The translations under genes were made by a program, and so were the position numbers. Shown here one piece after another: positions 1 to 64,000 of a stretch of DNA of 64,000 nt (position 1 is its first letter; every line of letters starts with the position of its first letter). The DNA lies in assembly GCA_041495205.1 (NCBI GenBank), contig JBGQCF010000003.1:57960-121959 (forward strand), written 5' to 3'. The notes beneath the pieces were generated by a model. The model did not search any database, was not told the DNA's origin, and was given only the letters and a program-made list of their open reading frames with translations. Source of the DNA: Gammaproteobacteria bacterium. GTDB lineage: Bacteria > Pseudomonadota > Gammaproteobacteria > Burkholderiales > JAHFRG01.

Positions 1-1
1 A

Positions 2-925
2 TGGAACCTCGTCGGAAAGTGGTCGGATCTGCTGGGTCATCCGCTTGCCGTTTTGGAGCGCGGGCGCGGCACCCGTCTCACCCCTTTTGGGGAAAAATTG
101 CTTTGGGCAGACCAGCGTGTGAAAGCCAGGCTGGGACCGCAGCTTGAAAACCTCGCTTCCGAGTTGGAGCAAGAACTCAACGAAACTTTCCCTGCCGGAC
201 GTGCTGCGTTGCGTTTGTACGCCAGCCATGACCTGGCGCTTGCGGAACTACGCGAGATGTTGAACCGGGTCCCAAAAGGCCCGCGCCTCGAATTGCAGTT
301 CCGCGGCAGCCTGGACTGCCTCGCGTCGCTGGCGCGTTCGCAATGTGATCTGGCCGGATTTCACATTCCCGAACACGCCATCAGCAAAAATATGCTGCTG
401 CGCTACCGCAAGTTGCTGAAACCCCGCAGTCAAAAATTGATTGAATTTGTCGGGCGCCAGCAGGGGCTGATCGTGGCAAGCGGAAACCCGAAACAGATAT
501 ACAACATGATTGACCTCGCCAAGCGAGATGTGCGCTTTGTCAACCGTCAGCAGGGTTCAGGAACACGCCTGCTGCTGGATATGCTGTTGGATCAGGCCGG
601 AATCGAACAGGGAAAGATTCAAGGCTTTCAGCATGAAGAATTCACGCACGCCGCGGTGGCCGCCACAATTGCAAGCGGTAAGGCCGACGCAGGGATGGGC
701 ATAGAAGCGGCAGCGAAGCAGTTTGATCTGGATTTCGTCCCGATTGCGAGCGAGCGTTATTTCCTGATTACCCACCAGAAAAACCTGCTCAAACCGGCAG
801 TCAAGCAGCTGATCTCGGCTATGCAAAGCAGCGAATTCAAAAGCGTCATTGCCCGTTTGCCTGGCTACGATGCTTCGCGTGCCGGCGGAATCACTTCAAT
901 CAGAAAAGTGTTTCCTTGGGATTAA
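2..925 (+). CDS. ModE/TunR-type transcriptional regulator (wHTH plus PBP-like oxyanion-binding domain), 5' end cut by window edge
   Basis: The frame is open from nt 2. GHPLAVLERGRGTRLTPFGEKLL looks like the end of a ModE/LysR-type HTH. It is followed by a periplasmic-binding-protein-like domain (DLAGFHIPE, GLIVASGNP, RFVNRQQGSGTRLLLD, ADAGMGIEAAA, ERYFL) as in PF12727-type molybdate/tungstate regulators. Confidence 0.75.
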   Translation, partial: WNLVGKWSDLLGHPLAVLERGRGTRLTPFGEKLLWADQRVKARLGPQLENLASELEQELNETFPAGRAALRLYASHDLALAELREMLNRVPKGPRLELQFRGSLDCLASLARSQCDLAGFHIPEHAISKNMLLRYRKLLKPRSQKLIEFVGRQQGLIVASGNPKQIYNMIDLAKRDVRFVNRQQGSGTRLLLDMLLDQAGIEQGKIQGFQHEEFTHAAVAATIASGKADAGMGIEAAAKQFDLDFVPIASERYFLITHQKNLLKPAVKQLISAMQSSEFKSVIARLPGYDASRAGGITSIRKVFPWD

Positions 926-949
926 CCCGCAAGGGACTTGCTCGACATG

Positions 950-1201
950 TTAGCCGCCGGCGACAGGCGGCCAGATCGCCAGCACGTCGCCTTCTTTTAA
1001 TTTCGTGGTTATGCGGGCAGTCGGATAAACATAAACCCCGTTGACCAGGACAAGGTGCACCAGCTGACTTGGAAGCTGGAACTGATCAATTATTGATTGG
1101 ATGGTCGAACCCGCTGCAACCTCGAGTTCTATGGAATTGGTTCTGGAAGGTTGCGGCAGGTGGTCGGCAAGGGTGGCAAACAGCTTGAATTTGATTTTCA
1201 T
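950..1201 (-). CDS. MoaD/ThiS-family sulfur-carrier-like protein (AorD-like)
   Basis: 83 aa counted from the internal ATG (MKIKFKLFATL...), ending in the diagnostic C-terminal GG. The ATG overlaps the upstream stop as ATGA (1198-1201). The longer 112-aa ORF would overlap aorC. Confidence 0.8.
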   Translation of the reverse strand: MKIKFKLFATLADHLPQPSRTNSIELEVAAGSTIQSIIDQFQLPSQLVHLVLVNGVYVYPTARITTKLKEGDVLAIWPPVAGG

Positions 1202-2466
1202 GCGGCAAATTTGAAATTGCTTCCCTGGGTGCGCGCCAGATACGCTTCCATGATACGCATAGGATCTTTGAGCAAGCGATCCTTCCATTCTCCAAGGCGT
1301 ATTTTACCCTGGATCAGGCCGCGGATGACCCCCACGTGCTGAGTGAGCCCCAGGCTGGTCGCGCCAACAAGAATATCGTCCTTGAATTCCAGGTGCATGT
1401 AGCGGAAATTTTCCTCGTCCACCAGTTCGGTGTGCTCACCCCCTTTTACGCCCATCCACTGCCCAAAGGAGGAAGAAATGAGGCCCAGCGTATTCAGCAC
1501 GTTGATGGCCATAGTCCCTTGCGAGCGGGTTGCTTTGCCCGCCATGTTGAGCGCGGCGATGCGCGCTTGGTCGGCCGCATTTGGCTGAATCGCATTCACC
1601 AATTGTGCGCCGGTATAAAACTCCATTGCTTGCGCCACATCGCCCGCGGCGTAAACGCCAGGCACATTAGTCTGCATCGTTTCATCCACTTTGATGCCGG
1701 TATCCGTGACGATCCCGCTGCCTTTAAGGAATTCGATGTTCGGGCGCACGCCGGTTGCGCTGATGACAAGACCCACCGTCAGCGATTCGCCGTTACTCAG
1801 CTTAACCTTAAGTGGGTTGGTCGAATTCCCTGATTTCTCAATCGCCTCGACCTTGGTGGAAGTAAAGACTTTCACGCCTTTTTTCTCACACCACTTCTTG
1901 ATAAGCCCGCCCGCGCCTTCGGTCATCATCCTCGGCACCATACGGTTACCCATTTCCACCACGGTAAGCTCCACGCCGCGTGATGCCAGCGCTTCCAGGA
2001 TAATACAGCCGATAAAGCCCGCGCCCATCTGCAGCACTCGTGCGCCTTTCTTTGCAAGCTTCATGATGTGACGTGAGTCCTCCATCGTCCAGCACGGGTA
2101 AATTCCAGGCAGATTCATTCCCGTAATCGGAGGCGCAACCGGTCTGGAACCACTGGCGATCAGCAGCTTGTCGTAATTCATAGTTTTGCCGTTATTCAAA
2201 AACACTTTTTTGTTTGAGGTGTCAATTTTGTCCGCTCTGGCGACAAGCAATTCGATTTTGAGATTACGGAAGTGATTCGCATCCTTGCGCAAATAGGTTC
2301 CAGCTTCCTGGATGTCGCCCATCAGCAAATAAGGAATCGCCATGCGCGAGTATGGGGGCTCCGGTTCGTCGCCTATCAGGACAATATTTCCCTGAGCATC
2401 GCTTTTACGCACGGTCTCCGCCGCGATGACGCCTGCTGGCCCATTGCCGATAATTACGTAATTCAT
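1198..2466 (-). CDS. aorC: FAD/NAD(P)-dependent pyridine-nucleotide-disulfide-type oxidoreductase, AorC-like subunit
   Basis: Two Rossmann motifs are present (IIGNGPAGV at the N-terminus and MGAGFIGCI mid-protein), plus AAGDVA. GGAGGA SD upstream. Third gene of the aor operon. Confidence 0.85.
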   Translation of the reverse strand: MNYVIIGNGPAGVIAAETVRKSDAQGNIVLIGDEPEPPYSRMAIPYLLMGDIQEAGTYLRKDANHFRNLKIELLVARADKIDTSNKKVFLNNGKTMNYDKLLIASGSRPVAPPITGMNLPGIYPCWTMEDSRHIMKLAKKGARVLQMGAGFIGCIILEALASRGVELTVVEMGNRMVPRMMTEGAGGLIKKWCEKKGVKVFTSTKVEAIEKSGNSTNPLKVKLSNGESLTVGLVISATGVRPNIEFLKGSGIVTDTGIKVDETMQTNVPGVYAAGDVAQAMEFYTGAQLVNAIQPNAADQARIAALNMAGKATRSQGTMAINVLNTLGLISSSFGQWMGVKGGEHTELVDEENFRYMHLEFKDDILVGATSLGLTQHVGVIRGLIQGKIRLGEWKDRLLKDPMRIMEAYLARTQGSNFKFAA

Positions 2467-2494
2467 TCAGCTTCCTCCGTTAATCTGGAATTAA

Positions 2495-2524
2495 AAGGGG
2501 AAAATATATGTATATTTTCCCCTT
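2495..2524 (-). repeat. Perfect palindrome/hairpin (14-bp arms, 2-nt centre) in the aorB-aorC spacer
   Basis: AAGGGGAAAATATA (2495-2508) and TATATTTTCCCCTT (2511-2524) are exact reverse complements. Coordinates are anchored on the aorB stop (2548-2550) and the aorC start (2464-2466). Confidence 0.6.
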
Positions 2525-2547
2525 AGACCCTCAAAACCGGGTAAAAC

Positions 2548-4395
2548 TTACAGACCCAATCTTTGCCTTGTTTCCTTGGTCGGCACACCGTCAGGCGTCC
2601 AGCCGCGCAACTTGTAATATTCCGGCAGCATCTTGCTAAGCTCGTTCACCTTGCCTTTGGCGGGACCGGTCTTGGCGGGTTCGGTTAGCAGGCGTTTCGG
2701 CAGCGTATCGTCCTTTGCTGTGAAGCCGGCGGCGTTGTTGAATTCGCGCTCCATGTTCCAGATGCGTTCGCCGACCAGATTCAATTTCTCCAAAGACCAG
2801 TCACCCTCGCACGCGGCCTGAAGCTGTGGTTGAATGTCGTTCAAGGTCCAGGCAAAGGTGGTAAATACGCACAGCCCTGTAGAGTCCACCACCGCAGTCG
2901 CATCCTGAAAAGCTTTAACAAGTCCCGCCTTGCCGTCAGTGGTGAGGGGGTCGGTTTTCACCGGGATGCCCATTACTTCGGAAGCCACAGTGTAGCCACG
3001 CAGGTGGCAGGCGCCGCGGTTGGAAGTGGCGTAAGCCAAACCCATGCCCTGGATGCCGCGCGAATCATAAGCCGGGAACTCCTGTCCTTTCACCGTCATC
3101 GAGAGTTCCGGGTGGCCGTATTTTTCGCACATGCGTTTCGAACCCAGACCCAAAATCTTTCCGAAGCCTTCACCGTGTGCAGTCCATTCGGTGAACTTGC
3201 ACAACGCTTCGACGGAGCCGAAGGGCGCTTTAATGCCGGTGTCTTTTTCAGTAATCACGCCCAGTTCGTACAACTCCATCGCCGCGGCCACCGTGGCACC
3301 GAAAGTAATCGGGTCCATGCCGTCCTCATTACAGATAAAGTTAGCGTAGGTCAGCGCTTCCAGGTCGTCGACACCGTTGTCATTGCCCAATGCCCAAGCT
3401 GCTTCGTATTCCAGCCCACCTGAAGCGCCCCAGTATTCGGGCTTGTTCTTCACCGTCCAGTGAGTCTCGTCGATCTTCGAGATGCGTCCGCAAGCGATGG
3501 TGCACCCGAAACAAGCCTGGTTGGTCACCAGATTGGCTTTGCCGTCGGTTGGACGCTTCTCATGCATCGCCTCAGCGGATATTTTTCTCGCGCCTTCAAA
3601 CTGCACATCGCGATGGTTGCGCGTCGGGGAGGCGCCCATTTCATTGATGACGTTCATCAACACCTGGGTTCCGTACTTCGGCAGACCTTGGCCCGTCACC
3701 GCGTTGTCAGCAAGTACTTTCTTCGCTGCGAATGTCGCTCTCATGAACTCTTTCGGATTGGCGACAGTCACGCCCTTGGTGCCGCGCACAGCGACAGCTT
3801 TGAGGTTTTTCGATCCCATCACCGCACCTACGCCGGAACGCCCTGCCGCGCGGTGCAAATCATTCACAATCGCGGCGAAAAGAACTTTATTTTCGCCTGC
3901 GCGCCCGATGGAAGATACGCGAATCAGCGGGTCCTGGTGTTTTTTCTTGATGAGTTCTTCGGTATCCCAAACCGATTTGCCCCAAATGAAATTTTCCGCG
4001 GGCAACAATTCGGCCTTTTCGTTTTGTATAAGCAAATACACCGGTTTGGGCGATTTGCCCTCGAAGATAATCATGTCCCAGCCTGCCATCTTGAGTTCCG
4101 TGCCGAAATAACCGCCTGAATTGGAACATGCAATCGCGCCGGTAAGCGGGCCTTTGGTAATCACCGAATAGCGGGCGCCGGTGGATGCCATGGTTCCGGT
4201 CAACGGGCCGGTGGCGAAAATCAGCTTATTGTCTGGCGACAACGGATCCACTTTGGGATCGATTTCCTCCACCAGATACTTGGTGGCCAGGCCGCGCTGC
4301 CCCAGGTATTCCTGCACCCATTTCATGTTTAGAGGTTCGGCCTTGCAGGTACCCTTGCTCAGATTCACCCGTAAAACTTGTTTATGCCACGCCAT
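2548..4395 (-). CDS. aorB: Tungsten-pterin aldehyde:ferredoxin oxidoreductase family catalytic subunit (AorB-like)
   Basis: 615 aa. AOR-family signatures: N-terminal MAWHKQVLRVNLSKG..., GLEYEA, 4Fe-4S ligands CFGCTIACGR plus DSTGLCVF, GxxHLRGY. Confidence 0.92.
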   Translation of the reverse strand: MAWHKQVLRVNLSKGTCKAEPLNMKWVQEYLGQRGLATKYLVEEIDPKVDPLSPDNKLIFATGPLTGTMASTGARYSVITKGPLTGAIACSNSGGYFGTELKMAGWDMIIFEGKSPKPVYLLIQNEKAELLPAENFIWGKSVWDTEELIKKKHQDPLIRVSSIGRAGENKVLFAAIVNDLHRAAGRSGVGAVMGSKNLKAVAVRGTKGVTVANPKEFMRATFAAKKVLADNAVTGQGLPKYGTQVLMNVINEMGASPTRNHRDVQFEGARKISAEAMHEKRPTDGKANLVTNQACFGCTIACGRISKIDETHWTVKNKPEYWGASGGLEYEAAWALGNDNGVDDLEALTYANFICNEDGMDPITFGATVAAAMELYELGVITEKDTGIKAPFGSVEALCKFTEWTAHGEGFGKILGLGSKRMCEKYGHPELSMTVKGQEFPAYDSRGIQGMGLAYATSNRGACHLRGYTVASEVMGIPVKTDPLTTDGKAGLVKAFQDATAVVDSTGLCVFTTFAWTLNDIQPQLQAACEGDWSLEKLNLVGERIWNMEREFNNAAGFTAKDDTLPKRLLTEPAKTGPAKGKVNELSKMLPEYYKLRGWTPDGVPTKETRQRLGL

Positions 4396-4416
4396 GGTGT
4401 GTCTCCTTCAATCTGG

Positions 4417-4896
4417 TCAGGCTTGCGCCTTGTGACTGGTGTCGGTTTTGGTCGCCCACATGCGCATTCTTTCGAGGCCGGTCCAATCGGAATCCACATA
4501 GGTAATCGCGCCGGTGGGACAGGCTTGCGCGCACGCCGGATCGCCGCCGCACAAATCACATTTCATAACCTTGCCTGTATCGTGGTTGTAATTCACCGTG
4601 CCGAATGGACAGGCAATGGTGCACACCTTGCAGCCGACACAGACGTCGTCGAGTATGACCTTTGCACCGGTATTGACATCCAGCTTGATCGCCTCGACCG
4701 GACATGCATGCAGACACCAGGCTTCCGCGCACTGGGTACAGGTATATGGCACCTTCCTGCCATCGTGATGAAACTCAAAAACCTTTATGACCGACTTAGA
4801 GGGATTGAACATCCCAAAGTGTTCGAACGAACAGGCCATTTCACACTGCAAACAGCCGGTACATATATCGGGGTTGATAAGCAATGACCTTTGCAT
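4417..4896 (-). CDS. aorA: 4x[4Fe-4S] ferredoxin-like electron-transfer subunit (AorA-like)
   Basis: Four Cys cluster motifs (CTGCLQCEMAC, CTQCAEAWCLHACP, CVGCKVCTIACP, CDLCGGDPACAQACP). It lies 21 nt upstream of aorB. Confidence 0.9.
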   Translation of the reverse strand: MQRSLLINPDICTGCLQCEMACSFEHFGMFNPSKSVIKVFEFHHDGRKVPYTCTQCAEAWCLHACPVEAIKLDVNTGAKVILDDVCVGCKVCTIACPFGTVNYNHDTGKVMKCDLCGGDPACAQACPTGAITYVDSDWTGLERMRMWATKTDTSHKAQA

Positions 4897-5208
4897 TGAA
4901 GTTTCTCCGCAAAGTTTGGACGAGATAGAACAATATTCTTTAAAGCATTATCCTAGCATTTTCTGAAGTCGGCTGCAGATTTGTATTGCGCCCATTTTCA
5001 TGACAGGGTTATTCGGCTGCAGGCGGCTGTGCAATATCCACAAATTAATAAAATAACAGTATTTTCTGTTGCAAAATTAAACAGGTGCGATATTGTAACC
5101 ATTGCTGCCACTTTGAGGTGCTGCAAAAGCCCGACCGCGAGTCATTTTGCTATGGTGTTAGGGCAACTTATCGCTTATGATTCAAGCATCAGTTAAAGTT
5201 AAATCCCA

Positions 5209-6210
5209 ATGCCATCCTCCGTCCCGCAACTAGTCGACAAATACGGCCGCAGCATCAGCTATATCCGGCTCTCGGTGACCGATCGCTGTGATTTCCGCTG
5301 CAGCTATTGCATGGCCGAAGAGATGACCTTTCTGCCCCGGGAACAGGTGTTATCCCTGGAAGAGTGCCTGCGGCTTTCCCACGTCTTTGTGGGCTTGGGG
5401 GTCACCAAAATCAGGATCACGGGAGGTGAACCTTTAGTACGCAAGAACATATTGTGGTTGCTTGAGCAGTTGGGAGCGCTCGAAGGCTTAAAAGAACTGG
5501 TTTTGACCACCAACGGCTCGCAGCTTGAGAAAATGGCCCAGGATATTCGGGCGGCCGGAGTCAAACGCGTGAACATCAGCCTGGATAGTCTTAAACCTGA
5601 ACGTTTTAGGGCCCTGACCCGAGTGGGGGACCTTTCCAAAGTGCTGCGCGGCATTCAGGCCGCTAAAGCCGCAGGCTTTGCGGGCATCAAGCTCAATTGC
5701 GTGATGCTGCGGGGAGTCAATGATGATGAGTTGGCTGATTTGGTGCAGTTTGCGCTTAATCAGGAGCTCGATATCTCATTTATCGAGGAGATGCCGTTAG
5801 GCGAAGTGGATCATGTCCGGGCCAATACCTATTTCAGTCAGGATGAAGCGCTGCCCTTATTGCAGGCGCGTTTTAATCTGGTGAGTTCGGCGGAAACCAC
5901 TGGGGGGCCTGCGCGGTACTGGCGTATTCCCGGGGCAAAAACCAAGGTGGGCTTCATCTCGCCGCACTCGCACAACTTCTGTGAGTCATGCAATCGGGTG
6001 AGGATTACCTGCACCGGGGAGCTTTATCCTTGTTTGGGACAAAATGAAGCAGTGTCTCTGCTGCCGGTATTGCGCGCCTACCCGGAGGATGATGCGCCTT
6101 TGCGTAAGAGCATCATCGAGACGATGGGTATTAAACCCAAGGGCCATGACTTCAACGTCTATCTCCCCACCCCCAAAATCGTCCGCTTCATGTCTATCAC
6201 CGGGGGATAG
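5209..6210 (+). CDS. moaA: GTP 3',8-cyclase MoaA (radical SAM)
   Basis: YIRLSVTDRCDFRCSYCM radical-SAM motif, C-terminal CESCNRVRITCTG cluster and terminal GG. An in-frame TAA 9 nt upstream fixes the ATG. No obvious SD. Confidence 0.95.
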   Translation: MPSSVPQLVDKYGRSISYIRLSVTDRCDFRCSYCMAEEMTFLPREQVLSLEECLRLSHVFVGLGVTKIRITGGEPLVRKNILWLLEQLGALEGLKELVLTTNGSQLEKMAQDIRAAGVKRVNISLDSLKPERFRALTRVGDLSKVLRGIQAAKAAGFAGIKLNCVMLRGVNDDELADLVQFALNQELDISFIEEMPLGEVDHVRANTYFSQDEALPLLQARFNLVSSAETTGGPARYWRIPGAKTKVGFISPHSHNFCESCNRVRITCTGELYPCLGQNEAVSLLPVLRAYPEDDAPLRKSIIETMGIKPKGHDFNVYLPTPKIVRFMSITGG

Positions 6211-6299
6211 GCACTCCCATTCTCAACTCCCGCTGACTCTAAAGCCCGGCACCTTCTCCCAGAATTGGTTCAAGGCAAACCATCTAGCGAGGTTATGAC

Positions 6300-7568
6300 A
6301 TGACCAGCAAATCTCTGCGCGAATTGAGTTGCGCGGACGATTACGATCCGAATTCCATGCCTGTCGCGAAAGCACGAGAATTCATCCAGGCTTATCTCAC
6401 TCCCGTCGCCGGCATAGAAAAAGTAAACATCCGCGCAACGTTGGGGCGGGTGCTGGCCGAGGACATCATCTCGCTCATCAACGTCCCGTCCCATGTCAAT
6501 TCGGCAATGGACGGCTATGCAGTGCGTTTCAAAGATCTGAATGCTAACGGCGAGACGGTGTTACGCATGACAGGTAGCGCGCTTGCGGGAAAACCTTACG
6601 CGGGCCGAGTCAGCGACAAACAATGCGTGCGCATCATGACTGGTGCGGTGCTGCCGCAAGGAACAGACACTGTCATCATGCAGGAGCATGCAAGCGCCGA
6701 CGGCTCGAATATCCGCTTTGGTGGAGGGCACAAGCTGGGACAGAACATCCGCCAGGCGGGCGAAGATCTCGCTATCGGCCAGGTTGTGCTCAAGACTGGA
6801 AAGCACATCCGCCCTGCCGAGCTGGGACTGCTTGCTTCGTTGGGCATCGCGGAAATTGCCGTGCGGCGGCGCCTGCGCGTGGCATTCTTTTCTACAGGCG
6901 ATGAACTACGCTCAATTGGCAATCCGCTGGAAGAAGGCCAGATTTACGACAGCAATCGCTACACCATTTACGGTATGTTGACCCGCTTGGGGGCGGAAGT
7001 GCTGGACATGGGTGTGGTCATGGACGATCCGGCCAGCCTGGAACGAGCACTCAGCGAAGCAGCAGCCACAGCGGATGTGGTAATTACAAGCGGCGGCGTC
7101 TCCGTGGGAGAAGCGGATTACATCAAAGAGCTGCTCAGCCAACTGGGCGAAGTCGTGTTCTGGAAAATCGCGATGAAGCCCGGAAGACCGCTGGCTTACG
7201 GCAAAATCGGCCAAGCGCATTTCTTTGGCCTGCCCGGCAACCCGGTGTCGGTCATGGTCACGTTCTACCAATTCGTACGCGAGGCACTGCTGATCCTGAT
7301 GGGGCGCAAGGACGATTATGCTGTTCCTACACTCAAAGCGACATGCGCCAGTGCGCTCAGAAAAGCCCCCGGCCGCACCGAATTCCAGCGTGGTATTCTC
7401 AGCCGGGATAAAAACGGCGAATGGACGGTACACGTGACTGGAGAACAGGGTTCGGGGATATTGCGCTCGATGTCGCAGGCAAACTGCTTTATCGTCCTGC
7501 CAGACTCCCAGGGCAACGTGGCTGCGGGCAGCATGGTTGAAGTACAAGTGCTCGAAGGCTTGGTATAG
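6300..7568 (+). CDS. moeA: Molybdopterin molybdenum/tungsten transferase MoeA
   Basis: 422 aa. SAMDGYAV, TGDEL, SGGVSVGEADY and GLPGNPVS motifs. Confidence 0.93.
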   Translation: MTSKSLRELSCADDYDPNSMPVAKAREFIQAYLTPVAGIEKVNIRATLGRVLAEDIISLINVPSHVNSAMDGYAVRFKDLNANGETVLRMTGSALAGKPYAGRVSDKQCVRIMTGAVLPQGTDTVIMQEHASADGSNIRFGGGHKLGQNIRQAGEDLAIGQVVLKTGKHIRPAELGLLASLGIAEIAVRRRLRVAFFSTGDELRSIGNPLEEGQIYDSNRYTIYGMLTRLGAEVLDMGVVMDDPASLERALSEAAATADVVITSGGVSVGEADYIKELLSQLGEVVFWKIAMKPGRPLAYGKIGQAHFFGLPGNPVSVMVTFYQFVREALLILMGRKDDYAVPTLKATCASALRKAPGRTEFQRGILSRDKNGEWTVHVTGEQGSGILRSMSQANCFIVLPDSQGNVAAGSMVEVQVLEGLV

Positions 7569-7578
7569 CAGCAATAAT

Positions 7579-7605
7579 AAAGCCCGGGATGAGCCGGGCT
7601 TTTTC
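7579..7605. terminator. Bidirectional rho-independent terminator between convergent moeA and the FDH operon
   Basis: AAAGCCCGG / CCGGGCTTT stem followed by TTTTT. An A-rich run on the left provides a U-tract for the minus strand. Confidence 0.75.
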
Positions 7606-7622
7606 TCGATACCTTAGCTAAT

Positions 7623-7946
7623 TTATTTTTTATTCTTATCGGTAGCAGAAGCCGCCGTGGTTGCCGGGGCGGCTGGAGCCGCTGCAGGCGCGGGCGGAGG
7701 GATCGGAGTAGGCTTCACGACAATGCCCTTCGCTTTCATGTCTTTGATGTAATGCTCTGCAACCTTGTCCTGGACTTTAGCCAGAAACTCGGCCGCTTTT
7801 TTATCTGCTTCCGCCGCTTTCGCTTTGGCTTCCTCGGCCTTGGCTTTTTGCTCCTCGGTAGGCGGCGGTAGTTTCGCGTAGGCCAATCCCGAGCTCAAAA
7901 ACGCCAGTACCAAGCCCCCGATGATTGCTTTTGCCAGTATTCTCAT
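7623..7946 (-). CDS. Small secreted Lys/Ala/Glu- and Pro/Ala-rich protein, last gene of the FDH operon
   Basis: 107 aa from the ATG preceded by GGGGGAA SD. Signal peptide MRILAKAIIGGLVLAFLSSGLAYA, then a charged KAKAEEAKAKAAEADKK segment and a PPPAPAAAPAAPA tail. The upstream part of the 153-aa ORF overlaps the gamma subunit. Confidence 0.6.
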   Translation of the reverse strand: MRILAKAIIGGLVLAFLSSGLAYAKLPPPTEEQKAKAEEAKAKAAEADKKAAEFLAKVQDKVAEHYIKDMKAKGIVVKPTPIPPPAPAAAPAAPATTAASATDKNKK

Positions 7947-7971
7947 TCGTTCCCCCAATAATCCACAGTAA

Positions 7972-9036
7972 TTACGGCCGGGCTTGTGCGGTGCCCGCCG
8001 CACCCATCGGTTTCTGAGCGCTCTTGCCGGATTTGATATCGTTGTACCAGAGTTCGTGATGCTCCTTGGCCCAAGTTTCATCAACTGTGCCGTTACGCAT
8101 CGATTCGTAAGCGCCTTCCACTCCCAGCGTACCCATGTAGATGTGGCCTAGCGAAGCGGCAATGAAGATGACCGCAACGACTGCGTGAATCACGTTGGCC
8201 TGCTGCATCATGGCGCGCCCTTGCTCAAAGTTCGGGAAATCCAGAATAAGCCCGGTCACTGCGGCGATGATGCTCAACAGGAAAACACCGAACCAGAACC
8301 AGGACTTCTCACCGGCATTGAAGCGGTCCGAGGGCACGTGCTCCTTGCTGAACATTCCGCCGGCTTTCTTGAACCACAACATGTCGTGAGCCTTCCACCA
8401 GTTGTCCTTGACAAAGGTCACGAACATCGCCGCCACACAGAAGATGAAAAGCGGGCCTACAAAGTTGTGCAGGTTTTTCGAGAGAATGGCGAGCCATGAA
8501 AACAAGGTGTAACCGAAAATCGGCAGGACGATATGCTTGCCGAACAGTATGATTACGCCGCTTATCGCCAGCACCACGAAACTGATCGCGGTGGACCAAT
8601 GCACCACCCGTTCCCAGTCGCTGAAGCGCTGGATCATGCGGCTAGTCGGCTTATCATGCAGCTTAAGCGGGCCGTACCTGCGGTAAAATAGAAAGATCAA
8701 CACCGGCACCGCGATGAGCAAGATGCCGCCGTAAAACGTGACCGGACCATTGCGCAGTTCGCGCCACGTCTCGCCGCCGGATTGCATCAGTACACCGGTT
8801 TCCACACCTTTCACCGTGGTGTAGTTCTGCTCCCCGGAGCGCACTTCGCGCCAAATCGGGGCATTGTTATAGGGCTGATCTAACTGGCGTTGGACTTGGG
8901 TGTCTTTATTTTCAGCCGCCACAGCCGCCGCATCTTTCTGGCCAGTGTCAGCGGCTGAAACTACGTTGCTGGACAGCAAAAACGCCACTACCAACATGAG
9001 CTTCAACAGAATACCGCCAAGGACTGTTTTCCTCAT
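7972..9036 (-). CDS. fdhC: Formate dehydrogenase gamma subunit (cytochrome b, FdnI/FdoI family) with N-terminal periplasmic extension
   Basis: Signal peptide plus a roughly 100-aa soluble segment, then four TM helices with conserved His (RFSDWERVVHWS, NLHNFVGP, HAVVAV, HIYMG). AGGAGAA SD. Confidence 0.88.
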   Translation of the reverse strand: MRKTVLGGILLKLMLVVAFLLSSNVVSAADTGQKDAAAVAAENKDTQVQRQLDQPYNNAPIWREVRSGEQNYTTVKGVETGVLMQSGGETWRELRNGPVTFYGGILLIAVPVLIFLFYRRYGPLKLHDKPTSRMIQRFSDWERVVHWSTAISFVVLAISGVIILFGKHIVLPIFGYTLFSWLAILSKNLHNFVGPLFIFCVAAMFVTFVKDNWWKAHDMLWFKKAGGMFSKEHVPSDRFNAGEKSWFWFGVFLLSIIAAVTGLILDFPNFEQGRAMMQQANVIHAVVAVIFIAASLGHIYMGTLGVEGAYESMRNGTVDETWAKEHHELWYNDIKSGKSAQKPMGAAGTAQARP

Positions 9037-9057
9037 CGTTTGTTCTCCTAAAGCTGG

Positions 9058-9276
9058 TCAGTTGGCCCTGTTGTACTCGTTTTCGCTCTGCGCACGTGCT
9101 TTCATCGCATTCTCCCAAGCCATTCGGTCGCCCTTGAACTGCTCGTTGTCCCAAGGCTGGGTATCCGGTTTGCCCTGATACTTGCCCTGCTTGTAGATCA
9201 CGTGCGGCCTCTCGCCGCAGCCGGAAAGACCGATGGCGAGCAGGCCGACCAACAATGCGAGCATGGTTTTTCTCAT
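9058..9276 (-). CDS. Small lipoprotein inserted between the FDH beta and gamma genes
   Basis: 72 aa from MRKTMLALLVGLLAIGLSGC (lipobox LSGC). The GGAGGAAA SD lies inside the 3' end of fdhB. No family recognised. Confidence 0.65.
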   Translation of the reverse strand: MRKTMLALLVGLLAIGLSGCGERPHVIYKQGKYQGKPDTQPWDNEQFKGDRMAWENAMKARAQSENEYNRAN

Positions 9277-9278
9277 GA

Positions 9279-9896
9279 TTATTTTCCTCCAGGCTGCGCT
9301 GCAGCTTTTTCGGGCCTGCCGTAAGCGGTGCCCCAACCCCAGATTTCCGAGCCTTTGCCGCGCTTGGTAACACGGGTACGGTAGATATCGGAAATCACGT
9401 CGGCATCACCGGCGAGCAGCGCCTTGGTGGAACACATTTCAGCACAGGCCGGAAGCTTGCCTTCGGCGATGCGGTTGCGGCCGTATTTCTTGAACTCGGT
9501 TTCGGAAAAATTTTGCTCCGGGCCGCCGGCGCAGTAGGTGCACTTGTCCATCTTGCCGCGCAATCCGAACGCGCCGTCCTGCGGGAATTGCGGGGCGCCG
9601 AATGGACAGGCATAGAAACAGTAGCCGCAGCCGATACACAGGTCCTTGTCGTGCAGCACGATGCCTTCCTCGGTTTTGTAGAAGCAGTCCACCGGGCAAA
9701 CCGCCATGCACGGCGCATCCGAACAATGCATGCACGCCACAGAAATTGCTTTTTCTCCGGGTATACCTTGATCGATGGTGACCACACGGCGCCGGTTGAC
9801 GCCCCAAGGCACCTCGTTTTCGTTCTTGCATGCCGTCACGCAGCCATTGCATACAATGCAGCGCTCCGCATCACACAGAAATTTCATTCTAGCCAT
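9279..9896 (-). CDS. fdhB: Formate dehydrogenase beta (Fe-S) subunit
   Basis: Starts MARMKFLCDAERCIVCNGCVTAC with AAGGAG SD. Multiple ferredoxin motifs (CMHCSDAPCMAVCP, CIGCGYCFYACP, CTYC...CAEMC). Confidence 0.9.
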   Translation of the reverse strand: MARMKFLCDAERCIVCNGCVTACKNENEVPWGVNRRRVVTIDQGIPGEKAISVACMHCSDAPCMAVCPVDCFYKTEEGIVLHDKDLCIGCGYCFYACPFGAPQFPQDGAFGLRGKMDKCTYCAGGPEQNFSETEFKKYGRNRIAEGKLPACAEMCSTKALLAGDADVISDIYRTRVTKRGKGSEIWGWGTAYGRPEKAAAQPGGK

Positions 9897-9931
9897 TTGT
9901 CTGCTCCTTAATATATATGCATGATGGGTTG

Positions 9932-12850
9932 TTAGGCCTTGCTGACCTGGCACAAGGTGGTCTTGCTCTCCTGCATCATGGTGACCGAGTCATACCCGTA
10001 GGTGGTCGCGGTATTGACCGCTTCCCCGCGCACTATGGGATGCGCGCCTTCAGGATAGTATTCCAGCATGTCCTTGCCCATCCACCATCCGGAGAAGTGG
10101 AACGGCAGGAACACCGTTCCCGACGCCACACGTTCAGTCACCCAGGCTTTAACCTTCAGCCGTGCCTTGGTCGGCGATTCGACCCACATATACTCGTTGT
10201 TGCGGATGCCGCGGTCGTTGGCGTCCTTGGAATTGATCTCCGCATACATATCCTGCTGCAGTTCGGCAAGCCACGGGTTGGAGCGAGTCTCTTCCCCGCC
10301 GCCTTCGTACTCCACCATGCGGCCGCTGGTCATGATGAGTGGATATTGCTTGGAGATATCCTTGTTCTTCTCCTGGATCGTCTTGAACAACGTCGGGAGC
10401 CGCCAGAAAGCTTTCTTGTCGTCGTGAGTCGGGTACTTCTCGACCAGATCCGGCCGTGGGCTGAACAGCGGTTCACGATGCAAAGGCACAGGATCCGGGA
10501 AATTCCATACCAGAGCGCGCGCCTTGGCGTTGCCGAACGGATGGCAGCCGTGCTTCATCACCACGCGTTGAATACCGCCGGACACGTCGGTTTTCCAGTT
10601 CTTCCCCTCGGCCTTGGCTTTTTCCGCCTCGGTAAGCTCTTCCCACCAGCCGAGTTTCTTCAGTAATACATGATCGAATTCCGGATAACCGGTAGTGATT
10701 TCCGCGCCCAGCGAGTGCGAGCCGTCTTCCGCCAGCAGATTGACGCCGTCCTTCTCGACGCCAAAGTTAGCGCGGAAGTTGCCGCCGCCGTCCATCACGT
10801 GCTTGGAGGTGTTGTACAGGTTGGGCGTGCCGGGATGCTTCAACTCCGGCGTGCCGTAACACGGCCAAGGCAAACCGAAGTAATCGCCATCCAGCACATA
10901 GCCTGTCTTGGCGTCCTTGCCGCCTTTGGCGCGCAGGGTCTTCACGTCGAACACGTGCATGTTGCGCATATGGGCCTGCAGGCGCTCCGGCGACTGGCCG
11001 GTGTAACCGATGGTCCACGCGCCGCGGTTGAATTCGCGGGTGATGTCTTCGATATTGGGTTGGTCCTTATCCACGCGGATGTTCTGCTTGCCATCCTTCT
11101 TGCCCACCAACTGGTCAGCAAAGCCGAATTTCTTGGCGAAAAGATACATAATGGTTTCGTCGGGCTTGGACTCGAACAGCGGTTCGATCACCTTTTCGCG
11201 CCATTGCAGCGAGCGATTAGAGGCGGTTACCGAACCGGAGGTTTCGAACTGAGTTGCCGCCGGCAGCAGGTAGACGCCGTCTTTTCTTACCATCGCTGCC
11301 ATCGCCGCTGAAGCAGAAGGATAAGGATCGATCACCACCAGTAGATCGAGTTTCTTCATCGCCTCGATCATCTCTGCGCCGCGAGTCTGGCTGTTCGGCG
11401 CATGGCCCCAGTAGATTACTGCGCGAATGTTCGGACCTTGGTCAATGTTCTCGTTTTTCTCCATGACTCCGTCAATCCAGCGGGAGACGGTAATGCCAGG
11501 CTTGCCCATCATACCCGCAGAATACTGTGTCTTAAGCCACTCGAAATCCACGTTCCAGACATTGCACCAGTGTTTGAACGAACCTTCAGCAAGGCCGTAG
11601 TACCCTGGCAGCGAGTCCGGGTTGGGCCCGAGGTCGGTCGCTCCCTGTACGTTATCGTGGCCGCGGTAGATGTTGCAGCCGCCGCCGGAAACGCCCACAT
11701 TGCCCAAGGCAAGTTGCAGGATGCAGCTAGCCCTCACCATAGCGTTGCCAATAGTATGCTGGGTCTGTCCCATCGCCCACACAATCGTGCTGGGACGGTT
11801 TTTGGCCATGGCTTCGGCAATCGTGTACACCTCTTTCTCGGTGAGTCCTGTTACGTCCTGCACCTTGTCAGGCGTCCATTTCGCGACTTCTTCGCGCACT
11901 TTTTCCATGCCGTAGACACGGTCATGGATGTATTGCTTGTCCTCCCACTCGTTCTTGAAGATGTGATACAGGAGGCCCCAAATCAGCGCCACGTCGCTGC
12001 CGGAGCGATGACGGAAATACATGTCCGCCTTGGCCGCGGTGCGCGTAAAACGCGGGTCCACTACGATAACTTTCGCTCCCGTTTCCTTGGCATGCAGGGT
12101 ATGCAGCATGGAAACCGGATGTGCCTCGCAGGCGTTGCTGCCGAGGAATAAGATGCACTTGGAGAATTGCTCGTCGTTGTAGGAATTGGTCATCGCACCA
12201 TAACCCCAGGTGTTGGCGACGCCTGCCACCGTAGTGGAGTGGCAGATGCGCGCTTGGTGGTCGGTGTTGTTGGTGCCGAACAGACGCACATACTTGCACA
12301 TCAGATAGGCCTGCTCGTTGCTATGCTTGGATGAGCCGATCCAGTAAGTGGCATCGGGCCCGCTTTCCTTGCGGATGGCGAGCAGCTTGTCGCCGACTTC
12401 GTTGATGGCCTGCTCCCAGCTGATTTTCTTCCACTTTCCGCCCTCCAGCTTCATCGGGTATTTCAGCCGATGCTCGCCGTGGCCGTGTTCGCGCACCGAC
12501 GCGCCCTTGGCGCAGTGCGCGCCGAGATTGAGCGGAGAATCAAAAACCGGCTCTTGGCGCACCCAAACGCCATTTTGCACTACGGCGTCAATGGCACAAC
12601 CCACCGAACAGTGCGTACAGACCGTACGCTTGACCTGGATCTTGCCGTCGCCCTTGGTATCGGATGCGGCGCCGGCTTTGCCAATCATGTTGAATGGCAG
12701 CTGGCTGGCAAATGCGCCGGCACCGACAGTGAGACCGGAACGCTTTAGGAATGTCCGGCGGTCCATGGTTTTGCCGACCACGCCTGACAAGCTGCGGCTT
12801 AGGCGGTTGGGTATTCCTGCAACCGCGCTGGATTTTCTGGTAAGCAGCAT
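9932..12850 (-). CDS. fdhA: Formate dehydrogenase alpha subunit (bis-MGD, Tat-exported, Cys-type)
   Basis: Twin-arginine MDRRTFLKRSG, N-terminal CTHCSVGC cluster, and ARICHSTTVAG where E. coli FdnG has Sec. The ATG at 12850 has a strong AAGGAGAG SD. The alternative ATG at 12766 (directly before the RR motif) has a weak SD. Confidence 0.93.
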   Translation of the reverse strand: MLLTRKSSAVAGIPNRLSRSLSGVVGKTMDRRTFLKRSGLTVGAGAFASQLPFNMIGKAGAASDTKGDGKIQVKRTVCTHCSVGCAIDAVVQNGVWVRQEPVFDSPLNLGAHCAKGASVREHGHGEHRLKYPMKLEGGKWKKISWEQAINEVGDKLLAIRKESGPDATYWIGSSKHSNEQAYLMCKYVRLFGTNNTDHQARICHSTTVAGVANTWGYGAMTNSYNDEQFSKCILFLGSNACEAHPVSMLHTLHAKETGAKVIVVDPRFTRTAAKADMYFRHRSGSDVALIWGLLYHIFKNEWEDKQYIHDRVYGMEKVREEVAKWTPDKVQDVTGLTEKEVYTIAEAMAKNRPSTIVWAMGQTQHTIGNAMVRASCILQLALGNVGVSGGGCNIYRGHDNVQGATDLGPNPDSLPGYYGLAEGSFKHWCNVWNVDFEWLKTQYSAGMMGKPGITVSRWIDGVMEKNENIDQGPNIRAVIYWGHAPNSQTRGAEMIEAMKKLDLLVVIDPYPSASAAMAAMVRKDGVYLLPAATQFETSGSVTASNRSLQWREKVIEPLFESKPDETIMYLFAKKFGFADQLVGKKDGKQNIRVDKDQPNIEDITREFNRGAWTIGYTGQSPERLQAHMRNMHVFDVKTLRAKGGKDAKTGYVLDGDYFGLPWPCYGTPELKHPGTPNLYNTSKHVMDGGGNFRANFGVEKDGVNLLAEDGSHSLGAEITTGYPEFDHVLLKKLGWWEELTEAEKAKAEGKNWKTDVSGGIQRVVMKHGCHPFGNAKARALVWNFPDPVPLHREPLFSPRPDLVEKYPTHDDKKAFWRLPTLFKTIQEKNKDISKQYPLIMTSGRMVEYEGGGEETRSNPWLAELQQDMYAEINSKDANDRGIRNNEYMWVESPTKARLKVKAWVTERVASGTVFLPFHFSGWWMGKDMLEYYPEGAHPIVRGEAVNTATTYGYDSVTMMQESKTTLCQVSKA

Positions 12851-12868
12851 TTTAACTCTCCTTAGGTA

Positions 12869-13075
12869 TCAGACTTTCGTGGTTCGGTAGTAATTTCGAA
12901 TATGCTCCGAGACATGATAGCCCTTGCCTTTGGCTTCATCCCCAGCCTCTGCATTGGTCTCGGCTTGGGGCACGCTCTTGGCAAGCATGGCCGCCGCTGC
13001 GCCGGCGCCTCCTGCGCCAACCGCAAGCAGGAAGTTCCTTCTGCTCAATCTGCTCTTGTTCTTGGTCTCTGCCAT
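12869..13075 (-). CDS. Formate-dehydrogenase-region TAT-target micro-protein
   Basis: 68 aa from MAETKNKSRLSRRNFLLAVGAGGAGAAAA (twin-arginine signal) with a roughly 30-aa mature part. GGAAGGAGA SD. Resembles the TIGR02811-type protein as I recall it. Confidence 0.75.
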   Translation of the reverse strand: MAETKNKSRLSRRNFLLAVGAGGAGAAAAMLAKSVPQAETNAEAGDEAKGKGYHVSEHIRNYYRTTKV

Positions 13076-13113
13076 TTTGTGTCTCCTTCCAAAAAGATCG
13101 TTGCCGCCCAAAG

Positions 13114-13746
13114 TTATAACATTTCGAAAGACTCGGCTTCTATATTGAAAAAAACCTTTGTGAAGCGTGCTACGTGCTTGTAAAAATTTGCCGCTTCCTT
13201 CTCACGCACCGCATCGCAAAAACGCTCGTACCAGGTTTGGATGTGGCGGGCGAAAAACTGCTTTTGCTGTTCCAGGTCCGCTGCGTCGCGATTTTCATCA
13301 CCGGTAATCAAATAGCGCATCACATCACACAGCGCGGAAAGGTGGTCTTCGGGTTCGTGCACTGACTCGTCTCGGGCAAACCCCAGCTTTGCCAGATCGT
13401 CGCGCAGCAAGGCAAGCGGTTTTTCCATCATGAAGCCCGCAAGATAATATGAGCCAAACAGCATCACTTCAGGCCGCCCGACCCCGATAAACAGTTTCTC
13501 ATATTCTTCTTCCACGGCTTCCGCGTCACAGGCCTGTGCAGCGGCAGCTAGCGCATGCCACGCTTCCGCCAAGGGCGCGTTGGCGGTTTCCGCAACGATT
13601 TCGTCGGCGGCGGCAATGGCTCGCAGCAATTGTTCATCCGGGGCATACAACAGGCGTGCAATCAGCGCATACATGTCTGCGCGCGCCACGTCTTCCTGGG
13701 CTACGGGGGGGGGACTCAATCTGACCTGAGCGACTGCTGCGGTCAT
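13114..13746 (-). CDS. TorD/DmsD-family redox-enzyme maturation chaperone
   Basis: 210 aa and acidic. LYALIARLLY, EEEYEKLFIG and YLAGF motifs are typical of TorD-like proteins. Sits directly upstream of the Tat substrates. Confidence 0.8.
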   Translation of the reverse strand: MTAAVAQVRLSPPPVAQEDVARADMYALIARLLYAPDEQLLRAIAAADEIVAETANAPLAEAWHALAAAAQACDAEAVEEEYEKLFIGVGRPEVMLFGSYYLAGFMMEKPLALLRDDLAKLGFARDESVHEPEDHLSALCDVMRYLITGDENRDAADLEQQKQFFARHIQTWYERFCDAVREKEAANFYKHVARFTKVFFNIEAESFEML

Positions 13747-13758
13747 CAGCTCCTCACA

Positions 13759-15846
13759 TCAGCTTTTCACATCAAAAATCGTCAACTCGTTCTTGTTCTT
13801 CAGCATGTCAACGACTCTGCAATCCGCGCACATTTGCAACCGGGTAAGCGCGGCGCCTCCGCTGAACATCGAATGAGTACCGAGTTTGCCCAGCATGTTG
13901 TCTATCATCTGCTTGGTGGCAAAAGGTTTTCCGCAGCGGATGCACGCGAAAACCTCGGCTTCGTTAAGTATTCTCGGATTCCGCGCTTCCTTAGTCAATA
14001 ACAATCTGGGGGTGAGGCTGATGGCCTGTTCCGGGCAGGTTTTCACGCACAGCCCGCACTGCACGCAATTGCGTTCAATGAACTTGAGCTGAGGCAATTC
14101 CTTGGAATCCTGCAGGGCGTTTTCCGGACACGCACCGACACAAGCCATGCATAGGGTACAGGTATCTTTATTAACGTCTATTTTGCCGTAAGGAGCGCCG
14201 CCTGAAAGCGGGATTTCCTCCTTGGGAGAAGGGGCATTATTGGTCAAATGGTCAAAGGCAAAATCCAGCGTGGTGCGCTTTTCGTTAAAAAGATTGAAAC
14301 TCGCCGGCTTGACCGGCCGGGCGGGCTGGATGCTCCACACTGCTTTTTCGAGGGCGGCCACATCCCGCGCTTCAATAAGCTGGAAATGACTCCCGTTATA
14401 ACCCAGCCCCTGCAGGATTTCTTCGGCGTATCCCATTTGGGCGCGCAGCGAAACCAGGTAATCCGGGGCTTCGCTGCCGGCTGCCAGCACCACTAAGTTA
14501 GATGCACCGAGCGCCACGGCGCCAAGCATTACGTCCATGCCGAGTGAAGCAATGTGGAAAGTCTCCAGCGGTATGACGTTGGCCGGCAGGCCTTTACCGC
14601 GGCGGCCAAGCTTGGCGATCAGCTCGCGCCCGTCGGCCGCGTTATGCAGCAGCAAACAGGGATCCTTACCGCCTGCACTAAGATAGGTTTGCAGCAGAGT
14701 TTTGATGCGTGCGCCCAGGTCGGCCACGCGCGGATAGGCGTAGCCCATCGCGCCTGAGGGACAAACGCTGGCGCAGGCGCCACATCCCATGCACAAATGC
14801 GGCTCCACTTTAACGTGATCGCCATCCGGTGAAATAGCGCGGGTCGAGCAAATATCAATGCACTGCGAGCAACCGGTAATTTCCGAGCGGCTGTGTGCGC
14901 AAATTGATTCCTTGTAGGTGAAAAATTTGGGCTTTTCGAATTCCCCGGTCATCTGCGCCAGCTGATTGACTGCGCGCGCCAGCGCCAGCGGATCATGGCC
15001 CGGGGCAAAATACCCCTGCGGCGGCTGATGCATGTTTAACAGCGGCGTATCGGATAAATCGAGAATCAGATCGTAATGTTCGGAACGCGCCGTGTCGCGC
15101 CGCTCGAAATCAACGGCCTTGATATCACCACAGGCGGCCACGCATTTGCGGTGCGCCTTGCATTTGTCGAGATCGATCTGGTAGCTGTAGTCAATCGCCT
15201 GCTCGGGACAGGCTTCGACACAGGCGTTGCAGCGTGTACAGATTTCCAGATCAATCGGGTTGACTTGGCTCCACGAGACCTCAAAAGCGCCCAGATAACC
15301 TTTCACTGCATCCACTTTCCCCGAAAACACCGGATAGCGCCGCTGTGCCGGCAATTCATACCCGCCTTTGGCGTCAGTCAGGAGCACGCTCACATCCATT
15401 TGCTCGGCAAGCTGCTCCGCCCATCCCAAAGCAGCCGATACCGGGCCGATGATCAGGAGTTGCCCCGCCGATTTGTAGCTAACGCTGGGTACCGGCTCAG
15501 GTTCGGGAAGCGCCGCGGCGGCAAGCAGTGCGGCGATTTTCGGCGTGGCTTTATCGGCTTCAGCCGACCAGCCCGCCTGTTCGCGGATGTTGACAAAAGA
15601 GACATCAATATTGGGGTCAATTTGCTCGGCGAGCTCGCCGAAGAGCCGCGCTTCCTGCGTACAGGCGACCAGCAGTTCACTACCTTGCTTGAGGCCCGCC
15701 TCAAAAGCCGATGCCTGGTGACGACATAGCTCATGGTGTATCACTACGGGTGTTTTGAGCTGCAAAGCGCGTGTCAGCGCCTTGGCATCCAATGGCATGG
15801 TCTTGTTGCAGTTACACACCAATATGTTTTTGCTATCTACAGCCAT
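13759..15846 (-). CDS. Large cytoplasmic multi-[4Fe-4S] protein (FDH-associated)
   Basis: 695 aa with no signal peptide. Six ferredoxin-type Cys motifs (CTRCNACVEACP, CKAHRKCVAACG, CSQCIDICS, CMGCGACASVCP, CTLCMACVGACP, CVQCGLCVKTCP) plus C-terminal CIRCG...CADC. Confidence 0.85.
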   Translation of the reverse strand: MAVDSKNILVCNCNKTMPLDAKALTRALQLKTPVVIHHELCRHQASAFEAGLKQGSELLVACTQEARLFGELAEQIDPNIDVSFVNIREQAGWSAEADKATPKIAALLAAAALPEPEPVPSVSYKSAGQLLIIGPVSAALGWAEQLAEQMDVSVLLTDAKGGYELPAQRRYPVFSGKVDAVKGYLGAFEVSWSQVNPIDLEICTRCNACVEACPEQAIDYSYQIDLDKCKAHRKCVAACGDIKAVDFERRDTARSEHYDLILDLSDTPLLNMHQPPQGYFAPGHDPLALARAVNQLAQMTGEFEKPKFFTYKESICAHSRSEITGCSQCIDICSTRAISPDGDHVKVEPHLCMGCGACASVCPSGAMGYAYPRVADLGARIKTLLQTYLSAGGKDPCLLLHNAADGRELIAKLGRRGKGLPANVIPLETFHIASLGMDVMLGAVALGASNLVVLAAGSEAPDYLVSLRAQMGYAEEILQGLGYNGSHFQLIEARDVAALEKAVWSIQPARPVKPASFNLFNEKRTTLDFAFDHLTNNAPSPKEEIPLSGGAPYGKIDVNKDTCTLCMACVGACPENALQDSKELPQLKFIERNCVQCGLCVKTCPEQAISLTPRLLLTKEARNPRILNEAEVFACIRCGKPFATKQMIDNMLGKLGTHSMFSGGAALTRLQMCADCRVVDMLKNKNELTIFDVKS

Positions 15847-15965
15847 AAGCCAAATAGATCCTTAAACAAGGGAGACTACTTTTTTATCCACGTCAGAGCC
15901 ACTCTTGTACGAGATAAAACAATTTACTTTTTGCTATAGAGATCACGCTCAGGCCTGCTGTTTCG

Positions 15966-16478
15966 CTATTTAACCGTCCTCAGCGAAACTATACCTTTTG
16001 CGACATTTTGTCCCAGCTTGGCGTCAGATTGAGTATTGGGTTCGGTTGTTTCCTGTTTGGACTCCAAAGCGGGTTGAGGCTGCTGTTGCGGCAAAGATTC
16101 CTGGCTCTTTTGCCCTTGGGATTCATCTGCAGGCTGCTCCTTAGTGGGAGGGAATAGCAAGGGGTTCGATTCCATCAGTCGTGCCAGCATTTCAGGAGGG
16201 ATCGGGTCGGGCTTGCCGTAATCGTCTATATATACGTCAAGACCGTCCATGACATTGAAATGCGGGTCGCTGAACAATTTGCGCAGCGCTTCGCGGCGCA
16301 GCTTCTCATCCACTTTCGGATGGAAGAAAGCGGTGTAATCCGATTCCAGATTGAGTTGTTCAACAGGCGGTAGTTTAGGTTCGTTGGCCAACGGCTTCGC
16401 CGGCTCGGTCTTGGCGAGACTCTCCGCCTCTTTTTTGAGACGGGACCACCTGCTCAGTAAAGATTCCTTGCGTTGCAT
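15966..16478 (-). CDS. DUF3306-like protein
   Basis: 170 aa. The N-terminal LLSRWSRLKKE motif and a Pro/Glu/Gln-rich tail fit my recollection of DUF3306, which accompanies this FDH type. Confidence 0.7.
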   Translation of the reverse strand: MQRKESLLSRWSRLKKEAESLAKTEPAKPLANEPKLPPVEQLNLESDYTAFFHPKVDEKLRREALRKLFSDPHFNVMDGLDVYIDDYGKPDPIPPEMLARLMESNPLLFPPTKEQPADESQGQKSQESLPQQQPQPALESKQETTEPNTQSDAKLGQNVAKGIVSLRTVK

Positions 16479-16481
16479 GGC

Positions 16482-16967
16482 TCAGCCGGTACTTTTGTCG
16501 GCCCTGCGCGCAGGCGACACAAAAGATTGGGGGCGCTGCCGTTTTTTTGGTTCTGGCTTGTAGTTTTGGTTCACGTAATCACCCAGCCACTCGGCAATGT
16601 CCGGCGGCATGGGCACTCCGTCAACCTGTTCATTGGAATCCATCCAGCGCGCGGCTTCGTTATAGCTTACTGTGACGATGTAGGGCACGGCCAAATCTTC
16701 CTGGGAACGCCAAGAGACAAAAACTTTAGGCTGGGGAGAACTCAAGTTTAAGTAATAACCCTCCGCCTCATCTGTATAAAGGGTCACATCGAATCCCGGA
16801 AATAATATTTGTTTTTGCCGAGCGTCTTCGAATATGACACGCCATTGCTTATTCCCGCCGCTGAGGTCGGGAACAATCCCTATCGCTTCCCACTTTTCAG
16901 AACACCACTTGTTATCTAAAGTCAGGCGTTCCATGATTACCGCTACCGTTATGCTGGGATGTTTCAT
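16482..16967 (-). CDS. DUF3305-like protein
   Basis: Start chosen at MKHPSITVAVIMERL because of the GGGGGAAGG SD. The ORF could extend to 17021. The stop lies 3 nt before the DUF3306 start. Confidence 0.7.
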   Translation of the reverse strand: MKHPSITVAVIMERLTLDNKWCSEKWEAIGIVPDLSGGNKQWRVIFEDARQKQILFPGFDVTLYTDEAEGYYLNLSSPQPKVFVSWRSQEDLAVPYIVTVSYNEAARWMDSNEQVDGVPMPPDIAEWLGDYVNQNYKPEPKKRQRPQSFVSPARRADKSTG

Positions 16968-17111
16968 CGCCTTCCCCCATTCAGCCATGATTCTGCGCCG
17001 GGGTGGCAAAAGATACAACATAAAGCCACTGTTAAAATATGGGTATTCAGTGTATTTTCTTTCATCTCCATTTATGGTTATATCTTGTAATAACTTTCTA
17101 TAGGCTGAGGC

Positions 17112-17945
17112 ATGGGTACCCCCTACCGCCCGAAAATCACTCGCGCGAGCCGGCCGCTCACGTTTGCCGTGCGCTCAATGAACGAACATGGCGAATGGTC
17201 GGATACGCAAATAGCCGGCGAACATCCTCTTACTTTGTATGTGGACAAGCGGGAAATCGTAACCCTCATGACCCTGGGCGCGGCGCCGGAAGCGCTGGCT
17301 ATCGGTTACCTGCGCAATCAGCGCCTGGTGAACAGTATTGATGAGATCAAAACCGTACAAGTGGACTGGGAAACCGGAGCGGTCGCTGTAACCACGCGGC
17401 ATGGTATTCAGGACCTCGACGGGCGTATGAAAAAACGCACGGTCACCACCGGTTGCGGCCAAGGCACGGTGTTTGGCGAGCTGATGGATGAAATCGACAA
17501 ACTCGAACTGCCGAGCGATGTTTATCTCGCCGAGGAAACCTATTACGCGTTGATGGACAACGTGCGCCGCCACGACACGGTCTACAAAACCGCAGGCGCG
17601 GTGCACGGCTGCGCGCTATGCAAGGGCAGTGAAATCCTGATGTTCGTCGAGGACGTGGGCAGGCACAATGCGGTGGATGCCATTGCCGGGCAAATGTGGC
17701 TGGATCGCATCGAAGGCCAAGACAAGATTTTCTATACCACCGGGCGCCTTACTTCCGAGATGGTAATCAAATGCGCGCAGATGGAGATCCCTTTCCTGGT
17801 GTCCCGCTCGGGGCTCACCCAGATGGGTTATGAAATCGCGAAAAAAATCGGCCTCACCATGATCGGCCGCGCCGCCGGCAAGCATTATCTGCTGTTCACC
17901 GGCGAGTCGCGCTTCATCAAATCCAAGCAGGTTTCACTCACCTGA
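17112..17945 (+). CDS. fdhD: Formate dehydrogenase accessory sulfurtransferase FdhD
   Basis: TGCGQGTVFG, GAVHGCAL and EDVGRHNAVD motifs. Confidence 0.93.
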   Translation: MGTPYRPKITRASRPLTFAVRSMNEHGEWSDTQIAGEHPLTLYVDKREIVTLMTLGAAPEALAIGYLRNQRLVNSIDEIKTVQVDWETGAVAVTTRHGIQDLDGRMKKRTVTTGCGQGTVFGELMDEIDKLELPSDVYLAEETYYALMDNVRRHDTVYKTAGAVHGCALCKGSEILMFVEDVGRHNAVDAIAGQMWLDRIEGQDKIFYTTGRLTSEMVIKCAQMEIPFLVSRSGLTQMGYEIAKKIGLTMIGRAAGKHYLLFTGESRFIKSKQVSLT

Positions 17946-17953
17946 GTTCATTC

Positions 17954-18565
17954 ATGGAAAAAATCACCGGCGTGGTTCTGGCGGGCGGCCGGGGCCGGCG
18001 CATGGGCGGGGTGGACAAGGGATTGACTTTGCTGCAAGGCAGGCCTTTTATCGAATGGGTGTTAGCCCGCTTCAGCCCGCAAGTGGATGAAGTGCTGATT
18101 AACGCCAACCAGAATCTCGAACAATACGCGCGCTTCGGTTACCGCGTCATTCCGGACGAAATCGGCAGTTTTGCCGGCCCCCTCGCCGGATTACACCGCG
18201 GACTTGCGGAGGCACAGCATGAACTTGTTGCTACCGTGCCCTGCGATTCGCCGTTTCTTCCTGAAGACCTGGTAGAGCGTCTGCATAAGGGACTCACTGC
18301 AGCAAAAGCGCAGCTTGCAGTAGCCAAAACTTTTACTCAAGCGCATCCTGTGTTTTGCCTGTGCCGGCGCGATGTGCTCGATCATTTGAGCGAGTTTCTC
18401 AATTCCGGCGGGCGCAAGATAGACGCCTGGTATGCGACTCTCAAGGTGGTGGAAGTGCCATTCGATGCCCAGGCCGAGGCGTTCAGCAACATCAACACGC
18501 GTGAGGAGCTAAGCGAGTTTGAAGCGGACGCCCAGCCCTCCAGTGCCGCGAAGAAAACTACCTGA
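17954..18565 (+). CDS. mobA: Molybdenum cofactor guanylyltransferase MobA
   Basis: GVVLAGGRGRRMGGVDKGL N-terminal motif, PCDSPF. 8 nt after fdhD. Confidence 0.93.
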   Translation: MEKITGVVLAGGRGRRMGGVDKGLTLLQGRPFIEWVLARFSPQVDEVLINANQNLEQYARFGYRVIPDEIGSFAGPLAGLHRGLAEAQHELVATVPCDSPFLPEDLVERLHKGLTAAKAQLAVAKTFTQAHPVFCLCRRDVLDHLSEFLNSGGRKIDAWYATLKVVEVPFDAQAEAFSNINTREELSEFEADAQPSSAAKKTT

Positions 18566-18573
18566 ACTAATGA

Positions 18574-19044
18574 CTACTTCAGCCTCTTGCACAAACGCGG
18601 CCACCACCAGTGATCCACGCTGAGTTTCCCTGGCCCGCTGAAGACCAAAGGTAGCAACAGGATGAGGTAAATAAGCGGCAGCTTGAAACCGTTTTGACAT
18701 ACGTTGTAGCCATGGCCCGCATGCACGCTAACCCAGGCAACCACGGTGAGAATGACCAGAGAGACGCTGAAAAAGCGTGTACCAAGCCCCACCACCAGCG
18801 CCACTGCGCCGAGCAGTTCGCACCAGGTAGAAAGCGCCCAGCTCACTTCCACTGGAACGAGATTAAACGGAAAAGGGAATTTGTCCTGAATATCGGTAAA
18901 CCAATTCTCCCCATTGAATTTCTCCACGCCCGATTCCCAGAATTCGTAGGCGAGCAGCAATCTCAATCCCAACTGCGGCAGGAATTCACCAACCCGGTTC
19001 GCGTAACTCAGCAAATTGTCGAGCAAATTTAACGCTTGTTTCAT
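18574..19044 (-). CDS. DoxX-family membrane protein
   Basis: 156 aa with four predicted TM segments. LLLAYEFWESGVEKF and ELLGAVALVVGLGTR are typical of DoxX. Confidence 0.8.
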   Translation of the reverse strand: MKQALNLLDNLLSYANRVGEFLPQLGLRLLLAYEFWESGVEKFNGENWFTDIQDKFPFPFNLVPVEVSWALSTWCELLGAVALVVGLGTRFFSVSLVILTVVAWVSVHAGHGYNVCQNGFKLPLIYLILLLPLVFSGPGKLSVDHWWWPRLCKRLK

Positions 19045-19150
19045 CGAGACTCCTTATCCCACTCTGACGAGTGGACATGAATGAAACGGTTTATTGGTCG
19101 TAAAAGGCGGGTAATACTTATGGGTTCATTTGCAGACGGACTCCATCAGT

Positions 19151-19924
19151 TCAGCGCATCATACGTAGCGCAGGATCCTGACGGTAAAATCGGCTGAGCT
19201 GCCGGTACACTTCGCTGTAAGAGCGCTTGAGTACTTGAGGAGTTTCAAAGAAAACTTCGCTCAATACCGCAAAGAATTCCGCCGGGCTCTCCGCCGCGTA
19301 AGGATCGACCGCCGTTCCCTCTCCCCTGTCAACCCGGACGCAGAAATCCTGGTAGGCCGCAGAGAAATCCCGCATCCAGGCTTCGCGGCTCATGTCTTCA
19401 TGCAGAGGCGGGAAACCGTTGGGTTCGCCATTCAGCATATCGAGCTTGTGCGCGAATTCATGAATCACCACATTGACACCTTGATTATTCTGCGATTCGG
19501 CAGCGGCTTCCCAAGACAAAATCACCGGGCCCTGCAGCCAGGCTTCCCCTTGCATGGCTTCACGCGTAACATGCACCACGCCGTCTTCATCAGTGTATTC
19601 GTGACGCGGCATAAAATCGCCGGGATAAACGATGACTTCAACCCAGCCCCGATAGTAATCCAGGCCCAGGTTGAGGATCAGCAAGCAGGCTTGGGCGGCA
19701 ATCACCGTGCGCATTTCATCCGTTAATTGCAATCCCGCCGCGCCGCTGATTTGTTTGCAGCCGAGGAAGTGTTGCGTCATGTCGCGCAGGCGCCCTTGCT
19801 CACCGGGAGTGAGTGCGCGCAGGAAAGCAAAACGCGAAACAACATTCCGCCACAACGCTTCATCCAATACGGCGCGGCTTGAAGTACGCCGCCTGCGCCA
19901 AGCCTTGAGTCCCCACACGCTCAA
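19151..19924 (-). CDS. mtfA: MtfA-like zinc metallopeptidase (M90)
   Basis: HEFAHKLD zinc motif and AEFFAVLSEVFF. ATGA overlap with rmuC. Confidence 0.85.
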   Translation of the reverse strand: MSVWGLKAWRRRRTSSRAVLDEALWRNVVSRFAFLRALTPGEQGRLRDMTQHFLGCKQISGAAGLQLTDEMRTVIAAQACLLILNLGLDYYRGWVEVIVYPGDFMPRHEYTDEDGVVHVTREAMQGEAWLQGPVILSWEAAAESQNNQGVNVVIHEFAHKLDMLNGEPNGFPPLHEDMSREAWMRDFSAAYQDFCVRVDRGEGTAVDPYAAESPAEFFAVLSEVFFETPQVLKRSYSEVYRQLSRFYRQDPALRMMR

Positions 19925-21042
19925 CCCGACTCTTCGCGTCCCTGCTTCACGTCCAGCATGGCGGCCGGCTCGCTCTGCTCCAGTTCCACACCTTCGATGC
20001 GCTTGAATTTATCGCTGATTTTCCTGCTGGTAGTGTGCACTTCCTGAGCGTCTTCATGGGCCTGGCGGATATGGTTGGCGAGATTTTTCATGCGCAGATC
20101 AAAACGTTCAAAATCTATGCCCAATTTGGCCAGCGCTTCCTTGATAACGTTCATGTGCTTGCGCATTTCCACATCTTTCAATACTGCCCGGGCAGTGTTC
20201 AGCACCGCCATCAGCGTGGTCGGTGAAACGATCCACACCCGCTGTTTCATCGCGTAATCCACGATGTCGAAGTGGTAAGCATGGATTTCAGCAAACACCG
20301 CTTCCGCCGGCACAAACATCACCGCGCCGTCCGAAGTCTCATTGGAAATGATATATTTCTGGCTGATGTCATCCACGTGTTTTTTGACGTCCGCCTTGAA
20401 CTGGCGCTGCGCCTGGGCACGTTCGATTTCGCTGACATCCGGCGCGAACATGCGGTGATAGTTTTCCAGAGGGAATTTGGAATCCACCGCGACCATGCCG
20501 GTGGGCTCGGGAAGCCGCAGCACACAATCCGCGCGGCTGCCGTTGCTTAAGGTGTATTGCATGGCATAAGCAGAGGGCGGCAGGATATTTCTCACCAGCG
20601 CTTCCAACTGCACTTCGCCAAAAGCGCCGCGCGAGCGTTTGTCGCCCAGCAATTCCTGCAGGCTCACCACGTTGCTGGTAAGGCCGTCTATTTTCTTTTG
20701 CGCCTCATCTATGGTGGCAAGCCGCGCCATCACATTAGTGAAGGTTTCGTTGGTCTTTTTGAATCCTTCGTCGAGGCGCTCGCTCACTTTCCCGCTGATT
20801 TGCTGCAAACGTTCATCCACAGTGGCGCGCAGCCGCTCGGAGTTTTGCGTGAGCTTTTCATCAAGGCGGTCGCCCTGGCGGGTCAGGCCCTCGTGCAAAT
20901 CTTTGAGCATGGCGCGGTGCTTGTCTTCCATCAACCGCTCCAGCTCGCTTGACAGATTTTGCCGAGTGAGCAGCCTGAAGCCTATCCAGAAAACAACACC
21001 CAGAATAAGCATCGCAACAACACCCAACAGGATTTCGTTCAT
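19921..21042 (-). CDS. rmuC: DNA recombination protein RmuC
   Basis: N-terminal TM helix, a long coiled-coil, then the conserved C-terminal nuclease-like region (VAVDSKFPLENY, MFVPAEAVF). Confidence 0.88.
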   Translation of the reverse strand: MNEILLGVVAMLILGVVFWIGFRLLTRQNLSSELERLMEDKHRAMLKDLHEGLTRQGDRLDEKLTQNSERLRATVDERLQQISGKVSERLDEGFKKTNETFTNVMARLATIDEAQKKIDGLTSNVVSLQELLGDKRSRGAFGEVQLEALVRNILPPSAYAMQYTLSNGSRADCVLRLPEPTGMVAVDSKFPLENYHRMFAPDVSEIERAQAQRQFKADVKKHVDDISQKYIISNETSDGAVMFVPAEAVFAEIHAYHFDIVDYAMKQRVWIVSPTTLMAVLNTARAVLKDVEMRKHMNVIKEALAKLGIDFERFDLRMKNLANHIRQAHEDAQEVHTTSRKISDKFKRIEGVELEQSEPAAMLDVKQGREESG

Positions 21043-21087
21043 AAATTCTCCGTAAGCCTGAATCAGTATAGCGCATCCAGACCGGCT

Positions 21088-23574
21088 CTATCCGAAGCTG
21101 CGCAGGCTTTGCAGCGGCGGGCGGTTGAGCGTAGCTCGCATCTGCGGCAAGCTTGCGAGTGTCACCCCGGTAGCGCCGCCCGCTAAACCCATTATCCACA
21201 GCCAGGGATTCAGGACATACGCGACATTCAATACATTGGAGGCCAGAACATAACCCAGAGCACTTGCGCCAGTCGCAGCAAGCAGCCCCGCCAAAGATCC
21301 AATCGCGACAAACTCGGAAAGCTGGGCGCGCATGATTTGCCCTCTGCTTGCACCGAGCGTACGCAACATTACCGCTTCCAGCATGCGCTCATCCTGTGCT
21401 GCGACGATAGCCGCATAAAGCACCATCAATCCGGCGAGCAGGCTGAACATGAAAACGAATTCAACCGCCTGCACCACTTTGTCCATGATTTTTTGCACCT
21501 GTGAAATGATCGCCGCCACGTCTATCACCAGGAAATTCGGAAACGCCTTGACGAGATCGTTGACCACCGCTGAGCGGTCCGCCGGCAAGTGAAAGCTGGT
21601 GATATAGCTCACCGGATAATTCTCCAGCACACCGGGCGGCGCGATGACAAAGAAATTCACCCTGAAACTATCCCAGTCCACTTTGCGCAAGCTCGTGACT
21701 TGCCCGCTCAACACAGCACCGGCGATATCATAGGTTAGCGTAGCGCCAAGCCGGATGCCCAGAGTTTCGGCGAGCCCCTGTTCCACCGAGAACATCGCTT
21801 TGCCTGTTTCCTTCTCACGCCACCAGCGGCCTGCAACAATCTGGTTGTCGGCTTGCATCTCGCGCGCCCAGGACAAATTGAACTCGCGCTCAATCAAGCG
21901 TTTTGCGCGCTGCTCGGAATAATCCGAGGAAGACACGGTTTTGCCGTTGATGGCGGTCAGCCTGCCGCGCACCATTGGGAAAATGCGCGGCTGGTCCAGG
22001 CCGTGGGCGGCGAAAAATTCATGCAGCGTCTGTAACTGATCCTGCTGGATATTCACCAGGAAGCGGTTTGGCGCGGCGGGCGGCAAGCTGCTTCTCCAGC
22101 TTTGCAGCAAGTCGCTGCGCACCAATGTGAGCAAAAGCAGCGCCATCATTCCCGCGCTTAAGCACACCACCTGCGCCACGCTGCCTGACGAGCGGCGCCG
22201 TGCGCTGGCCAGCCCAAAGCGCCACGTTACCCCTACACCGCTATGCAAATGTCCCAGCAGTTTCAGGAGCACCAGCGCCATGCATGCAAACAGCACAACG
22301 CCTGCGATCAGCCCGCCCAACACATACAGGCCCAGCTTCAAATCATTCGCCTGCCACAGCAGCATCGCCGCGATTACTGAAAAACCCAGAATATATCCGG
22401 CGCCGCCCATACCTTTGGGGATTCCCAGTTCGCGCCGCAATACCCGCAAAGTCGGCACTTGGCTTAAGCGCATGAGCGGTGGGAGAGCAAACCCCAGAAG
22501 CAGCAGCAGTCCGCATGCAAAGCCATGGGTTGCCGGCAACAGGTTTGGGAAAGGCAGTTCCCTTGCAGCCAAAACACTCAACCAACGCGCAAGAAATTCT
22601 TGAGCCAATAGGCCGAATAGGCAGCCCAGCAAGCTTGCCGCCATACCCAACAGCAGGAAATGATAAAAATACAGCCGCAACATCGCGCTTTGGCTTGAGC
22701 CCAGACAGCGCATCATGGCGCAGCCATCTAAATGCCGCTGCACGAAACGCTGTGCCGCCAGCGCCACCGCCACCGCCGCCAGCACCACGCTCATCAGCGC
22801 CGCCAGGCCCAGATATTTCTGCGCGCGTTCCAGTGCTGCTTTGATTTCCGGACGCGCATCCTGTATGCCCTCCAGGCGCTCGCCCAAAGCCAGGCGGGAT
22901 TGCGCCCAGGCGCGGAAGTCAGCGATCGTTTCAGGCTCGCCTGCAAACAGCAAATGGTAAGTGATGCGGCTGCCGGTCTGGATCAAACCGGTTGCTGCGA
23001 CATCACTGAGATTCATGAGCAGGCGCGGCGCTATGTTGAAAAAGCCGATCGAGTAATCCGGTTCTTCGGTAATTACCGCAGATATTCGAAAGCGCGCATT
23101 GCCTAGCTCAATTGGATCGTCTACTTTAAATCCAAGCCGGCTCGCAAAGCGCAGGTCCACCCACACCGATCCTGGCTCAGGAAGCGCGGCGATTTTCGAC
23201 GTACCGCTTTGCGCAGCCACCCGCAATTCCCCGCGCAAAGGATAACCTTCGGCGGCGGCCTTGATTTCGGTGAGCTGCCCTGTATCGGCATGCAACACCA
23301 TGCTTGGAAATTTGAGCGTGCGCGTAACACGCAAACCGCGCTGCTTTGCTTGTTCTTCGAAATCCTTTTGGATCGGGCGGTCCGAAGCCAGAACCAAATC
23401 CGCCCCGAGCAGCAGATTGGCCTCATCGCTTAATGCCCGTTGCACCCGGTCGGCAAAAAAACCGACCGTGGTCACGCTGGCCACCGCAACCACCAGGGCT
23501 GCCGCCAGCACCCGCAATTCGCCTGAGCGCCAATCCCGGCTCAACATGCGCAGTGAGAGCGTAAATAGTTTCAT
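21088..23574 (-). CDS. ybbP: FtsX-like ABC transporter permease (YbbP family)
   Basis: 828 aa with duplicated FtsX-type permease halves. 4-nt overlap with the ATPase gene. Confidence 0.85.
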   Translation of the reverse strand: MKLFTLSLRMLSRDWRSGELRVLAAALVVAVASVTTVGFFADRVQRALSDEANLLLGADLVLASDRPIQKDFEEQAKQRGLRVTRTLKFPSMVLHADTGQLTEIKAAAEGYPLRGELRVAAQSGTSKIAALPEPGSVWVDLRFASRLGFKVDDPIELGNARFRISAVITEEPDYSIGFFNIAPRLLMNLSDVAATGLIQTGSRITYHLLFAGEPETIADFRAWAQSRLALGERLEGIQDARPEIKAALERAQKYLGLAALMSVVLAAVAVALAAQRFVQRHLDGCAMMRCLGSSQSAMLRLYFYHFLLLGMAASLLGCLFGLLAQEFLARWLSVLAARELPFPNLLPATHGFACGLLLLLGFALPPLMRLSQVPTLRVLRRELGIPKGMGGAGYILGFSVIAAMLLWQANDLKLGLYVLGGLIAGVVLFACMALVLLKLLGHLHSGVGVTWRFGLASARRRSSGSVAQVVCLSAGMMALLLLTLVRSDLLQSWRSSLPPAAPNRFLVNIQQDQLQTLHEFFAAHGLDQPRIFPMVRGRLTAINGKTVSSSDYSEQRAKRLIEREFNLSWAREMQADNQIVAGRWWREKETGKAMFSVEQGLAETLGIRLGATLTYDIAGAVLSGQVTSLRKVDWDSFRVNFFVIAPPGVLENYPVSYITSFHLPADRSAVVNDLVKAFPNFLVIDVAAIISQVQKIMDKVVQAVEFVFMFSLLAGLMVLYAAIVAAQDERMLEAVMLRTLGASRGQIMRAQLSEFVAIGSLAGLLAATGASALGYVLASNVLNVAYVLNPWLWIMGLAGGATGVTLASLPQMRATLNRPPLQSLRSFG

Positions 23575-24254
23575 TCGCTGAGCACCCCGGCAGTGAGATG
23601 AAGCAGCCTCCCGCAGCGCTTGGACAGCGCTTCATCGTGAGTCACCATCAACAAAGTCGTACCCTGCTCCTGGTTCAGTTCAAATATCAGCTCTATGATT
23701 TGCGCGCCGGTTGCGCTGTCGAGATTACCGGTCGGTTCGTCCGCCAAAAGCAGCTTCGGCTTCCTGGCAAAGGCGCGGGCAATCGCCACGCGCTGCTGCT
23801 CGCCGCCTGAAAGTTGCTTTGGATAATGGTGCATCCGTTCTCCCAGACCAACGCGCTGAAGGATATGTGCCGCTTGCTTGCGCGCATCTGGGTCGCCGGC
23901 AAGCTCAAGCGGCAGCATCGCGTTTTCCAGCGCAGTGAGCGCGGGCAGAAGCTGAAATGACTGAAACACGAAACCCACTACACCCGCACGCAATGCAGCA
24001 CGGCCGTCTTCGTCGAGCGCGAACACATCAACGCCGTTCAACTTGACTGTGCCTGAACTCGGCGTATCGAGACCCGCCAGCAACCCCAGCAAGGTGGATT
24101 TGCCTGAGCCTGACGCGCCCAGAATCGCCACCGCTTCGCAAGGCAGAACCGTGAAACTCACGTCTTGCAGGATGGTCAGATAGGCTGCGCCGTTATGCAC
24201 TTGCTTGGTAAGCTCCACTGCCTGCACAATGGGCTGTATGCGATTTTCATTCAT
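23571..24254 (-). CDS. ybbA: ABC transporter ATP-binding protein (YbbA family)
   Basis: Walker A GASGSGKST, signature LSGGEQQR, Walker B LLLADEPT. The start at MNENRIQP aligns with typical YbbA N-termini. The longer ORF start lacks an SD and adds an atypical extension. Confidence 0.88.
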   Translation of the reverse strand: MNENRIQPIVQAVELTKQVHNGAAYLTILQDVSFTVLPCEAVAILGASGSGKSTLLGLLAGLDTPSSGTVKLNGVDVFALDEDGRAALRAGVVGFVFQSFQLLPALTALENAMLPLELAGDPDARKQAAHILQRVGLGERMHHYPKQLSGGEQQRVAIARAFARKPKLLLADEPTGNLDSATGAQIIELIFELNQEQGTTLLMVTHDEALSKRCGRLLHLTAGVLSE

Positions 24255-24858
24255 GCTCAAACGCGTCCTTGTTGTTTTCTGTCTATGCCTGCCGCTTTGC
24301 GCCGGCGCCGCGCCGCTCATCATGGTGTTTGGCGACAGCCTGTCTTCAGCTTATGGCTTGCCGCAAGAGGCCGGCTGGGTCAGCCTGCTCAAAAAACGCT
24401 TGCAACAAGAGCAGCTGGATTATCAGGTGATCAATACCAGCGTCACCGGAGAAACCACGCGCGGCGGCTTGAGCCGCATCGCGCAGAGCCTTGCAACGCA
24501 TCATCCGGCCATCGTCATTCTCGAATTAGGCGGCAACGATGGCTTGCGCGGGCAACCCGTCGAAGCCACGCGCGACAACCTGGAGGGCATCATCAAAGCC
24601 TGCCAACTGCATGGCGCCAAGGTGTTGCTCGTCGGCATGCGCCTGCCCCCTAATTACGGCACAGCCTATACCCAAAAGTTTCACAGCATTTATCCTGAAC
24701 TGGCAAAGCGCTACCGGCTTCCCCTGATGCCTTACATGCTCGAGGGTTTTGGCTATGACCCGGCGATGTTTCAGCCTGACCGTATACATCCGGCCGCCGC
24801 GGCACAACCCATTATTCTCGATAATATCTGGAAAACCCTCAAACCCCTTCTGGGCTGA
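24253..24858 (+). CDS. tesA: SGNH/GDSL arylesterase-thioesterase (TesA-like), secreted
   Basis: Signal peptide MLKRVLVVFCLCLPLCAGA, then the FGDSLSSAYG catalytic Ser block, GGNDGLR, and the DRIHP block. The exact start is uncertain (24205/24238/24253). Confidence 0.85.
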   Translation: MLKRVLVVFCLCLPLCAGAAPLIMVFGDSLSSAYGLPQEAGWVSLLKKRLQQEQLDYQVINTSVTGETTRGGLSRIAQSLATHHPAIVILELGGNDGLRGQPVEATRDNLEGIIKACQLHGAKVLLVGMRLPPNYGTAYTQKFHSIYPELAKRYRLPLMPYMLEGFGYDPAMFQPDRIHPAAAAQPIILDNIWKTLKPLLG

Positions 24859-24889
24859 AATCATTGTTCAAAATATGCTATATTCCTGA

Positions 24890-25096
24890 ATGTCACATGC
24901 CGCTGGTAATGAGAAAACTATGGGAAACGAAAAATCCAAACTGCCGACTTATGAGGTGGAGTTTATTCCAGTTGAAAGAAGGCTGGTGGAGGGAAGACGC
25001 AAATCCTCAGGCAAGGCGCGGCAGCGCATAGGTATCGAGCAGCGCCGCAAACCCGGCCGCAGGGACTCCGAAGCCGGGCATAAACCCAGGAAATAG
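24890..25096 (+). CDS. Hypothetical small, highly basic protein
   Basis: 68-aa ORF (or 58 aa from the second ATG) rich in R/K (VERRLVEGRRKSSGKARQR...). An extended -10 (TGcTATATT, 24876-24884) sits just upstream. No family recognised. Coding status uncertain. Confidence 0.3.
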   Translation: MSHAAGNEKTMGNEKSKLPTYEVEFIPVERRLVEGRRKSSGKARQRIGIEQRRKPGRRDSEAGHKPRK

Positions 25097-25102
25097 AGCA
25101 AG

Positions 25103-26164
25103 TCACTCAACCAGCCTGACCTGTGCATCTCCCGCTGTCATGTTGCCTATCCTGGCTGCGTAATTGAAACCCTGGTGTCTAAAAACTTCCAGTACCTGCG
25201 GCGTCGCGTCCTCACTGCAGGCCACCAGCAAACCACCGCTGGTTTGCGGATCGCATAACAGTTTCTTCTGCCACTCCGGCATCGCTTGAGGCAACACCAC
25301 TTGCTTGCCGTAGCCCGCCCAGTTGCGCTCGATCGCGCCGGGACCGACACCCTGCTTTGCCAAATCCAACGCTGCGGGAAGAATGGGCAACGCATCAAAG
25401 TGGATTTCCGCGCCCACTCTGGAACCGCGGCAAATCTCCAGTAAATGCCCGAGCAAACCGTATCCCGTAACATCGGTGAGCGCATGCACGCCAGCCATGT
25501 CGGCAAGCACCGGGCCCGCGGTATTAAGCTGCGTGGCGCTCTCCAGCATTTGCCGGTAACCCTGTTGCGACAATTTGCCTTTTTTCAGCGCCGCGCTCAT
25601 GATGCCAATCCCCAGCGCTTTACCGATAACCAGCGCATCCCCTGCGCGTGCAGTGTCGTTGCGCTTTACTTTGTCGGGGTGGACCAGACCCAGGCCCACC
25701 AGACCGTAAATAGGCTCTGGCGAGTCAATGGAATGACCTCCCGCTATGGGAATCCCCGCTTGCGTGCAAACCGCTTCACCGCCAGCCAAGATGCGCTGAA
25801 TCACCGCCACAGGGAGCTTGCCGATCGGCATGCCGACGATAGCAAGCGCCAGAATCGGACGTCCGCCCATCGCGTAAATGTCGGAGAGCGCATTGGCGGC
25901 GGCGATGCGGCCGAAATCATAAGGGTCATCCACTATCGGCATGAAAAAATCGGTGGTCGCGATCAGCGCCTGCGTTTCATTCAACCGGTAAACCGCAGCA
26001 TCATCGCTCGATTCGGTGCCGACCAGCAGATCAGGCCAGGTTTTGCCGATTGCCGATTGTGACAGGATTTCGCTTAACAGCGCCGGCGCGATTTTGCATC
26101 CGCAGCCGCCGCCATGCGAAAATGCAGTCAACTTGATATCACCAATTTCAGCCAATTGGTTCAT
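25103..26164 (-). CDS. selD: Selenide, water dikinase SelD (Cys-type)
   Basis: LTAFSHGGGCGCKIAP N-terminal active-site loop and AIR-synthase-like fold motifs (DDAAVY, TTDFF). Confidence 0.93.
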   Translation of the reverse strand: MNQLAEIGDIKLTAFSHGGGCGCKIAPALLSEILSQSAIGKTWPDLLVGTESSDDAAVYRLNETQALIATTDFFMPIVDDPYDFGRIAAANALSDIYAMGGRPILALAIVGMPIGKLPVAVIQRILAGGEAVCTQAGIPIAGGHSIDSPEPIYGLVGLGLVHPDKVKRNDTARAGDALVIGKALGIGIMSAALKKGKLSQQGYRQMLESATQLNTAGPVLADMAGVHALTDVTGYGLLGHLLEICRGSRVGAEIHFDALPILPAALDLAKQGVGPGAIERNWAGYGKQVVLPQAMPEWQKKLLCDPQTSGGLLVACSEDATPQVLEVFRHQGFNYAARIGNMTAGDAQVRLVE

Positions 26165-26169
26165 TTAAG

Positions 26170-27243
26170 ATGCTTCCTTTGCAATCTCGCGATGGAATAA
26201 ACGTAACACAGTTGCGCGACTTTGACGAGTTGATTGACGTGCGTACTCCCGAGGAGTTCAGCGAAGATCACATCCCGGGCGCCATCAACTGCCCGGTGCT
26301 TGACGATGCCGAAAGAAAACAGATCGGCACAATATATAAACAAGTCTCCAGCTTCGAAGCGAAAAAAATCGGCGCAGCCTTAGTGGCGCGCAATATCGCA
26401 CATCATATTGAAAAGATTTTTATCACACGGCAAAAAGACTGGCGGCCCCTGGTGTATTGCTGGCGCGGTGGAAACCGCAGCGCGGCGATGGTGCATGTTC
26501 TCGAACAAGTCGGCTGGCATGCCGGAAGGCTGCAAGGGGGCTACAAATCTTATCGCGCGGCAGTAATTGAGGGTTTGTTGAAGTTGCCCGGACAATTCCA
26601 GTTTCGCGTCATCTGCGGCCCAACCGGCTCAGGCAAAAGCCGGCTGATACAGGCGCTTGACCTGCTTGGCGTGCAAGTGCTGGACCTGGAGCGGCTTGCC
26701 GCGCACCGCGGCTCGGTGCTCGGCGGCCTGCCCGATGAGCCGCAGCCCACGCAAAAAATGTTTGAAAGCCTGATTTGGTCGAAGTTGCAGCGTTTCGATC
26801 CCAAAGAACGGGTTTATGTCGAATCCGAGAGCAAGAAAATCGGTAACGTAAGGGTGCCGGACGTATTGCTCGATGCGATGTGGCGCGGACATTGCATCCG
26901 CATCGAAGCCGACGCAAGCTTGCGCGCGAAGTTACTCAAAGAGGAATACCAGCATTTCCTGCGCGATCCCGAAACACTAATGCAGAAACTGGAATTTTTG
27001 ACTACACGTTTTGGCCACGAATTAATCACCCGCTGGAAAGGCTATGTGGCCGACCGGCAATGGGACGCTTTGGTAATGGAGTTGCTGGAGCGGCATTACG
27101 ACCCGGCTTACAGGAAATCAACCCTTAAACATTATCCTCAGTATCAGGATGCGGCGATTTTACATGTCAATACAACGGGCGATGCCGAAATACAGCGCCT
27201 TGCGCAAACCATTATTTCAGGGAACAAACAAAAATCAAAATGA
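26170..27243 (+). CDS. selU: tRNA 2-selenouridine synthase (SelU/MnmH/YbbB)
   Basis: Rhodanese domain with CWRGGNRS active-site loop, followed by P-loop GPTGSGKS. Confidence 0.92.
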   Translation: MLPLQSRDGINVTQLRDFDELIDVRTPEEFSEDHIPGAINCPVLDDAERKQIGTIYKQVSSFEAKKIGAALVARNIAHHIEKIFITRQKDWRPLVYCWRGGNRSAAMVHVLEQVGWHAGRLQGGYKSYRAAVIEGLLKLPGQFQFRVICGPTGSGKSRLIQALDLLGVQVLDLERLAAHRGSVLGGLPDEPQPTQKMFESLIWSKLQRFDPKERVYVESESKKIGNVRVPDVLLDAMWRGHCIRIEADASLRAKLLKEEYQHFLRDPETLMQKLEFLTTRFGHELITRWKGYVADRQWDALVMELLERHYDPAYRKSTLKHYPQYQDAAILHVNTTGDAEIQRLAQTIISGNKQKSK

Positions 27244-28118
27244 AGCTCGCACTCAAAATAGATGTGCAGACTTTGCGCGGCACCCATCAAGGCGTGCCGC
27301 GTCTTGTGGAACTACTGCAAAAGCATAACGCCACAGCCAGTTTTTTCTTCTGCGTCGGACCTGACCATAGCGGCCGCATGTTGAAACGGCTGTTGCGCGG
27401 CAATCTGCTTAAATATTATGGATTGCCGTCGCTGTTTTACGGCACTTTGCTGCCGGGACCCGACATCGGCAAGCAATGCGGCGATATCATGCGCAAAGCG
27501 CGCGCAGCCGGGTTTGAAGTCGGCTTGCAGGCGTATGACGCTGCGGCATGGTCCAATAAGGCGGCGCAAAGCGAGGCTGGCTGGAGCGAAAAACAAATGC
27601 GCCTGGGGCGCGAGCGTTTTGCCGAAATTTTCGGTGATCCCCCCGCAGCCCACGCAGCGGCGGGTTGGCAGATGAACCTGTACGCCTATCGTTTGACCCA
27701 GCGGTTGGGTTTTGCCTATTGCAGCGACACACGCGGCCGCTGCCCGTTCATTCCCATCTACCGTGGCGAAATCATCGCCTGTCCACAGCTTCCCACCACC
27801 CTGCCGACGCTCGATGAAGCGATCAAGAGCGCCGGAGTGGAGGCGGCCGCGGATTATGTGTTGAATCTCAGCGCCAACCCGCCCGCGACCGGCCATCTTT
27901 ACACCTTGCGTGCTGAGCTTGAAGGCATGACACTCGCGCCGCTTTTCGAGCGCCTGCTAAAAGGCTGGCGCGCGCAAGGCTATGAACTGGTGGCAACCCG
28001 CGACCTTTATGCCTCGCTGGAAACCAGGAAGCTTCCACGGCACGAAGTGGCGTTCGGCAAATTGCCCGGCGCCAGCGAAACGCTTATGCTGCAAACCAAG
28101 GAATTCCTCGCCGGGTAA
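27240..28118 (+). CDS. ArnD-like polysaccharide-deacetylase-fold protein with substituted catalytic residues
   Basis: Collinear similarity to E. coli ArnD as I recall it (ALKIDVQTLRGTHQGVPRLVELL..., AAGW, YTLRAELEG). ATGA overlap with the selU stop. Confidence 0.8.
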   Translation: MKLALKIDVQTLRGTHQGVPRLVELLQKHNATASFFFCVGPDHSGRMLKRLLRGNLLKYYGLPSLFYGTLLPGPDIGKQCGDIMRKARAAGFEVGLQAYDAAAWSNKAAQSEAGWSEKQMRLGRERFAEIFGDPPAAHAAAGWQMNLYAYRLTQRLGFAYCSDTRGRCPFIPIYRGEIIACPQLPTTLPTLDEAIKSAGVEAAADYVLNLSANPPATGHLYTLRAELEGMTLAPLFERLLKGWRAQGYELVATRDLYASLETRKLPRHEVAFGKLPGASETLMLQTKEFLAG

Positions 28119-28391
28119 GCCGTCTGCAGACCCCAGGCCACGATTGTCAAGCGCAAAGGGGTGTAATACACTGCGACAAACGATAATGGTAAACACTGCC
28201 TTCCTCGACTTTGAAACCCCCTCAACCGGGAACAAGGTTTTTCGCCTCTCCTTCTCCACAGGCAAAAGTTCTCATCATTTATTTTTCTCCAAGGGGGCTC
28301 TGCGGCGCGAGTGGCGCAGTGTGAAAGTGCCCGGTCAAGCACAGGAAGTTGTACGTACGAACTTTGAAATAATCATTTAACGGAAAACAAA

Positions 28392-29816
28392 ATGACCCAG
28401 AGAAAACCCGCATCTGTCGTCACCCGCCTGCACACCAAAACCAAGCTGTTCGTTCTCGATACCAACGTCCTGATGCACGACCCGACCAGCCTGTTCCGTT
28501 TCCAGGAACACGATGTCTACCTGCCGATGGCCACCCTGGAAGAGCTCGACCACAATAAAAAAGGCATGTCGGAAGTAGCGCGCAACGCACGTCAGGCGAG
28601 CCGTTATCTCGACGAAATCGTGAGCGATGCTTACACCAATATGGAAGATGGCATTTCCCTTGAAACGCACGGTGGAAAGGATGCAACCGGGCACTTGTTC
28701 CTGCAAACCAAGGTGATCAACGGCGACCTTCCCGCCCATCTTCCCGGCGGATACAGCGACAACCAGATCATCAGCGTGGTAAAGCACTTGCAGGAGACCT
28801 ATTCGGGGCGACACGTGATTCTCGTCAGCAAAGACATCAACATGCGCATCAAAGCGCGCGCGCTGGGATTTGCCGCCGAGGATTATTTCAACGACAAGGT
28901 GCTCGAAGATACCGATTTGCTGTATACCGGGTTCCAGGAATTGCCCGAGGATTTCTGGGACAAGCACAGCAATGAAATGGAATCGTGGCAGCAGTCCGGC
29001 CATACCTTCTACCGCGTGAGCGGGCCACTCTGCCCCAGTTTGCTGGTTAACGAGTTTATCTATCAGGAGATCGACAAGCCGTTTAATGCCCGCGTCAAGG
29101 AACAGAGCGGCAAGACCGCCGTACTGGAAACGCTCAAGGATTACACGCACCAGAAGAATAACGTGTGGGGCATCGCCGCGCGCAACCGCGAACAGAACTT
29201 CGCGTTGAATTTGCTGATGAACCCGGATATCGATTTCGTCACCCTGCTTGGACAAGCAGGCACGGGAAAAACCCTGCTGACCCTGGCCGCGGGCTTGATG
29301 CAAACTCTGGAGCATAAGGTTTATACTGAGATAATCATGACGCGGGTCACCGTGCCTGTGGGCGAAGATATCGGTTTCCTTCCGGGTACCGAAGAAGAGA
29401 AAATGACCCCGTGGATGGGGGCGTTGGAGGATAACCTGGACGTCCTTAACAAAACCGATGACGAAGCGGGGGAATGGGGGCGCGCCGCCACTCGTGATTT
29501 GATTCGTTCGCGCATCAAGGTAAAATCACTGAACTTCATGCGCGGCCGCACCTTTATTAATAAATTTTTGATTATTGACGAAGCCCAGAACCTGACGCCG
29601 AAACAGATGAAAACACTGATTACCCGCGCCGGGCCCGGCACCAAAGTGGTGTGCGTTGGCAATATCGCGCAAATTGATACGCCTTATCTCACTGAAGGCA
29701 GCTCCGGTTTGACTTACGTAGTGGACCGCTTTAAAGGCTGGTCGCACAGCGGTCATGTCACGCTGCTGCGCGGGGAAAGATCGCGGCTTGCCGATTACGC
29801 AGCGGGGGTATTGTGA
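28392..29816 (+). CDS. PIN-domain plus PhoH-like ATPase (YlaK family)
   Basis: N-terminal PIN (FVLDTNVLMHD, SDNQII), C-terminal PhoH ATPase with Walker A GQAGTGKT and IIDEAQN. Confidence 0.88.
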   Translation: MTQRKPASVVTRLHTKTKLFVLDTNVLMHDPTSLFRFQEHDVYLPMATLEELDHNKKGMSEVARNARQASRYLDEIVSDAYTNMEDGISLETHGGKDATGHLFLQTKVINGDLPAHLPGGYSDNQIISVVKHLQETYSGRHVILVSKDINMRIKARALGFAAEDYFNDKVLEDTDLLYTGFQELPEDFWDKHSNEMESWQQSGHTFYRVSGPLCPSLLVNEFIYQEIDKPFNARVKEQSGKTAVLETLKDYTHQKNNVWGIAARNREQNFALNLLMNPDIDFVTLLGQAGTGKTLLTLAAGLMQTLEHKVYTEIIMTRVTVPVGEDIGFLPGTEEEKMTPWMGALEDNLDVLNKTDDEAGEWGRAATRDLIRSRIKVKSLNFMRGRTFINKFLIIDEAQNLTPKQMKTLITRAGPGTKVVCVGNIAQIDTPYLTEGSSGLTYVVDRFKGWSHSGHVTLLRGERSRLADYAAGVL

Positions 29817-30598
29817 TGAAAAACTTTTCCATGAATTTGCGCCTCGTGCTTTGCAGCGTCGCCTTGTCTCTCACGGCTGCAAATGCCCATGCGGTCATCA
29901 GCATCGGCAATCTCACGGTGCAGTCTTTCCGCGACGAAACCCTTCAAGCTTATGCTGAAATTCGGACCGGCGCCGGCGAGACCATTACTCCGGAGTGCCT
30001 CTCGCTCGGCAAGCCCGATACCGAAGCGGAGAACAAGCTGCCGTATCTGACCGACGCCACCATCTCGCTGGATACGCGCGACGGCAAGCAAACCGTCAGC
30101 GTCACCACCGCGCAGCCGCTGAGCGACAACGGTTTCAACCTGCTCTTGAAAGTCCAGTGCCCGGGTCAACTGCAAGTTTCCCGCGATTTCACCGTACTGC
30201 TCGGGACGCGCAGCGGCAATGTTCTGGCCATCCCCATGCAGCCGGAGCCTGCGCCATCGCCCGCGGGGTCCCCTCTTCCGGGCTCGCTGCCCGAAGGCGG
30301 AGGAATCTACTGGTCCATGCGTCCCGGCGACTCACTGGCTGATATCGCACAGAAGATTTATCCCAAGGAACCCCTCTATCAAAAGAAAATGGTGCGGGCG
30401 ATCCTGCTAGCCAACCCGCAGACATTTCCTGACGGCAAGTTGCAGGAGATCCCCGTCGGCACCGTCATCATCATTCCGGATTTGCGCAGCGTGGCCGCAG
30501 TGAAGGTTCCAGGCGAAGCAGGTGCCGATAAGGCGGCGCCACGCAAATCGCCGCGCAAAGCCAAACCGCCTGAAGCCAAAAGCGAGCCCCCCGCGTAA
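29816..30598 (+). CDS. Secreted FimV-N-terminal-like / LysM-containing protein
   Basis: Signal peptide MKNFSMNLRLVLCSVALSLTAANA. A LysM-like segment (YWSMRPGDSLADIAQKIY...IPVGTVIIIP) and a basic Pro-rich tail. The ATG overlaps the phoH-like stop by 1 nt. Confidence 0.7.
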   Translation: MKNFSMNLRLVLCSVALSLTAANAHAVISIGNLTVQSFRDETLQAYAEIRTGAGETITPECLSLGKPDTEAENKLPYLTDATISLDTRDGKQTVSVTTAQPLSDNGFNLLLKVQCPGQLQVSRDFTVLLGTRSGNVLAIPMQPEPAPSPAGSPLPGSLPEGGGIYWSMRPGDSLADIAQKIYPKEPLYQKKMVRAILLANPQTFPDGKLQEIPVGTVIIIPDLRSVAAVKVPGEAGADKAAPRKSPRKAKPPEAKSEPPA

Positions 30599-30699
30599 GC
30601 AGCTCAAACGCAGCACGTTAAGGGGGGATCAAATTCTCCTCAGGCTGTCCTGGCAATTCGCCATTCTCAGATGAAACTGGTGCAGTCAGAAGGAAAGAT

Positions 30700-32082
30700 T
30701 TAATAACCGGGGGTGTAATTCTCGAAGCGGGTGAATTCGGGGAGGAAGGTCAGCTGCACCGTGCCGATCGGGCCGTGGCGCTGCTTGCTGATGATGATTT
30801 CCGCCATTCCTTTATCCTTGGTCTCGGGGTTGTAAACCTCATCGCGGTAAATAAACAAAATCAAGTCGGCATCCTGCTCAATGGCGCCTGATTCGCGCAA
30901 ATCGGACATAATGGGCCGACGGTTGGTGCGCTGCTCAAGGCTGCGGTTGAGCTGGGAGAGAGCCACCACCGGTACATTCAGTTCTTTCGCCAGCGCTTTC
31001 AGCGAGCGCGAAATCTGCGAAATTTCGGTGGCGCGGTTCTCTCCTTCGCTCGCCGCCGACATCAGTTGCAGGTAATCAACCACCAACAGCCCCAAGCCGC
31101 CGCACTGGCGGTGCAGTCGCCGCGCCCTGGCCTGCAATTGCGGCGCGGTGAGCGCCCCGCTCTCATCTATATAAATCGCCGCGTCGTTGAGCTTGCCTAC
31201 CGCGTGGGTGAGTTTCTGCCAATCGTCGTCCTGCAGCTTTCCGGTGCGCACCTTGTGCTGATCCAGCCGCCCCACCGAGCCCATCATGCGCATCACCAGC
31301 TGCGTGCCCGACATTTCCATGCTGAACACCGCGACCGGCAGATGCAGTTCTATACCGACATATTCGGCGATATTGAGCGCGAGCGAAGTTTTGCCCATGC
31401 TCGGCCGTCCCGCGACGATTACCAGATCGCCCGGCTGCAAGCCGGAAGTCTTCTGGTCAAGATCGGTAAACCCGGTCGGAACCCCGGTGATATCGCTCGG
31501 GTTGTCGCGGTGGTAGAGCATGTCTATGCGCTCCACCACTTGCGTGAGCAGCGGCTGGATTTCGGCGAAACCGATTTGCCCGCGCGCTCCCGCTTCGGCG
31601 ATGTGAAACACCTTGGCTTCCGCATCGTTCAACAGGTCCACGGCTTCGCGCCCCAGCGGATTGTAGGCGCTGTCCGCGATTTCAGTGGCGACTGAGGCTA
31701 GCTTGCGCAGCACCGAGCGATCGCGCACGATTTCCGCATAACGGCGGATGTTGGCCGCAGAAGGCGTGTTCTGGGCGAGCGCACCCAGGTAAGCCAGGCC
31801 GCCGGCGTTTTGCAGTTCCGCGCTGTTTTCCAGGGATTCGGCGACGGTAATCACGTCGGCCGGGTTGTTGTGCTCGATGAGCTTGCAAATATGCCGGTAA
31901 ATCAGGCGGTGGTCATGCCGGTAAAAATCCGCCTCGACAATCACGTCGGCTACTTTATCCCAGGCGCTGTTATCCAAGAGCAGCCCGCCTAGCACCGATT
32001 GTTCCGCCTCAATCGAGTGCGGCGGCAGTTTAATGACATCTACCTGCTCATCATGGACAACCTGGGAAACCGCCTGAATCAT
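30700..32082 (-). CDS. dnaB: Replicative DNA helicase DnaB
   Basis: PPHSIEAEQSVLGG N-terminal motif, Walker A GRPSMGKT, and the SQLNR and RDxxxYxP blocks. Confidence 0.96.
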   Translation of the reverse strand: MIQAVSQVVHDEQVDVIKLPPHSIEAEQSVLGGLLLDNSAWDKVADVIVEADFYRHDHRLIYRHICKLIEHNNPADVITVAESLENSAELQNAGGLAYLGALAQNTPSAANIRRYAEIVRDRSVLRKLASVATEIADSAYNPLGREAVDLLNDAEAKVFHIAEAGARGQIGFAEIQPLLTQVVERIDMLYHRDNPSDITGVPTGFTDLDQKTSGLQPGDLVIVAGRPSMGKTSLALNIAEYVGIELHLPVAVFSMEMSGTQLVMRMMGSVGRLDQHKVRTGKLQDDDWQKLTHAVGKLNDAAIYIDESGALTAPQLQARARRLHRQCGGLGLLVVDYLQLMSAASEGENRATEISQISRSLKALAKELNVPVVALSQLNRSLEQRTNRRPIMSDLRESGAIEQDADLILFIYRDEVYNPETKDKGMAEIIISKQRHGPIGTVQLTFLPEFTRFENYTPGY

Positions 32083-32221
32083 GACTTAATGTAAATAATT
32101 ATATTAATATTACAACATATTGTATTAAATAGTATTATCATACCATTCAATTGCCGCAATCGCGAGCGAAAACAGCTGCGTTACTTGAATGCATTTTACC
32201 ATTCGGAGAACGAATGGCCAG

Positions 32222-32256
32222 AAATAAAAGAGGGCTGTTGCCAGCCCTCTTTTAAT
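32222..32256 (-). terminator. Rho-independent terminator after rplI
   Basis: 11-bp stem AAAGAGGGCTG / CAGCCCTCTTT (32227-32237 / 32242-32252), loop TTGC. On the minus strand it is followed by UUUUAUUU. Confidence 0.8.
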
Positions 32257-32274
32257 CAAAGCATTAGGAATGTT

Positions 32275-32724
32275 TCAGCTCTCTCCAAGCACCGATACGG
32301 TGATGGCCGCTGTCACATCGGCATGCAGCACCACAATAATGTTATAGTCACCCACCTGCTTCAACGGCCCGTGCGGCATGCGGATCGCGGCTTTCTGAAT
32401 GGGGAAGCTCTGCGCTTGCAAAGCTTCTGCGATATCTACGTTGGTCACCGAACCAAAAAGCTTTCCATCCACTCCGGCTTTCTGGGTGATTTGCACCATC
32501 AGGCCCTGCATTTTGGCGGCCTGCTCCTGGGCTTCGGCGAGAACTTCATTCTCGGTTTTTTCGAGTTCCGCTCGCCTCAGTTCGAACTCGGCGATATTGG
32601 CCGGTGTCGCGCGTTTGGCTTTGCCCCGGGGGATGAGAAAGTTGCGCGCAAAGCCCTCTTTCACCTTGACCACGTCGCCGAGCTTTCCGAGATTCACCAA
32701 TTTTTCCAGCAAAATAACTTGCAT
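32275..32724 (-). CDS. rplI: 50S ribosomal protein L9
   Basis: [36 protein letters not shown] is canonical L9. Confidence 0.97.
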
Positions 32725-32735
32725 GGCTCTACTCC

Positions 32736-33023
32736 TCAGTGCAGATCGGTGTACGGCAACAGCGCCAGGTAGCGGGCGCGCTTGACCGCCGTGCTCAATT
32801 GCCTCTGGTAGCGCGACTTGGTGCCGGTGATGCGCGCGGGAATAATCTTGCCGCTCTCATTCACGAAATCCTTTAGCAGCTCGACATCCTTGTAGTCCAC
32901 TTCCTTAATGCCTTCCGCAGTAAAGCGACAGAATTTCCGGCGCCTGAACAAAGGGCGGTTGCCGCCGTCCTTGCGGTCTTTGCGGTCTTTTTTGTCTTTG
33001 CGTTTAAATGTTGGCCTTGGCAT
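32736..33023 (-). CDS. rpsR: 30S ribosomal protein S18 with basic N-terminal extension
   Basis: [20 protein letters not shown]...[11 protein letters not shown] core, preceded by [15 protein letters not shown]. Confidence 0.96.
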
Positions 33024-33034
33024 ATCAAACCTTT

Positions 33035-33331
33035 CTATTCCAATTCCACGTTATTCACATGCAACACCAGTTGCGTGCTGTTCTGGCTTTTGCGTGCCAG
33101 GAAACCGGTTAACCGCACCGGCGCGCCCACTTTCAATTTCGCCGCTGATTTCGCGATTTCATCCAGCGCCAGTGCCTGGATTTCGCATTCGACATTGCGC
33201 TTTGTCCCGCCGTGCATTTGCCATGAAGCGTGATTCACCCTGAAATTCAGCACCGCAATACCCGCAGGGGTGTAACGCAGCGGGGTGATTTCCGTAATCT
33301 GCCCGCATAACTCGACGCTGTTGCAATCCAC
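33035..33331 (-). CDS. priB: Primosomal replication protein N (PriB)
   Basis: 98-aa OB-fold protein between rpsF and rpsR (NSVELCGQI...[12 protein letters not shown]). Confidence 0.88.
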
Positions 33332-33339
33332 TTGAGCAC

Positions 33340-33741
33340 TTAATCAGAGGTTCCTACTGCCGGTTCCTCGGCGGCGGGTGCCGCCTTGACTTCGTCTGCG
33401 GCCGGCGTGAGCGACCTGCTTTTTTCCTCACGCATCATCGGCGAAGGGCTGCTCACTGCGGCGTCCATTTTCACGGTCAGGTGGCGCAGCACCGCGTCAT
33501 TAAATTTGAATGCATGTTCCAACTCGTCCAGCGTCGCCTGGTCGCACTCAACGTTCATCAGCACGTAATGCGCCTTGTGGATTTTGGCAAGCGGATAAGC
33601 GAGCTGTCGGCGGCCCCAGTCTTCGAGACGGTGCATCTTCCCGCCCTTGGAGGTAACCAGTCCGCGATAGCGCTCGATCATGCCGGGCACCTGCTCGCTC
33701 TGGTCAGGATGGACGATAAAAACGATTTCGTAATGCCGCAT
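33340..33741 (-). CDS. rpsF: 30S ribosomal protein S6
   Basis: [25 protein letters not shown]. The ATG at 33741 is preceded by AAGGGGA SD. The ORF-track start at 33747 is a TTG two codons upstream. Confidence 0.96.
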
Positions 33742-33879
33742 TAACAAATCCCCTTATGGTCTCAGGAACCATTGCGAAACTGCGGATTTTGCCTTTATTA
33801 CTTTGTTGCAGCTTGTCTTTGCTGCTCACATACTGATTTTGTATGCTCCGCTGCTCAGACTGCGCTGCGCCTCGTCTAA

Positions 33880-34173
33880 AGGCAAACGTCTTGTTTCGCT
33901 TCGGTTCCTATTGGCCTTCCGCTATTCGAGACGGTAAGGCAAGGCAAGGATTGAAAGGCCGCAATTATAAGGTTTCCAGGCAGCGCGGGCAACTGGTATA
34001 TTATCCCCGACCCATGACGCGATCGGAGACCTTGTGATTTGATGTGCGCGCACGCCGAACAACTCGGGGCGAATGCAATCATTGCCGTGCGGTATGACGC
34101 GACCGACTTAATGGCGGGCCTGACGGAAGTCCTGTGCTACGGCACCGCAGTTGTTGTCACAAGCAATAGATAG
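33880..34173 (+). pseudogene. Decayed ybjQ (UPF0145) family gene
   Basis: The 3' part reads [39 protein letters not shown], a good match to YbjQ-family C-termini as I recall them. The same frame upstream has weak similarity (AAIIRFPGSAGNWY vs AGIRDIVGGRSGAY). That frame is broken by a TAA (33877) and two TGA codons (33952, 34015). Confidence 0.55.
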
Positions 34174-34176
34174 CAT

Positions 34177-34911
34177 CTATTTAATGGTTCTCTGTCTTCT
34201 CGTTTCAAACAGACATATTCCGCTTGCGACCGATACATTCAGACTTTCCACGCTGCCTGCCATGGGAATGCGCACCAGCTCGTCGCAAGTTTCGCGGGTG
34301 AGCCGCCGCAGGCCTTCTTGTTCAGCGCCCAGCACCCAGGCAATGGGGCCGTCAAGTTTTGCCGAGAACAAATCCTGCTCCGAATTGCTATCCGTGCCGA
34401 TAATCCAAATGTTTCGCTCTTTCAGTGCACGTAGCGTCCGGGCAAGATTGGTGACAACAATATAAGGTACCGTTTCCGCTGCGCCGCAAGCCACTTTAGA
34501 TACTGTTGGAGTAATCCCGACTGCGCGATCCTTGGGGGCGATGACCGCTTGCACACCGCAGGCATCCGCAACGCGCAGGCAAGCGCCAAGGTTGTGCGGG
34601 TCTTGAACACCATCCAACACCAGGAGCAATGCCGGTTCGCTTAAGCTATCCAGCACTTCGTCCAAATCCACACGCTGAGTTTCAGCGGCGGTTTTGGCTG
34701 CCACGCCCTGGTGCCGGGCATTTCCAGTCATGCCGTCAAGTCGCGCATGATCGAGCATGATGACGCGCAAGCCGTGATTCTCGGCAAGCGCAATTAAAGC
34801 TTTCATGCGCGGGTCCTGGCGCGCTCCGTCTAAATAGATTTCTTCCACGCTTTTGGCATTCTGGCGGATGCGCGCGGTGACCGCGTGAAACCCGTAAATC
34901 AGGCGGCTCAT
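34177..34911 (-). CDS. rlmB: 23S rRNA (Gm2251) 2'-O-methyltransferase RlmB
   Basis: Start [13 protein letters not shown] lies 4 nt after the rnr stop. SpoU/TrmH motifs ([35 protein letters not shown]). Confidence 0.92.
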
Positions 34912-34915
34912 GCTT

Positions 34916-37204
34916 TCACCTTGCGCGCAGCGAAACGACTTTTTTTGCTTGCCGGCTCTTTTTACCCGATGCATCCGGGGCATCTTCGAGAACGAAATCA
35001 ATTTTGGTGCTTTGCAGATCCACCCTCACCACCTTGATGCGCACCCGGTCTCCCAAGCGGAATTTCCTGCCGGTGCGCTCGCCCAGCAGAAGATGCTTCC
35101 CCGCGTCAAAATGAAAGTAATCGCTCCCCAGATCGGAAATATGCACCAGCCCTTCTATGTAAATGTCATCGAGCGCCACGAAAATGCCGAAGCCGGTCAC
35201 CCCGCTCACCGTGCCATCGAAACACTCGTTGATCTTATCCTGCATGTAGTAACACTTGAGCCAGGCTTCGACGTCGCGCGTCGCGTCATCGGCGCGGCGC
35301 TCGGTGAGCGAGCAATGAATACCCAACTGCTTCCAGTCGCCCGGATTATAGGTCTTGCCCTGCAACACCGCTGTTATCGCCCGGTGCACCAGCAAATCAG
35401 GATAGCGCCGGATCGGCGAAGTGAAATGCGTATAGGACTCGTACGCCAATCCGAAATGGCCCACGTTGTCCGGGCTGTACATCGCTTGTTGCATAGAACG
35501 CAACATTACCGTTTGCAGCAATTGCGCATCAGGACGGTCGCGGATGGCGCTCAACAGCCTGGCATAATCCCTGGCATGCGGATTGTCGCCTCCGCCCAAA
35601 TGCAAACCGAATTCCCTGAGAAAACCATGCAAAGCCTCGAGCTTTTCCGGGGTCGGGCCTTCGTGAATCCGGTATAGCGTGCGCTGTCCATGGCTCTTGA
35701 GGAAATCCGAGGCGCAGACGTTGGCGGCCAGCATGCATTCTTCAATCAGGCGGTGCGCATCGTTGCGCTTTACCGGAACGATGCGCTCGATTTTCCCATG
35801 CTCGTTGAAAATCATCTGCGTTTCGATAGTCTCAAAGTCAATCGCACCACGCTTTTCCCTGGCCTTGGCCAAGACCTTGTAGAGCGTGTAAAGCATTTTG
35901 ATATGCGTCAGCAGCCTGTTGTAGCGGCGCGCCACATCGCCTTCAGGATGCTCGAGCATCTCGGCAACCGCGGTGTAGGTGAGCCGCGCCTGCGAGAGCA
36001 TCACTGCCGGATAAAAACGATATTCACCAATTTCACCATCAGCGGCAACTTGCATTTCGCACACCATTGTCAGCCGCGCAACTCTCGGGTTGAGCGAGCA
36101 AAGATCATTGCTTAAGGCTTCAGGCAGCATCGGGATCACGCGCCGCGGGAAATACACTGAGTTGCCGCGTTCCAACGCTTCCCGATCCAGGGCATCTCCC
36201 GGCTTCACATAATGACTGACATCGGCAATCGCCACGAACAACTTGAATCCTTTGCCCTGCGCTTCGCAGTACACCGCGTCGTCAAAATCCTTCGCCGTTT
36301 CGCCGTCTATGGTCACCAGCGGAAGACCGCACAGGTCTGCGCGCCCGGCATAATCTTTTTCCAGGACCTCATTCGGCAGGTGTTTAGCCAATTTGCCCGC
36401 ATCCGGCGGAAACACATGCGGCAAATCATGCTTGCGCAGCGCGATCTCGATCTCCATCCCCGGGTCCGCGTAATTGCCGAGCACTTCGATTACGCGTCCG
36501 ACAGGCTGTGCGTGCCTGCTCGGCTGCTCGATTATTTCCACCATCACCACTTGCCCCGGCTTCGCCGCGTGGATTTCGCCCTGCGGCACTAAAATATCCT
36601 GGCTGATGCGCTTGTTTTCAGCCGCCACGAATTGGATGCCGTGCTCTACGTGCAGCCTGCCCACGAGGCGCTGGTTGGCGCGCGTGAGCACCTCGACGAT
36701 GCTGGCCTCGGGCCGTCCGCGGCGGTCCACCCCGATTTCGCGCGCCATGACCCGGTCGCCGTGCAGCACTTTTTGCATTTCCTTGGGACCGAGAAACAGA
36801 TCGGGCCCGCCGTCATCCGGTATCAAAAAACCGAAACGGTCGGGATGCCCCTGCACTGTGCCCTTGATGAGATCGAGCTTGTCCACCACGCATATCGCGC
36901 CTTTGCGATTGCGCATGATTTGCCCGTCGCGCTCCATCGCCCGCAGCCGGCGGTCGAACAGCGCAGCCTCGTGGCCGCCGACCCCAAGGGACCGCAGCAG
37001 TGTTTCAACGGAAAGCGGAACGCCCTGCTCTGCGAGAATCTGTAAAATGAATTCGCGGCTCGGCAAGGCATCCCGGTATTTCAGGCGTTCGCGCTTAAAA
37101 TGCGGGTCAAGCTCGCGCAATTTGGATTTCGCTTTGGGCTGCTGGCGCGACCGGTGTTCCGCTTTGGTCAAGGATTTAAAATGCTTCGGGGATTTCGTTG
37201 ACAA
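34916..37204 (-). CDS. rnr: Ribonuclease R
   Basis: RNB-domain motifs and a C-terminal S1 domain with a basic tail. [10 protein letters not shown] aligns with the E. coli N-terminus. The predicted start is TTG (no upstream ATG), giving a roughly 35-aa Lys/Arg-rich extension. Confidence 0.93.
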
Positions 37205-37241
37205 GAAAATGTTTTCCTATTAGATTTGCACCTTCTCGAAA

Positions 37242-37328
37242 GCCGAGATGGCGGAATTGGTAGACGCACCAGGTTCAGGTCCTGGCGGTGGCAACACTGT
37301 GGAGGTTCGAGTCCTCTTCTCGGCACCA
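37242..37328 (+). tRNA. tRNA-Leu (anticodon CAG), CCA encoded
   Basis: 87 nt. Acceptor stem GCCGAGA/TCTCGGC, anticodon stem CCAGG/CCTGG with loop TTCAGGT, long variable arm, GGTTCGAGTCC T-arm, discriminator A plus CCA. Confidence 0.96.
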
Positions 37329-37408
37329 AATGGCACGATTCTGGATCTATTTGAAATAATTAAAGCGTCTTTGCAACCTCCCACCGGCTCCTGCATCATT
37401 GATTCTGA

Positions 37409-39869
<2,461 letters not shown>

Positions 39870-39873
<4 letters not shown>

Positions 39874-40055
39874 CGCACCAGATAAAGCAGCAGCAGACCG
39901 GCGAGCATGGAAGAAAGTCCGATGAAACGGATTTGCCCATCCGTCATCTCGGTCAGTCTCTTAAACGCTTCGCGCCAAACGGTCGGCAGCAGAAACGGCA
40001 GTATTCCCTCCAGCACCAGCATCAGGGCAAACGCTGTCAGCAAAAACTTGGACAT
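39870..40055 (-). CDS. DUF2065-family small membrane protein
   Basis: 61 aa, two TM segments, in the conserved position between hflC and hisZ. Confidence 0.75.
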
Positions 40056-40062
40056 GGATCGC

Positions 40063-40938
40063 CTATTTGCCCGGCTTGCCGGCGTGCTTCAGGTATTTAA
40101 AGAACTCCGAGTTGGGGTCGAGCACCAGCATGTCGGTCTTATTCTTGAAACTTTGCCGGTAGGCTTCCAGGCTGCGGTAAAAAGCGTAAAACTCCGGATT
40201 CTGCTGGTAGGCCTCGGCATAGATCGCCGCGCCTTTGGCATCGCCCACGCCCTTGACTTGCTGCGCCTCGCGGTAGGCTTCAGCGATGATGATTTCGCGC
40301 TGGCGGTCGGCGTCGGCGCGGATTTTTTCAGACTCCGCCGCGCCGGTCGAACGCAGCTCGTTAGCGACGCGTTTCCTTTCCGCTTCCATGCGGCGGTAAA
40401 CCGATTCACTCACTTCCTGCGGCAGGTCAACACGCTTGATGCGCACATCCAGCACATACACGCCGATCTTGCGCGCGTCCTCATTCGCCTTTTCCCGCAT
40501 CAGGTTCATGATCTTGTCACGTTCGCCGGACACGACATCATGCACGGTGCGGTTGCCGAATTCGTCGCGCAAGCTGGAATTCACCGTTTGCGCAAGCCGC
40601 AACTGCGCCCGCTGCTCGTCGCCGCCGACGCTGATGTAATACTGCCTGACATCCGCGATGCGCCATTTGACGAACGAATCCACCAGCACGTTTTTCTTTT
40701 CCGAGGTGAGGAAACGCTCCGGCTCGGGGGAATCCAAAGTGAGAATGCGCGTCTCGAAGAAGCGCACGTTGTCGAGTATCGGGACCTTGAAATACAACCC
40801 GGGTTCTTTTTTAACCGAAATGATTTCGCCCAGGCGAAATACGATGGCGTTCTGCCGCTGGTCCACGGTAAACATGCCGAGGCTGGCTAGCACCAGCACA
40901 GCGATTATGCCGATCAGGGCCGCGCCGATATTTCTCAT
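40063..40938 (-). CDS. hflC: Protease modulator HflC
   Basis: SPFH/band-7 domain with an N-terminal TM. 4-nt overlap with hflK. Confidence 0.93.
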   Translation of the reverse strand: MRNIGAALIGIIAVLVLASLGMFTVDQRQNAIVFRLGEIISVKKEPGLYFKVPILDNVRFFETRILTLDSPEPERFLTSEKKNVLVDSFVKWRIADVRQYYISVGGDEQRAQLRLAQTVNSSLRDEFGNRTVHDVVSGERDKIMNLMREKANEDARKIGVYVLDVRIKRVDLPQEVSESVYRRMEAERKRVANELRSTGAAESEKIRADADRQREIIIAEAYREAQQVKGVGDAKGAAIYAEAYQQNPEFYAFYRSLEAYRQSFKNKTDMLVLDPNSEFFKYLKHAGKPGK

Positions 40939-42113
40939 TGGCGTTGCTCCCGGTCGCGGCTGCGAAACGCTTCGCGCGAACGTGATGTGCTCTCCGGCTG
41001 CTGCGCCGACTCAGGTGTCGCAGCTCTCGGCGCAAGTTCCTGCCCGTCCGCCGGCGAGCCGCCGATATGCAACAGCTTGTCCAGTGGGAAGTACAGCAGA
41101 TTGGCTCCGGACTTCTGGTCTATCAACACCTTGCTGGTGCTTGAAAGTACCTGCTGCATCATGTCCAGATACAGGCGGTCGCGCGTCACTCCCGGCGCCT
41201 TGGTGTATTCCACCAGGATCTGCCGGAAGCGGCTGGCGTCGCCTTCGGCATTGGCAATCACCCGCTGCCGGTAGCCGTCGGCTTCCTGCAAAATGCGCGA
41301 CGCCGCGCCGCGTGCCTTGGGAATCACATCGTTGGCATACGCTTGGCCTTCGTTTTTTTGGCGCTCGCGGTCCTGGTTTGCTTTCACCGCATCGTCAAAC
41401 GCCGCCTGCACCTGCTCCGGCGGCTGCGCGTTCTGCATGGTTACTTTGCTGATTTGTATTCCCGTCTTGTAACGGTCGAGGATTTCCTGCATCAGGCTGG
41501 TGGCGTGAGCCGCCACCTGCTCGCGGCCTTCATAGAGCACAAAATCCATTCTGCTTTTTCCCACGATTTCGCGTATCGCTGTTTCCGCGGCCTGCAGCAC
41601 CGAGTCTTCCGGCGAGCGGTTGTTAAACAGGTAATCCTCGGGGCTTTTCAGAATGTATTGAACTGCGAACTGGATATCAATGATGTTCTCATCGTCGGTG
41701 AGCATCAGCGATTCCTTGATCACCTTGCTTTTGACGTTGTTGCGGTAACCGACTTCTACCGTTCTCACTTGCGAGAGATTAACGATTTCCACGCCTTCGA
41801 TGGGATAAGGCAGATGCCAGCGCGGTCCGGGTTGAGTGGTCTCGAGGTATTTGCCGAAACGCAACACCACTCCGCGCTGCGACGCATCCACGATATAGAA
41901 GCCGCTTGCCAGCCACACCAGCAAAACCAGCACGATGAGCAAACCCAACCCGCCGCGAAACTGTTTGGGTGCGGCGCTGCCGGGCCCGCCGCCGGAAGAG
42001 CGGCCGCGGCCGAACAGCGCATTCAATTTTTCATTGAATCTGCGCCATACTTCATCAAGGTCGGGCGGGCCTTGGTTGCCGCGCCTGCCCCATTGTGGGT
42101 CATTCAATGCCAT
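40935..42113 (-). CDS. hflK: Protease modulator HflK
   Basis: N-terminal NDPQWGRRGNQGPPDLDE motif, TM segment, SPFH domain. Confidence 0.93.
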   Translation of the reverse strand: MALNDPQWGRRGNQGPPDLDEVWRRFNEKLNALFGRGRSSGGGPGSAAPKQFRGGLGLLIVLVLLVWLASGFYIVDASQRGVVLRFGKYLETTQPGPRWHLPYPIEGVEIVNLSQVRTVEVGYRNNVKSKVIKESLMLTDDENIIDIQFAVQYILKSPEDYLFNNRSPEDSVLQAAETAIREIVGKSRMDFVLYEGREQVAAHATSLMQEILDRYKTGIQISKVTMQNAQPPEQVQAAFDDAVKANQDRERQKNEGQAYANDVIPKARGAASRILQEADGYRQRVIANAEGDASRFRQILVEYTKAPGVTRDRLYLDMMQQVLSSTSKVLIDQKSGANLLYFPLDKLLHIGGSPADGQELAPRAATPESAQQPESTSRSREAFRSRDREQRQ

Positions 42114-42173
42114 GTGGTTTATCTCAAATAATCTATTACGGTTGCCGAGGCGCCCATACTGAGCGGCTCAAGC

Positions 42174-43295
42174 TCAGGCCACTTTTACTGCAACAGTTTC
42201 CGGAGTTCCGCCGTGCATCGCTTCAAACAGCGCCTGGCGCACCAGATCCATGCCTTCAGCAGTGTGTGCGCTCAAACGAACACGCGCAATTTTACCATAC
42301 TCGTCGCGCTCCATGCCCTGCCGCCAGCCGCACAAGTCGATTTTATTGAGCACCAGCACCTGCGGCAGCTGATCTGCGCCAATCTCTGCAAGCACTTTGT
42401 TCACCTCAATGATCTGCTGGTCGCGGTTGGGATGGCTGGCATCCACCACATGCAGCAGCAAATCCGCCAGAGCGGTTTCTTCCAGAGTGGCGCGGAACGC
42501 ATCAACCAGGGTATGCGGGAGGCTGCGGATAAAACCTACAGTGTCGGAAAGCACCACCGTGCCGCAATCCGGGATGAACAGTTTGCGCGAAGTAGTATCG
42601 AGAGTCGCGAACAGCTGGTCGGCGACATAAGCGTGGGCATGAGTAAGACAATTGAATAGCGTGGATTTGCCGGCATTGGTGTAACCCACCAGCGATACCG
42701 ACAGCACGTTGGCGCGGCGGCGCGCCTTGCGCTGCACTTCGCGCTGACGGCGCAACCGCGCGAGCTTATCCTTAAGCACCTTGACGCGTTTCGCGAGCAA
42801 GCGGCGGTCGGTTTCCAATTGCGTCTCGCCCGGGCCGCGCAAGCCAATACCGCCTTTTTGCCGCTCCAAGTGGGTCCAGCCGCGTACCAGGCGGGTGGAA
42901 AGATGCTCCAGTTGCGCCAGCTCCACTTGCAGCTTTCCTTCGTGGCTTTTCGCGCGCTGTGCGAAGATATCGAGGATAAGACTGGTTCGATCCACCACTC
43001 TGCAGCGCAGTTCCTTCTCCAGGTTGCGCTCCTGGGCGGGGGACAAATCATGGTTGAATATGACGACTTGCACACCGCTCTCGCGCAAGGCTTGTGCGAT
43101 TTCGGCGACTTTGCCTGTGCCGGCAAACAGCGCCGGGTTCGGCTTGGAGCGTTTTCCTTTTATTACCAGTTTGGGGATGATTCCGGCACTTAGCGCAAGC
43201 TGCTGCAATTCTTGCAGGCTTTCTGCATAGCCCGCCTCGCCAAAATCGAGACTGACCAATACTCCTGTGTTCCCGCTGTCGGGACGCTCAAACAC
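42174..43295 (-). CDS. hflX: GTPase HflX
   Basis: G1 GYTNAGKST, G3 DTVGF, G4 NKID. 6 nt downstream of hfq. Confidence 0.93.
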   Translation of the reverse strand: MFERPDSGNTGVLVSLDFGEAGYAESLQELQQLALSAGIIPKLVIKGKRSKPNPALFAGTGKVAEIAQALRESGVQVVIFNHDLSPAQERNLEKELRCRVVDRTSLILDIFAQRAKSHEGKLQVELAQLEHLSTRLVRGWTHLERQKGGIGLRGPGETQLETDRRLLAKRVKVLKDKLARLRRQREVQRKARRRANVLSVSLVGYTNAGKSTLFNCLTHAHAYVADQLFATLDTTSRKLFIPDCGTVVLSDTVGFIRSLPHTLVDAFRATLEETALADLLLHVVDASHPNRDQQIIEVNKVLAEIGADQLPQVLVLNKIDLCGWRQGMERDEYGKIARVRLSAHTAEGMDLVRQALFEAMHGGTPETVAVKVA

Positions 43296-43301
43296 CCAGC
43301 A

Positions 43302-43544
43302 TTAGCTCTCGGAAGAAGGTTGCTCGAATGGTATGCTGACCGCCTTGGCGGGCACCACGGTGGAAATTGCGTGCTTGTACACCATTTGCGTTACGGTGTT
43401 TTTCAACAGCACCACGTATTGGTCAAACGATTCTATCTGTCCCTGCAATTTGATGCCGTTCACCAGATAAATGGAAACCGGCACGTGTTCCTTGCGCAAA
43501 GCATTCAAGAATGGGTCTTGTAACAATTGCCCTTTTGCACTCAT
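43302..43544 (-). CDS. hfq: RNA chaperone Hfq
   Basis: [43 protein letters not shown] is the canonical Sm1/Sm2 core. Confidence 0.98.
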
Positions 43545-43642
43545 CTTGACTCCATGGTTTTAGTTATTCGAAAGTTTACTTTACTCGATTTTTTGGCTTA
43601 AAGCCAGCCGCCTGGCCCGGCCCAATTCTCTTGTTTTCAAAC

Positions 43643-44965
43643 CTATTTGCCGGCATAGGGATTGCGGCCATGCTTAAATTGGACTTTGAGGGGCGTGCCC
43701 TGCAGCTTGAAAACCTTGCGCAAAGCACCTTCCAGGTAGCGCCGGTAGCTTTCCGGAACATGGTTTAACGCATTGCCGTGGATCACGATGAGCGGCGGAT
43801 TCATGCCGCCTTGATGGGCGTAGCGCAGTTTGGGGCGGATGAGGCCCGCACGCGGTGGTTGTTGCCTTGCGATCAAGGATTGCAGAGCGCGCGTAAGTTT
43901 GGGGGTGGGCAGTTTCGTCATTGCCGCTCGGTACGCCGCATCCACCGACTTGAGCAGCGCACCCACGCCCTTGCCCTGCAGCGCGGAAATATAATGCACC
44001 TTGGCAAAATCCAGAAACCTGAGTTTCCTCGCCATATCGTTTTTGATTTTCTCGCGCCGCTCCGCGCTCAACCCGTCCCATTTGTTGACCGCCAACACCA
44101 GCGCTCTGCCCGCCTCCAGGATAAATCCCGCGATATGCGTATCCTGTTCGGCAATATCCTGCTGCGCGTCCAGCACCAGCACGACAACATTGGCGTTCTC
44201 CACCGCCTGCAGGGCTTTGATCGTCGAAAATTTTTCGACCGCTTCATGCACTTTGCCGCGCTTTCTCAATCCTGCAGTGTCAATCAAGGTATAGTTTTTG
44301 CCATTGCGCTCAAAATCCACATAAATGCTGTCGCGCGTCGTGCCCGGCTCGGCGAACACAATGACCCGTTCCTCGCCGAGCAGGCTGTTAACCAGCGTGG
44401 ATTTGCCCGCGTTAGGACGGCCTACAATGGCGATTTTGGGATGCTTGCGCTGTTCGTCGAGTGCTCGCGCGGGCGGCACGTCAGCCAAAACCAACTCGAT
44501 AAGCTCACTCACACCTTCGCCATGCTCCGCAGATATCGGCAAGGGGTCGCCCAAACCCAGTTCGAAGAATTCCGCAGCCGCAATATCCCGCGCCATTCCT
44601 TCCGCTTTGTTCACCACCAGCCACAGCGGACGCCCGCTCTTGCGCAGGCTCTCCGCGATGATCTTGTCGCCTGCGTGCAAGCCTTGCCGCGCATCCACCA
44701 TGAACAGAATCTTGTCGCCCTCGGCGATGGCCTGCTGAGTCTGTTTCGCCATCTCAGCCAAAATGCCACCTTTGGCCGCCGGCTCGAAACCGCCGGTATC
44801 CACCACCAGAAAAGGTTTTATCCCCACCCTGCCGTGACCGTAATGCCGGTCGCGCGTCAACCCCGGCGCATCGGCAACAATAGCGTCGCGGCTTCTCGTA
44901 AGGCGGTTAAACAAAGTGGATTTGCCGACGTTGGTGCGGCCGACTATGACCAGGGTGGGTTTCAT
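43643..44965 (-). CDS. der: Ribosome-biogenesis GTPase Der (EngA)
   Basis: Two tandem G domains (GRTNVGKST and GRPNAGKST) plus a KH-like C-terminus. Confidence 0.96.
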
Positions 44966-45008
44966 TGCGGAATGGATAATACCGCGGATTAACCGCTCAA
45001 GCGCGATT

Positions 45009-46169
45009 TTAGTGCAGCAACTCGACGTTCATGGCGTACAGTCCGCCATTACGCGTCAGCACCAACAGCCCTTTACTCAATGCGATTGGCGGCGCCGAGA
45101 CGCGGCCGCCGTCGGTTGCAAGGCGCGCGGCAAACGAACCGTCCTCACGCGACACAAAATGCACGTAACCATGAAAATCCGCAACCACAATATAACGGCC
45201 TAGAGCAAGCGGAGCGGTAATCCTTCGCGCGAACAGTTTGTCCTGCTTCCACACGCTGGCGCCGCTCACTTTGTCTAGCGCCACCACTGTGCCTTTATCA
45301 TCGCTCACATACAGGTTGTGCTCATCCAGGGTCAAACCGGCAATGCTGGAGATATCGCGCGCCCATAGAAGGTTACCGCGCAACAAGTCAAAACACGCGA
45401 CACGGCCCTGGTATGCGACGGCGCACACCCGTTCGTCATCCACAACCGGCGTGCTGGTGATGTCGGTCACCCGTTCCAGTTCAGTGGTTCCGCGCGGCAA
45501 CGCTACCGTGGCCTCCCAGCCGATGTTGCCATTATTAATGTCGAGCGCCACCAGCTTGCCTCCGGCGAACCCGGCGAACACGCCGCCGCGGGTTATGGCG
45601 ACACTGGCAAACGAGCGTACTGTGAGCACAGGCGTATTGCGCTGGTACACCCATCTGCGCTTGCCGTTCTCCGCGTCCAGTCCGAAAATCCGTCCATCTT
45701 CGGTGCGCACCACCACGATGCCTTCCGCGACCTGCGGCGCGCTCAGAATTTCGCTGGTAAGTTGTGATTTCCAGAGCGCGTAACCTCGATTATCAAATGC
45801 CAGCAGCTCGCCTTTTATATTGCCCACCAGAACCAGGTTACGCACGGCGCCGACGCCACCGGAAAGCTTGCGCCGGGTATCCACGCGCCAGATCAACTTA
45901 CCCGTCGCCGCGTCATACCGCAGCAAATCGCCGTATTCATTGGCGGCATAAACACTATCATCGGCAAAAACCGGGGTGAAGACATAAGCGCCGGATGACC
46001 CGATTCCTTTCTGCCATTGAATGCTCGCCTTGGCAGCACGCTTAAACGCAACCAGCCGCGCCGGTTTGTCCGCCGTATTGTCATCGCCGCCAAATCCTGG
46101 CAGGTCGGAGCACGCGCAAAGCACAAGCGCTAGCAACGCGGTTGCCGCTTTGCGCAACCAGCCGCTCAT
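45009..46169 (-). CDS. bamB: Outer-membrane assembly lipoprotein BamB
   Basis: Lipobox LCAC, PQQ-like beta-propeller repeats, conserved position between yfgM and der. Confidence 0.9.
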
Positions 46170-46799
46170 TTACTTTCCTCCCAGGGCATCCAGCTTGATC
46201 TGGATCAAATCACGGTAGTTACTCTTTTTGTCAATTTTTTCGAACGCCGCTTGGTAGGCGCCGCGCGCCTCCGCTGGTTTGCCCTGGGCGAGCAGCACGT
46301 CTCCCTTGAGGTCTAAATAAAACGCGTCATAAGCCGGGCTGTGTTTGGCTTCCAGCAGCCGCAAGGCCTGAGTGTAATTCTTTTCGTCAAGCAGCATTCC
46401 AGCGAGCCTGAGCCGCGCGATGTCCTGCAATTCGTCTTCAGCTGCGTGGTCGATGACCCACTGCAGCTGCGCCTTGGCGCTTTGCGCGTCGCCAGCCTGG
46501 TAATTGACCTTGGCTGCGATCAGCGCCGCGCGCGGCGCGTAAGCGGTGGAAGAAAATTTGTCAACGAGGGTTGCGGCGACTTCGCGGATTTTCTTCGCAT
46601 TATTTTCCGGCACCAATTGCTGCAACGCGCCGTAAAGTTCAGCCGCCTGCTGCGCTTGGGATTGCTGATAATAGCGCCATCCCTGGACGCCCGCCATTGC
46701 AACAACAAAAACGATGACGGTGAGGATAACCACCCGCCTGTTTTCCTTCCACCAAGCTTTCAGCGCGTCTATTTGTTCCTGTTCTTGTAAATCAAACAT
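46170..46799 (-). CDS. yfgM: YfgM-family TPR membrane protein
   Basis: N-terminal [17 protein letters not shown] motif, single TM segment, TPR-like C-terminus. Confidence 0.85.
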
Positions 46800-48057
46800 G
46801 GTGTTTCCTCAGCATATCGGTTAACTCTTTTACTCCGGTGCGGATCTGTTCGCCTGCTTCGCGCAAGGGTTTAAGGCTTGCTTGCTGTGCCTGCGCTTCG
46901 TCGTCTCCGATGATCACGGCAAAGCGCGCGCCGCTTGAGTCGGCTCTTTTCATTTGCGACTTAAAGCTGCCGCCGCCGCAATGCAGTATCACGCGAATTC
47001 CGTAGCCGCGCAGTTCCTCCGCAACCTGAAGCGCGAATTTATCAGCCACTTCGCCTTGATGCACCAGATAGACATCCGCAGGCTGCGCGGCGGGCGCGCT
47101 GCCCTGCAACAGAGCCAGCAAGCGTTCGATCCCCATGGCGTAACCGCAAGCAGGTGTGGACTTGCCGCCCAATTGCTCCACCAGGCCGTCGTAACGGCCG
47201 CCCGCGCACACCGTGTTTTGTGCGCCCAGTTTATCGGACATCCACTCGAATACGGTCAGATTGTAGTAATCCAGTCCGCGCACCAAGCGTGGGGCGATTT
47301 CAAATTCAATCCCGGCGTGGCGCAGCAGCGCTTGCAGCTCTTCGAAGTGCTCGCGGGAGGCCTCATCGAGATCGTCAAGCAGACGCGGCGCGCCGGCGAT
47401 AATGGGCTGCAATGCGGGATCCTTGCTGTCCAGCACCCGCAGTGGGTTCCTTTCCACGCGGTTGCGCACCGACTCGTCCAGTTTTTTCCCAAATGAGGCC
47501 AGATATTTTTTCAGGCGCTCGCGGTAACGCGCACGACAATCCACGCTTCCCAGCGTATTGATTCGTAGTTTGATATCCCGCAAGCCCAACTTGTTCCACA
47601 GCCACTCGCACATGATGATGTGCTCGGCGTCAATGTCCGGGCCGGGATAGCCCAGCGCTTCGACCCCTACCTGGTGGAACTGACGGAAGCGTCCCTGCTG
47701 CGGGCGTTCGTGGCGGAACATCGGCCCCGTATAATAAAGCCGTTGCGGGCCCGGATAAAGCAAATTGTGTTGCAACACGGCACGCACGCAGGATGCCGTG
47801 CCTTCAGGGCGCAAGGTCAGACTCTCTCCGTTCAGCTGGTCGGTAAAGGTGTACATTTCCTTCTCAACAATGTCTGTCGTTTCTCCGATCGAACGCACGA
47901 AAAGATCGGTCTTCTCCAGGATGGGCGTACGGATATTGAGGTAGCCGTAACTTTGCAACCAGGCGCGCACGGTATCTTCAACGTATTCCCACAAGTACGT
48001 TTGGCTCGGCAGGACATCGCCCATGCCGCGAATCGCCTGGATGTTTTTGTCTGTCAT
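46792..48057 (-). CDS. hisS: Histidine--tRNA ligase
   Basis: [34 protein letters not shown] motifs. Confidence 0.96.
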
Positions 48058-48128
48058 TAGATATAGATGGGAAATAACTTCGGATACGACGAATCGTGAT
48101 CTCTAAGGAATTCCGGTTCCGGAACTTT

Positions 48129-48986
48129 TTACTCCAAAGTTATTCGCGCCACGTCAACTTTAGTATATGGTTGCAAATCGACAGGCTTGTCGTTATAAGT
48201 GAGCCGCACACCGGCGGCATTGCCCGCCACCAGCAAAAAAGGCGGGTAACCGCGCACGGTTTGCGTGCTGCCGGCGGGATTAAGCTGCGCGAAAATCGTC
48301 CTGCCGTTTTTATCGGTAATTCCAACCCACGTTTCCTCGTCAAACTCGAGCCTTATTTCGCTGCTCCGGATTTGTTGCGCAACCGGCCTGGCTTCGCCGG
48401 TCTGCTCAGGCAGCGGCGTGTCGCCGGGTACAACCGGACCTGAGGTGCTGGCCTGGTTTGCGGGGCTTGCTGTGTTTGCCGGATTTGCGGGACTTGCAGG
48501 CCTTGGTGTAAATTGCGCTACCGGCGTTTTGCTTTTCTGCGGTTTAACCGCGGCAGATACCGGCTTGGTGCGCGGTACCGATTGCTCTCGATACCACTCG
48601 TAGACCAGAAACATTACTCCCAGCGACGCGAATAAAGCAAAAGCGGCGTAGCTTCGCCATAGATTGTTTTTATTCGAAACGCTCGGGATTTCCGCCACAC
48701 CCGGCTCGGCTTCGGGAACCTGCGGCATGGGCAGCAAATGCTCGGTGGGTTTCAACAACGGTTCGGCATCAATCTGCAACAGCTTGGCATAGTTGCGAAT
48801 GAAGCCGCGCACAAAGGTTATGCGCGGCAGGCTTTTATAATCATCTGCCTCCAGCGCTTCAATCTGCCGCACTCCCAGTTTAAGCTGCCGCGCCACATCG
48901 GCGACGGAAAGGCCCTGGCGCTGGCGCGCCGCGGAAAGAATGCTGCCGGCGCCCGCACTTTTGTTGTCAGCGGCGCCCTCGCTCAT
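48129..48986 (-). CDS. rodZ: Cytoskeleton protein RodZ (HTH plus TM plus DUF4115)
   Basis: HTH (LSVADVARQLKLGVRQIEALE), central TM segment, Pro/Ala-rich linker, C-terminal beta domain. Confidence 0.85.
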   Translation of the reverse strand: MSEGAADNKSAGAGSILSAARQRQGLSVADVARQLKLGVRQIEALEADDYKSLPRITFVRGFIRNYAKLLQIDAEPLLKPTEHLLPMPQVPEAEPGVAEIPSVSNKNNLWRSYAAFALFASLGVMFLVYEWYREQSVPRTKPVSAAVKPQKSKTPVAQFTPRPASPANPANTASPANQASTSGPVVPGDTPLPEQTGEARPVAQQIRSSEIRLEFDEETWVGITDKNGRTIFAQLNPAGSTQTVRGYPPFLLVAGNAAGVRLTYNDKPVDLQPYTKVDVARITLE

Positions 48987-49762
48987 TCGAATCGTCCATA
49001 ATTGAGCGCCCGGGTTTCGTTGGACTCCGGATATTTCCTGCGCAATTGCAAAGCGTAGCTGGCCTCAGCGTCGCGGTTGCCGAGCTTGTGCTCGATGCGC
49101 ACGCCCAGCCACAGGCTCTCCGCTGTCGGAACCCCCACTCGCATATATTTTACGAGATGCGTCTTGGCCTCGGTGTACTGGCCGCGCTTAAACGACAAGT
49201 CGGCCATGTTATAGAGAGCCTGCGGCTGATCCGGACGAATGCGCAGCGCCTTGCGGAAATACTCTTCTGCGGCTTTTTCATCGCCTTTCTGTCGCATGCA
49301 AACGCCTGCATAGGCATAGGATTTCTCCGGCGTGGCATACAACGGATTTTTCATTGCCGCCATAAAATATTTGATGGATTGATCCTCGCGCTTGCGCTGG
49401 CAAAGGAACCATCCGTAATTGTGGTTGGCGTCGGAATCGAGCGGATTGAGTCGCAGCGCCTGCTGGAAGTTGCGTTCCGCTTCCGCATCTTCGCGCAATT
49501 CCATGTGCACCAGGCCCATGACATTATAGGCGGGAGCATAGTTGGGATCATCGCGCAACGCTTCTTTCAGTTCCTGCAATGCTATGCCCAGCTGGCCGCG
49601 CTCGTAATAGCCCGCACCAAGATCGGTATGAATTTGTGCCCGTCTCTTCGCATCAGCCGGTTTCGCGGGAGGGCTGTCCTGCGGTGCTGTGGGGGTCGTT
49701 TGAGTTTGCTGCACGCAGCCTGCAAGCACCCATAGCAGGCAGATCAACAGGGTTTTGGTCAA
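48983..49762 (-). CDS. pilW: Type IV pilus biogenesis/stability TPR lipoprotein PilW (PilF)
   Basis: A TTG start at 49762 gives (M)[15 protein letters not shown], a lipoprotein signal, and abuts the rlmN stop. The ATG at 49840 would overlap rlmN by 82 nt. TPR repeats follow. Confidence 0.82.
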
Positions 49763-50850
49763 AGTGAATTCTCCATGAATGCGACTTTGCGCAATTTGCG
49801 CTTGGTCCGATCCTGCACCTCGCCGACCAATTGGCCGCACGCGGCGTCAATGTCGTCGCCGCGCGTTTTGCGCGTGGTCACCACAATGCCGGCGTGTGTC
49901 AGAACGTCACGAAAGCGGCTGATTGCCTCAGGCGTGGAACGCCGATACCCTGAATCGGGAAATGGATTGAACGGGATCAGGTTGAATTTGCACGGCACAT
50001 CCTTGACCAAGGCAACCAGTTGGCGCGCCTGTGCAACGCTGTCGTTAATGCCGTCGAGCATGACATACTCGAAAGTGACGAAATCCCTCGGCGCGGCGGC
50101 AATATATCTGCGGCAGGCGGCGAGCAGTTCGCGCAGCGGATATTTTTTATTGACCGGCACCAGAATATCGCGCAATGCATCGTTCGGCGCATGCAGCGAT
50201 ACCGCCAGCGCCACCGGGCAGGCTTTGCTCAAGCGGTCTATGCCGGGCACCACACCCGAAGTGCTTAGGGTGACGCGCCGGCGCGATAAACCATACGCGT
50301 TGTCATCCAGCATCAAACGCAGCGCGCCTACAACATTGTCAAAATTCAACAGCGGCTCGCCCATTCCCATCAGCACCACATTGCTGATTACCCGCTTATC
50401 CTTAGGATCACGACCAAGCGCTTTGTTTGCCCACCACAGCTGACCGATGATTTCGGCAGTGCTGAGGTTGCGGTTAAAACCTTGTCTGCCGGTCGAGCAA
50501 AAAGTACATTCCAACGCGCAGCCCGCCTGGGTGGAAATGCACAGCGTGCCGCGTTCGGCTTCCGGGATGAACACCGCGTCGACGGCGTTGCCGTTGCCCA
50601 CTTCCAGCAACCACTTGCGGGTGCCGTCGGCCGAAACACTGGCGGATTTTACTTTAGGCGGCTCGATTATTGCCGCCGCCGAAAGCTTCTCGCGTAAGCT
50701 CTTGGCGAGATCGCTCATTTTGGCAAAATCGTTTTCGCCGAAATGATGTATCCAGCGCAAAAGCTGCCTGGCGCGAAACGGCTTCTCACCGATTTCCTTG
50801 CAGAAAGCGGTAAGACGCGTCAAATCATAATCAAGCAGGTTGACAGGCAT
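49759..50850 (-). CDS. rlmN: Dual-specificity RNA methyltransferase RlmN (radical SAM)
   Basis: [11 protein letters not shown] radical-SAM motif and MGMGEPLLN. The start overlaps the ndk stop by 1 nt. Confidence 0.95.
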
Positions 50851-51275
50851 TAGCGTGAGTGAATCTCCAGCGTTGGGAAAAAATAGGCGATTTCCATCGC
50901 GGCGGTTTCCAGGCTGTCGGAGCCGTGTACTGTATTAAGGTTAATGCTTTGGGCGAAATCCGCGCGCAGCGTGCCCTTGGCCGCCTTTTTGGGATCAGTC
51001 GCGCCCATCAACTCGCGGTTGACCTGAATCGCATTGTCCCCTTCCAGCACCTGCACCATCACCGGGCCGGAGGTCATGAACTCCACCAGGTCATTGAAAA
51101 AAGGCCGCTCGCGGTGGATGGCATAAAATCCTTCGGCCTGTTTGCGGGACAGGTGCAGCATGCGCGCGGCGACGATCTTGAGGCCATTTTCCTCCAAACG
51201 GGAATAGATTTTTCCGATGATATTTTTCACCACGCCATCCGGTTTGACGATGGACAGAGTACGTTCAACAGCCAT
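50850..51275 (-). CDS. ndk: Nucleoside-diphosphate kinase
   Basis: [10 protein letters not shown] and NTVHGSDS (active-site His) motifs. Confidence 0.97.
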
Positions 51276-51478
51276 TCACCATCTCCATATAGATTCCGTC
51301 AGAGCTATTAAATTCAAGATTAATCTATAAAAATACCATGTTAGGGCTCTCAAATAAAGCCTTGACGCTTAATTTTTACCGGCCTCTCCCCAAGCCAAAG
51401 CCTGGGCCATGGCCAGAATTCCTTCCTCCACGCATAATGCACGAATATTGCGCCCACCGCTGTGACAGGTCCTGACTA

Positions 51479-52135
51479 ATGAATACGTTTCCGCGCCTGG
51501 TTTTCCGTATGTGTGCGCTGCTGTTGCTGGCCGCCGGGTCTGCCCCGGCTGAACCGCTGCTTACTCACGAGCAGGCGCTGCAGGATTTGGATCAGCCCTA
51601 TTCCGAGGCACGCCGCCGCGCGGTTGCCCGCCTGGGCGAAATCGGCGTGATGAGCGACACGCCGGCGCTGCTCAAGCGCCTGCGCGATAGCGACGGGTTC
51701 ACCCGCAAGCTCGCGGAAAACGTCCTATGGCAGGTATGGAGCCGCTCCGGCGATGAAAAGATCGACGCCCTGTTGCAGCAGGGCGTCGCGCAAATGCAGG
51801 AAGGCCCGGTGCGACTGGCGCTCGCGACATTCAACAAAATCATCGAGCTCAAGCCGGATTTCGCCGAAGGCTGGAACAAGCGCGCCACGCTTTATTTCAT
51901 CATGGGCGAATATGAGAAATCGCTCCGCGATTGCGATGAAGTAATGAAAAGCAATCCCTATCACTTCGGCGCGCTCGCCGGCTACGGCCAGATTTATTCG
52001 CGGCTTGACCGGCCGGAACTCGCGCTCGAGTATTTCCGCCGCGCACTCGAACTCAATCCTAACCTGCACGGCGTCGCACTTGCTATCAAAAAACTGGAAC
52101 GGGAAATGGGCGAGAAACGCAAGCGCACCATTTGA
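51479..52135 (+). CDS. Secreted TPR-repeat protein
   Basis: Signal peptide, HEAT/TPR-like N-terminus, three recognisable TPR units (FAEGWNKRATLYFIMGEYEKSLRDCDEVM...). Confidence 0.75.
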   Translation: MNTFPRLVFRMCALLLLAAGSAPAEPLLTHEQALQDLDQPYSEARRRAVARLGEIGVMSDTPALLKRLRDSDGFTRKLAENVLWQVWSRSGDEKIDALLQQGVAQMQEGPVRLALATFNKIIELKPDFAEGWNKRATLYFIMGEYEKSLRDCDEVMKSNPYHFGALAGYGQIYSRLDRPELALEYFRRALELNPNLHGVALAIKKLEREMGEKRKRTI

Positions 52136-52193
52136 TTTATCGAACGACGTGCGCGCATATCATTTAATTCGCGAGCGGCCACCGAAGGCGGAT

Positions 52194-52592
52194 TTAAAAA
52201 GTCACTCCGGCAAAAGCAAGCAGGCAAAGAATCGCGGCGGTGATTATAGTGAACCAGCTTGAAAACGTTCCGACAAAGCGTCCCCGGGACATGCCTGAGG
52301 ACGCGCCCAATCCCTGCGCATGCCATACCCTCCCTCCCAGCAGCGCAAGGCCCAGCACATGCACCATCCATGCGCTGAAACCCGCAAGCTCAACGAAAAG
52401 AATCAGCAACAACGCGATTGGCACGTATTCCACAAAATTGCCCTGCACGCGGATTGCGCGCGCCAAATGGGCATGGCCGCCGTCGCCGATACCCACTTTA
52501 TATTTCATGCGGTAATTCACCACACGATACGAAAGATAAACCAGGATCAGACCCAGAAATGCGGCATACAGAAGAACAATCTTCGGCATCAT
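52194..52592 (-). CDS. MAPEG-family membrane protein (YecN-like)
   Basis: 132 aa, 3-4 TM segments, RAIRVQGNFVEYVP motif. Confidence 0.8.
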   Translation of the reverse strand: MMPKIVLLYAAFLGLILVYLSYRVVNYRMKYKVGIGDGGHAHLARAIRVQGNFVEYVPIALLLILFVELAGFSAWMVHVLGLALLGGRVWHAQGLGASSGMSRGRFVGTFSSWFTIITAAILCLLAFAGVTF

Positions 52593-52633
52593 GACGAGCC
52601 TCCTCTCTTAAAATTTTTCACAAGAAACTTTGG

Positions 52634-53434
52634 CTATCCCGACAAAGCTTTGGCAAGCGCGGCGATAAACGGGCCCAGTTTGGGCGGCCGGGGTTCCAAC
52701 ATGACTTTTACGCCAAGCGCGTTTAATGCCCTGCTGCAAACCGGGCCTATGGAAGCGACCAGCGTTTTGTTGAGATGAGTTTTCAGCGTTTCTTTCCTTC
52801 CCAGGCTCTCGGCCAGTGTAAATAGATTGTAGGCCTGGGAAGCGCTGGTAAAAGCCACCGCGTCAATCTGACCGCGTTCCAATGCATCCATTAAATCAAT
52901 CAATGGTTGCTTATTTTCGGGAAGCGCCCAGCGGTAAGTCGGAATCTCAATAACAGACGCGCCTCTTTTTTGCAGTGCCTTTTCCAGCTCGACATTGGTC
53001 TCGCCGTAACGCTGTACCACCACCTGCTCGCCGCGAATCGGCACGGCGTCAAGCGCATCCATCACTTCGGCAGTGGTAAACGGCTCCGCAGCGCTCAAGT
53101 CAATGCGCACGCCTCGCGAGCGCAACACCGCAGTAGGCTTGGGCCCGCGCGCCACCACCACGGATTGCGCCAACAGCTTTTGAAATATCTCGGTGACGCC
53201 CAAAGAATCGGTGGCATTGAACAGCGCCTTGGTGCCTACCCCGGTCTGGAAAATCATTGCTTTTGCCGGCTTGGCTTCCAACTCGCGTATCAGTTTGCCG
53301 ATATAGGCGGTGTTTACGTCCGGAACTTCAGCCATAGCAGGCGCTGAGAACGGCCGGCCGCCTTGTTTCACCACCAACTCGGCGAGTTGATCGCTTACTC
53401 GATTCTCCAAGAGCGCGACGGTTTTGCCTTGCAT
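52634..53434 (-). CDS. Uroporphyrinogen-III synthase (HEM4) family protein
   Basis: 266 aa with the two-lobe HemD-like pattern (AMIFQTGVG, AVAFTSASQ). A true HemD role cannot be established from context. Confidence 0.7.
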   Translation of the reverse strand: MQGKTVALLENRVSDQLAELVVKQGGRPFSAPAMAEVPDVNTAYIGKLIRELEAKPAKAMIFQTGVGTKALFNATDSLGVTEIFQKLLAQSVVVARGPKPTAVLRSRGVRIDLSAAEPFTTAEVMDALDAVPIRGEQVVVQRYGETNVELEKALQKRGASVIEIPTYRWALPENKQPLIDLMDALERGQIDAVAFTSASQAYNLFTLAESLGRKETLKTHLNKTLVASIGPVCSRALNALGVKVMLEPRPPKLGPFIAALAKALSG

Positions 53435-53484
53435 AAGCTTATATAGTCCTGTTTCCAGACTTTCAAGAGCCGTATGGCCGGCTT

Positions 53485-53541
53485 GTATATAAACAATATA
53501 TACGTTTTATCATATAGTTATCGTACTATATTGATACTATA
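53485..53541. repeat. AT-rich inverted/direct repeat array upstream of the HemD-like gene
   Basis: GTATATA-aacaa-TATATAC (53485-53503). ATATAGT (53512-18) inverted to ACTATAT (53525-31). TACTATA repeated at 53524-30 and 53535-41 (11-bp period). Confidence 0.5.
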
Positions 53542-53568
53542 CTTTAATATGTTACCGTTGTAATCTTC

Positions 53569-54039
53569 TCACCTTAATATCCGAAAAACCCCATCGAGTG
53601 TGGCCGTCACGAATTCTACAATGCCCGGTTCTCTGGAAATCCGCGACCCGGCGACGTTCAGCACTTTTATCGGATATCGCTCCCGGAATTCACCAACCAG
53701 CCTCACCGCATCAAGAGCAGGATGAATATGCAAACAGGGCTTACGCTGCTTAACACAAAATTCCTGTGTCAGCTTCGAGCCGCCCGTCAATTCAGGTGCA
53801 AGCGAGAAAATCAGCGTCGCGTCGCTGTCGCGCACATTCCATTCGTTGCGCTCAGCGTAATCCGAGGAAGGTGTTTCTGAAAGTTTGTAGCGCTCGGCAA
53901 TCCTGCCATCTTCGGCCAGCCTACCCGCTGGACACCATCCCCCATGTGGAAAACTGCGCTTCATGGCCCAATCCAAGGCAGCCCGGTCTGCACCCGTTTG
54001 CCCGCCAGAAATAATTTTCAGGGTTTTCTTCAGAAACAT
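53569..54039 (-). CDS. SLOG-superfamily protein of the putative molybdenum-carrier (YpsA-like) type
   Basis: IISGGQTGADRAALDWA N-terminal glycine-rich motif and LNVAGSR near the C-terminus. Confidence 0.75.
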   Translation of the reverse strand: MFLKKTLKIISGGQTGADRAALDWAMKRSFPHGGWCPAGRLAEDGRIAERYKLSETPSSDYAERNEWNVRDSDATLIFSLAPELTGGSKLTQEFCVKQRKPCLHIHPALDAVRLVGEFRERYPIKVLNVAGSRISREPGIVEFVTATLDGVFRILR

Positions 54040-54046
54040 CTACTCA

Positions 54047-54625
54047 CTAATGTTGGTAGGTACCGATCAATTCAGCCCGCGCGAGTATATGGCCTTGCAT
54101 TGCTTTTTCTAGCGCGGCCTTGGTTGGTTTGCCCAGGTCCGCGATTACCGTATCCAGCGCATAAAGCTTGTGAAAATAGCGATGACGCCCGATCGGCGGA
54201 CAAGGGCCGCCGTAACCGGTGCGCTTCCAGTCATTCAAGCCTTGCAGCGTGCCTGCGGGCAGCTCTTTCACTGGAACCGCCTCCGGCAAACCAGGGGTTG
54301 CGGGAGGAATATTGTAAAGCACCCAGTGCACCCAGGTCAGTTTCGGCGCGGCCGGATCTGGGGCATCGGGGTCATCCACAATTAAAGCCAGGCTCTTGGT
54401 TCCGGCAGGCAACCCCGTCCACGCAAGCGGAGGGGAAACATCCTCGCCATCGCAAGTGTAGCGTTTGGGGATGGCGCCGTTGTGGGGAAATGCTGCAGAC
54501 GTCAAGGTCGTAGCCATTATCGTGCCCTCCTTGCTTTTTACAGGTAAATCCGTTCCCGCCGCGGCCACGGCGAGAACCGCGAAACCCAGGGATCCCACTA
54601 CAACAAGTTTTAGAGTGCGAACCAT
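54047..54625 (-). CDS. Secreted YbhB/YbcL-family PEBP (Raf-kinase-inhibitor-like) protein
   Basis: Start at MVRTLKLVVVGSLGFAVLAVAAA (signal peptide). DPDAP, WVHWVLYNIP and GYGGPCPPIGRHRYFHKLYALD motifs. Confidence 0.85.
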   Translation of the reverse strand: MVRTLKLVVVGSLGFAVLAVAAAGTDLPVKSKEGTIMATTLTSAAFPHNGAIPKRYTCDGEDVSPPLAWTGLPAGTKSLALIVDDPDAPDPAAPKLTWVHWVLYNIPPATPGLPEAVPVKELPAGTLQGLNDWKRTGYGGPCPPIGRHRYFHKLYALDTVIADLGKPTKAALEKAMQGHILARAELIGTYQH

Positions 54626-54944
54626 TGTTTGGGTAAATATACGCGGCCGGTTTGGATGTTCTTCAAATATAGCACGCCTGGGGAACAGTATGGTTCGCCG
54701 CGACGACATAGCAAACGAAAGACAAACTCGGCGTCCCGAAGAAGGTAAAACCGAGGACGTGTTGAATGCTTTTGCATCGCGCATTCCAAAGGCAGAAATG
54801 ATTTGACTTACCCTTCATTTTCATGCCCAATGGGAACGACGACACGATTCAGGTTTCAAGTAACGGTATAAGTTCGCTGTTTCTTTTCCTTGATAATCTT
54901 GCCGCCCGGGCATCCGCCCCGCCAATTTAAATCAGGAGATGATA

Positions 54945-55160
54945 ATGGCAACTGGTATTGTAAAATGGTTCAACGATTCGAAAGGGTTCGGGTTTATTGC
55001 GCCGGACGATGGCGCTGAAGATCTCTTCGCGCACTTTTCGGCGATACAGTCAAACGGCTTCAAGACGCTTAGGGAAAAACAAAAAGTTTCCTTCGATGTG
55101 ACAACCGGGCCTAAAGGAAAGCAAGCATCGAACATCCAGGTGCTTTCACCCAGCGACTAA
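54945..55160 (+). CDS. Cold-shock protein (CspA family)
   Basis: [18 protein letters not shown] (RNP1) and DLFAHFS (RNP2). AGGAG lies 6 nt upstream of this ATG. The long upstream untranslated region is typical of csp genes. Confidence 0.95.
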
Positions 55161-55165
55161 TGAAG

Positions 55166-55194
55166 AAACCCCGGCCAGTCGGGGGTTTGTTAGT
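55166..55194 (+). terminator. Rho-independent terminator after csp
   Basis: AAACCCCG / CGGGGGTTT stem (one bulge) followed by a T-rich run TTTGTTAGTT. Confidence 0.6.
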
Positions 55195-55304
55195 TCGATC
55201 CGCGCCCTGTTCCGATGGGTGACGTTGCAGCCAATCAAAATAGCGTTGGGAATATCGTTAACTCAAGTTTCCGATATAAATATTGAAGATAAGGAAAAAG
55301 TGAA

Positions 55305-55583
55305 ATGAAAATTTATGTGGGCAATCTGTCGCCCGCGATCACTGAAGAGGACTTGCAGCAAGCATTTGCCGCGTTCGGTCAAGTGACGTCAGTCAGCATT
55401 GTCAACGACAAATTTACAGGAGTATCGAGAGGATTCGGCTTTGTGGAAATGCCGGGTAAAGCCGAGTCTTTGGCCGCGATCACGGGTTTAAACTATCAGG
55501 AGTTGAAAGGACAGACCCTCAAAGTTAACGAGGCCCGCCCCAGCCCGCAAGGCGGGCGCGGCAAAGGCAATTGGCGCCGCTGA
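55305..55583 (+). CDS. RRM-domain RNA-binding protein with Gly/Arg tail
   Basis: KIYVGNL (RNP2) and RGFGFVEM (RNP1). C-terminal GGRGKGNWRR. Confidence 0.9.
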   Translation: MKIYVGNLSPAITEEDLQQAFAAFGQVTSVSIVNDKFTGVSRGFGFVEMPGKAESLAAITGLNYQELKGQTLKVNEARPSPQGGRGKGNWRR

Positions 55584-55700
55584 CACCTGACAAAGCCGGG
55601 TTGAGGCCGTTGCGCTGAAACCTTCCGGCGTAGCTCGATTTTCTGCGGTTTTCCGCGCGCGGGCGACAAATGTATTCCAAGGCTTACCACTCCCGCCAGT

Positions 55701-57017
55701 TCAGTGCATGGCACCCATCAGCCGGTCGGGCAGCCAGGTGGCAATGCCGGGAAACACGCACAGGATCACGATCTGCAACATCATGCAGAGCACATAGGGA
55801 ATGGTGCCCCACATGATTTTCGTCAGCGGCACGTCGGGCGCGATGGATTTGACGATGTAGATGTTCAGGCCGACCGGCGGATGGATCAGGCCGATCTCCA
55901 TGTTGATGGTCATAATGACGCCGAACCACACCGGGTCGAAGCCGGCGACCTTGATGATGGGATAAAGGATCGGGGCGGTCATCAGGATGATCGCCGCTGG
56001 CGGAATGAAAAAGCCGCAGACCAGCAGGAAGATGTTAATCATCCCCATCAGTACCCAGCGGTTGACGTGCATGTCGGCGATGGCGTGCGCCAGAGTCTGA
56101 GTGAGATAAAGCGAAGTGAGCATGTAGCCGAAGAGAACGGCGGCGGCGATAATCATGAGAATCATCACCGACTCGCGGGTCGTGTCGCGCAGGATCTGCC
56201 ACCACTCCTTCGGCCGCCACATCCGGTAGATCACGACCGCCATCACCACGCAAAGCGCCGCCCCCACTCCCGCCGCCTCCGAGGGCGTCGCGATTCCCCC
56301 ATAGAGCACGTATATCACGCCGATGACGATAACGAGGAAGGGCGCTACCTTCGGGATGGACTGGAACTTTTCCTTCCAGCTGTAGCGGAAACCCGCCGCA
56401 TGCGCGTGGAATCCCCGCTTCCAGATGATGAACAGCGTCCACAGTATGAACAATCCTGTGAGCATCAGGCCCGGGACCACGCCGGCGAGGAACAGGCGCC
56501 CGATCGAGGTCTCGGTCGCGATACCGTAGAGAATGAAGGTGATCGAGGGCGGGATCAGGATGCCGAGCGTACCGCCAGCGCAGATCGATCCGGTCGCCAC
56601 GTCGTCGGGGTAGCCACGCTTGCGCATCTCGGGAATGCCCATCTTGCCGATCGCGGCACAGCACGCGGGAGACGAACCCGTGAGCGCAGCGAATATGGCG
56701 CAGGCGCCGAGGTTGGAAATCACCAGTCCGCCCGGCAGGCGGTAGAGCCACCGGTCGAGCGCCTCGTAGAGGTCCTTGCCCGCGGGTGAGGAGCCGATCG
56801 CCGCCCCCATCATTACGAACATCGGGATCGCCAACAGCGTGAAGTCATTCAGTCCCGCGTAGAACGTCTCGGCCACCACGTGCAGCGAGTCGATCCCGTG
56901 GAAGATGATGAGAAAGACGATTGAGATCGCTCCGAGGCCGAAGGCGACCGGTGCGCCCGACAAAAGCACGACCAGCGTGATGACGAGGACGATCGCACCT
57001 TGGGTAGCCGGGCTCAT
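55701..57017 (-). CDS. TRAP transporter large permease (DctM family)
   Basis: 438 aa from MSPATQGAIVLVITL. ATGA overlap with the dctQ-like stop. Polytopic membrane protein. The upstream part of the 522-aa ORF overlaps dctQ. Confidence 0.9.
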   Translation of the reverse strand: MSPATQGAIVLVITLVVLLSGAPVAFGLGAISIVFLIIFHGIDSLHVVAETFYAGLNDFTLLAIPMFVMMGAAIGSSPAGKDLYEALDRWLYRLPGGLVISNLGACAIFAALTGSSPACCAAIGKMGIPEMRKRGYPDDVATGSICAGGTLGILIPPSITFILYGIATETSIGRLFLAGVVPGLMLTGLFILWTLFIIWKRGFHAHAAGFRYSWKEKFQSIPKVAPFLVIVIGVIYVLYGGIATPSEAAGVGAALCVVMAVVIYRMWRPKEWWQILRDTTRESVMILMIIAAAVLFGYMLTSLYLTQTLAHAIADMHVNRWVLMGMINIFLLVCGFFIPPAAIILMTAPILYPIIKVAGFDPVWFGVIMTINMEIGLIHPPVGLNIYIVKSIAPDVPLTKIMWGTIPYVLCMMLQIVILCVFPGIATWLPDRLMGAMH

Positions 57018-57532
57018 GAGCGGCGCCCCGGTTGAATGCCGAACGGCGGCTCGCGGCCGGTGACCAGATTGATCAGGTCGGCGACAAATTGCAAGCTCAG
57101 AATGCCGAGCCCGATCGGCATCGAGCCATAGGGAATCCACAGCCGCGCCCGCCACATGGTGTCGGACACCCATCTGTTGGTCCAAGCCTCGTGCCAGAAC
57201 ATGAAGGTGAGCACCGTCATGATGACGCAGAACGCGAGCGATACCATGACGGAGGCGAGCGCCAGCCAATAGCGCGGGCGCGGGCCGAGATAGTGGGGGA
57301 GGACATCGACGTTCACGTGCCCGCGAGTCATCAGCACGTAGGGGCTGCCGATGAACGTCGCCGCCACTAGGCTGTAGGTGACGAAATCAGTCTGCCAGAT
57401 CGTGTTCTGGTTGAGGATATAACGCACGAACACCATTTGACAGACGACCAGCACGCCCGCGCCGATGAGCGCGGCGGCGATGATTCCGCAAAGTCGCGAG
57501 ACCAGCGTGACTGCCCGAATGAAACGATCCAT
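57014..57532 (-). CDS. TRAP transporter small permease (DctQ family)
   Basis: 172 aa, four TM segments, sits between the DctP- and DctM-type genes. Confidence 0.88.
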   Translation of the reverse strand: MDRFIRAVTLVSRLCGIIAAALIGAGVLVVCQMVFVRYILNQNTIWQTDFVTYSLVAATFIGSPYVLMTRGHVNVDVLPHYLGPRPRYWLALASVMVSLAFCVIMTVLTFMFWHEAWTNRWVSDTMWRARLWIPYGSMPIGLGILSLQFVADLINLVTGREPPFGIQPGRRS

Positions 57533-57616
57533 GCGTCCCCCCGGCGCGTGAATGGAGTTTCGGTCAATAGCAACCGGCCGGCGAGACAGCTCGCCGGCCG
57601 ACTGCGATATCGAGGC

Positions 57617-58618
57617 TCACTTAACGGCGAGCGCCTCGTCGATCAGCTTCTTGCCGTCCGGAACTTCCTTGGCGAACTCCACGTAGGAGCTTTCACGCGC
57701 TACCTTGAGCCAGGCGTCGTATTCGGCGGGGCTCAGGGTCACGACCTCGACATTGTTCTTCTTGAACGTATTGACCATTTCCTCGTCGAGGCCTGGAGCG
57801 GCCTTGGCGAAGTACTCCTGCGCTTTCTTGCCGGCCTTGAGCAGAACTTCCTGCTGCTTCTTGTCGAGCTTGTCAAAGCTCTTCTTCGACACCAGCACCG
57901 GTTCGTACATGAACCACAGCGCGTTGTCGCCGGGCGCAGTAACGCACTTCACCTGCTCGTAGATGCGGAACGAGACGAAGCTGCCCGTGCTGGTGTCGGT
58001 CGCCTCGATGACGCCGGTCTGCAGCGCGTTATAGACTTCGTTGCTAGGGATGTTGATGACCGAGGCACCGGCCTGCTGCCACATGGCGGCGAAAGTCGGT
58101 CCAGCCGAACGGATCTTCATGCCCTTAATGTCCTCCGGCTTGCGGATGCAGCCCTTCTTGGAGGCAACCGCGCCGGCAAGCCACGCATCGGCGAGCACGA
58201 TGGCGCCCGCCTTCTCGATCTTGGCCTTGATGTCTTTCATGAAGAGCGAGTCATTGAGCCGCGCAGCGCGAGCGTGGCTGCGGACGAGACCGGGCATCAG
58301 CGTAGCGCTAAAGTCGCGCACTTTGCCGCTCGCGTAATCGAGCGGGATCGAAGTAATGTCGAGCTGGCCGTTCACTATCGCGTTCCACTGCTCGTTGGGC
58401 TTGAACAGCGACGCGCCGGGATAGACCTGAATGTCGAGGCCGACATCGGCCGCCTTGGCTTCGCGCGCGATCATCTGCACCATCTCGTCGCGTGCGTCGC
58501 CCTTGCCGCCTGGAAACTGGTGAGAAGCACGCAACACAGTCGGTCCCGCAAGCGCGGAACCGGCCAGCGCCGCAGCCGCCAGCGTGGCCAATATGCCTAT
58601 TCGCTTGAACTTCATCAT
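57617..58618 (-). CDS. TRAP transporter periplasmic solute-binding protein (DctP family)
   Basis: Signal peptide MMKFKRIGILATLAAAALAGSALA and DctP-like body (LRASHQFP..., VYPGASLFK). Confidence 0.9.
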   Translation of the reverse strand: MMKFKRIGILATLAAAALAGSALAGPTVLRASHQFPGGKGDARDEMVQMIAREAKAADVGLDIQVYPGASLFKPNEQWNAIVNGQLDITSIPLDYASGKVRDFSATLMPGLVRSHARAARLNDSLFMKDIKAKIEKAGAIVLADAWLAGAVASKKGCIRKPEDIKGMKIRSAGPTFAAMWQQAGASVINIPSNEVYNALQTGVIEATDTSTGSFVSFRIYEQVKCVTAPGDNALWFMYEPVLVSKKSFDKLDKKQQEVLLKAGKKAQEYFAKAAPGLDEEMVNTFKKNNVEVVTLSPAEYDAWLKVARESSYVEFAKEVPDGKKLIDEALAVK

Positions 58619-58809
58619 TTCTATCTCCTTTATTTACTCCAGGATGGTCGATCAAAAGCATTTCTCGCCCGCTCGGTCCGCCGACGTGACGCCACCGGCG
58701 GAAACTGCCTTATGTATTCTATTCCGCCCTGAGCGATGCAACAAGTCGCGAGTATCTTGGTTTGGTTCACGCTACCGCGGAAATGGATCCGTGGGCCGGC
58801 GCGCCGATG

Positions 58810-58833
58810 TTATCTGCGCTCAATTATCTGCGC
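58810..58833. repeat. Direct repeat TTATCTGCGC x2 (14-bp period) upstream of the TRAP operon
   Basis: Exact 10-mers at 58810-58819 and 58824-58833, about 190-215 bp upstream of the dctP-like start. Confidence 0.45.
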
Positions 58834-58904
58834 GCTATTGGTTTACCAGCTCTGCCTGTCCATTTGGGATCTCCACCATCGTGCGCCCAGGCTCCGTTCT
58901 CACT

Positions 58905-60488
58905 TCAGGATCCCTTGAGGAAATTGCGTTGCTCGTACAATGTCGAGTAGGTTTCGCGCAGCACATTTTTCTGCACTTTACCTACCGCGTTACGTGGCAG
59001 TTCGTTGACAAAGAGCACCCGTTTGGGAAGTTTGTAATTGGCCAGTCGTCCCTCTAGAGCCTTAAGCACTTGTCTTTCATCGATCACGGCTCCTTTTGCC
59101 TTCGTCACCACGGCCGTCACCCCCTCCCCAAAATCGGGATGCGGCACGCCGATCACTGCACTTTCTACGACACCCGGCAACGCGTCGATTTCGGCCTCGA
59201 TTTCTTTCGGATATACGTTGAGGCCACCGGTGATGATCAGATCCTTGGCACGGCCGACGATATGCACATACCCGTTCTCGTCGATTTTGCCCATATCTCC
59301 GGTGATGAAGAAGCCATCAGGCCGGAACTCCGCCACGGTCTTCTCGGGATTGCGCCAATAGCCCTTGAAGACATTCGGGCCGCGAACCTCAAGCACGCCG
59401 ACGGCCCCAGGCTCCGACAACCGCTTACCGGTTTCCGGGTCGCCAACCCGGATCTCTACACCAGGCACTGCGAAGCCTACGCTACCGGCTAGACGTTTTC
59501 CTTCATACGGGTTGGAGGTGTTGACCAGCGTTTCAGTCATGGCGTAGCGCTCGAGAATACGATGGCCCGTTTTAACTTCGAACTGACAGTGCGTCTCAGA
59601 CAGCAACGGCGCAGAGCCGGAGATGAACAAGCGCATATGGGCTGTAGCTTTCCGGGCGAGATCGGGATGTTGCAGCAGCCGCGTGTAAAACGTCGGCACA
59701 CCCATCATGACGGTGGCACGAGGCATCAAACGCATAACTTCGTCGGCGTCGAATTTAGCCAGAAAGAGCATGCGGGCACCGGCTGCGAGAACCGTGTTGC
59801 AGGATATACACAAGCCGTGCACATGGAAAATCGGCAGGGCGTGCAGTAGCACGTCGGCTTGGGTAAACTGCCACGCTTTCACCAGCGCTGCAGCGTTGGA
59901 GGCGAGGTTGCGGCGGCTGATCATGGCACCCTTGGAGCAGCCGGTAGTGCCGGACGTGTAGAGCAGTGTAGTCGGCTCGTCGGGGCCGCCGACGAAACGG
60001 GGAAAATCCGTGTTGGATCGCGCTTGAGACAGTTCCATGAGCGATCCCTCGCTCCCGCCGCCTAATGTTTCAACATAAGCCACTCCCAGCTTATGCGCGA
60101 TGGGCGCCAGCGTTTCTCTGTCTTGCGGGCGCACAATGACGATCCGCGGTTCGGCATCACCTAAAAAGTACTCGAGCTCCGGGATCGTGTGGGCGGGGTT
60201 CAGCGGCACGAACACCGCGCCGAGCCGCCAGCACGCCACGCAGAGCATAAACGCTTCAGGCGACTTATCAACTTGCGCCACAACACGATCGCCGGCGACA
60301 ACACTACGCAATGCAAGAGTGCCGGCGATTCGGCCCGAAATGTCGGCCAGGTCCTGATAGGTGTAGGTTTTTCCGTCGGGTGTCTCAATGAAGATGCGCC
60401 CCGGGTCGGTTTCGAGGACTGCGCCAAGCCAGGTGACCGGGTCAATAGAAGACGGCATTTCGTTTAATATGTGTCTTGCCTTAAACAT
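58905..60488 (-). CDS. AMP-forming acyl-CoA synthetase, malonyl-CoA synthetase (MatB)-like
   Basis: LLYTSGTTGCSKGAM (A3), GYWRNPEKT and TGDMG motifs. The N-terminal third resembles MatB as I recall it. Substrate not provable from sequence. Confidence 0.8.
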   Translation of the reverse strand: MFKARHILNEMPSSIDPVTWLGAVLETDPGRIFIETPDGKTYTYQDLADISGRIAGTLALRSVVAGDRVVAQVDKSPEAFMLCVACWRLGAVFVPLNPAHTIPELEYFLGDAEPRIVIVRPQDRETLAPIAHKLGVAYVETLGGGSEGSLMELSQARSNTDFPRFVGGPDEPTTLLYTSGTTGCSKGAMISRRNLASNAAALVKAWQFTQADVLLHALPIFHVHGLCISCNTVLAAGARMLFLAKFDADEVMRLMPRATVMMGVPTFYTRLLQHPDLARKATAHMRLFISGSAPLLSETHCQFEVKTGHRILERYAMTETLVNTSNPYEGKRLAGSVGFAVPGVEIRVGDPETGKRLSEPGAVGVLEVRGPNVFKGYWRNPEKTVAEFRPDGFFITGDMGKIDENGYVHIVGRAKDLIITGGLNVYPKEIEAEIDALPGVVESAVIGVPHPDFGEGVTAVVTKAKGAVIDERQVLKALEGRLANYKLPKRVLFVNELPRNAVGKVQKNVLRETYSTLYEQRNFLKGS

Positions 60489-60585
60489 TTATACCGGTTT
60501 GATATGGAAGTTGTCATACAAGGCAACAGAAAATTCAGGGGGGATTTTCAAGAAACGCATTTACTACCGCATCGTCCAGATGGCG

Positions 60586-61194
60586 TCATCGCTTGTCTAT
60601 ATTTCGTGTAAACCAATCAAGCAATTCGTCAATCAATCCATCACTGGCATCGGTCAGAGCTTTCACTGCGCCTTCGGCATTCGGTTTCGGCGCGTCGCGC
60701 TTGACGGTGAAGCTCTGCTGAGCAATTAACGCACCTTCGGGGCGCCGGATGAGACTTGCATGCAAGCGGATTAATCCATAGCTGGCTTGCTCCGAGTCAA
60801 ACACCTGGCTGAATTCCTGCAACTCCATGCGAACCAGATAATCGGCTTGCGCGCCCTCCCGGTTGTCGATTACCCCTTTTTCATTGACCGCTGCAATCCA
60901 TTGCCGCAGTCGCTGGCTGAGTAAAGCCGCCGGAGCCCCAACCCAGCGACTGTTTGCGTAGCTCCGCGATCGGGCGTCATTGGCGTAAGCGAGACGGTAA
61001 CTGATGTCGGTTGCATCGAGCCAGGAAGGCGCGGCAATGTCCGGGACGAGCAAGCCGGCGTTTATGCGCGGCGCCTCTACGGGGGGATGCCGCAGGCCAA
61101 AATCATAGACGGCGACGGGAGGTTTAGGCTGCGGCGCAAGCATGCAGCCGCCAAGCAAGCCCGCGACCAGGAAAGCGCAACAAGTCATCTTCAT
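60586..61194 (-). CDS. ABC-transport auxiliary lipoprotein (PqiC/DUF330-like)
   Basis: Lipobox LLGGC, about 200 aa, 4-nt overlap with the MCE gene upstream. Confidence 0.75.
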   Translation of the reverse strand: MKMTCCAFLVAGLLGGCMLAPQPKPPVAVYDFGLRHPPVEAPRINAGLLVPDIAAPSWLDATDISYRLAYANDARSRSYANSRWVGAPAALLSQRLRQWIAAVNEKGVIDNREGAQADYLVRMELQEFSQVFDSEQASYGLIRLHASLIRRPEGALIAQQSFTVKRDAPKPNAEGAVKALTDASDGLIDELLDWFTRNIDKR

Positions 61195-62144
61195 GGATGC
61201 CCGCTTTCTTTGGGTGGCGAAAAACCCGCCTCTCCCGGCCCCGGCAGAGGCAAGGGTCGCCCGAATACCAGGCTTTGAGGTTGTTCGCGAACTTCCGTCA
61301 CGAGTCCGTTCAGGTTGCGGGAGGTCCTGGAAAGGTCTCCGATCAAATCAGTGAGTTTGGGCAGCGTATCCATCAGCAATGCGTCGCCAGCCATTTTGGT
61401 TGTTCCGGCAAACTGGTCTGCACTTCTGGCGACGCGGTCCACCACCTTCATGCTTTCCTGGGCCTGCGCTGCCAGTTTGTCCAGATTGACGAGAAGCGCG
61501 TCTGCGCGCGTAAGAACCTGGCCGGATTTAGCGGAGAGCGAAGGCAGAGTCTTCAAGCTCGGTTCCAGCTCGTCGGCAAGCGAAGCGATACGGGCGGACG
61601 CGGTTTCGAGGCTGGCCAACGTCCGTCGCAATTGCCCCTGCGTTTCATCGTTGAGCGCAGTATTCACCCGCTTGGCAACTTCGTTTGCCGAGATAATCAA
61701 TTCCTGCGCGCTATCGCCCAGCTTGTCATAAATCGATGGGCGCACCTCGATCTTGCCCGGATGGTCGGAACTGGTCTGCAGGGGCTGGCGCTGCCGGCCA
61801 TCGTCGTCGAGCTGCACGTAGGAAAGCCCGGTAAGGCCCTGGTAAGCTAGCTGCGCATAGGTACCCTTCGTAACGGGAGTAGTGCCGTCGACGATGATAC
61901 GGATTAAAATTACCTGTGGATCGCCGGGATCGAACGCCACCGTATCAACCTTGCCTACCGTCACCCCGCGGAAGCGAACCTGCGCCTCCGGATTGAGACC
62001 CGAAACCGACGACCTGGAGACGAGGAGGTACGTGTTCTGCAGGACCGAGGTAGTGCCTTTAAACCAGAACGCCGTCGTAGCGATTGCCGCAGTGAGTACA
62101 AGTGTAAAGATGCCCGCCGCTAGGGCATAGGCGCGATTTTCCAT
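61191..62144 (-). CDS. MCE/MlaD-family protein
   Basis: N-terminal TM segment plus MCE domain (VRFRGVTVGKVDTVAFDP), long helical C-terminus. Confidence 0.85.
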   Translation of the reverse strand: MENRAYALAAGIFTLVLTAAIATTAFWFKGTTSVLQNTYLLVSRSSVSGLNPEAQVRFRGVTVGKVDTVAFDPGDPQVILIRIIVDGTTPVTKGTYAQLAYQGLTGLSYVQLDDDGRQRQPLQTSSDHPGKIEVRPSIYDKLGDSAQELIISANEVAKRVNTALNDETQGQLRRTLASLETASARIASLADELEPSLKTLPSLSAKSGQVLTRADALLVNLDKLAAQAQESMKVVDRVARSADQFAGTTKMAGDALLMDTLPKLTDLIGDLSRTSRNLNGLVTEVREQPQSLVFGRPLPLPGPGEAGFSPPKESGHP

Positions 62145-62183
62145 GATTGCTTCTCCTCAATAGAATGAAGCGTACTCGGCAAG

Positions 62184-62975
62184 CTAAACTTCCGCACGCA
62201 GGCTTTCGGCGGCATTGAGCGCAGACCGCCCCCGCTCACCGAGAAAGAAACTGCGAATAAACGGGTGGTCCTGCTTTATGAGCTCCTCAAGCGGCGCAAC
62301 GGCCACGAGATGTTGATCTGCGAGCATCGCAACCCGGTCGCTGAGCTCCGCAATCGTATGCAAATCGTGGGTCGCCATCACCACGGTCAGGTGAAGCTCC
62401 GCGCGCAGAGATTTAATCAATTTCACAAGACTTTCGCTGCGATCGGGATCCAGTCCCGCAGTAGGCTCGTCCAGAAACAGCAATTCAGGGTCAAGCGCAA
62501 TTGCGCGGGCGAGAGCAACGCGTTTTATCATGCCCCCGGAAAGTTCCTCCGGGAACTTGCGCGCATGCCCCGCTGCTATTCCAACCGAATCCAGTTTCAC
62601 CATGACCAAGTCATGAATGGTCGTTTCATCCAGAGTTCCCAGCTCGCGCAACGGCAATGCCACGTTGTCATAAACGCTGAGCGCACTGAAAAGCGCGCCT
62701 TCCTGGAAAAGCACGCCGCAGCGGCTTCGCATTTGCCGCACGGTGCCGGGGTCGGCCGTCTGCCACGACTGCCCGAACACACGAATCGTACCGCGCGCCG
62801 GTTTTTCCAGACCCAGCATTTGCCGCAGCAACACGGTCTTCCCGCTGCCCGATCCGCCCACAAGGGCGAATACTTCGCCGCAGCGGACGCACAGGTCAAT
62901 ATCCCGGTGAATCACGTTCTCGCCGAAGCGCGTCCACAATCCTTCCACTTCGATAATGCACTGTTGGTTTGTCAT
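62184..62975 (-). CDS. ABC transporter ATP-binding protein (MlaF-like)
   Basis: Walker A GGSGSGKT, signature LSGGMIKR, Walker B LLFLDEPT. Confidence 0.9.
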   Translation of the reverse strand: MTNQQCIIEVEGLWTRFGENVIHRDIDLCVRCGEVFALVGGSGSGKTVLLRQMLGLEKPARGTIRVFGQSWQTADPGTVRQMRSRCGVLFQEGALFSALSVYDNVALPLRELGTLDETTIHDLVMVKLDSVGIAAGHARKFPEELSGGMIKRVALARAIALDPELLFLDEPTAGLDPDRSESLVKLIKSLRAELHLTVVMATHDLHTIAELSDRVAMLADQHLVAVAPLEELIKQDHPFIRSFFLGERGRSALNAAESLRAEV

Positions 62976-64000
62976 CAGGTTCCTACATCGGAGAACAGGA
63001 CCGCGAAAACGGCGTCCGTAAGCATCACCATCGTAATCGAGGTAACGACCGAGCTGGTGGTGCCGACGGCCAGGCTTCTCGTATTGCGTTGGATTCTTAG
63101 TCCGAATTGGCAGGCAACGAGTCCGATCAGAACTCCAAACACCGCCGCCTTGCCTATCCCCAGCCAGAGATTGGCTATCGGGACAACGTCAGGCAGGCGG
63201 CTCAAAAAGTACCGGAAACCGATTTCCAGTTTGAATCCGGCTGCGACCATGCCGCCGAGCAGCGCGGCTGCATCGGTCCAAAGGACAAGCAAGGGCAGCG
63301 ACACCGCCAGCGCGATTACCTTGGGTAGTACCAGGCGCATGCTATGTGAAATGCCCATGACCGACAGCACATCCAGTTCCTGGGTAACCCTCATTACACC
63401 CAGCTGCGCGGTCATTGCGGAACCGGAACGGCCCGCCACCAGAATGGCGCCAAGCAAAGGGCCCAGTTCTCGAATAATGCTGATGCCCAGGATGTTGACG
63501 ATGTAAACGCCCGCTCCAAACAGCTGCAATTGTTCAGCGGACAGGTAACCGATGACAACCCCGATGAGGAAACCCACCAATGCGGTAATAGGCAGTGCCT
63601 GGGCGCCGGCATGGTAAATGTTTGCCGAAATTTCCCGCCAAGGCGCGCGTGACGGGTGTAACAGCAGATAGGCCACATCCAATACGAGTTGGCCGAGAAG
63701 CAGAACGATTGCATAAAGATAATCGATAAACGCAAGAGCTGATTGACCCGTGGTTACAAGCAGCGCGGTCAAATCGACCGGCTCTCGGTGTGGTGCAGCG
63801 CCGTGCACAGCGTCAAGCCGGGCGAAAAGTGCATCATGCTCCGGCCGTAAGCTGAGTTTTTCCGCACGGCGCTTACCCCAGGCTTCCCAGAGCACGCTTG
63901 CTCCCGCGCTGTCGAGGGAATCGATATTCTTCAAATCCCAGTGCAGGCGGTGATCCGCAGCGTAGGCCTCCAGCTGGGGGCGCAGGATGTTTAATTGCTT
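62975..64000 (-). CDS. MlaE-family permease with N-terminal STAS-like extension, 5' end outside window
   Basis: The frame stays open to nt 64000 (KQLNILRPQLEAYAADHRLHWDLKNIDSLDSAGASVLW...). The MlaE core includes IIRELGPLLGAILVAGRSGSAMTAQLG. Confidence 0.85.
   Translation of the reverse strand, partial: KQLNILRPQLEAYAADHRLHWDLKNIDSLDSAGASVLWEAWGKRRAEKLSLRPEHDALFARLDAVHGAAPHREPVDLTALLVTTGQSALAFIDYLYAIVLLLGQLVLDVAYLLLHPSRAPWREISANIYHAGAQALPITALVGFLIGVVIGYLSAEQLQLFGAGVYIVNILGISIIRELGPLLGAILVAGRSGSAMTAQLGVMRVTQELDVLSVMGISHSMRLVLPKVIALAVSLPLLVLWTDAAALLGGMVAAGFKLEIGFRYFLSRLPDVVPIANLWLGIGKAAVFGVLIGLVACQFGLRIQRNTRSLAVGTTSSVVTSITMVMLTDAVFAVLFSDVGT

Follow-up and report, generated by a model that had tools for sequence, protein, structure and literature searches.

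A conserved DUF3305-DUF3306-polyferredoxin-TorD gene set at the head of a formate dehydrogenase operon and its proposed role in enzyme maturation

What do the genes in front of fdhA contribute to a formate dehydrogenase (FDH) that works outside the cytoplasm? We addressed this question in a 64,000-nucleotide stretch of DNA from a Gammaproteobacteria bacterium (GCA_041495205.1 JBGQCF010000003.1:57960-121959), hereafter called the window. A sequence-only reading had described five such genes as one module, either an alternative maturation or quality-control system in place of FdhE or a cytoplasmic electron route.

Organization of the operon

The limits, strand and spacing (3-119 nt) already proposed for the five ORFs before fdhA were all confirmed (Table 1). 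The gaps from DUF3305 through fdhA, read from the sequence, are 3, 119, 12, 38 and 18 nt. These ORFs open a ten-gene operon encoding a Cys-ligated, periplasmic, membrane-bound FDH of the FDH3/Shewanella type. A terminator-like hairpin is likely the end of this transcription unit, and from the layout and the hairpin the polyferredoxin gene is predicted to be co-transcribed with fdhABC. The genes moaA and moeA converge on the end of the unit, while fdhD and mobA lie upstream of the module in the divergent direction. In addition to its own moaA and moeA, the window has a gene for an aldehyde:ferredoxin oxidoreductase of the tungsten type.

Table 1. Features of the FDH locus, numbered from the first nucleotide of the window.
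Feature	Position	Strand	Remarks
MoaA, Moco biosynthesis	5209-6210	+	Pfam Radical_SAM/Mob_synth_C
MoeA, Moco biosynthesis	6300-7568	+	Pfam MoeA_N/MoCF_biosynth/MoeA_C
Terminator-like hairpin	7579..7602	-	9 bp, 6 GC, then T-rich tail
Sec-signal Ala/Lys/Pro-rich protein	7623..7946	-	107 aa; last gene of unit
FdhC, cytochrome b gamma subunit	7972..9036	-	TIGR01583 173 bits (cut-off 115.85); PF01292
Lipoprotein, lipobox LSGC	9058..9276	-	72 aa; between fdhB and fdhC
FdhB, FDH3-type Fe-S beta subunit	9279..9896	-	205 aa; NCBIfam NF038355 342 bits (cut-off 240)
FdhA, Mo/W-bisPGD catalytic subunit, Cys-type	9932..12850	-	1329 bits to Shewanella oneidensis FdhA (PDB 9vap_A)
Twin-arginine micro-protein	12869..13075	-	68 aa; NCBIfam TIGR02811
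TorD/DmsD-family redox-enzyme maturation protein	13114..13746	-	210 aa; PF02613 E 3e-33
Polyferredoxin (Fe-S protein)	13759..15846	-	695 aa; Fer4 Pfam matches
DUF3306 protein	15966..16478	-	170 aa; Pfam PF11748 E 1e-25
DUF3305 protein	16482..16967	-	161 aa; Pfam PF11749 E 7e-50
FdhD sulfurtransferase	17112..17945	+	PF02634 E 1e-78; divergent from DUF3305
MobA, molybdenum cofactor guanylyltransferase	17954..18565	+	TIGR02665 235 bits

FdhA has a Tat signal with the twin-arginine motif DRRTFLK; an extension of 27 residues comes before this signal, and AGGAG lies 8 nt upstream of the fdhA ATG. The active-site residue is Cys, not Sec (ARICHS, residue 203), as in 66/66 module-linked FdhA homologues, and the enzyme probably uses tungsten. 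FdhB has no membrane helix (Kyte-Doolittle maximum 1.31), and FdhC has an N-terminal extension of about 130 residues. The lipoprotein gene matched no Pfam or NCBIfam family, and its position is conserved in 45 sequences, the window included. Homologues of the last gene follow fdhC in 9 other loci.

The gene association is known

The association of these genes is already known. The operon 'DUF3305-DUF3306-fer4/hybA-dmsD/torD-fdh tat-fdhGHI' drawn by Bay, Chan and Turner in 2015 is identical to the window in families and order; about 60% of the fdh-linked loci with a NarJ-subfamily chaperone show it, and no function was proposed for it (PMC4464133). DUF3305 and DUF3306 are labelled there as 'putative membrane proteins', whereas the pair in the window has no hydrophobic segment. 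The genes SO_4503-SO_4511 of Shewanella oneidensis MR-1 read fdhD, two hypotheticals, Fe-S protein, fdhT, fdhX and fdhA1B1C1. SO_4504-4508, which include FdhT and FdhX, are the same gene set next to a near-identical enzyme class, but in another organism, the window being part of a metagenome contig that looks Burkholderiales-like. By name, the TorD-like protein is FdhT and the Tat micro-protein FdhX (PMC13066108), and the roles given to both in Shewanella are suggestions only. SO4503-4506 and SO4509 are listed among the genes down-regulated in a so2426 deletion mutant (PMC2535785). Active SoFdhAB was made from a plasmid with only fdhT-fdhX-fdhA-fdhB in a host that kept SO_4504-4506 (PMC13066108), which says nothing on the need for SO_4504-4506 because the host still had these genes.

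Conservation and gene context

The gene order is invariant, next to moaA-fdhD-mobA-moeA, in 80 species-level genomes, all of them close betaproteobacterial relatives, in which strict synteny is partly inherited. Counting each gene only at loci with enough flank, we found DUF3306 in 75/75 loci, always adjoining DUF3305, the Fe-S protein in 68/68, TorD in 63/63, FdhA in 41/41, FdhD (upstream) in 62/62, MoaA in 71/74 and MobA in 49/53. This arrangement is far beyond chance.

About 10 divergent contexts were also inspected. In distant lineages, where identity of the Fe-S protein drops to 34-49%, the components stay together in shuffled order. Two loci have three separate transcription units, and in another the Fe-S gene is divergent. 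One locus has DUF3305 divergent from FeS-MobB, and one has MoeA divergent from DUF6494-DUF3305-DUF3306-FeS-TorD-small-FdhABC. The Fe-S carrier ApbC/Mrp adjoins the genes in two lineages, a small sample: Roseobacteraceae (FeS-DUF6494-Mrp-DUF4444-DUF6505) and Ralstonia (Mrp-DUF3305-...); Mrp/ApbC is a common housekeeping gene. Azospirillum has DUF3305-DUF3306-TorD-FdhABC, and tblastn mapping of the sequence around these genes showed none for a polyferredoxin.

In Diaphorobacter, DUF3305-DUF3306-FeS-TorD-MobA forms its own operon, and the micro-protein gene lies directly upstream of fdhA in a divergent structural operon. The five genes, which had been described as one module, are therefore not one; the micro-protein belongs with the enzyme and not with the four cytoplasmic genes.

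DUF3305 and DUF3306

The first four proteins have no signal peptide, in agreement with the sequence-only reading, and no membrane segment either. Maximum 19-residue Kyte-Doolittle means are 0.67 (DUF3305), 0.23 (DUF3306) and 1.02 (TorD-like protein). The polyferredoxin has a single hydrophobic stretch, which falls within an alpha/beta domain modelled with confidence. Pfam, NCBIfam and the searchable literature assign no function to DUF3305 or DUF3306, as had been stated before, and the alignments contain no conserved metal-binding motif in either.

DUF3305 starts at the ATG at 16967, and its homologues begin at an equivalent M-x-H/R-P-S in the alignment; alternative ORF starts are possible at 16988 or 17021. 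It is a soluble protein with acidic motifs (DEAEGYYLN and SYNEAARWMD), a basic, disordered tail and no Cys conserved in the alignment. Its AF2 model (pLDDT 90.5) had no fold neighbour in the PDB by Foldseek (best E 0.27) and no recognisable nucleotide- or pterin-binding fold. DUF3305 matches NCBIfam NF011058 ('MobA, DUF3305 domain-containing') at model positions 220-360, and the MobA of the window matches the same model at 8-198. Sister models of NF011058 are MobA/MobB fusions.

DUF3306 begins 3 nt past the DUF3305 stop. Outside two conserved motifs, the N-terminal LSRWSRxK and the central LRRxALxKLFSDPHFNVMDGLDxYIDDY..PDPIP, it is variable, of low complexity and mostly disordered, and aligned homologues range from 110 to 298 aa (n=73).

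The polyferredoxin

The Cys map shows the six ferredoxin-type motifs and the C-terminal CxxC...CxxC reported earlier, and in addition a four-Cys N-terminal domain (C11, C13, C41, C62) absent from that account. The protein has 32 Cys in total. The six motifs belong to three two-cluster ferredoxin domains (203-213/229-239, 316-333/352-362, 563-573/594-604), and the C-terminal knuckle is C635xxC638...C673xxC676, an invariant pair. The family comprises 922 clusters at E <= 1e-30.

The AF2 model, of high confidence (pLDDT 94, pTM 0.89), is a mosaic of HdrA/MvhD-like modules with no flavin motif. From the N-terminus, the four-Cys domain, which is flavodoxin-like (MvhD-like), precedes a Rossmann-like domain that has no GxGxxG and hosts a 7-Cys ferredoxin as an insert. 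Two 2-cluster ferredoxins come next, separated by a Cys-less MvhD-like domain, and the knuckle ends the series. Foldseek matched HdrA (E 5e-16), MvhD chains (target-normalised TM 0.61-0.69), FwdF and HycF. HdrA has similar domain types in similar order (N-terminal Cys domain, Rossmann-type domain with inserted ferredoxin, C-terminal ferredoxin), and MvhD resembles two of the domains; however, the global TM-score is only 0.23-0.29, and at the sequence level only the ferredoxin domains are similar. Unlike HdrA, the window protein lacks the FAD-binding GxGxxG and has only about half of the thioredoxin-reductase module. No gene for a flavin or NAD(P) partner lies nearby.

The NCBIfam NapF model (TIGR00402) gave 61 bits, under its cut-off of 102 bits. 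NapF, too, is a cytoplasmic protein with several [4Fe-4S] clusters, and its gene accompanies those of a Mo-bisPGD enzyme exported by Tat and of a chaperone that binds the signal (NapD). NapF is, however, only about 160 aa long with four cluster motifs, whereas the 695-aa polyferredoxin has additional MvhD-like and Rossmann-like domains and the C-terminal four-Cys site.

The TorD-like protein and the micro-protein

NCBIfam TorD and DmsD matches of the TorD-like protein are under their cut-offs. It is the equivalent of Shewanella FdhT and Campylobacter FdhM (PMC4148689, PMC13066108). FdhM (Cj1514), a TorD homologue, is essential and specific for FDH activity in C. jejuni (PMC4148689), where its gene likewise lies directly upstream of a Tat-exported fdhA. 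The Campylobacter papers on which this comparison is based describe no DUF3305, DUF3306 or polyferredoxin.

The micro-protein, the counterpart of Shewanella FdhX, scored 58.4 bits against TIGR02811, 'formate dehydrogenase region TAT target' (cut-off 48.45), and also matches the TAT signal model TIGR01409. A variable linker joins its SRRNFL signal to the invariant C-terminal motif GYxx[ST]xH[IV]xxYYx[ST]xx[VI]. In 66/67 loci, TorD and FdhA are separated by a small RR-containing ORF.

A proposed role in maturation

With moderate confidence, we propose that the first four genes are a cytoplasmic assembly set acting on apo-FdhA/FdhB before Tat export, and that the fifth encodes an exported partner peptide. 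The TorD family and the adjoining mobA, mobB, moeA, moaA and fdhD genes make maturation the best supported reading of this gene context.

By its family and the FdhM precedent, the TorD-family protein would bind the long FdhA Tat signal and core, and would retain the precursor until the cofactors are in place. DUF3305 and the translationally coupled, mostly disordered DUF3306 may be an adaptor between the apoenzyme on its chaperone and the proteins that make and deliver bis-MGD (MobA, FdhD), taking the place held by MobB in other systems. We suggest this because of the MobA-DUF3305 fusion family and the mobA/mobB/moeA/fdhD neighbourhoods; the lack of a nucleotide- or pterin-binding fold in the DUF3305 model counts against it.

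The HdrA/MvhD-like polyferredoxin may supply or repair the five [4Fe-4S] clusters of FdhAB or, alternatively, serve as a low-potential electron source while cofactors are inserted, as has been suggested for NapF and NapA. An assembly role is suggested by the ApbC/Mrp neighbourhood and the lack of a flavin or NAD(P) partner. NapF, which interacts with the catalytic subunit NapA and is required for the Fe-S cluster of that subunit (PMC10609526), offers a precedent: a cytoplasmic polyferredoxin that serves a molybdoenzyme exported by Tat. The fifth gene would give a Tat-exported peptide of about 30 residues, outside the cytoplasmic set. Through its invariant C-terminal His/Arg/Tyr-Tyr motif, this peptide most likely binds to FdhC or to the enzyme in the periplasm; it may be a small subunit or an assembly factor.

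Alternative readings

The fold of the polyferredoxin is of the electron-wire type, its top structural matches being electron-transfer subunits (HdrA, MvhD, FwdF, HycF), and so suits an electron route no less well than a cluster donor. The protein, with up to eight cluster sites in a chain and a gene predicted to share a transcript with fdhABC, might swap electrons with the cytoplasmic face of FdhC, perhaps docked via DUF3305/DUF3306, as HdrD does with HdrE and DsrK with DsrM. Yet we regard this as unlikely, and equally so the link that it would make between periplasmic formate oxidation or CO2 reduction and a cytoplasmic low-potential pool. The polyferredoxin has neither a flavin or NAD(P) motif nor a membrane-binding element, and the neighbourhood contains no gene for an acceptor enzyme. 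Elsewhere its gene leaves the structural operon to join mobA, mobB or ApbC/Mrp rather than fdhC, and the mapped Azospirillum stretch lacks it.

It is similarly doubtful that all of these genes together serve in Tat proofreading and do for this FDH class the job of FdhE in E. coli FDH-N/O, in which case genomes with the module would not need fdhE. FdhE (E. coli, Pseudomonas) is a Cys-rich iron protein for periplasmic FDH that also lacks a signal peptide, and according to reviews fdhE is systematically associated with operons for periplasmic FDH (PMC10609526). The reported absence of fdhE from the window held (tblastn with E. coli FdhE, nothing at E <= 10; no other ORF with its four CxxC pairs), and it extends to 90/90 related loci within 10 kb. 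The TorD family is a proven Tat-signal binder, and the invariant CxxC...CxxC of the polyferredoxin recalls the rubredoxin-like sites of FdhE. However, the two proteins are not homologous (hhalign probability 0.85%), and proofreading alone leaves the MobA, MobB and ApbC links unexplained. The idea of a replacement for FdhE also conflicts with the 2015 report that every species with an fdh-linked TorD carries fdhD/fdhE in trans (PMC4464133), and S. oneidensis carries fdhE (SO0104) together with SO4503-4509 (PMC2535785).

Least likely is a tungsten-specific branch adapting the general Moco pathway to selective making of W-bisPGD and its insertion into this FDH. In its favour, the metal content of the closest characterised enzyme, SoFdhAB, is 0.78 W against 0.05 Mo per mol (PMC13066108), the module-linked FdhA are all Cys-type and the window has the aldehyde:ferredoxin oxidoreductase and its own moeA and moaA, but DUF3305 and DUF3306 have no conserved metal-binding motif and the part of the window ORFs scanned included no tungstate transporter gene.

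The maturation or quality-control role raised by the sequence-only reading is the one best supported by context, while its details on module unity, FdhE and novelty are corrected here. The five genes are real and conserved in hundreds of bacteria, and the window locus is an ordinary member of a module known since 2015.

Gene organization of the locus

DUF3305, DUF3306, fer4, 'fdh tat' and fdhGHI have been drawn around fdh-linked chaperones of the NarJ subfamily (PMC4464133), the Shewanella genes are named FdhT and FdhX (PMC13066108), and SO4503-4506 and SO4509 of S. oneidensis are all listed as down-regulated in an so2426 deletion mutant (PMC2535785). The gene association is already published, and the locus in the window is an unexceptional example of a catalogued, functionally uncharacterised module. 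We add to this the domain anatomy of the polyferredoxin, links with MobA, MobB and ApbC, a split between the cytoplasmic set and an exported peptide, the lack of membrane segments in DUF3305 and DUF3306, and a strict association with Cys-type FdhA.

Genes and features around fdhA, with the evidence for each
Feature	Position	Strand	Evidence or note
DUF3305 gene	16482-16967	-	PF11749 E 7e-50
DUF3306 gene	15966-16478	-	PF11748 E 1e-25
Polyferredoxin gene, 695 aa	13759-15846	-	Cys motifs
TorD-family gene	13114-13746	-	PF02613 E 3e-33
Twin-arginine micro-protein gene, 68 aa	12869-13075	-	TIGR02811 58.4 bits, cut-off 48.45
fdhA	9932-12850	-	DRRTFLK Tat motif, active-site Cys
Lipoprotein gene, 72 aa	9058-9276	-	lipobox LSGC
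fdhC	7972-9036	-	gamma cytochrome b
Secreted-protein gene, 107 aa	7623-7946	-	Sec-type signal
Terminator hairpin	7579-7602		after 107-aa gene

The sequence-only reading had placed five genes upstream of fdhA on the same strand; sequence and family matches confirmed them on the minus strand, exactly at those positions. It had also described the first four proteins as free of signal peptides, which proved correct; by hydropathy they contain no membrane segment either. The six ferredoxin motifs and C-terminal CxxC...CxxC that it had assigned to the polyferredoxin were borne out by the Cys map. The gaps from DUF3305 through to fdhA are 3, 119, 12, 38 and 18 nt, the last lying between the micro-protein stop and fdhA. 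Gene callers gave DUF3305 161 or 168 aa on identical contigs, and the ATG at 16967 is the start that agrees best with the alignment of homologues. Transcription probably continues past fdhB, through the 72-aa lipoprotein gene, fdhC and the 107-aa gene, to the hairpin. Divergent from DUF3305, fdhD and mobA lie upstream, while moaA and moeA converge on the far end of the fdh unit. No riboswitch or other RNA family of Rfam was found in the operon, and a promoter scan gave hits no more numerous than in shuffled sequence. A JGI metagenome contig matches the window identically, and the nearest named relatives are Burkholderiales.

A tungsten-type aldehyde:ferredoxin oxidoreductase gene (2548-4395) lies beside a 4Fe-4S protein gene (4417-4896) in a minus-strand cluster at 950-4896. 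The same cluster has an FAD/NAD oxidoreductase gene (1198-2466, minus strand) and a small ORF (950-1288, minus strand) whose product ends in ...VAGG and resembles a sulfur carrier of the MoaD/ThiS type. The organism thus has a second likely tungstoenzyme, adjoining the fdh and Moco genes. At 25103-27243, selD (selenide, water dikinase; AIRS domains) is divergent from a putative tRNA 2-selenouridine synthase gene. Neither selA nor selB was seen, and FdhA is of the Cys type despite selD; selenium in this organism seems to serve tRNA modification, not selenoprotein synthesis.

The formate dehydrogenase

FdhA scored 1329 bits against FdhA of S. oneidensis (PDB 9vap_A), an enzyme containing 0.78 W and 0.05 Mo per mol (PMC13066108). 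The active-site position was Cys in all 66 module-linked FdhA proteins (66/66). The subunits are of the FDH3 type, with FdhB at 341.9 bits to the beta-subunit model NF038355 (cut-off 240) and FdhC at 173 bits to the gamma-subunit model TIGR01583 (cut-off 115.85). A 27-residue extension, MLLTRKSSAVAGIPNRLSRSLSGVVGKT, precedes the twin-arginine motif of FdhA, and a strong AGGAG is located 8 nt upstream of the first ATG, with which the extension starts. Long n-regions are typical of Tat signals bound by a dedicated chaperone. FdhC has about 130 additional N-terminal residues, beginning like a signal, before its cytochrome b561 domain (PF01292 from residue 137); the E. coli-type gamma subunits (profile length 204-217) lack them. 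Hydropathy gave no membrane helix in FdhB, whereas E. coli FdnH has one.

The polyferredoxin

The 32 Cys of the polyferredoxin make up three two-cluster ferredoxin domains (six motifs), a C-terminal pair (C635xxC638...C673xxC676) and four N-terminal Cys. Its family comprises 922 clusters at 50% identity (E <= 1e-30), with a conserved core at residues 250-695. In 70 diverse sequences C316, C326, C329, C333, C352, C358 and C362 were invariant, as were the eight Cys of 563-604 and the four C-terminal Cys; the inserted 7-Cys ferredoxin occurred in only 20/70. At C355, in the middle of the second CxxCxxC motif, 19/70 family members have another residue while the neighbouring Cys are invariant. A loss of this kind classically marks a [3Fe-4S] cluster instead of [4Fe-4S], and part of the family may therefore carry one.

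The AlphaFold model is confident (pLDDT 94, pTM 0.89). Its top Foldseek match was HdrA (E 5e-16), with a global TM of only 0.23-0.29; MvhD chains matched with a target-normalised TM of 0.61-0.69, followed by HycF and FwdF. Two flavodoxin-like domains predicted from secondary-structure order, at 1-115 (four Cys) and 395-510 (Cys-less), agree with the MvhD matches. A Rossmann-like unit without GxGxxG spans residues 120-300, and of the FAD-binding glycine motif only G134 is conserved. A profile search of PDB sequences with the family gave matches confined to the ferredoxin domains, and the non-ferredoxin domains had no Pfam match at E <= 10. The protein is neither an HdrA equivalog (51-61 bits to HdrA models with cut-offs of 1100-1400) nor a NapF, since it reached 61 bits to TIGR00402, below the cut-off of 102.2, with a single ferredoxin domain matched.

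DUF3305 and DUF3306

Both proteins are members of their families at gathering thresholds of 25 bits: DUF3305 scored 169.3 bits to PF11749 over profile positions 2-140 of 140, and DUF3306 scored 91 bits to PF11748 over positions 50-120 of 120, leaving the N-terminal part of that profile unmatched. The DUF3305 model (pLDDT 90.5) shows a beta-rich alpha/beta domain and a basic disordered tail, and has no structural neighbour in the PDB (best E 0.27, TM <= 0.25). Its alignment has no conserved Cys or His. Homologues of DUF3306 range from 110 to 298 aa and share an N-terminal FLSRWSRRK motif and one central block, the remainder being variable; judged by its alignment, this is the pattern expected of a tether with two binding motifs.

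The model NF011058, 'MobA, DUF3305 domain-containing', was matched by both window proteins, MobA at profile positions 8-198 and DUF3305 at 220-360. Its sister NCBIfam models are MobA/MobB fusions, so DUF3305 takes the place of MobB in a fusion family. The two DUF proteins have been labelled putative membrane proteins (Bay et al. 2015, PMC4464133). This label does not fit, as the maximum 19-residue hydropathy is 0.67 for DUF3305 and 0.23 for DUF3306, and the aligned homologues likewise have no hydrophobic segment. A full-text literature search found a single relevant paper naming either protein and no experimental test of them.

TorD-family protein and small exported proteins

The TorD-family protein is a member of PF02613 (115.4 bits, cut-off 22.2). 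It is not TorD, DmsD or NarJ proper, with 57 bits to TorD (cut-off 132), 47 to DmsD (162) and 16 to NarJ (59), and forms a separate, fdh-linked branch.

The micro-protein, FdhX in Shewanella, belongs to TIGR02811, 'formate dehydrogenase region TAT target', a family of fewer than about 70 residues with a twin-arginine signal, a C-terminal Y-x-x-[TS]-x-H-[IV]-x-x-[YF]-Y and a location beside FDH genes. It also matches the TAT signal model TIGR01409, and SRRNFL and GYHVSEHIRNYY are present. In its homologues the signal and the last 17 residues, GYxx[ST]xH[IV]xxYYx[ST]xx[VI], are conserved and the linker is not. No relative was found among PDB chains at E <= 10, so no solved FDH has it as a deposited chain. 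This includes SoFdhAB, the Shewanella enzyme used for cryo-EM, although its expression construct had fdhX and no fdhC (PMC13066108). Tight binding of the micro-protein to the soluble AB dimer as a subunit is therefore unlikely. It could plausibly help FdhAB dock to FdhC or to the membrane, perhaps together with the 72-aa lipoprotein.

The 72-aa lipoprotein, encoded between fdhB and fdhC, has a conserved YKQGKYQGKPD...W..GD...WE...R...QNEY and keeps this place in 45 sequences, counting that of the window and including Ralstonia and Diaphorobacter. Neither Pfam (E <= 10) nor NCBIfam has a family for it, and FDH3-type enzymes may have in it an overlooked small subunit or membrane tether. In the 107-aa protein, encoded last before the hairpin, the block AKLPPPTEE.KAKAEE...QDRVAE.Y is conserved and the tail is rich in Pro and Ala. 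Its homologues are encoded after fdhC in 9 other loci; Pfam gave no match at E <= 10.

Conservation of gene order

Relatives of DUF3305 occur in at least 585 genome stretches. In the best 80 of these loci, all betaproteobacterial and from related genomes, the order DUF3305-DUF3306-FeS (polyferredoxin)-TorD-small (micro-protein)-FdhA-FdhB-FdhC was kept wherever the contig sufficed: DUF3306 75/75, FeS 68/68, TorD 63/63, FdhA 41/41, FdhB 40/40 and FdhC 39/39, with a twin-arginine small ORF in 66/67. The upstream neighbours were FdhD (62/62), MoaA (71/74) and MobA (49/53). Because these 80 genomes are related, divergent lineages are more telling, and there the order is broken and the parts are still together.

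In Diaphorobacter an operon DUF3305-DUF3306-FeS-TorD-MobA is divergent from small-FdhA-FdhB-hyp-FdhC-hyp-FdhD. Roseobacteraceae have FeS-DUF6494-ApbC/Mrp-DUF4444-DUF6505 divergent from DUF3305-DUF3306-TorD-small-FdhABC; the polyferredoxin heads this separate operon in two plasmid loci (L085 7202-11647, L086 7156-11626). Mrp is directly upstream of DUF3305 in Ralstonia, and the Halomonas module has MoaA-MoeA-MobA-FdhD as its divergent neighbour. Three patterns were seen in metagenomic contigs with an Fe-S protein of only 34-38% identity: DUF3305 divergent from FeS-MobB; MoeA divergent from DUF6494-DUF3305-DUF3306-FeS-TorD-small-FdhABC; and three units, DUF3305-DUF3306, FeS and TorD-small-FdhABC. 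The micro-protein had been grouped with the cytoplasmic set, a grouping we abandon, as it stays directly upstream of fdhA when the accessory genes move away.

DUF6494 is also upstream of DUF3305 in a distant metagenomic locus (L093 7203-7409), DUF4444 precedes DUF3305 in Azospirillum, and in the alphaproteobacterial operon DUF4444 is carried by a biotin/lipoate-ligase-like protein. From these neighbourhoods such DUF families look like further uncharacterised members of the DUF3305 system.

A putative assembly set for FdhAB

We lean towards reading DUF3305, DUF3306, the polyferredoxin and the TorD-family protein as a cytoplasmic assembly set for apo-FdhAB. Maturation is favoured because of the TorD precedent, the MobA-DUF3305 family, the Moco-gene neighbourhoods, the ApbC/Mrp and MobB links and the NapF precedent. 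FdhM, encoded upstream of C. jejuni fdhA, is essential and specific for FDH (PMC4148689), and the TorD-family protein can be likened to this analogue with experimental support. DUF3305 and its coupled partner DUF3306 would act at the bis-MGD delivery step, as suggested by NF011058 and the mobA, mobB, moeA, moaA and fdhD neighbourhoods. For the polyferredoxin the precedent is NapF, likewise a polyferredoxin of the cytoplasm, which binds NapA and on which the NapA cluster depends before Tat export (PMC10609526).

The main rival, a trans-membrane electron route through the polyferredoxin, is suggested by its HdrA/MvhD-like fold. We consider it improbable: the protein has no flavin motif or acceptor partner, and recurs instead beside MobB and the Fe-S carrier ApbC/Mrp.

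Like the sequence-only reading, we found no fdhE in the window. A tblastn search with E. coli FdhE at E <= 10 gave none there or among 90 related loci, a total of 1.4 Mb, and a check of the window ORFs for four CxxC pairs, as expected of FdhE, found no other ORF with them. The polyferredoxin, its C-terminus included, is not a relative of FdhE (PF04216; hhalign probability 0.85% against E. coli FdhE) and has only one CxxC...CxxC pair outside the ferredoxin motifs. A trans location of fdhD/fdhE is reported for species with fdh-linked TorD genes (Bay, Chan and Turner 2015, PMC4464133), and S. oneidensis also has fdhE (SO0104) (PMC2535785). At these loci fdhE is never in cis, and it is apparently often in trans. 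The earlier proposal of maturation or quality control gains from context in its maturation part, and its idea of a stand-in for FdhE is neither supported nor excluded.

A fuller scheme is tentative, and we doubt that it holds in all its parts. The four proteins would be an uncharacterised assembly machine for Tat-exported W/Mo-bisPGD FDHs, with DUF3305/DUF3306 as a new-fold MobB-like adaptor handing bis-MGD from MobA/FdhD to the apoenzyme and the polyferredoxin as a dedicated Fe-S donor or reductant, and the enzyme class would be FdhE-independent.

How FdhD, FdhE and TorD-type chaperones share the work is still an open question (PMC10609526). The module is very widespread, as the numbers of DUF3305 relatives and polyferredoxin clusters show, and two of its families still stand under DUF names. 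If their roles were assigned, this would close a gap in the picture of how periplasmic molybdo- and tungsto-enzymes mature. Shewanella's oxygen-tolerant tungsten enzyme, now used in electrocatalytic CO2 reduction, is of this FDH class, and making such enzymes in other hosts hinges on which accessory genes are needed.

What the first reader, a model, noticed from the sequence alone, without database searches (positions are those of the whole stretch)
27240..28118. ArnD-like deformylase fold with all canonical catalytic/metal residues replaced, translationally coupled to tRNA 2-selenouridine synthase
The 292-aa protein is collinear with E. coli ArnD as I recall that sequence. At the CE4/NodB motifs it differs as follows.
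- IDVQT instead of IDVDT, losing the metal-binding Asp
- GLQAYDAAAW instead of GLHAWDHHAW, losing both His of the HxxxH motif
- YTLRAELEG instead of YTIHAEVEG, losing the motif-5 His
An intact ORF with a systematically altered active site suggests a pseudoenzyme or a changed chemistry. Its ATG overlaps the selU stop (ATGA, 27240-27243). No other arn genes are nearby. One speculation follows from the substrates. ArnD binds a polyprenyl-phosphate-linked sugar, and SelU uses geranyl diphosphate in its geranylation/selenation cycle. The ArnD-like protein might therefore handle the isoprenoid substrate or product for SelU.
Basis: partly seen in the sequence, partly recalled or inferred. Interest (0 to 1): 0.55.

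Follow-up and report, generated by a model that had tools for sequence, protein, structure and literature searches.

The report
Dead ArnD left from lost operon
The gene after selU encodes a catalytically dead copy of the lipid-A enzyme ArnD, left behind when the rest of its pathway was deleted; it is still kept by selection, here and in several other bacterial lineages, so it probably has an unknown non-enzymatic job that does not depend on SelU.

Summary
The ORF at 27240-28118 is a full-length ArnD homologue (PDB 8T0J E 1e-42; model TM 0.81/0.87). It has D10Q, H97Q, H101A and H224R, and its loop is 9 residues shorter.

The SelU reading is not supported. In related Burkholderiales the gene order is selD< selU> arnT-arnEF-arnB-arnC-arnA(FT)-arnA(DH)-arnD-prxQ-phoH2. 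In the window's genus arnT to arnA are gone, so arnD abuts selU. The adjacency therefore comes from a deletion.

- All 22 loci with selU directly upstream carry degenerate ArnD, with different replacements in each lineage.
- 93 of 97 loci with the arn operon upstream keep the canonical residues.
- The tree of the neighbouring phoH2 gene rejects a single origin of the deletion class (AU p 3.7e-6).
- dN/dS is 0.12-0.27, far below 1. The adjacent prxQ has decayed to fragments.
- Dead ArnD copies also occur in at least 7 complete genomes without selU.
- No SelU fusions were found.

Best reading: a recurrent ArnD-derived pseudoenzyme that keeps the fold and non-metal family residues, with an unknown function that needs neither the arn pathway nor SelU. 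Databases still name it a deformylase. Interest is moderate. The scan had noted the arn-bcp-PhoH order elsewhere, but not dead ArnD.

The parts
27240..28118 (+). arnD* : 292-aa catalytically degenerate ArnD homologue (P0001)
   Evidence: NCBIfam ArnD NF011923 scores 201 bits, below the 382 cut-off. Pfam PF01522 scores 18.6, below 23.1. PDB 8t0j E 1e-42. AF2 pLDDT 90.7; Foldseek 8t0j TM 0.81/0.87. dN/dS 0.15-0.26 within the genus.
27267..27269 (+). codon 10, Gln in place of the MT1 metal-binding Asp
   Evidence: D is 100% conserved in 109 live ArnD.
27528..27542 (+). codons 97-101, QAYDA in place of the MT2 HxxDH (both metal His lost; D100 kept)
27909..27911 (+). codon 224, Arg in place of the MT5 catalytic His
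   Evidence: R is the commonest replacement among 103 degenerate homologues.
27396..27413 (+). site of the 9-10 residue deletion in the loop between residues 40 and 72 (32 residues here; 40-42 in every live ArnD)
   Evidence: This is the lowest-confidence part of the model (pLDDT 60-74).
26170..27243 (+). selU/mnmH, tRNA 2-selenouridine synthase; its stop overlaps the arnD* start (ATGA at 27240-27243)
25103..26164 (-). selD, selenide water dikinase, divergent from selU
   Evidence: NF002098, 530 bits.
28119..28391 (+). spacer holding decayed fragments of prxQ (28279-28350 matches PrxQ aa 121-144 at 58% identity; weaker match at 28186-28248 to aa 1-21). Relatives have an intact prxQ here.
   Evidence: E 1.8e-4 against the whole window. 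Synteny.
28392..29816 (+). phoH2 (PIN-PhoH), the conserved downstream anchor of the synteny

Best explanation
**What it is.** The gene is the last survivor of an L-Ara4N (arn) lipid-A modification operon. In the ancestor that operon lay between selU and prxQ-phoH2.

**How it arose.** A deletion removed arnT, arnE/F, arnB, arnC and both arnA genes, and placed arnD directly behind selU. Without a pathway, ArnD lost its metal-dependent deformylase machinery:
- the MT1 Asp;
- both MT2 His;
- the MT5 His;
- part of the 40-42 residue loop.

**What it keeps.** It keeps the NodB fold and nearly all other family-specific residues: E93, W104, W115, W143, R151, S162-D163-x-R165-G166, P169, P172, the CPQLPTTLPTLDE segment and E193. 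Purifying selection maintains it as an expressed protein.

**Proposed mechanism (inferred, not shown).** It is a non-catalytic ArnD-derived protein, probably soluble. It uses the retained groove or surface to bind a ligand or a partner. This role existed alongside catalysis in live ArnD and needs neither the arn pathway nor SelU. Arg224 probably fills the former metal site.

**What is shown and what is inferred.** Shown: the origin by deletion, the loss of catalytic residues, the selection and the recurrence. Inferred: the binding role.
For: **Origin by deletion.**
- L096 reads selD< selU> arnT arnE/F arnC arnA-FT arnA-DH arnD prxQ phoH2.
- The same order, with arnB, is seen in about 60 betaproteobacterial loci. 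selU lies directly upstream of arnT in L026, L044, L045, L056, L058, L084, L096 and L154.
- The window and its 9 congeners read ybbP< ybbA< selD< selU> arnD* (prxQ) phoH2 fimV dnaB<.
- G000 has one ArnD-like gene and no arnT, arnC or arnA orthologue.

**Loss of catalysis tracks loss of the operon.**
- 22 of 22 selU-adjacent copies are degenerate: 11 from the genus and 11 from families f4, f7, f44 and f54.
- 93 of 97 copies with arnA upstream are canonical.
- Replacements differ by lineage: DQQDAR, DRHNSR, DDRDYN, ESLDHR, EHHDRR, DTQDPR and others.
- Positions at least 90% conserved in 109 live copies but under 50% in 103 degenerate ones are D10, H97, H101, D192, H224, the loop residues G55 and F56, and A47, G196, T222 and R278.
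- The loop is 40-42 residues in all live copies. It is 34 or fewer in 47 of 103 dead copies, and in no live copy.

**Recurrence.** On the neighbouring phoH2 gene, deletion-class loci are interspersed with operon-bearing ones. Starred branches force at least 3 changes, and the AU test rejects one clade (p 3.7e-6). L051 and L159 are further, recent cases nested among live ArnD.

**Selection.**
- NG86 dN/dS is 0.15-0.26 in the genus at dS up to about 1.4, against 0.08-0.24 for selU (mostly 0.10-0.19).
- It is 0.12-0.27 in all but one of the other dead-copy pairs compared; one pair (L161-L166) gives 0.49. Live ArnD gives 0.05-0.21.
- No stop codon interrupts any of the 10 congeners' copies; two of them (G004, G009) carry a larger internal deletion (267 aa).
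- The adjacent prxQ has decayed to fragments in the same genome.

**Fold.** pLDDT 90.7; the best structural match is StArnD.

**Independence from SelU.**
- 7 complete genomes with dead ArnD lack selU.
- selU is present in 25 of 32 dead-copy genomes and in 32 of 46 live-copy genomes.
- Dead copies in f27, f6, f25 and f58 sit in unrelated contexts.
Against: - **No direct evidence of any function or ligand.** The binding role is inference from conservation.
- **ArnD's own tree does not support recurrence.** It puts nearly all degenerate copies on one side of a branch (SH-aLRT 93). That tree therefore does not exclude one ancient origin. I attribute this to accelerated evolution and long-branch attraction, but did not prove it. 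The AU test group was named after the tree had been seen.
- **Retained residues leave room for a metal-independent reaction.** D8 and D100, MT3 Arg165, H219, E226 and E228 are kept.
- **Tight spacing to selU.** It is -4 to +9 nt in all congeners whose junction was read. A contig from an RNA library, from a relative about 91% identical, spans the junction. Both show probable co-expression with selU, so a lineage-specific link is not excluded.
- **Retention is not universal.** Some relatives have selU followed directly by prxQ-phoH2 or by phoH2.
Confidence: 0.6

Rival explanations
1. **Changed chemistry.** The protein is still an enzyme. It would be a metal-independent hydrolase or transferase on a new substrate, using retained residues (D8, D100, R165, H219, E226/E228). 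PuuE allantoinase is such a case: a metal-independent member of the same NodB1.2 structural subclass.
For: - PuuE (3cl6) and its relatives are among the nearest folds after ArnD.
- The CE4 review describes 3CL6 as non-metal-dependent, with altered MT1 and MT2 (PMC10967932).
- 33 positions are at least 85% conserved across 103 degenerate homologues.
- Purifying selection is seen.
Against: - The former catalytic positions carry different residues in each lineage: Q/R/P/N/S/A at 10; L/R/H/Q at 97; R/P/A/S at 101; R/N/S/Q at 224.
- The MT5 His and the MT4 Asp, which PuuE keeps, are the positions that are lost.
- No new residue is conserved only in dead copies. Everything conserved in them is also conserved in live ArnD.
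Confidence: 0.15
2. **First reader's idea.** The ArnD-like protein is an accessory of SelU. It would bind or hand over the isoprenoid (geranyl-PP or geranylated intermediate) in the selenation cycle, at least in this genus.
For: - The ATGA overlap, and spacing of -4 to +9 nt, are seen in all congeners whose junction was read.
- selU adjacency is kept in 5 families.
- An RNA-library contig of a relative spans the junction.
- ArnD's natural substrate is polyprenyl-phosphate linked (established knowledge).
Against: - Deletion of the intervening arn operon explains the adjacency.
- Spacers of 43-669 nt occur in other families.
- Dead ArnD is present in 7 complete genomes without selU, and lies far from selU in many others. 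selU is no commoner with dead copies than with live ones.
- No SelU fusion was found among longer proteins.
- The loop specific to live, lipid-handling ArnD is shortened here.
- Most selU genes have no such neighbour.
Confidence: 0.08
3. **Functionless relic.** The ORF persists because it is young, or because its DNA carries signals or translational coupling needed by neighbours (selU upstream, phoH2 downstream). The protein itself would not matter.
For: - It arose by operon decay.
- True ArnD pseudogenes with internal stops exist in the order: G042, G305, G214 and G103.
- Omega is about 1.5-2 times higher than in live ArnD.
- Some lineages lost arnD entirely.
Against: - dN/dS is 0.12-0.27 over dS greater than 1 in several independent lineages (one other pair gives 0.49), close to that of selU.
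- No stop codon interrupts any of the 10 congeners' copies, while the neighbouring prxQ decayed to fragments.
- 33 positions are at least 85% conserved across 103 degenerate homologues.
- Dead copies persist in unrelated genomic contexts.
Confidence: 0.1

Closest known systems
ArnD / PmrJ, 4-deoxy-4-formamido-L-arabinose-phosphoundecaprenol deformylase (Salmonella structure 8T0J; NCBIfam NF011923)
   Same: - Collinear over 280 residues (E 1e-42; 33% identity over the structural alignment).
- Same NodB-type fold (TM 0.81/0.87).
- Keeps the MT3 Arg, D8, D100 and the CPQ-PTTLPT-DE segment.
- Descends from an arnD that closed an arn operon.
   Different: - Lacks the MT1 metal Asp, both MT2 His and the MT5 His.
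- The loop is 32 residues, not 40-42.
- Scores 201 bits, below the 382-bit cut-off.
- There is no arn pathway in the genome.
Live ArnD of Burkholderiales/Betaproteobacteria (302-aa clade, e.g. L096, L026, Sulfurisoma sediminicola L069)
   Same: - 53-65% identical to the window's protein and its nearest relatives.
- Same position upstream of prxQ-phoH2.
   Different: - They keep KIDVDT, GIHxWDH and LHAELEG.
- They follow arnA in an intact operon, or coexist with an arn operon elsewhere.
CE4 pseudoenzymes of Bacillus (BA3943, PDB 7bkf/6hpa; BA0150, PDB 4m1b)
   Same: - NodB fold retained with catalytic or metal residues lost.
- Recovered among the structural matches.
- 4M1B is called a pseudoenzyme in PMC10967932.
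   Different: - A different CE4 subclass, only 12-13% identical.
- Extracytoplasmic peptidoglycan-deacetylase relatives.
- Not derived from ArnD and not linked to the loss of an operon.
PuuE allantoinase (3CL6), metal-independent NodB1.2 enzyme
   Same: - Same structural subclass as ArnD.
- Shows that the fold can work without the metal triad.
   Different: - PuuE keeps the MT4 Asp and the MT5 His.
- In dead ArnD these positions are among those lost or variable.

Membership tests
ArnD deformylase (NF011923 equivalog) | Score at or above the curated cut-off of the equivalog model | tested here: not met
   201.4 bits against a cut-off of 382. A live betaproteobacterial ArnD (L096) also scores below it, at 250 bits, so this feature alone is weak.
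ArnD deformylase (NF011923 equivalog) | NodB-type fold collinear with solved ArnD | tested here: met
   8t0j E 1e-42 over residues 2-280. AF2 pLDDT 90.7. Foldseek E 1e-24, TM 0.81/0.87.
ArnD deformylase (NF011923 equivalog) | Metal triad: MT1 Asp plus two MT2 His | tested here: not met
   Q10, Q97 and A101. These positions are 100% D/H/H in 109 live homologues. Motif roles are taken from PMC10967932.
ArnD deformylase (NF011923 equivalog) | MT5 catalytic His | tested here: not met
   R224.
ArnD deformylase (NF011923 equivalog) | 40-42 residue loop between residues 40 and 72, invariant in length in live ArnD | tested here: not met
   32 residues here. All 109 live copies have 40-42.
ArnD deformylase (NF011923 equivalog) | Arn pathway partners (ArnT, ArnC, ArnA, ArnB) in the operon or the genome | tested here: not met
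   Only weak paralogous hits in G000: ArnT 48 bits, ArnA-DH 50 bits, ArnC 137 bits. None in the window.
ArnD deformylase (NF011923 equivalog) | Deformylase activity on Und-P-Ara4FN | not testable with these tools
   Needs an enzyme assay.
Pfam Polysacc_deac_1 (PF01522, CE4/NodB) | Score at or above the gathering threshold | tested here: not met
   18.6 bits against 23.1. Sister live copies carry PF01522.
   Dead ArnD occurs in 7 complete genomes without selU. selU is present in 25 of 32 dead-copy genomes and 32 of 46 live-copy genomes.
   The arn operon lies between selU and arnD in relatives.
Pseudoenzyme (catalytically dead homologue kept by selection) | Catalytic residues lost, ORF intact, dN/dS well below 1 across species | tested here: met

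The most novel reading that the evidence does not exclude
ArnD has a second role that does not need catalysis, and this role is what survives in the dead copies. Burkholderiales lineages have at least three times deleted the arn pathway yet kept arnD under purifying selection while stripping its active site. If so, live ArnD of polymyxin-resistant bacteria would also carry this unrecognised function, for example as a partner or ligand sensor in envelope or undecaprenyl-phosphate metabolism. The dead copies would then form a widespread, unnamed pseudoenzyme family.
Probability: 0.3. Interest if true: 0.65.

Novelty: new variant of a known kind. Interest (0 to 1): 0.5.

Why it matters
- **Annotation.** NCBI and JGI records name proteins of the window's dead-copy clade (P0006, P0008, P0010) '4-deoxy-4-formamido-L-arabinose-phosphoundecaprenol deformylase' or the like, and JGI does so for other degenerate clusters. 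Using arnD as a marker would therefore overstate the capacity for L-Ara4N lipid A modification (polymyxin/CAMP resistance) in environmental Burkholderiales.
- **Evolution.** This is a natural replicated experiment. The same enzyme is repeatedly turned into a conserved pseudoenzyme after its pathway is lost. The catalytic positions and one loop are released from constraint, while 33 other positions stay conserved.
- **ArnD biology.** The pattern points to an untested second function of ArnD.
- **Method.** The case shows that translational coupling and recurrent adjacency can come from the collapse of an operon, without any functional partnership.

Tried and rejected
Contexts came from the search for related loci, the genome search and the fetch from genomes instead.
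- **The ArnD structure paper** (PMC10914315) is not held. Residue roles therefore rest on the 8t0j alignment and the CE4 review PMC10967932. The idea that the loop is a membrane or lipid element is my inference.
- **Complex prediction, SelU + ArnD*,** with paired 19-row alignments: no answer, score 0.00. It counts neither for nor against binding.
- **An apparent SelU-ArnD* fusion** (649 aa) in L004 and L005 was an artefact of my ORF-extension script. A TAA stop lies 9 nt before the ATG.
- **The 'longer' protein search** gave fusions only with neighbours (ArnT, ArnC, ArnA-DH, PrxQ). None was with SelU or a rhodanese domain.
- **No arn gene remnants** were found in the longer selU-arnD* spacers of other families.
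- **RNA runs** hold only short contigs from relatives about 91% identical, in libraries that may contain DNA. They cannot show transcription or its level in this organism.
- **Literature searches** for ArnD pseudoenzymes, and for selenouridine synthase with polysaccharide deacetylase, found nothing relevant.
- **The PDB hits to aldehyde:ferredoxin oxidoreductase** (E 1e-3) are short and were disregarded.
Full report
**1. Observation**

The ORF 27240..28118 (+) encodes 292 aa (P0001). Its ATG overlaps the TGA of the upstream gene as ATGA. The upstream gene, 26170..27243, is tRNA 2-selenouridine synthase (NF008752, 488 bits). selD lies divergently at 25103..26164.

P0001 matches the NCBIfam ArnD equivalog over its whole length, but at 201 bits against a cut-off of 382. 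It falls below the Pfam PF01522 threshold.

Against solved Salmonella ArnD (8t0j, E 1e-42) the alignment shows:
- IDVDT > IDVQT
- GLHAWDHHAW > GLQAYDAAAW
- YTIHAEVEG > YTLRAELEG
- a 9-residue gap after LLRG

In the CE4 motif scheme (PMC10967932) these changes remove the MT1 metal Asp, both MT2 His and the MT5 His. The MT1 catalytic Asp (D8), D100 and the MT3 Arg (R165) remain.

An AlphaFold model built on a 50-row alignment is confident (pLDDT 90.7, pTM 0.91). Its best structural match is StArnD (TM 0.81/0.87). An independent sediment metagenome carries the identical sequence across the junction and the whole ORF.

**2. Nearest relatives**

The 5.8-billion-protein search returns two tiers.
- Nine proteins are 73-97% identical and 292-295 aa long. 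All carry the same substitutions and the same deletion.
- Thousands of 302-aa betaproteobacterial proteins are about 60% identical. They keep KIDVDT, GIHxWDH and LHAELEG.

The window's GTDB family holds one genus of 10 species. All 10 have the arrangement selD< selU> arnD*.
- Eight share D-Q-Q-D-A-R at positions 8/10/97/100/101/224.
- Two are 267 aa with a larger deletion and read D-R-H-N-S-R and D-P-H-N-S-R. These are G004, and G009, which is an unpublished genome; the identical protein is public as L073.

So even inside the genus the replaced positions are not fixed.

**3. Why it sits next to selU**

Eighty loci from GTDB species genomes were mapped with probe proteins. A widely conserved order emerged: arnT, arnE/F, arnB, arnC, arnA-formyltransferase, arnA-decarboxylase, arnD, prxQ, phoH2 ... 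dnaB<.
- The gene identities were confirmed by NCBIfam on L096 and L026.
- Where enough upstream sequence is present, selU lies directly before arnT in several loci: L026, L044, L045, L056, L058, L084, L096 and later L154. In L096, selD is divergent from selU, as in the window.
- The window reads ybbP< ybbA< .. selD< selU> arnD* [273 bp] phoH2 fimV dnaB<.

The window's arrangement is therefore the same locus with arnT to arnA removed.

The genome (98.9% complete) has no other ArnD-like gene and no arnT, arnC or arnA orthologue. The 273-bp spacer still contains fragments of prxQ: 28279-28350, 58% identical to PrxQ aa 121-144, plus a weaker N-terminal fragment. One congener, G004, still has prxQ next in line there.

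Two congeners, G008 and G002, additionally carry a complete second arn operon elsewhere. Its live ArnD sits on a long, distant branch.

**4. Survey of the order**

Of 401 genomes sampled from the window's GTDB order, 242 have an ArnD homologue. I fetched 15-kb contexts for 80 of the weaker matches and classified all loci held.

| Context of the ArnD copy | Canonical D-D-H-D-H-H | Not canonical |
|---|---|---|
| arnA directly upstream | 93 | 4 |
| selU directly upstream | 0 | 22 |
| No such neighbour ('orphan') | 28 | 24 |

- Of the four exceptions with arnA upstream, those I looked at are a D100N variant and a hit cut by a contig end; I did not examine the others.
- The 22 selU-adjacent copies are 11 from the genus and 11 from families f4, f7, f44 and f54. 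They show many different patterns: DDRDYN, DQQNNS, DDRDHN, DGGGHN, EHHDRR, ESLDHR, DTQDPR, DDRDCS.
- Four of the canonical orphans that I checked sit in genomes with an arn operon elsewhere.

L051 reads ybbP< ybbA< arnD prxQ phoH2, with no arn genes and no selDU at the locus. It has lost only two residues (D10N, H101R) and nests among live ArnD. It is a recent, independent case; its genome holds a second arnD beside arnA on another contig.

The exhaustive representative search points the same way. Of the 150 best 50%-identity clusters, only 40 are canonical. About 70 full-length ones are degenerate in diverse ways.

**5. One event or several?**

ArnD's own tree places nearly all degenerate copies on one side of a branch. 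That is what accelerated evolution would produce, and it does not exclude a single origin.

The adjacent, slowly evolving phoH2 gene gives a different picture. Deletion-class loci are interspersed with operon-bearing loci. For example, the f44 copies are sister to L058 and L045, and the f4 copies are sister to L026, L041 and L049.
- Starred branches force at least three changes.
- The AU test rejects a single clade (delta lnL 71, p 3.7e-6). The caveat is that I named the group after seeing the tree.

I conclude that the loss of arnT-arnA with retention of arnD happened at least three times. Complete loss also happens. In ArnD-less relatives selU is followed directly by prxQ-phoH2 (f50) or by phoH2 (f31; also f26, which rests on the unpublished genome G039).

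**6. Is it alive?**

Pairwise NG86 dN/dS values:

| Gene set | dN/dS |
|---|---|
| arnD*, within the genus (dS up to about 1.4) | 0.15-0.26 |
| selU, same pairs | 0.08-0.24 (mostly 0.10-0.19) |
| phoH2, same pairs | 0.03-0.07 (apart from pairs with the truncated L011 fragment) |
| Dead copies, other lineages | 0.12-0.27 (one pair at 0.49) |
| Live ArnD | 0.05-0.21 |

Constraint is thus relaxed by roughly 1.5-2 fold but remains strong. The decay of the neighbouring prxQ in the same genomes is an internal control for what disuse does here.

I compared 109 live with 103 degenerate homologues.
- The positions conserved only in live copies are D10, H97, H101, D192 (MT4), H224, G55/F56 in the loop, and A47, G196, T222 and R278.
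- Thirty-three other positions stay at least 85% conserved in dead copies. They include E93, W104, W115, W143, R151, S162, D163, R165, G166, P169, P172, Q183-P189 and E193.
- The loop between residues 40 and 72 is 40-42 residues long in every live copy. It is 34 or fewer in 47 dead copies and 20 or fewer in 21.
- Sixty-seven of the 103 dead copies carry Arg or Lys at a former metal or catalytic position (R224 here). This fits a side chain filling the empty metal site. That is an inference: I could not measure the model.

**7. The SelU hypothesis**

For the hypothesis:
- The overlap or very short spacer occurs in all congeners whose junction was read (-4 to +9 nt).
- Adjacency persists in five families.
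- A contig from an RNA library, from a relative about 91% identical, spans the junction.

Against the hypothesis:
- The adjacency has a sufficient historical cause (section 3).
- Spacers of 43-669 nt occur in other families.
- Dead ArnD sits far from selU, or on other contigs, in f25, f27, f47 and f58, in unrelated contexts.
- Seven complete genomes with dead ArnD have no selU. selU is about as frequent with live ArnD (32/46) as with dead ArnD (25/32).
- No SelU fusion exists among the longer proteins.
- The loop that only live ArnD needs is truncated here.

A complex prediction gave no answer and is not used. I put the SelU-accessory reading at about 0.08, mostly as a genus-specific possibility.

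**8. Comparison with known systems, and novelty**

The protein works like a pseudoenzyme of the CE4/NodB superfamily, as described for Bacillus BA3943 and BA0150. It belongs by descent to the ArnD family, but it fails the family's defining catalytic features, so it should not be filed as a deformylase. PuuE allantoinase shows that the subclass can work without a metal. This keeps a changed-chemistry rival alive (0.15). The lineage-to-lineage variability of the former active site argues against it.

I found no paper describing dead ArnD homologues. Earlier notes of this scan had recorded the arnT-E/F-B-C-A-A-D order, and arnD followed by bcp and PIN-PhoH, in other genomes. These agree with my synteny map. 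None mentions degenerate ArnD.

**9. Verdict**

- The thing itself is a recurrent, selected, catalytically dead ArnD left by operon loss. I class it as a new variant of a known kind, of moderate interest (0.5).
- Its positive function remains unknown. My commitment to a non-catalytic binding role inherited from ArnD is an inference, at about 0.6 for the whole statement.

**Unpublished genomes**
- G009: the 267-aa variant. It is also supported by the public L073 and by G004.
- G039: the f26 example of selU followed by phoH2.
- G213 and G294: these enter only the tallies.

Noticed in passing
window 28186-28350: The 273-bp spacer between arnD* and phoH2 holds decayed fragments of the peroxiredoxin gene prxQ/bcp (24 aa at 58% identity, plus a weaker N-terminal piece). 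prxQ follows arnD* at this position in one congener (G004) and in most relatives.
   Followed up: partly
G008:C67:6218-13416 (L013) and G002:C150:31373-38572 (L020): Two species of the window's genus carry, besides the dead copy next to selU, a complete second arn operon (arnT...arnC...arnA-DH...arnD). Its ArnD has canonical residues and sits on a long branch far from the dead clade, so it may have been acquired horizontally.
   Followed up: partly
L051 4117-5031 (= G010/G367:C234); second copy L103: An independent, early-stage case. The syntenic arnD (ybbA< arnD prxQ phoH2) has lost only D10 (to N) and H101 (to R). A second arnD lies beside arnA-DH on another contig of the same MAG.
   Followed up: partly
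proteins P0006, P0008, P0010, P0123, P0288 etc.: NCBI and JGI name the dead copies '4-deoxy-4-formamido-L-arabinose-phosphoundecaprenol deformylase' or 'undecaprenyl phosphate-alpha-L-ara4FN deformylase'. This is probably a systematic mis-annotation.
   Followed up: no
P0313 (543 aa), P0319 (593 aa): Some longer proteins join an ArnD-like domain to a PrxQ/AhpC-TSA domain. Others join it to ArnC, ArnT or ArnA-DH pieces. They may be real fusions of neighbouring genes or gene-calling read-through.
   Followed up: partly
G042:C10:305864-306757, G305:C14:301316-302212, G214:C10:8215-9171, G103:C1:1182392-1183303: ArnD homologues with one internal stop codon. These may be true pseudogenes (or recoded or mis-assembled) elsewhere in the order. 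G214 and G103 still have the arn operon upstream.
   Followed up: no
L154 (G108:C13:299685-300802): In an operon-bearing locus with selU upstream, the arnD match is split into two overlapping pieces (aa 1-136 and 92-290). This suggests a frameshift or an insertion.
   Followed up: no
L096 3402-4813: This arn operon has no arnB between arnE/F and arnC, unlike L026 and most other loci, which have a 1.2-kb arnB there.
   Followed up: no
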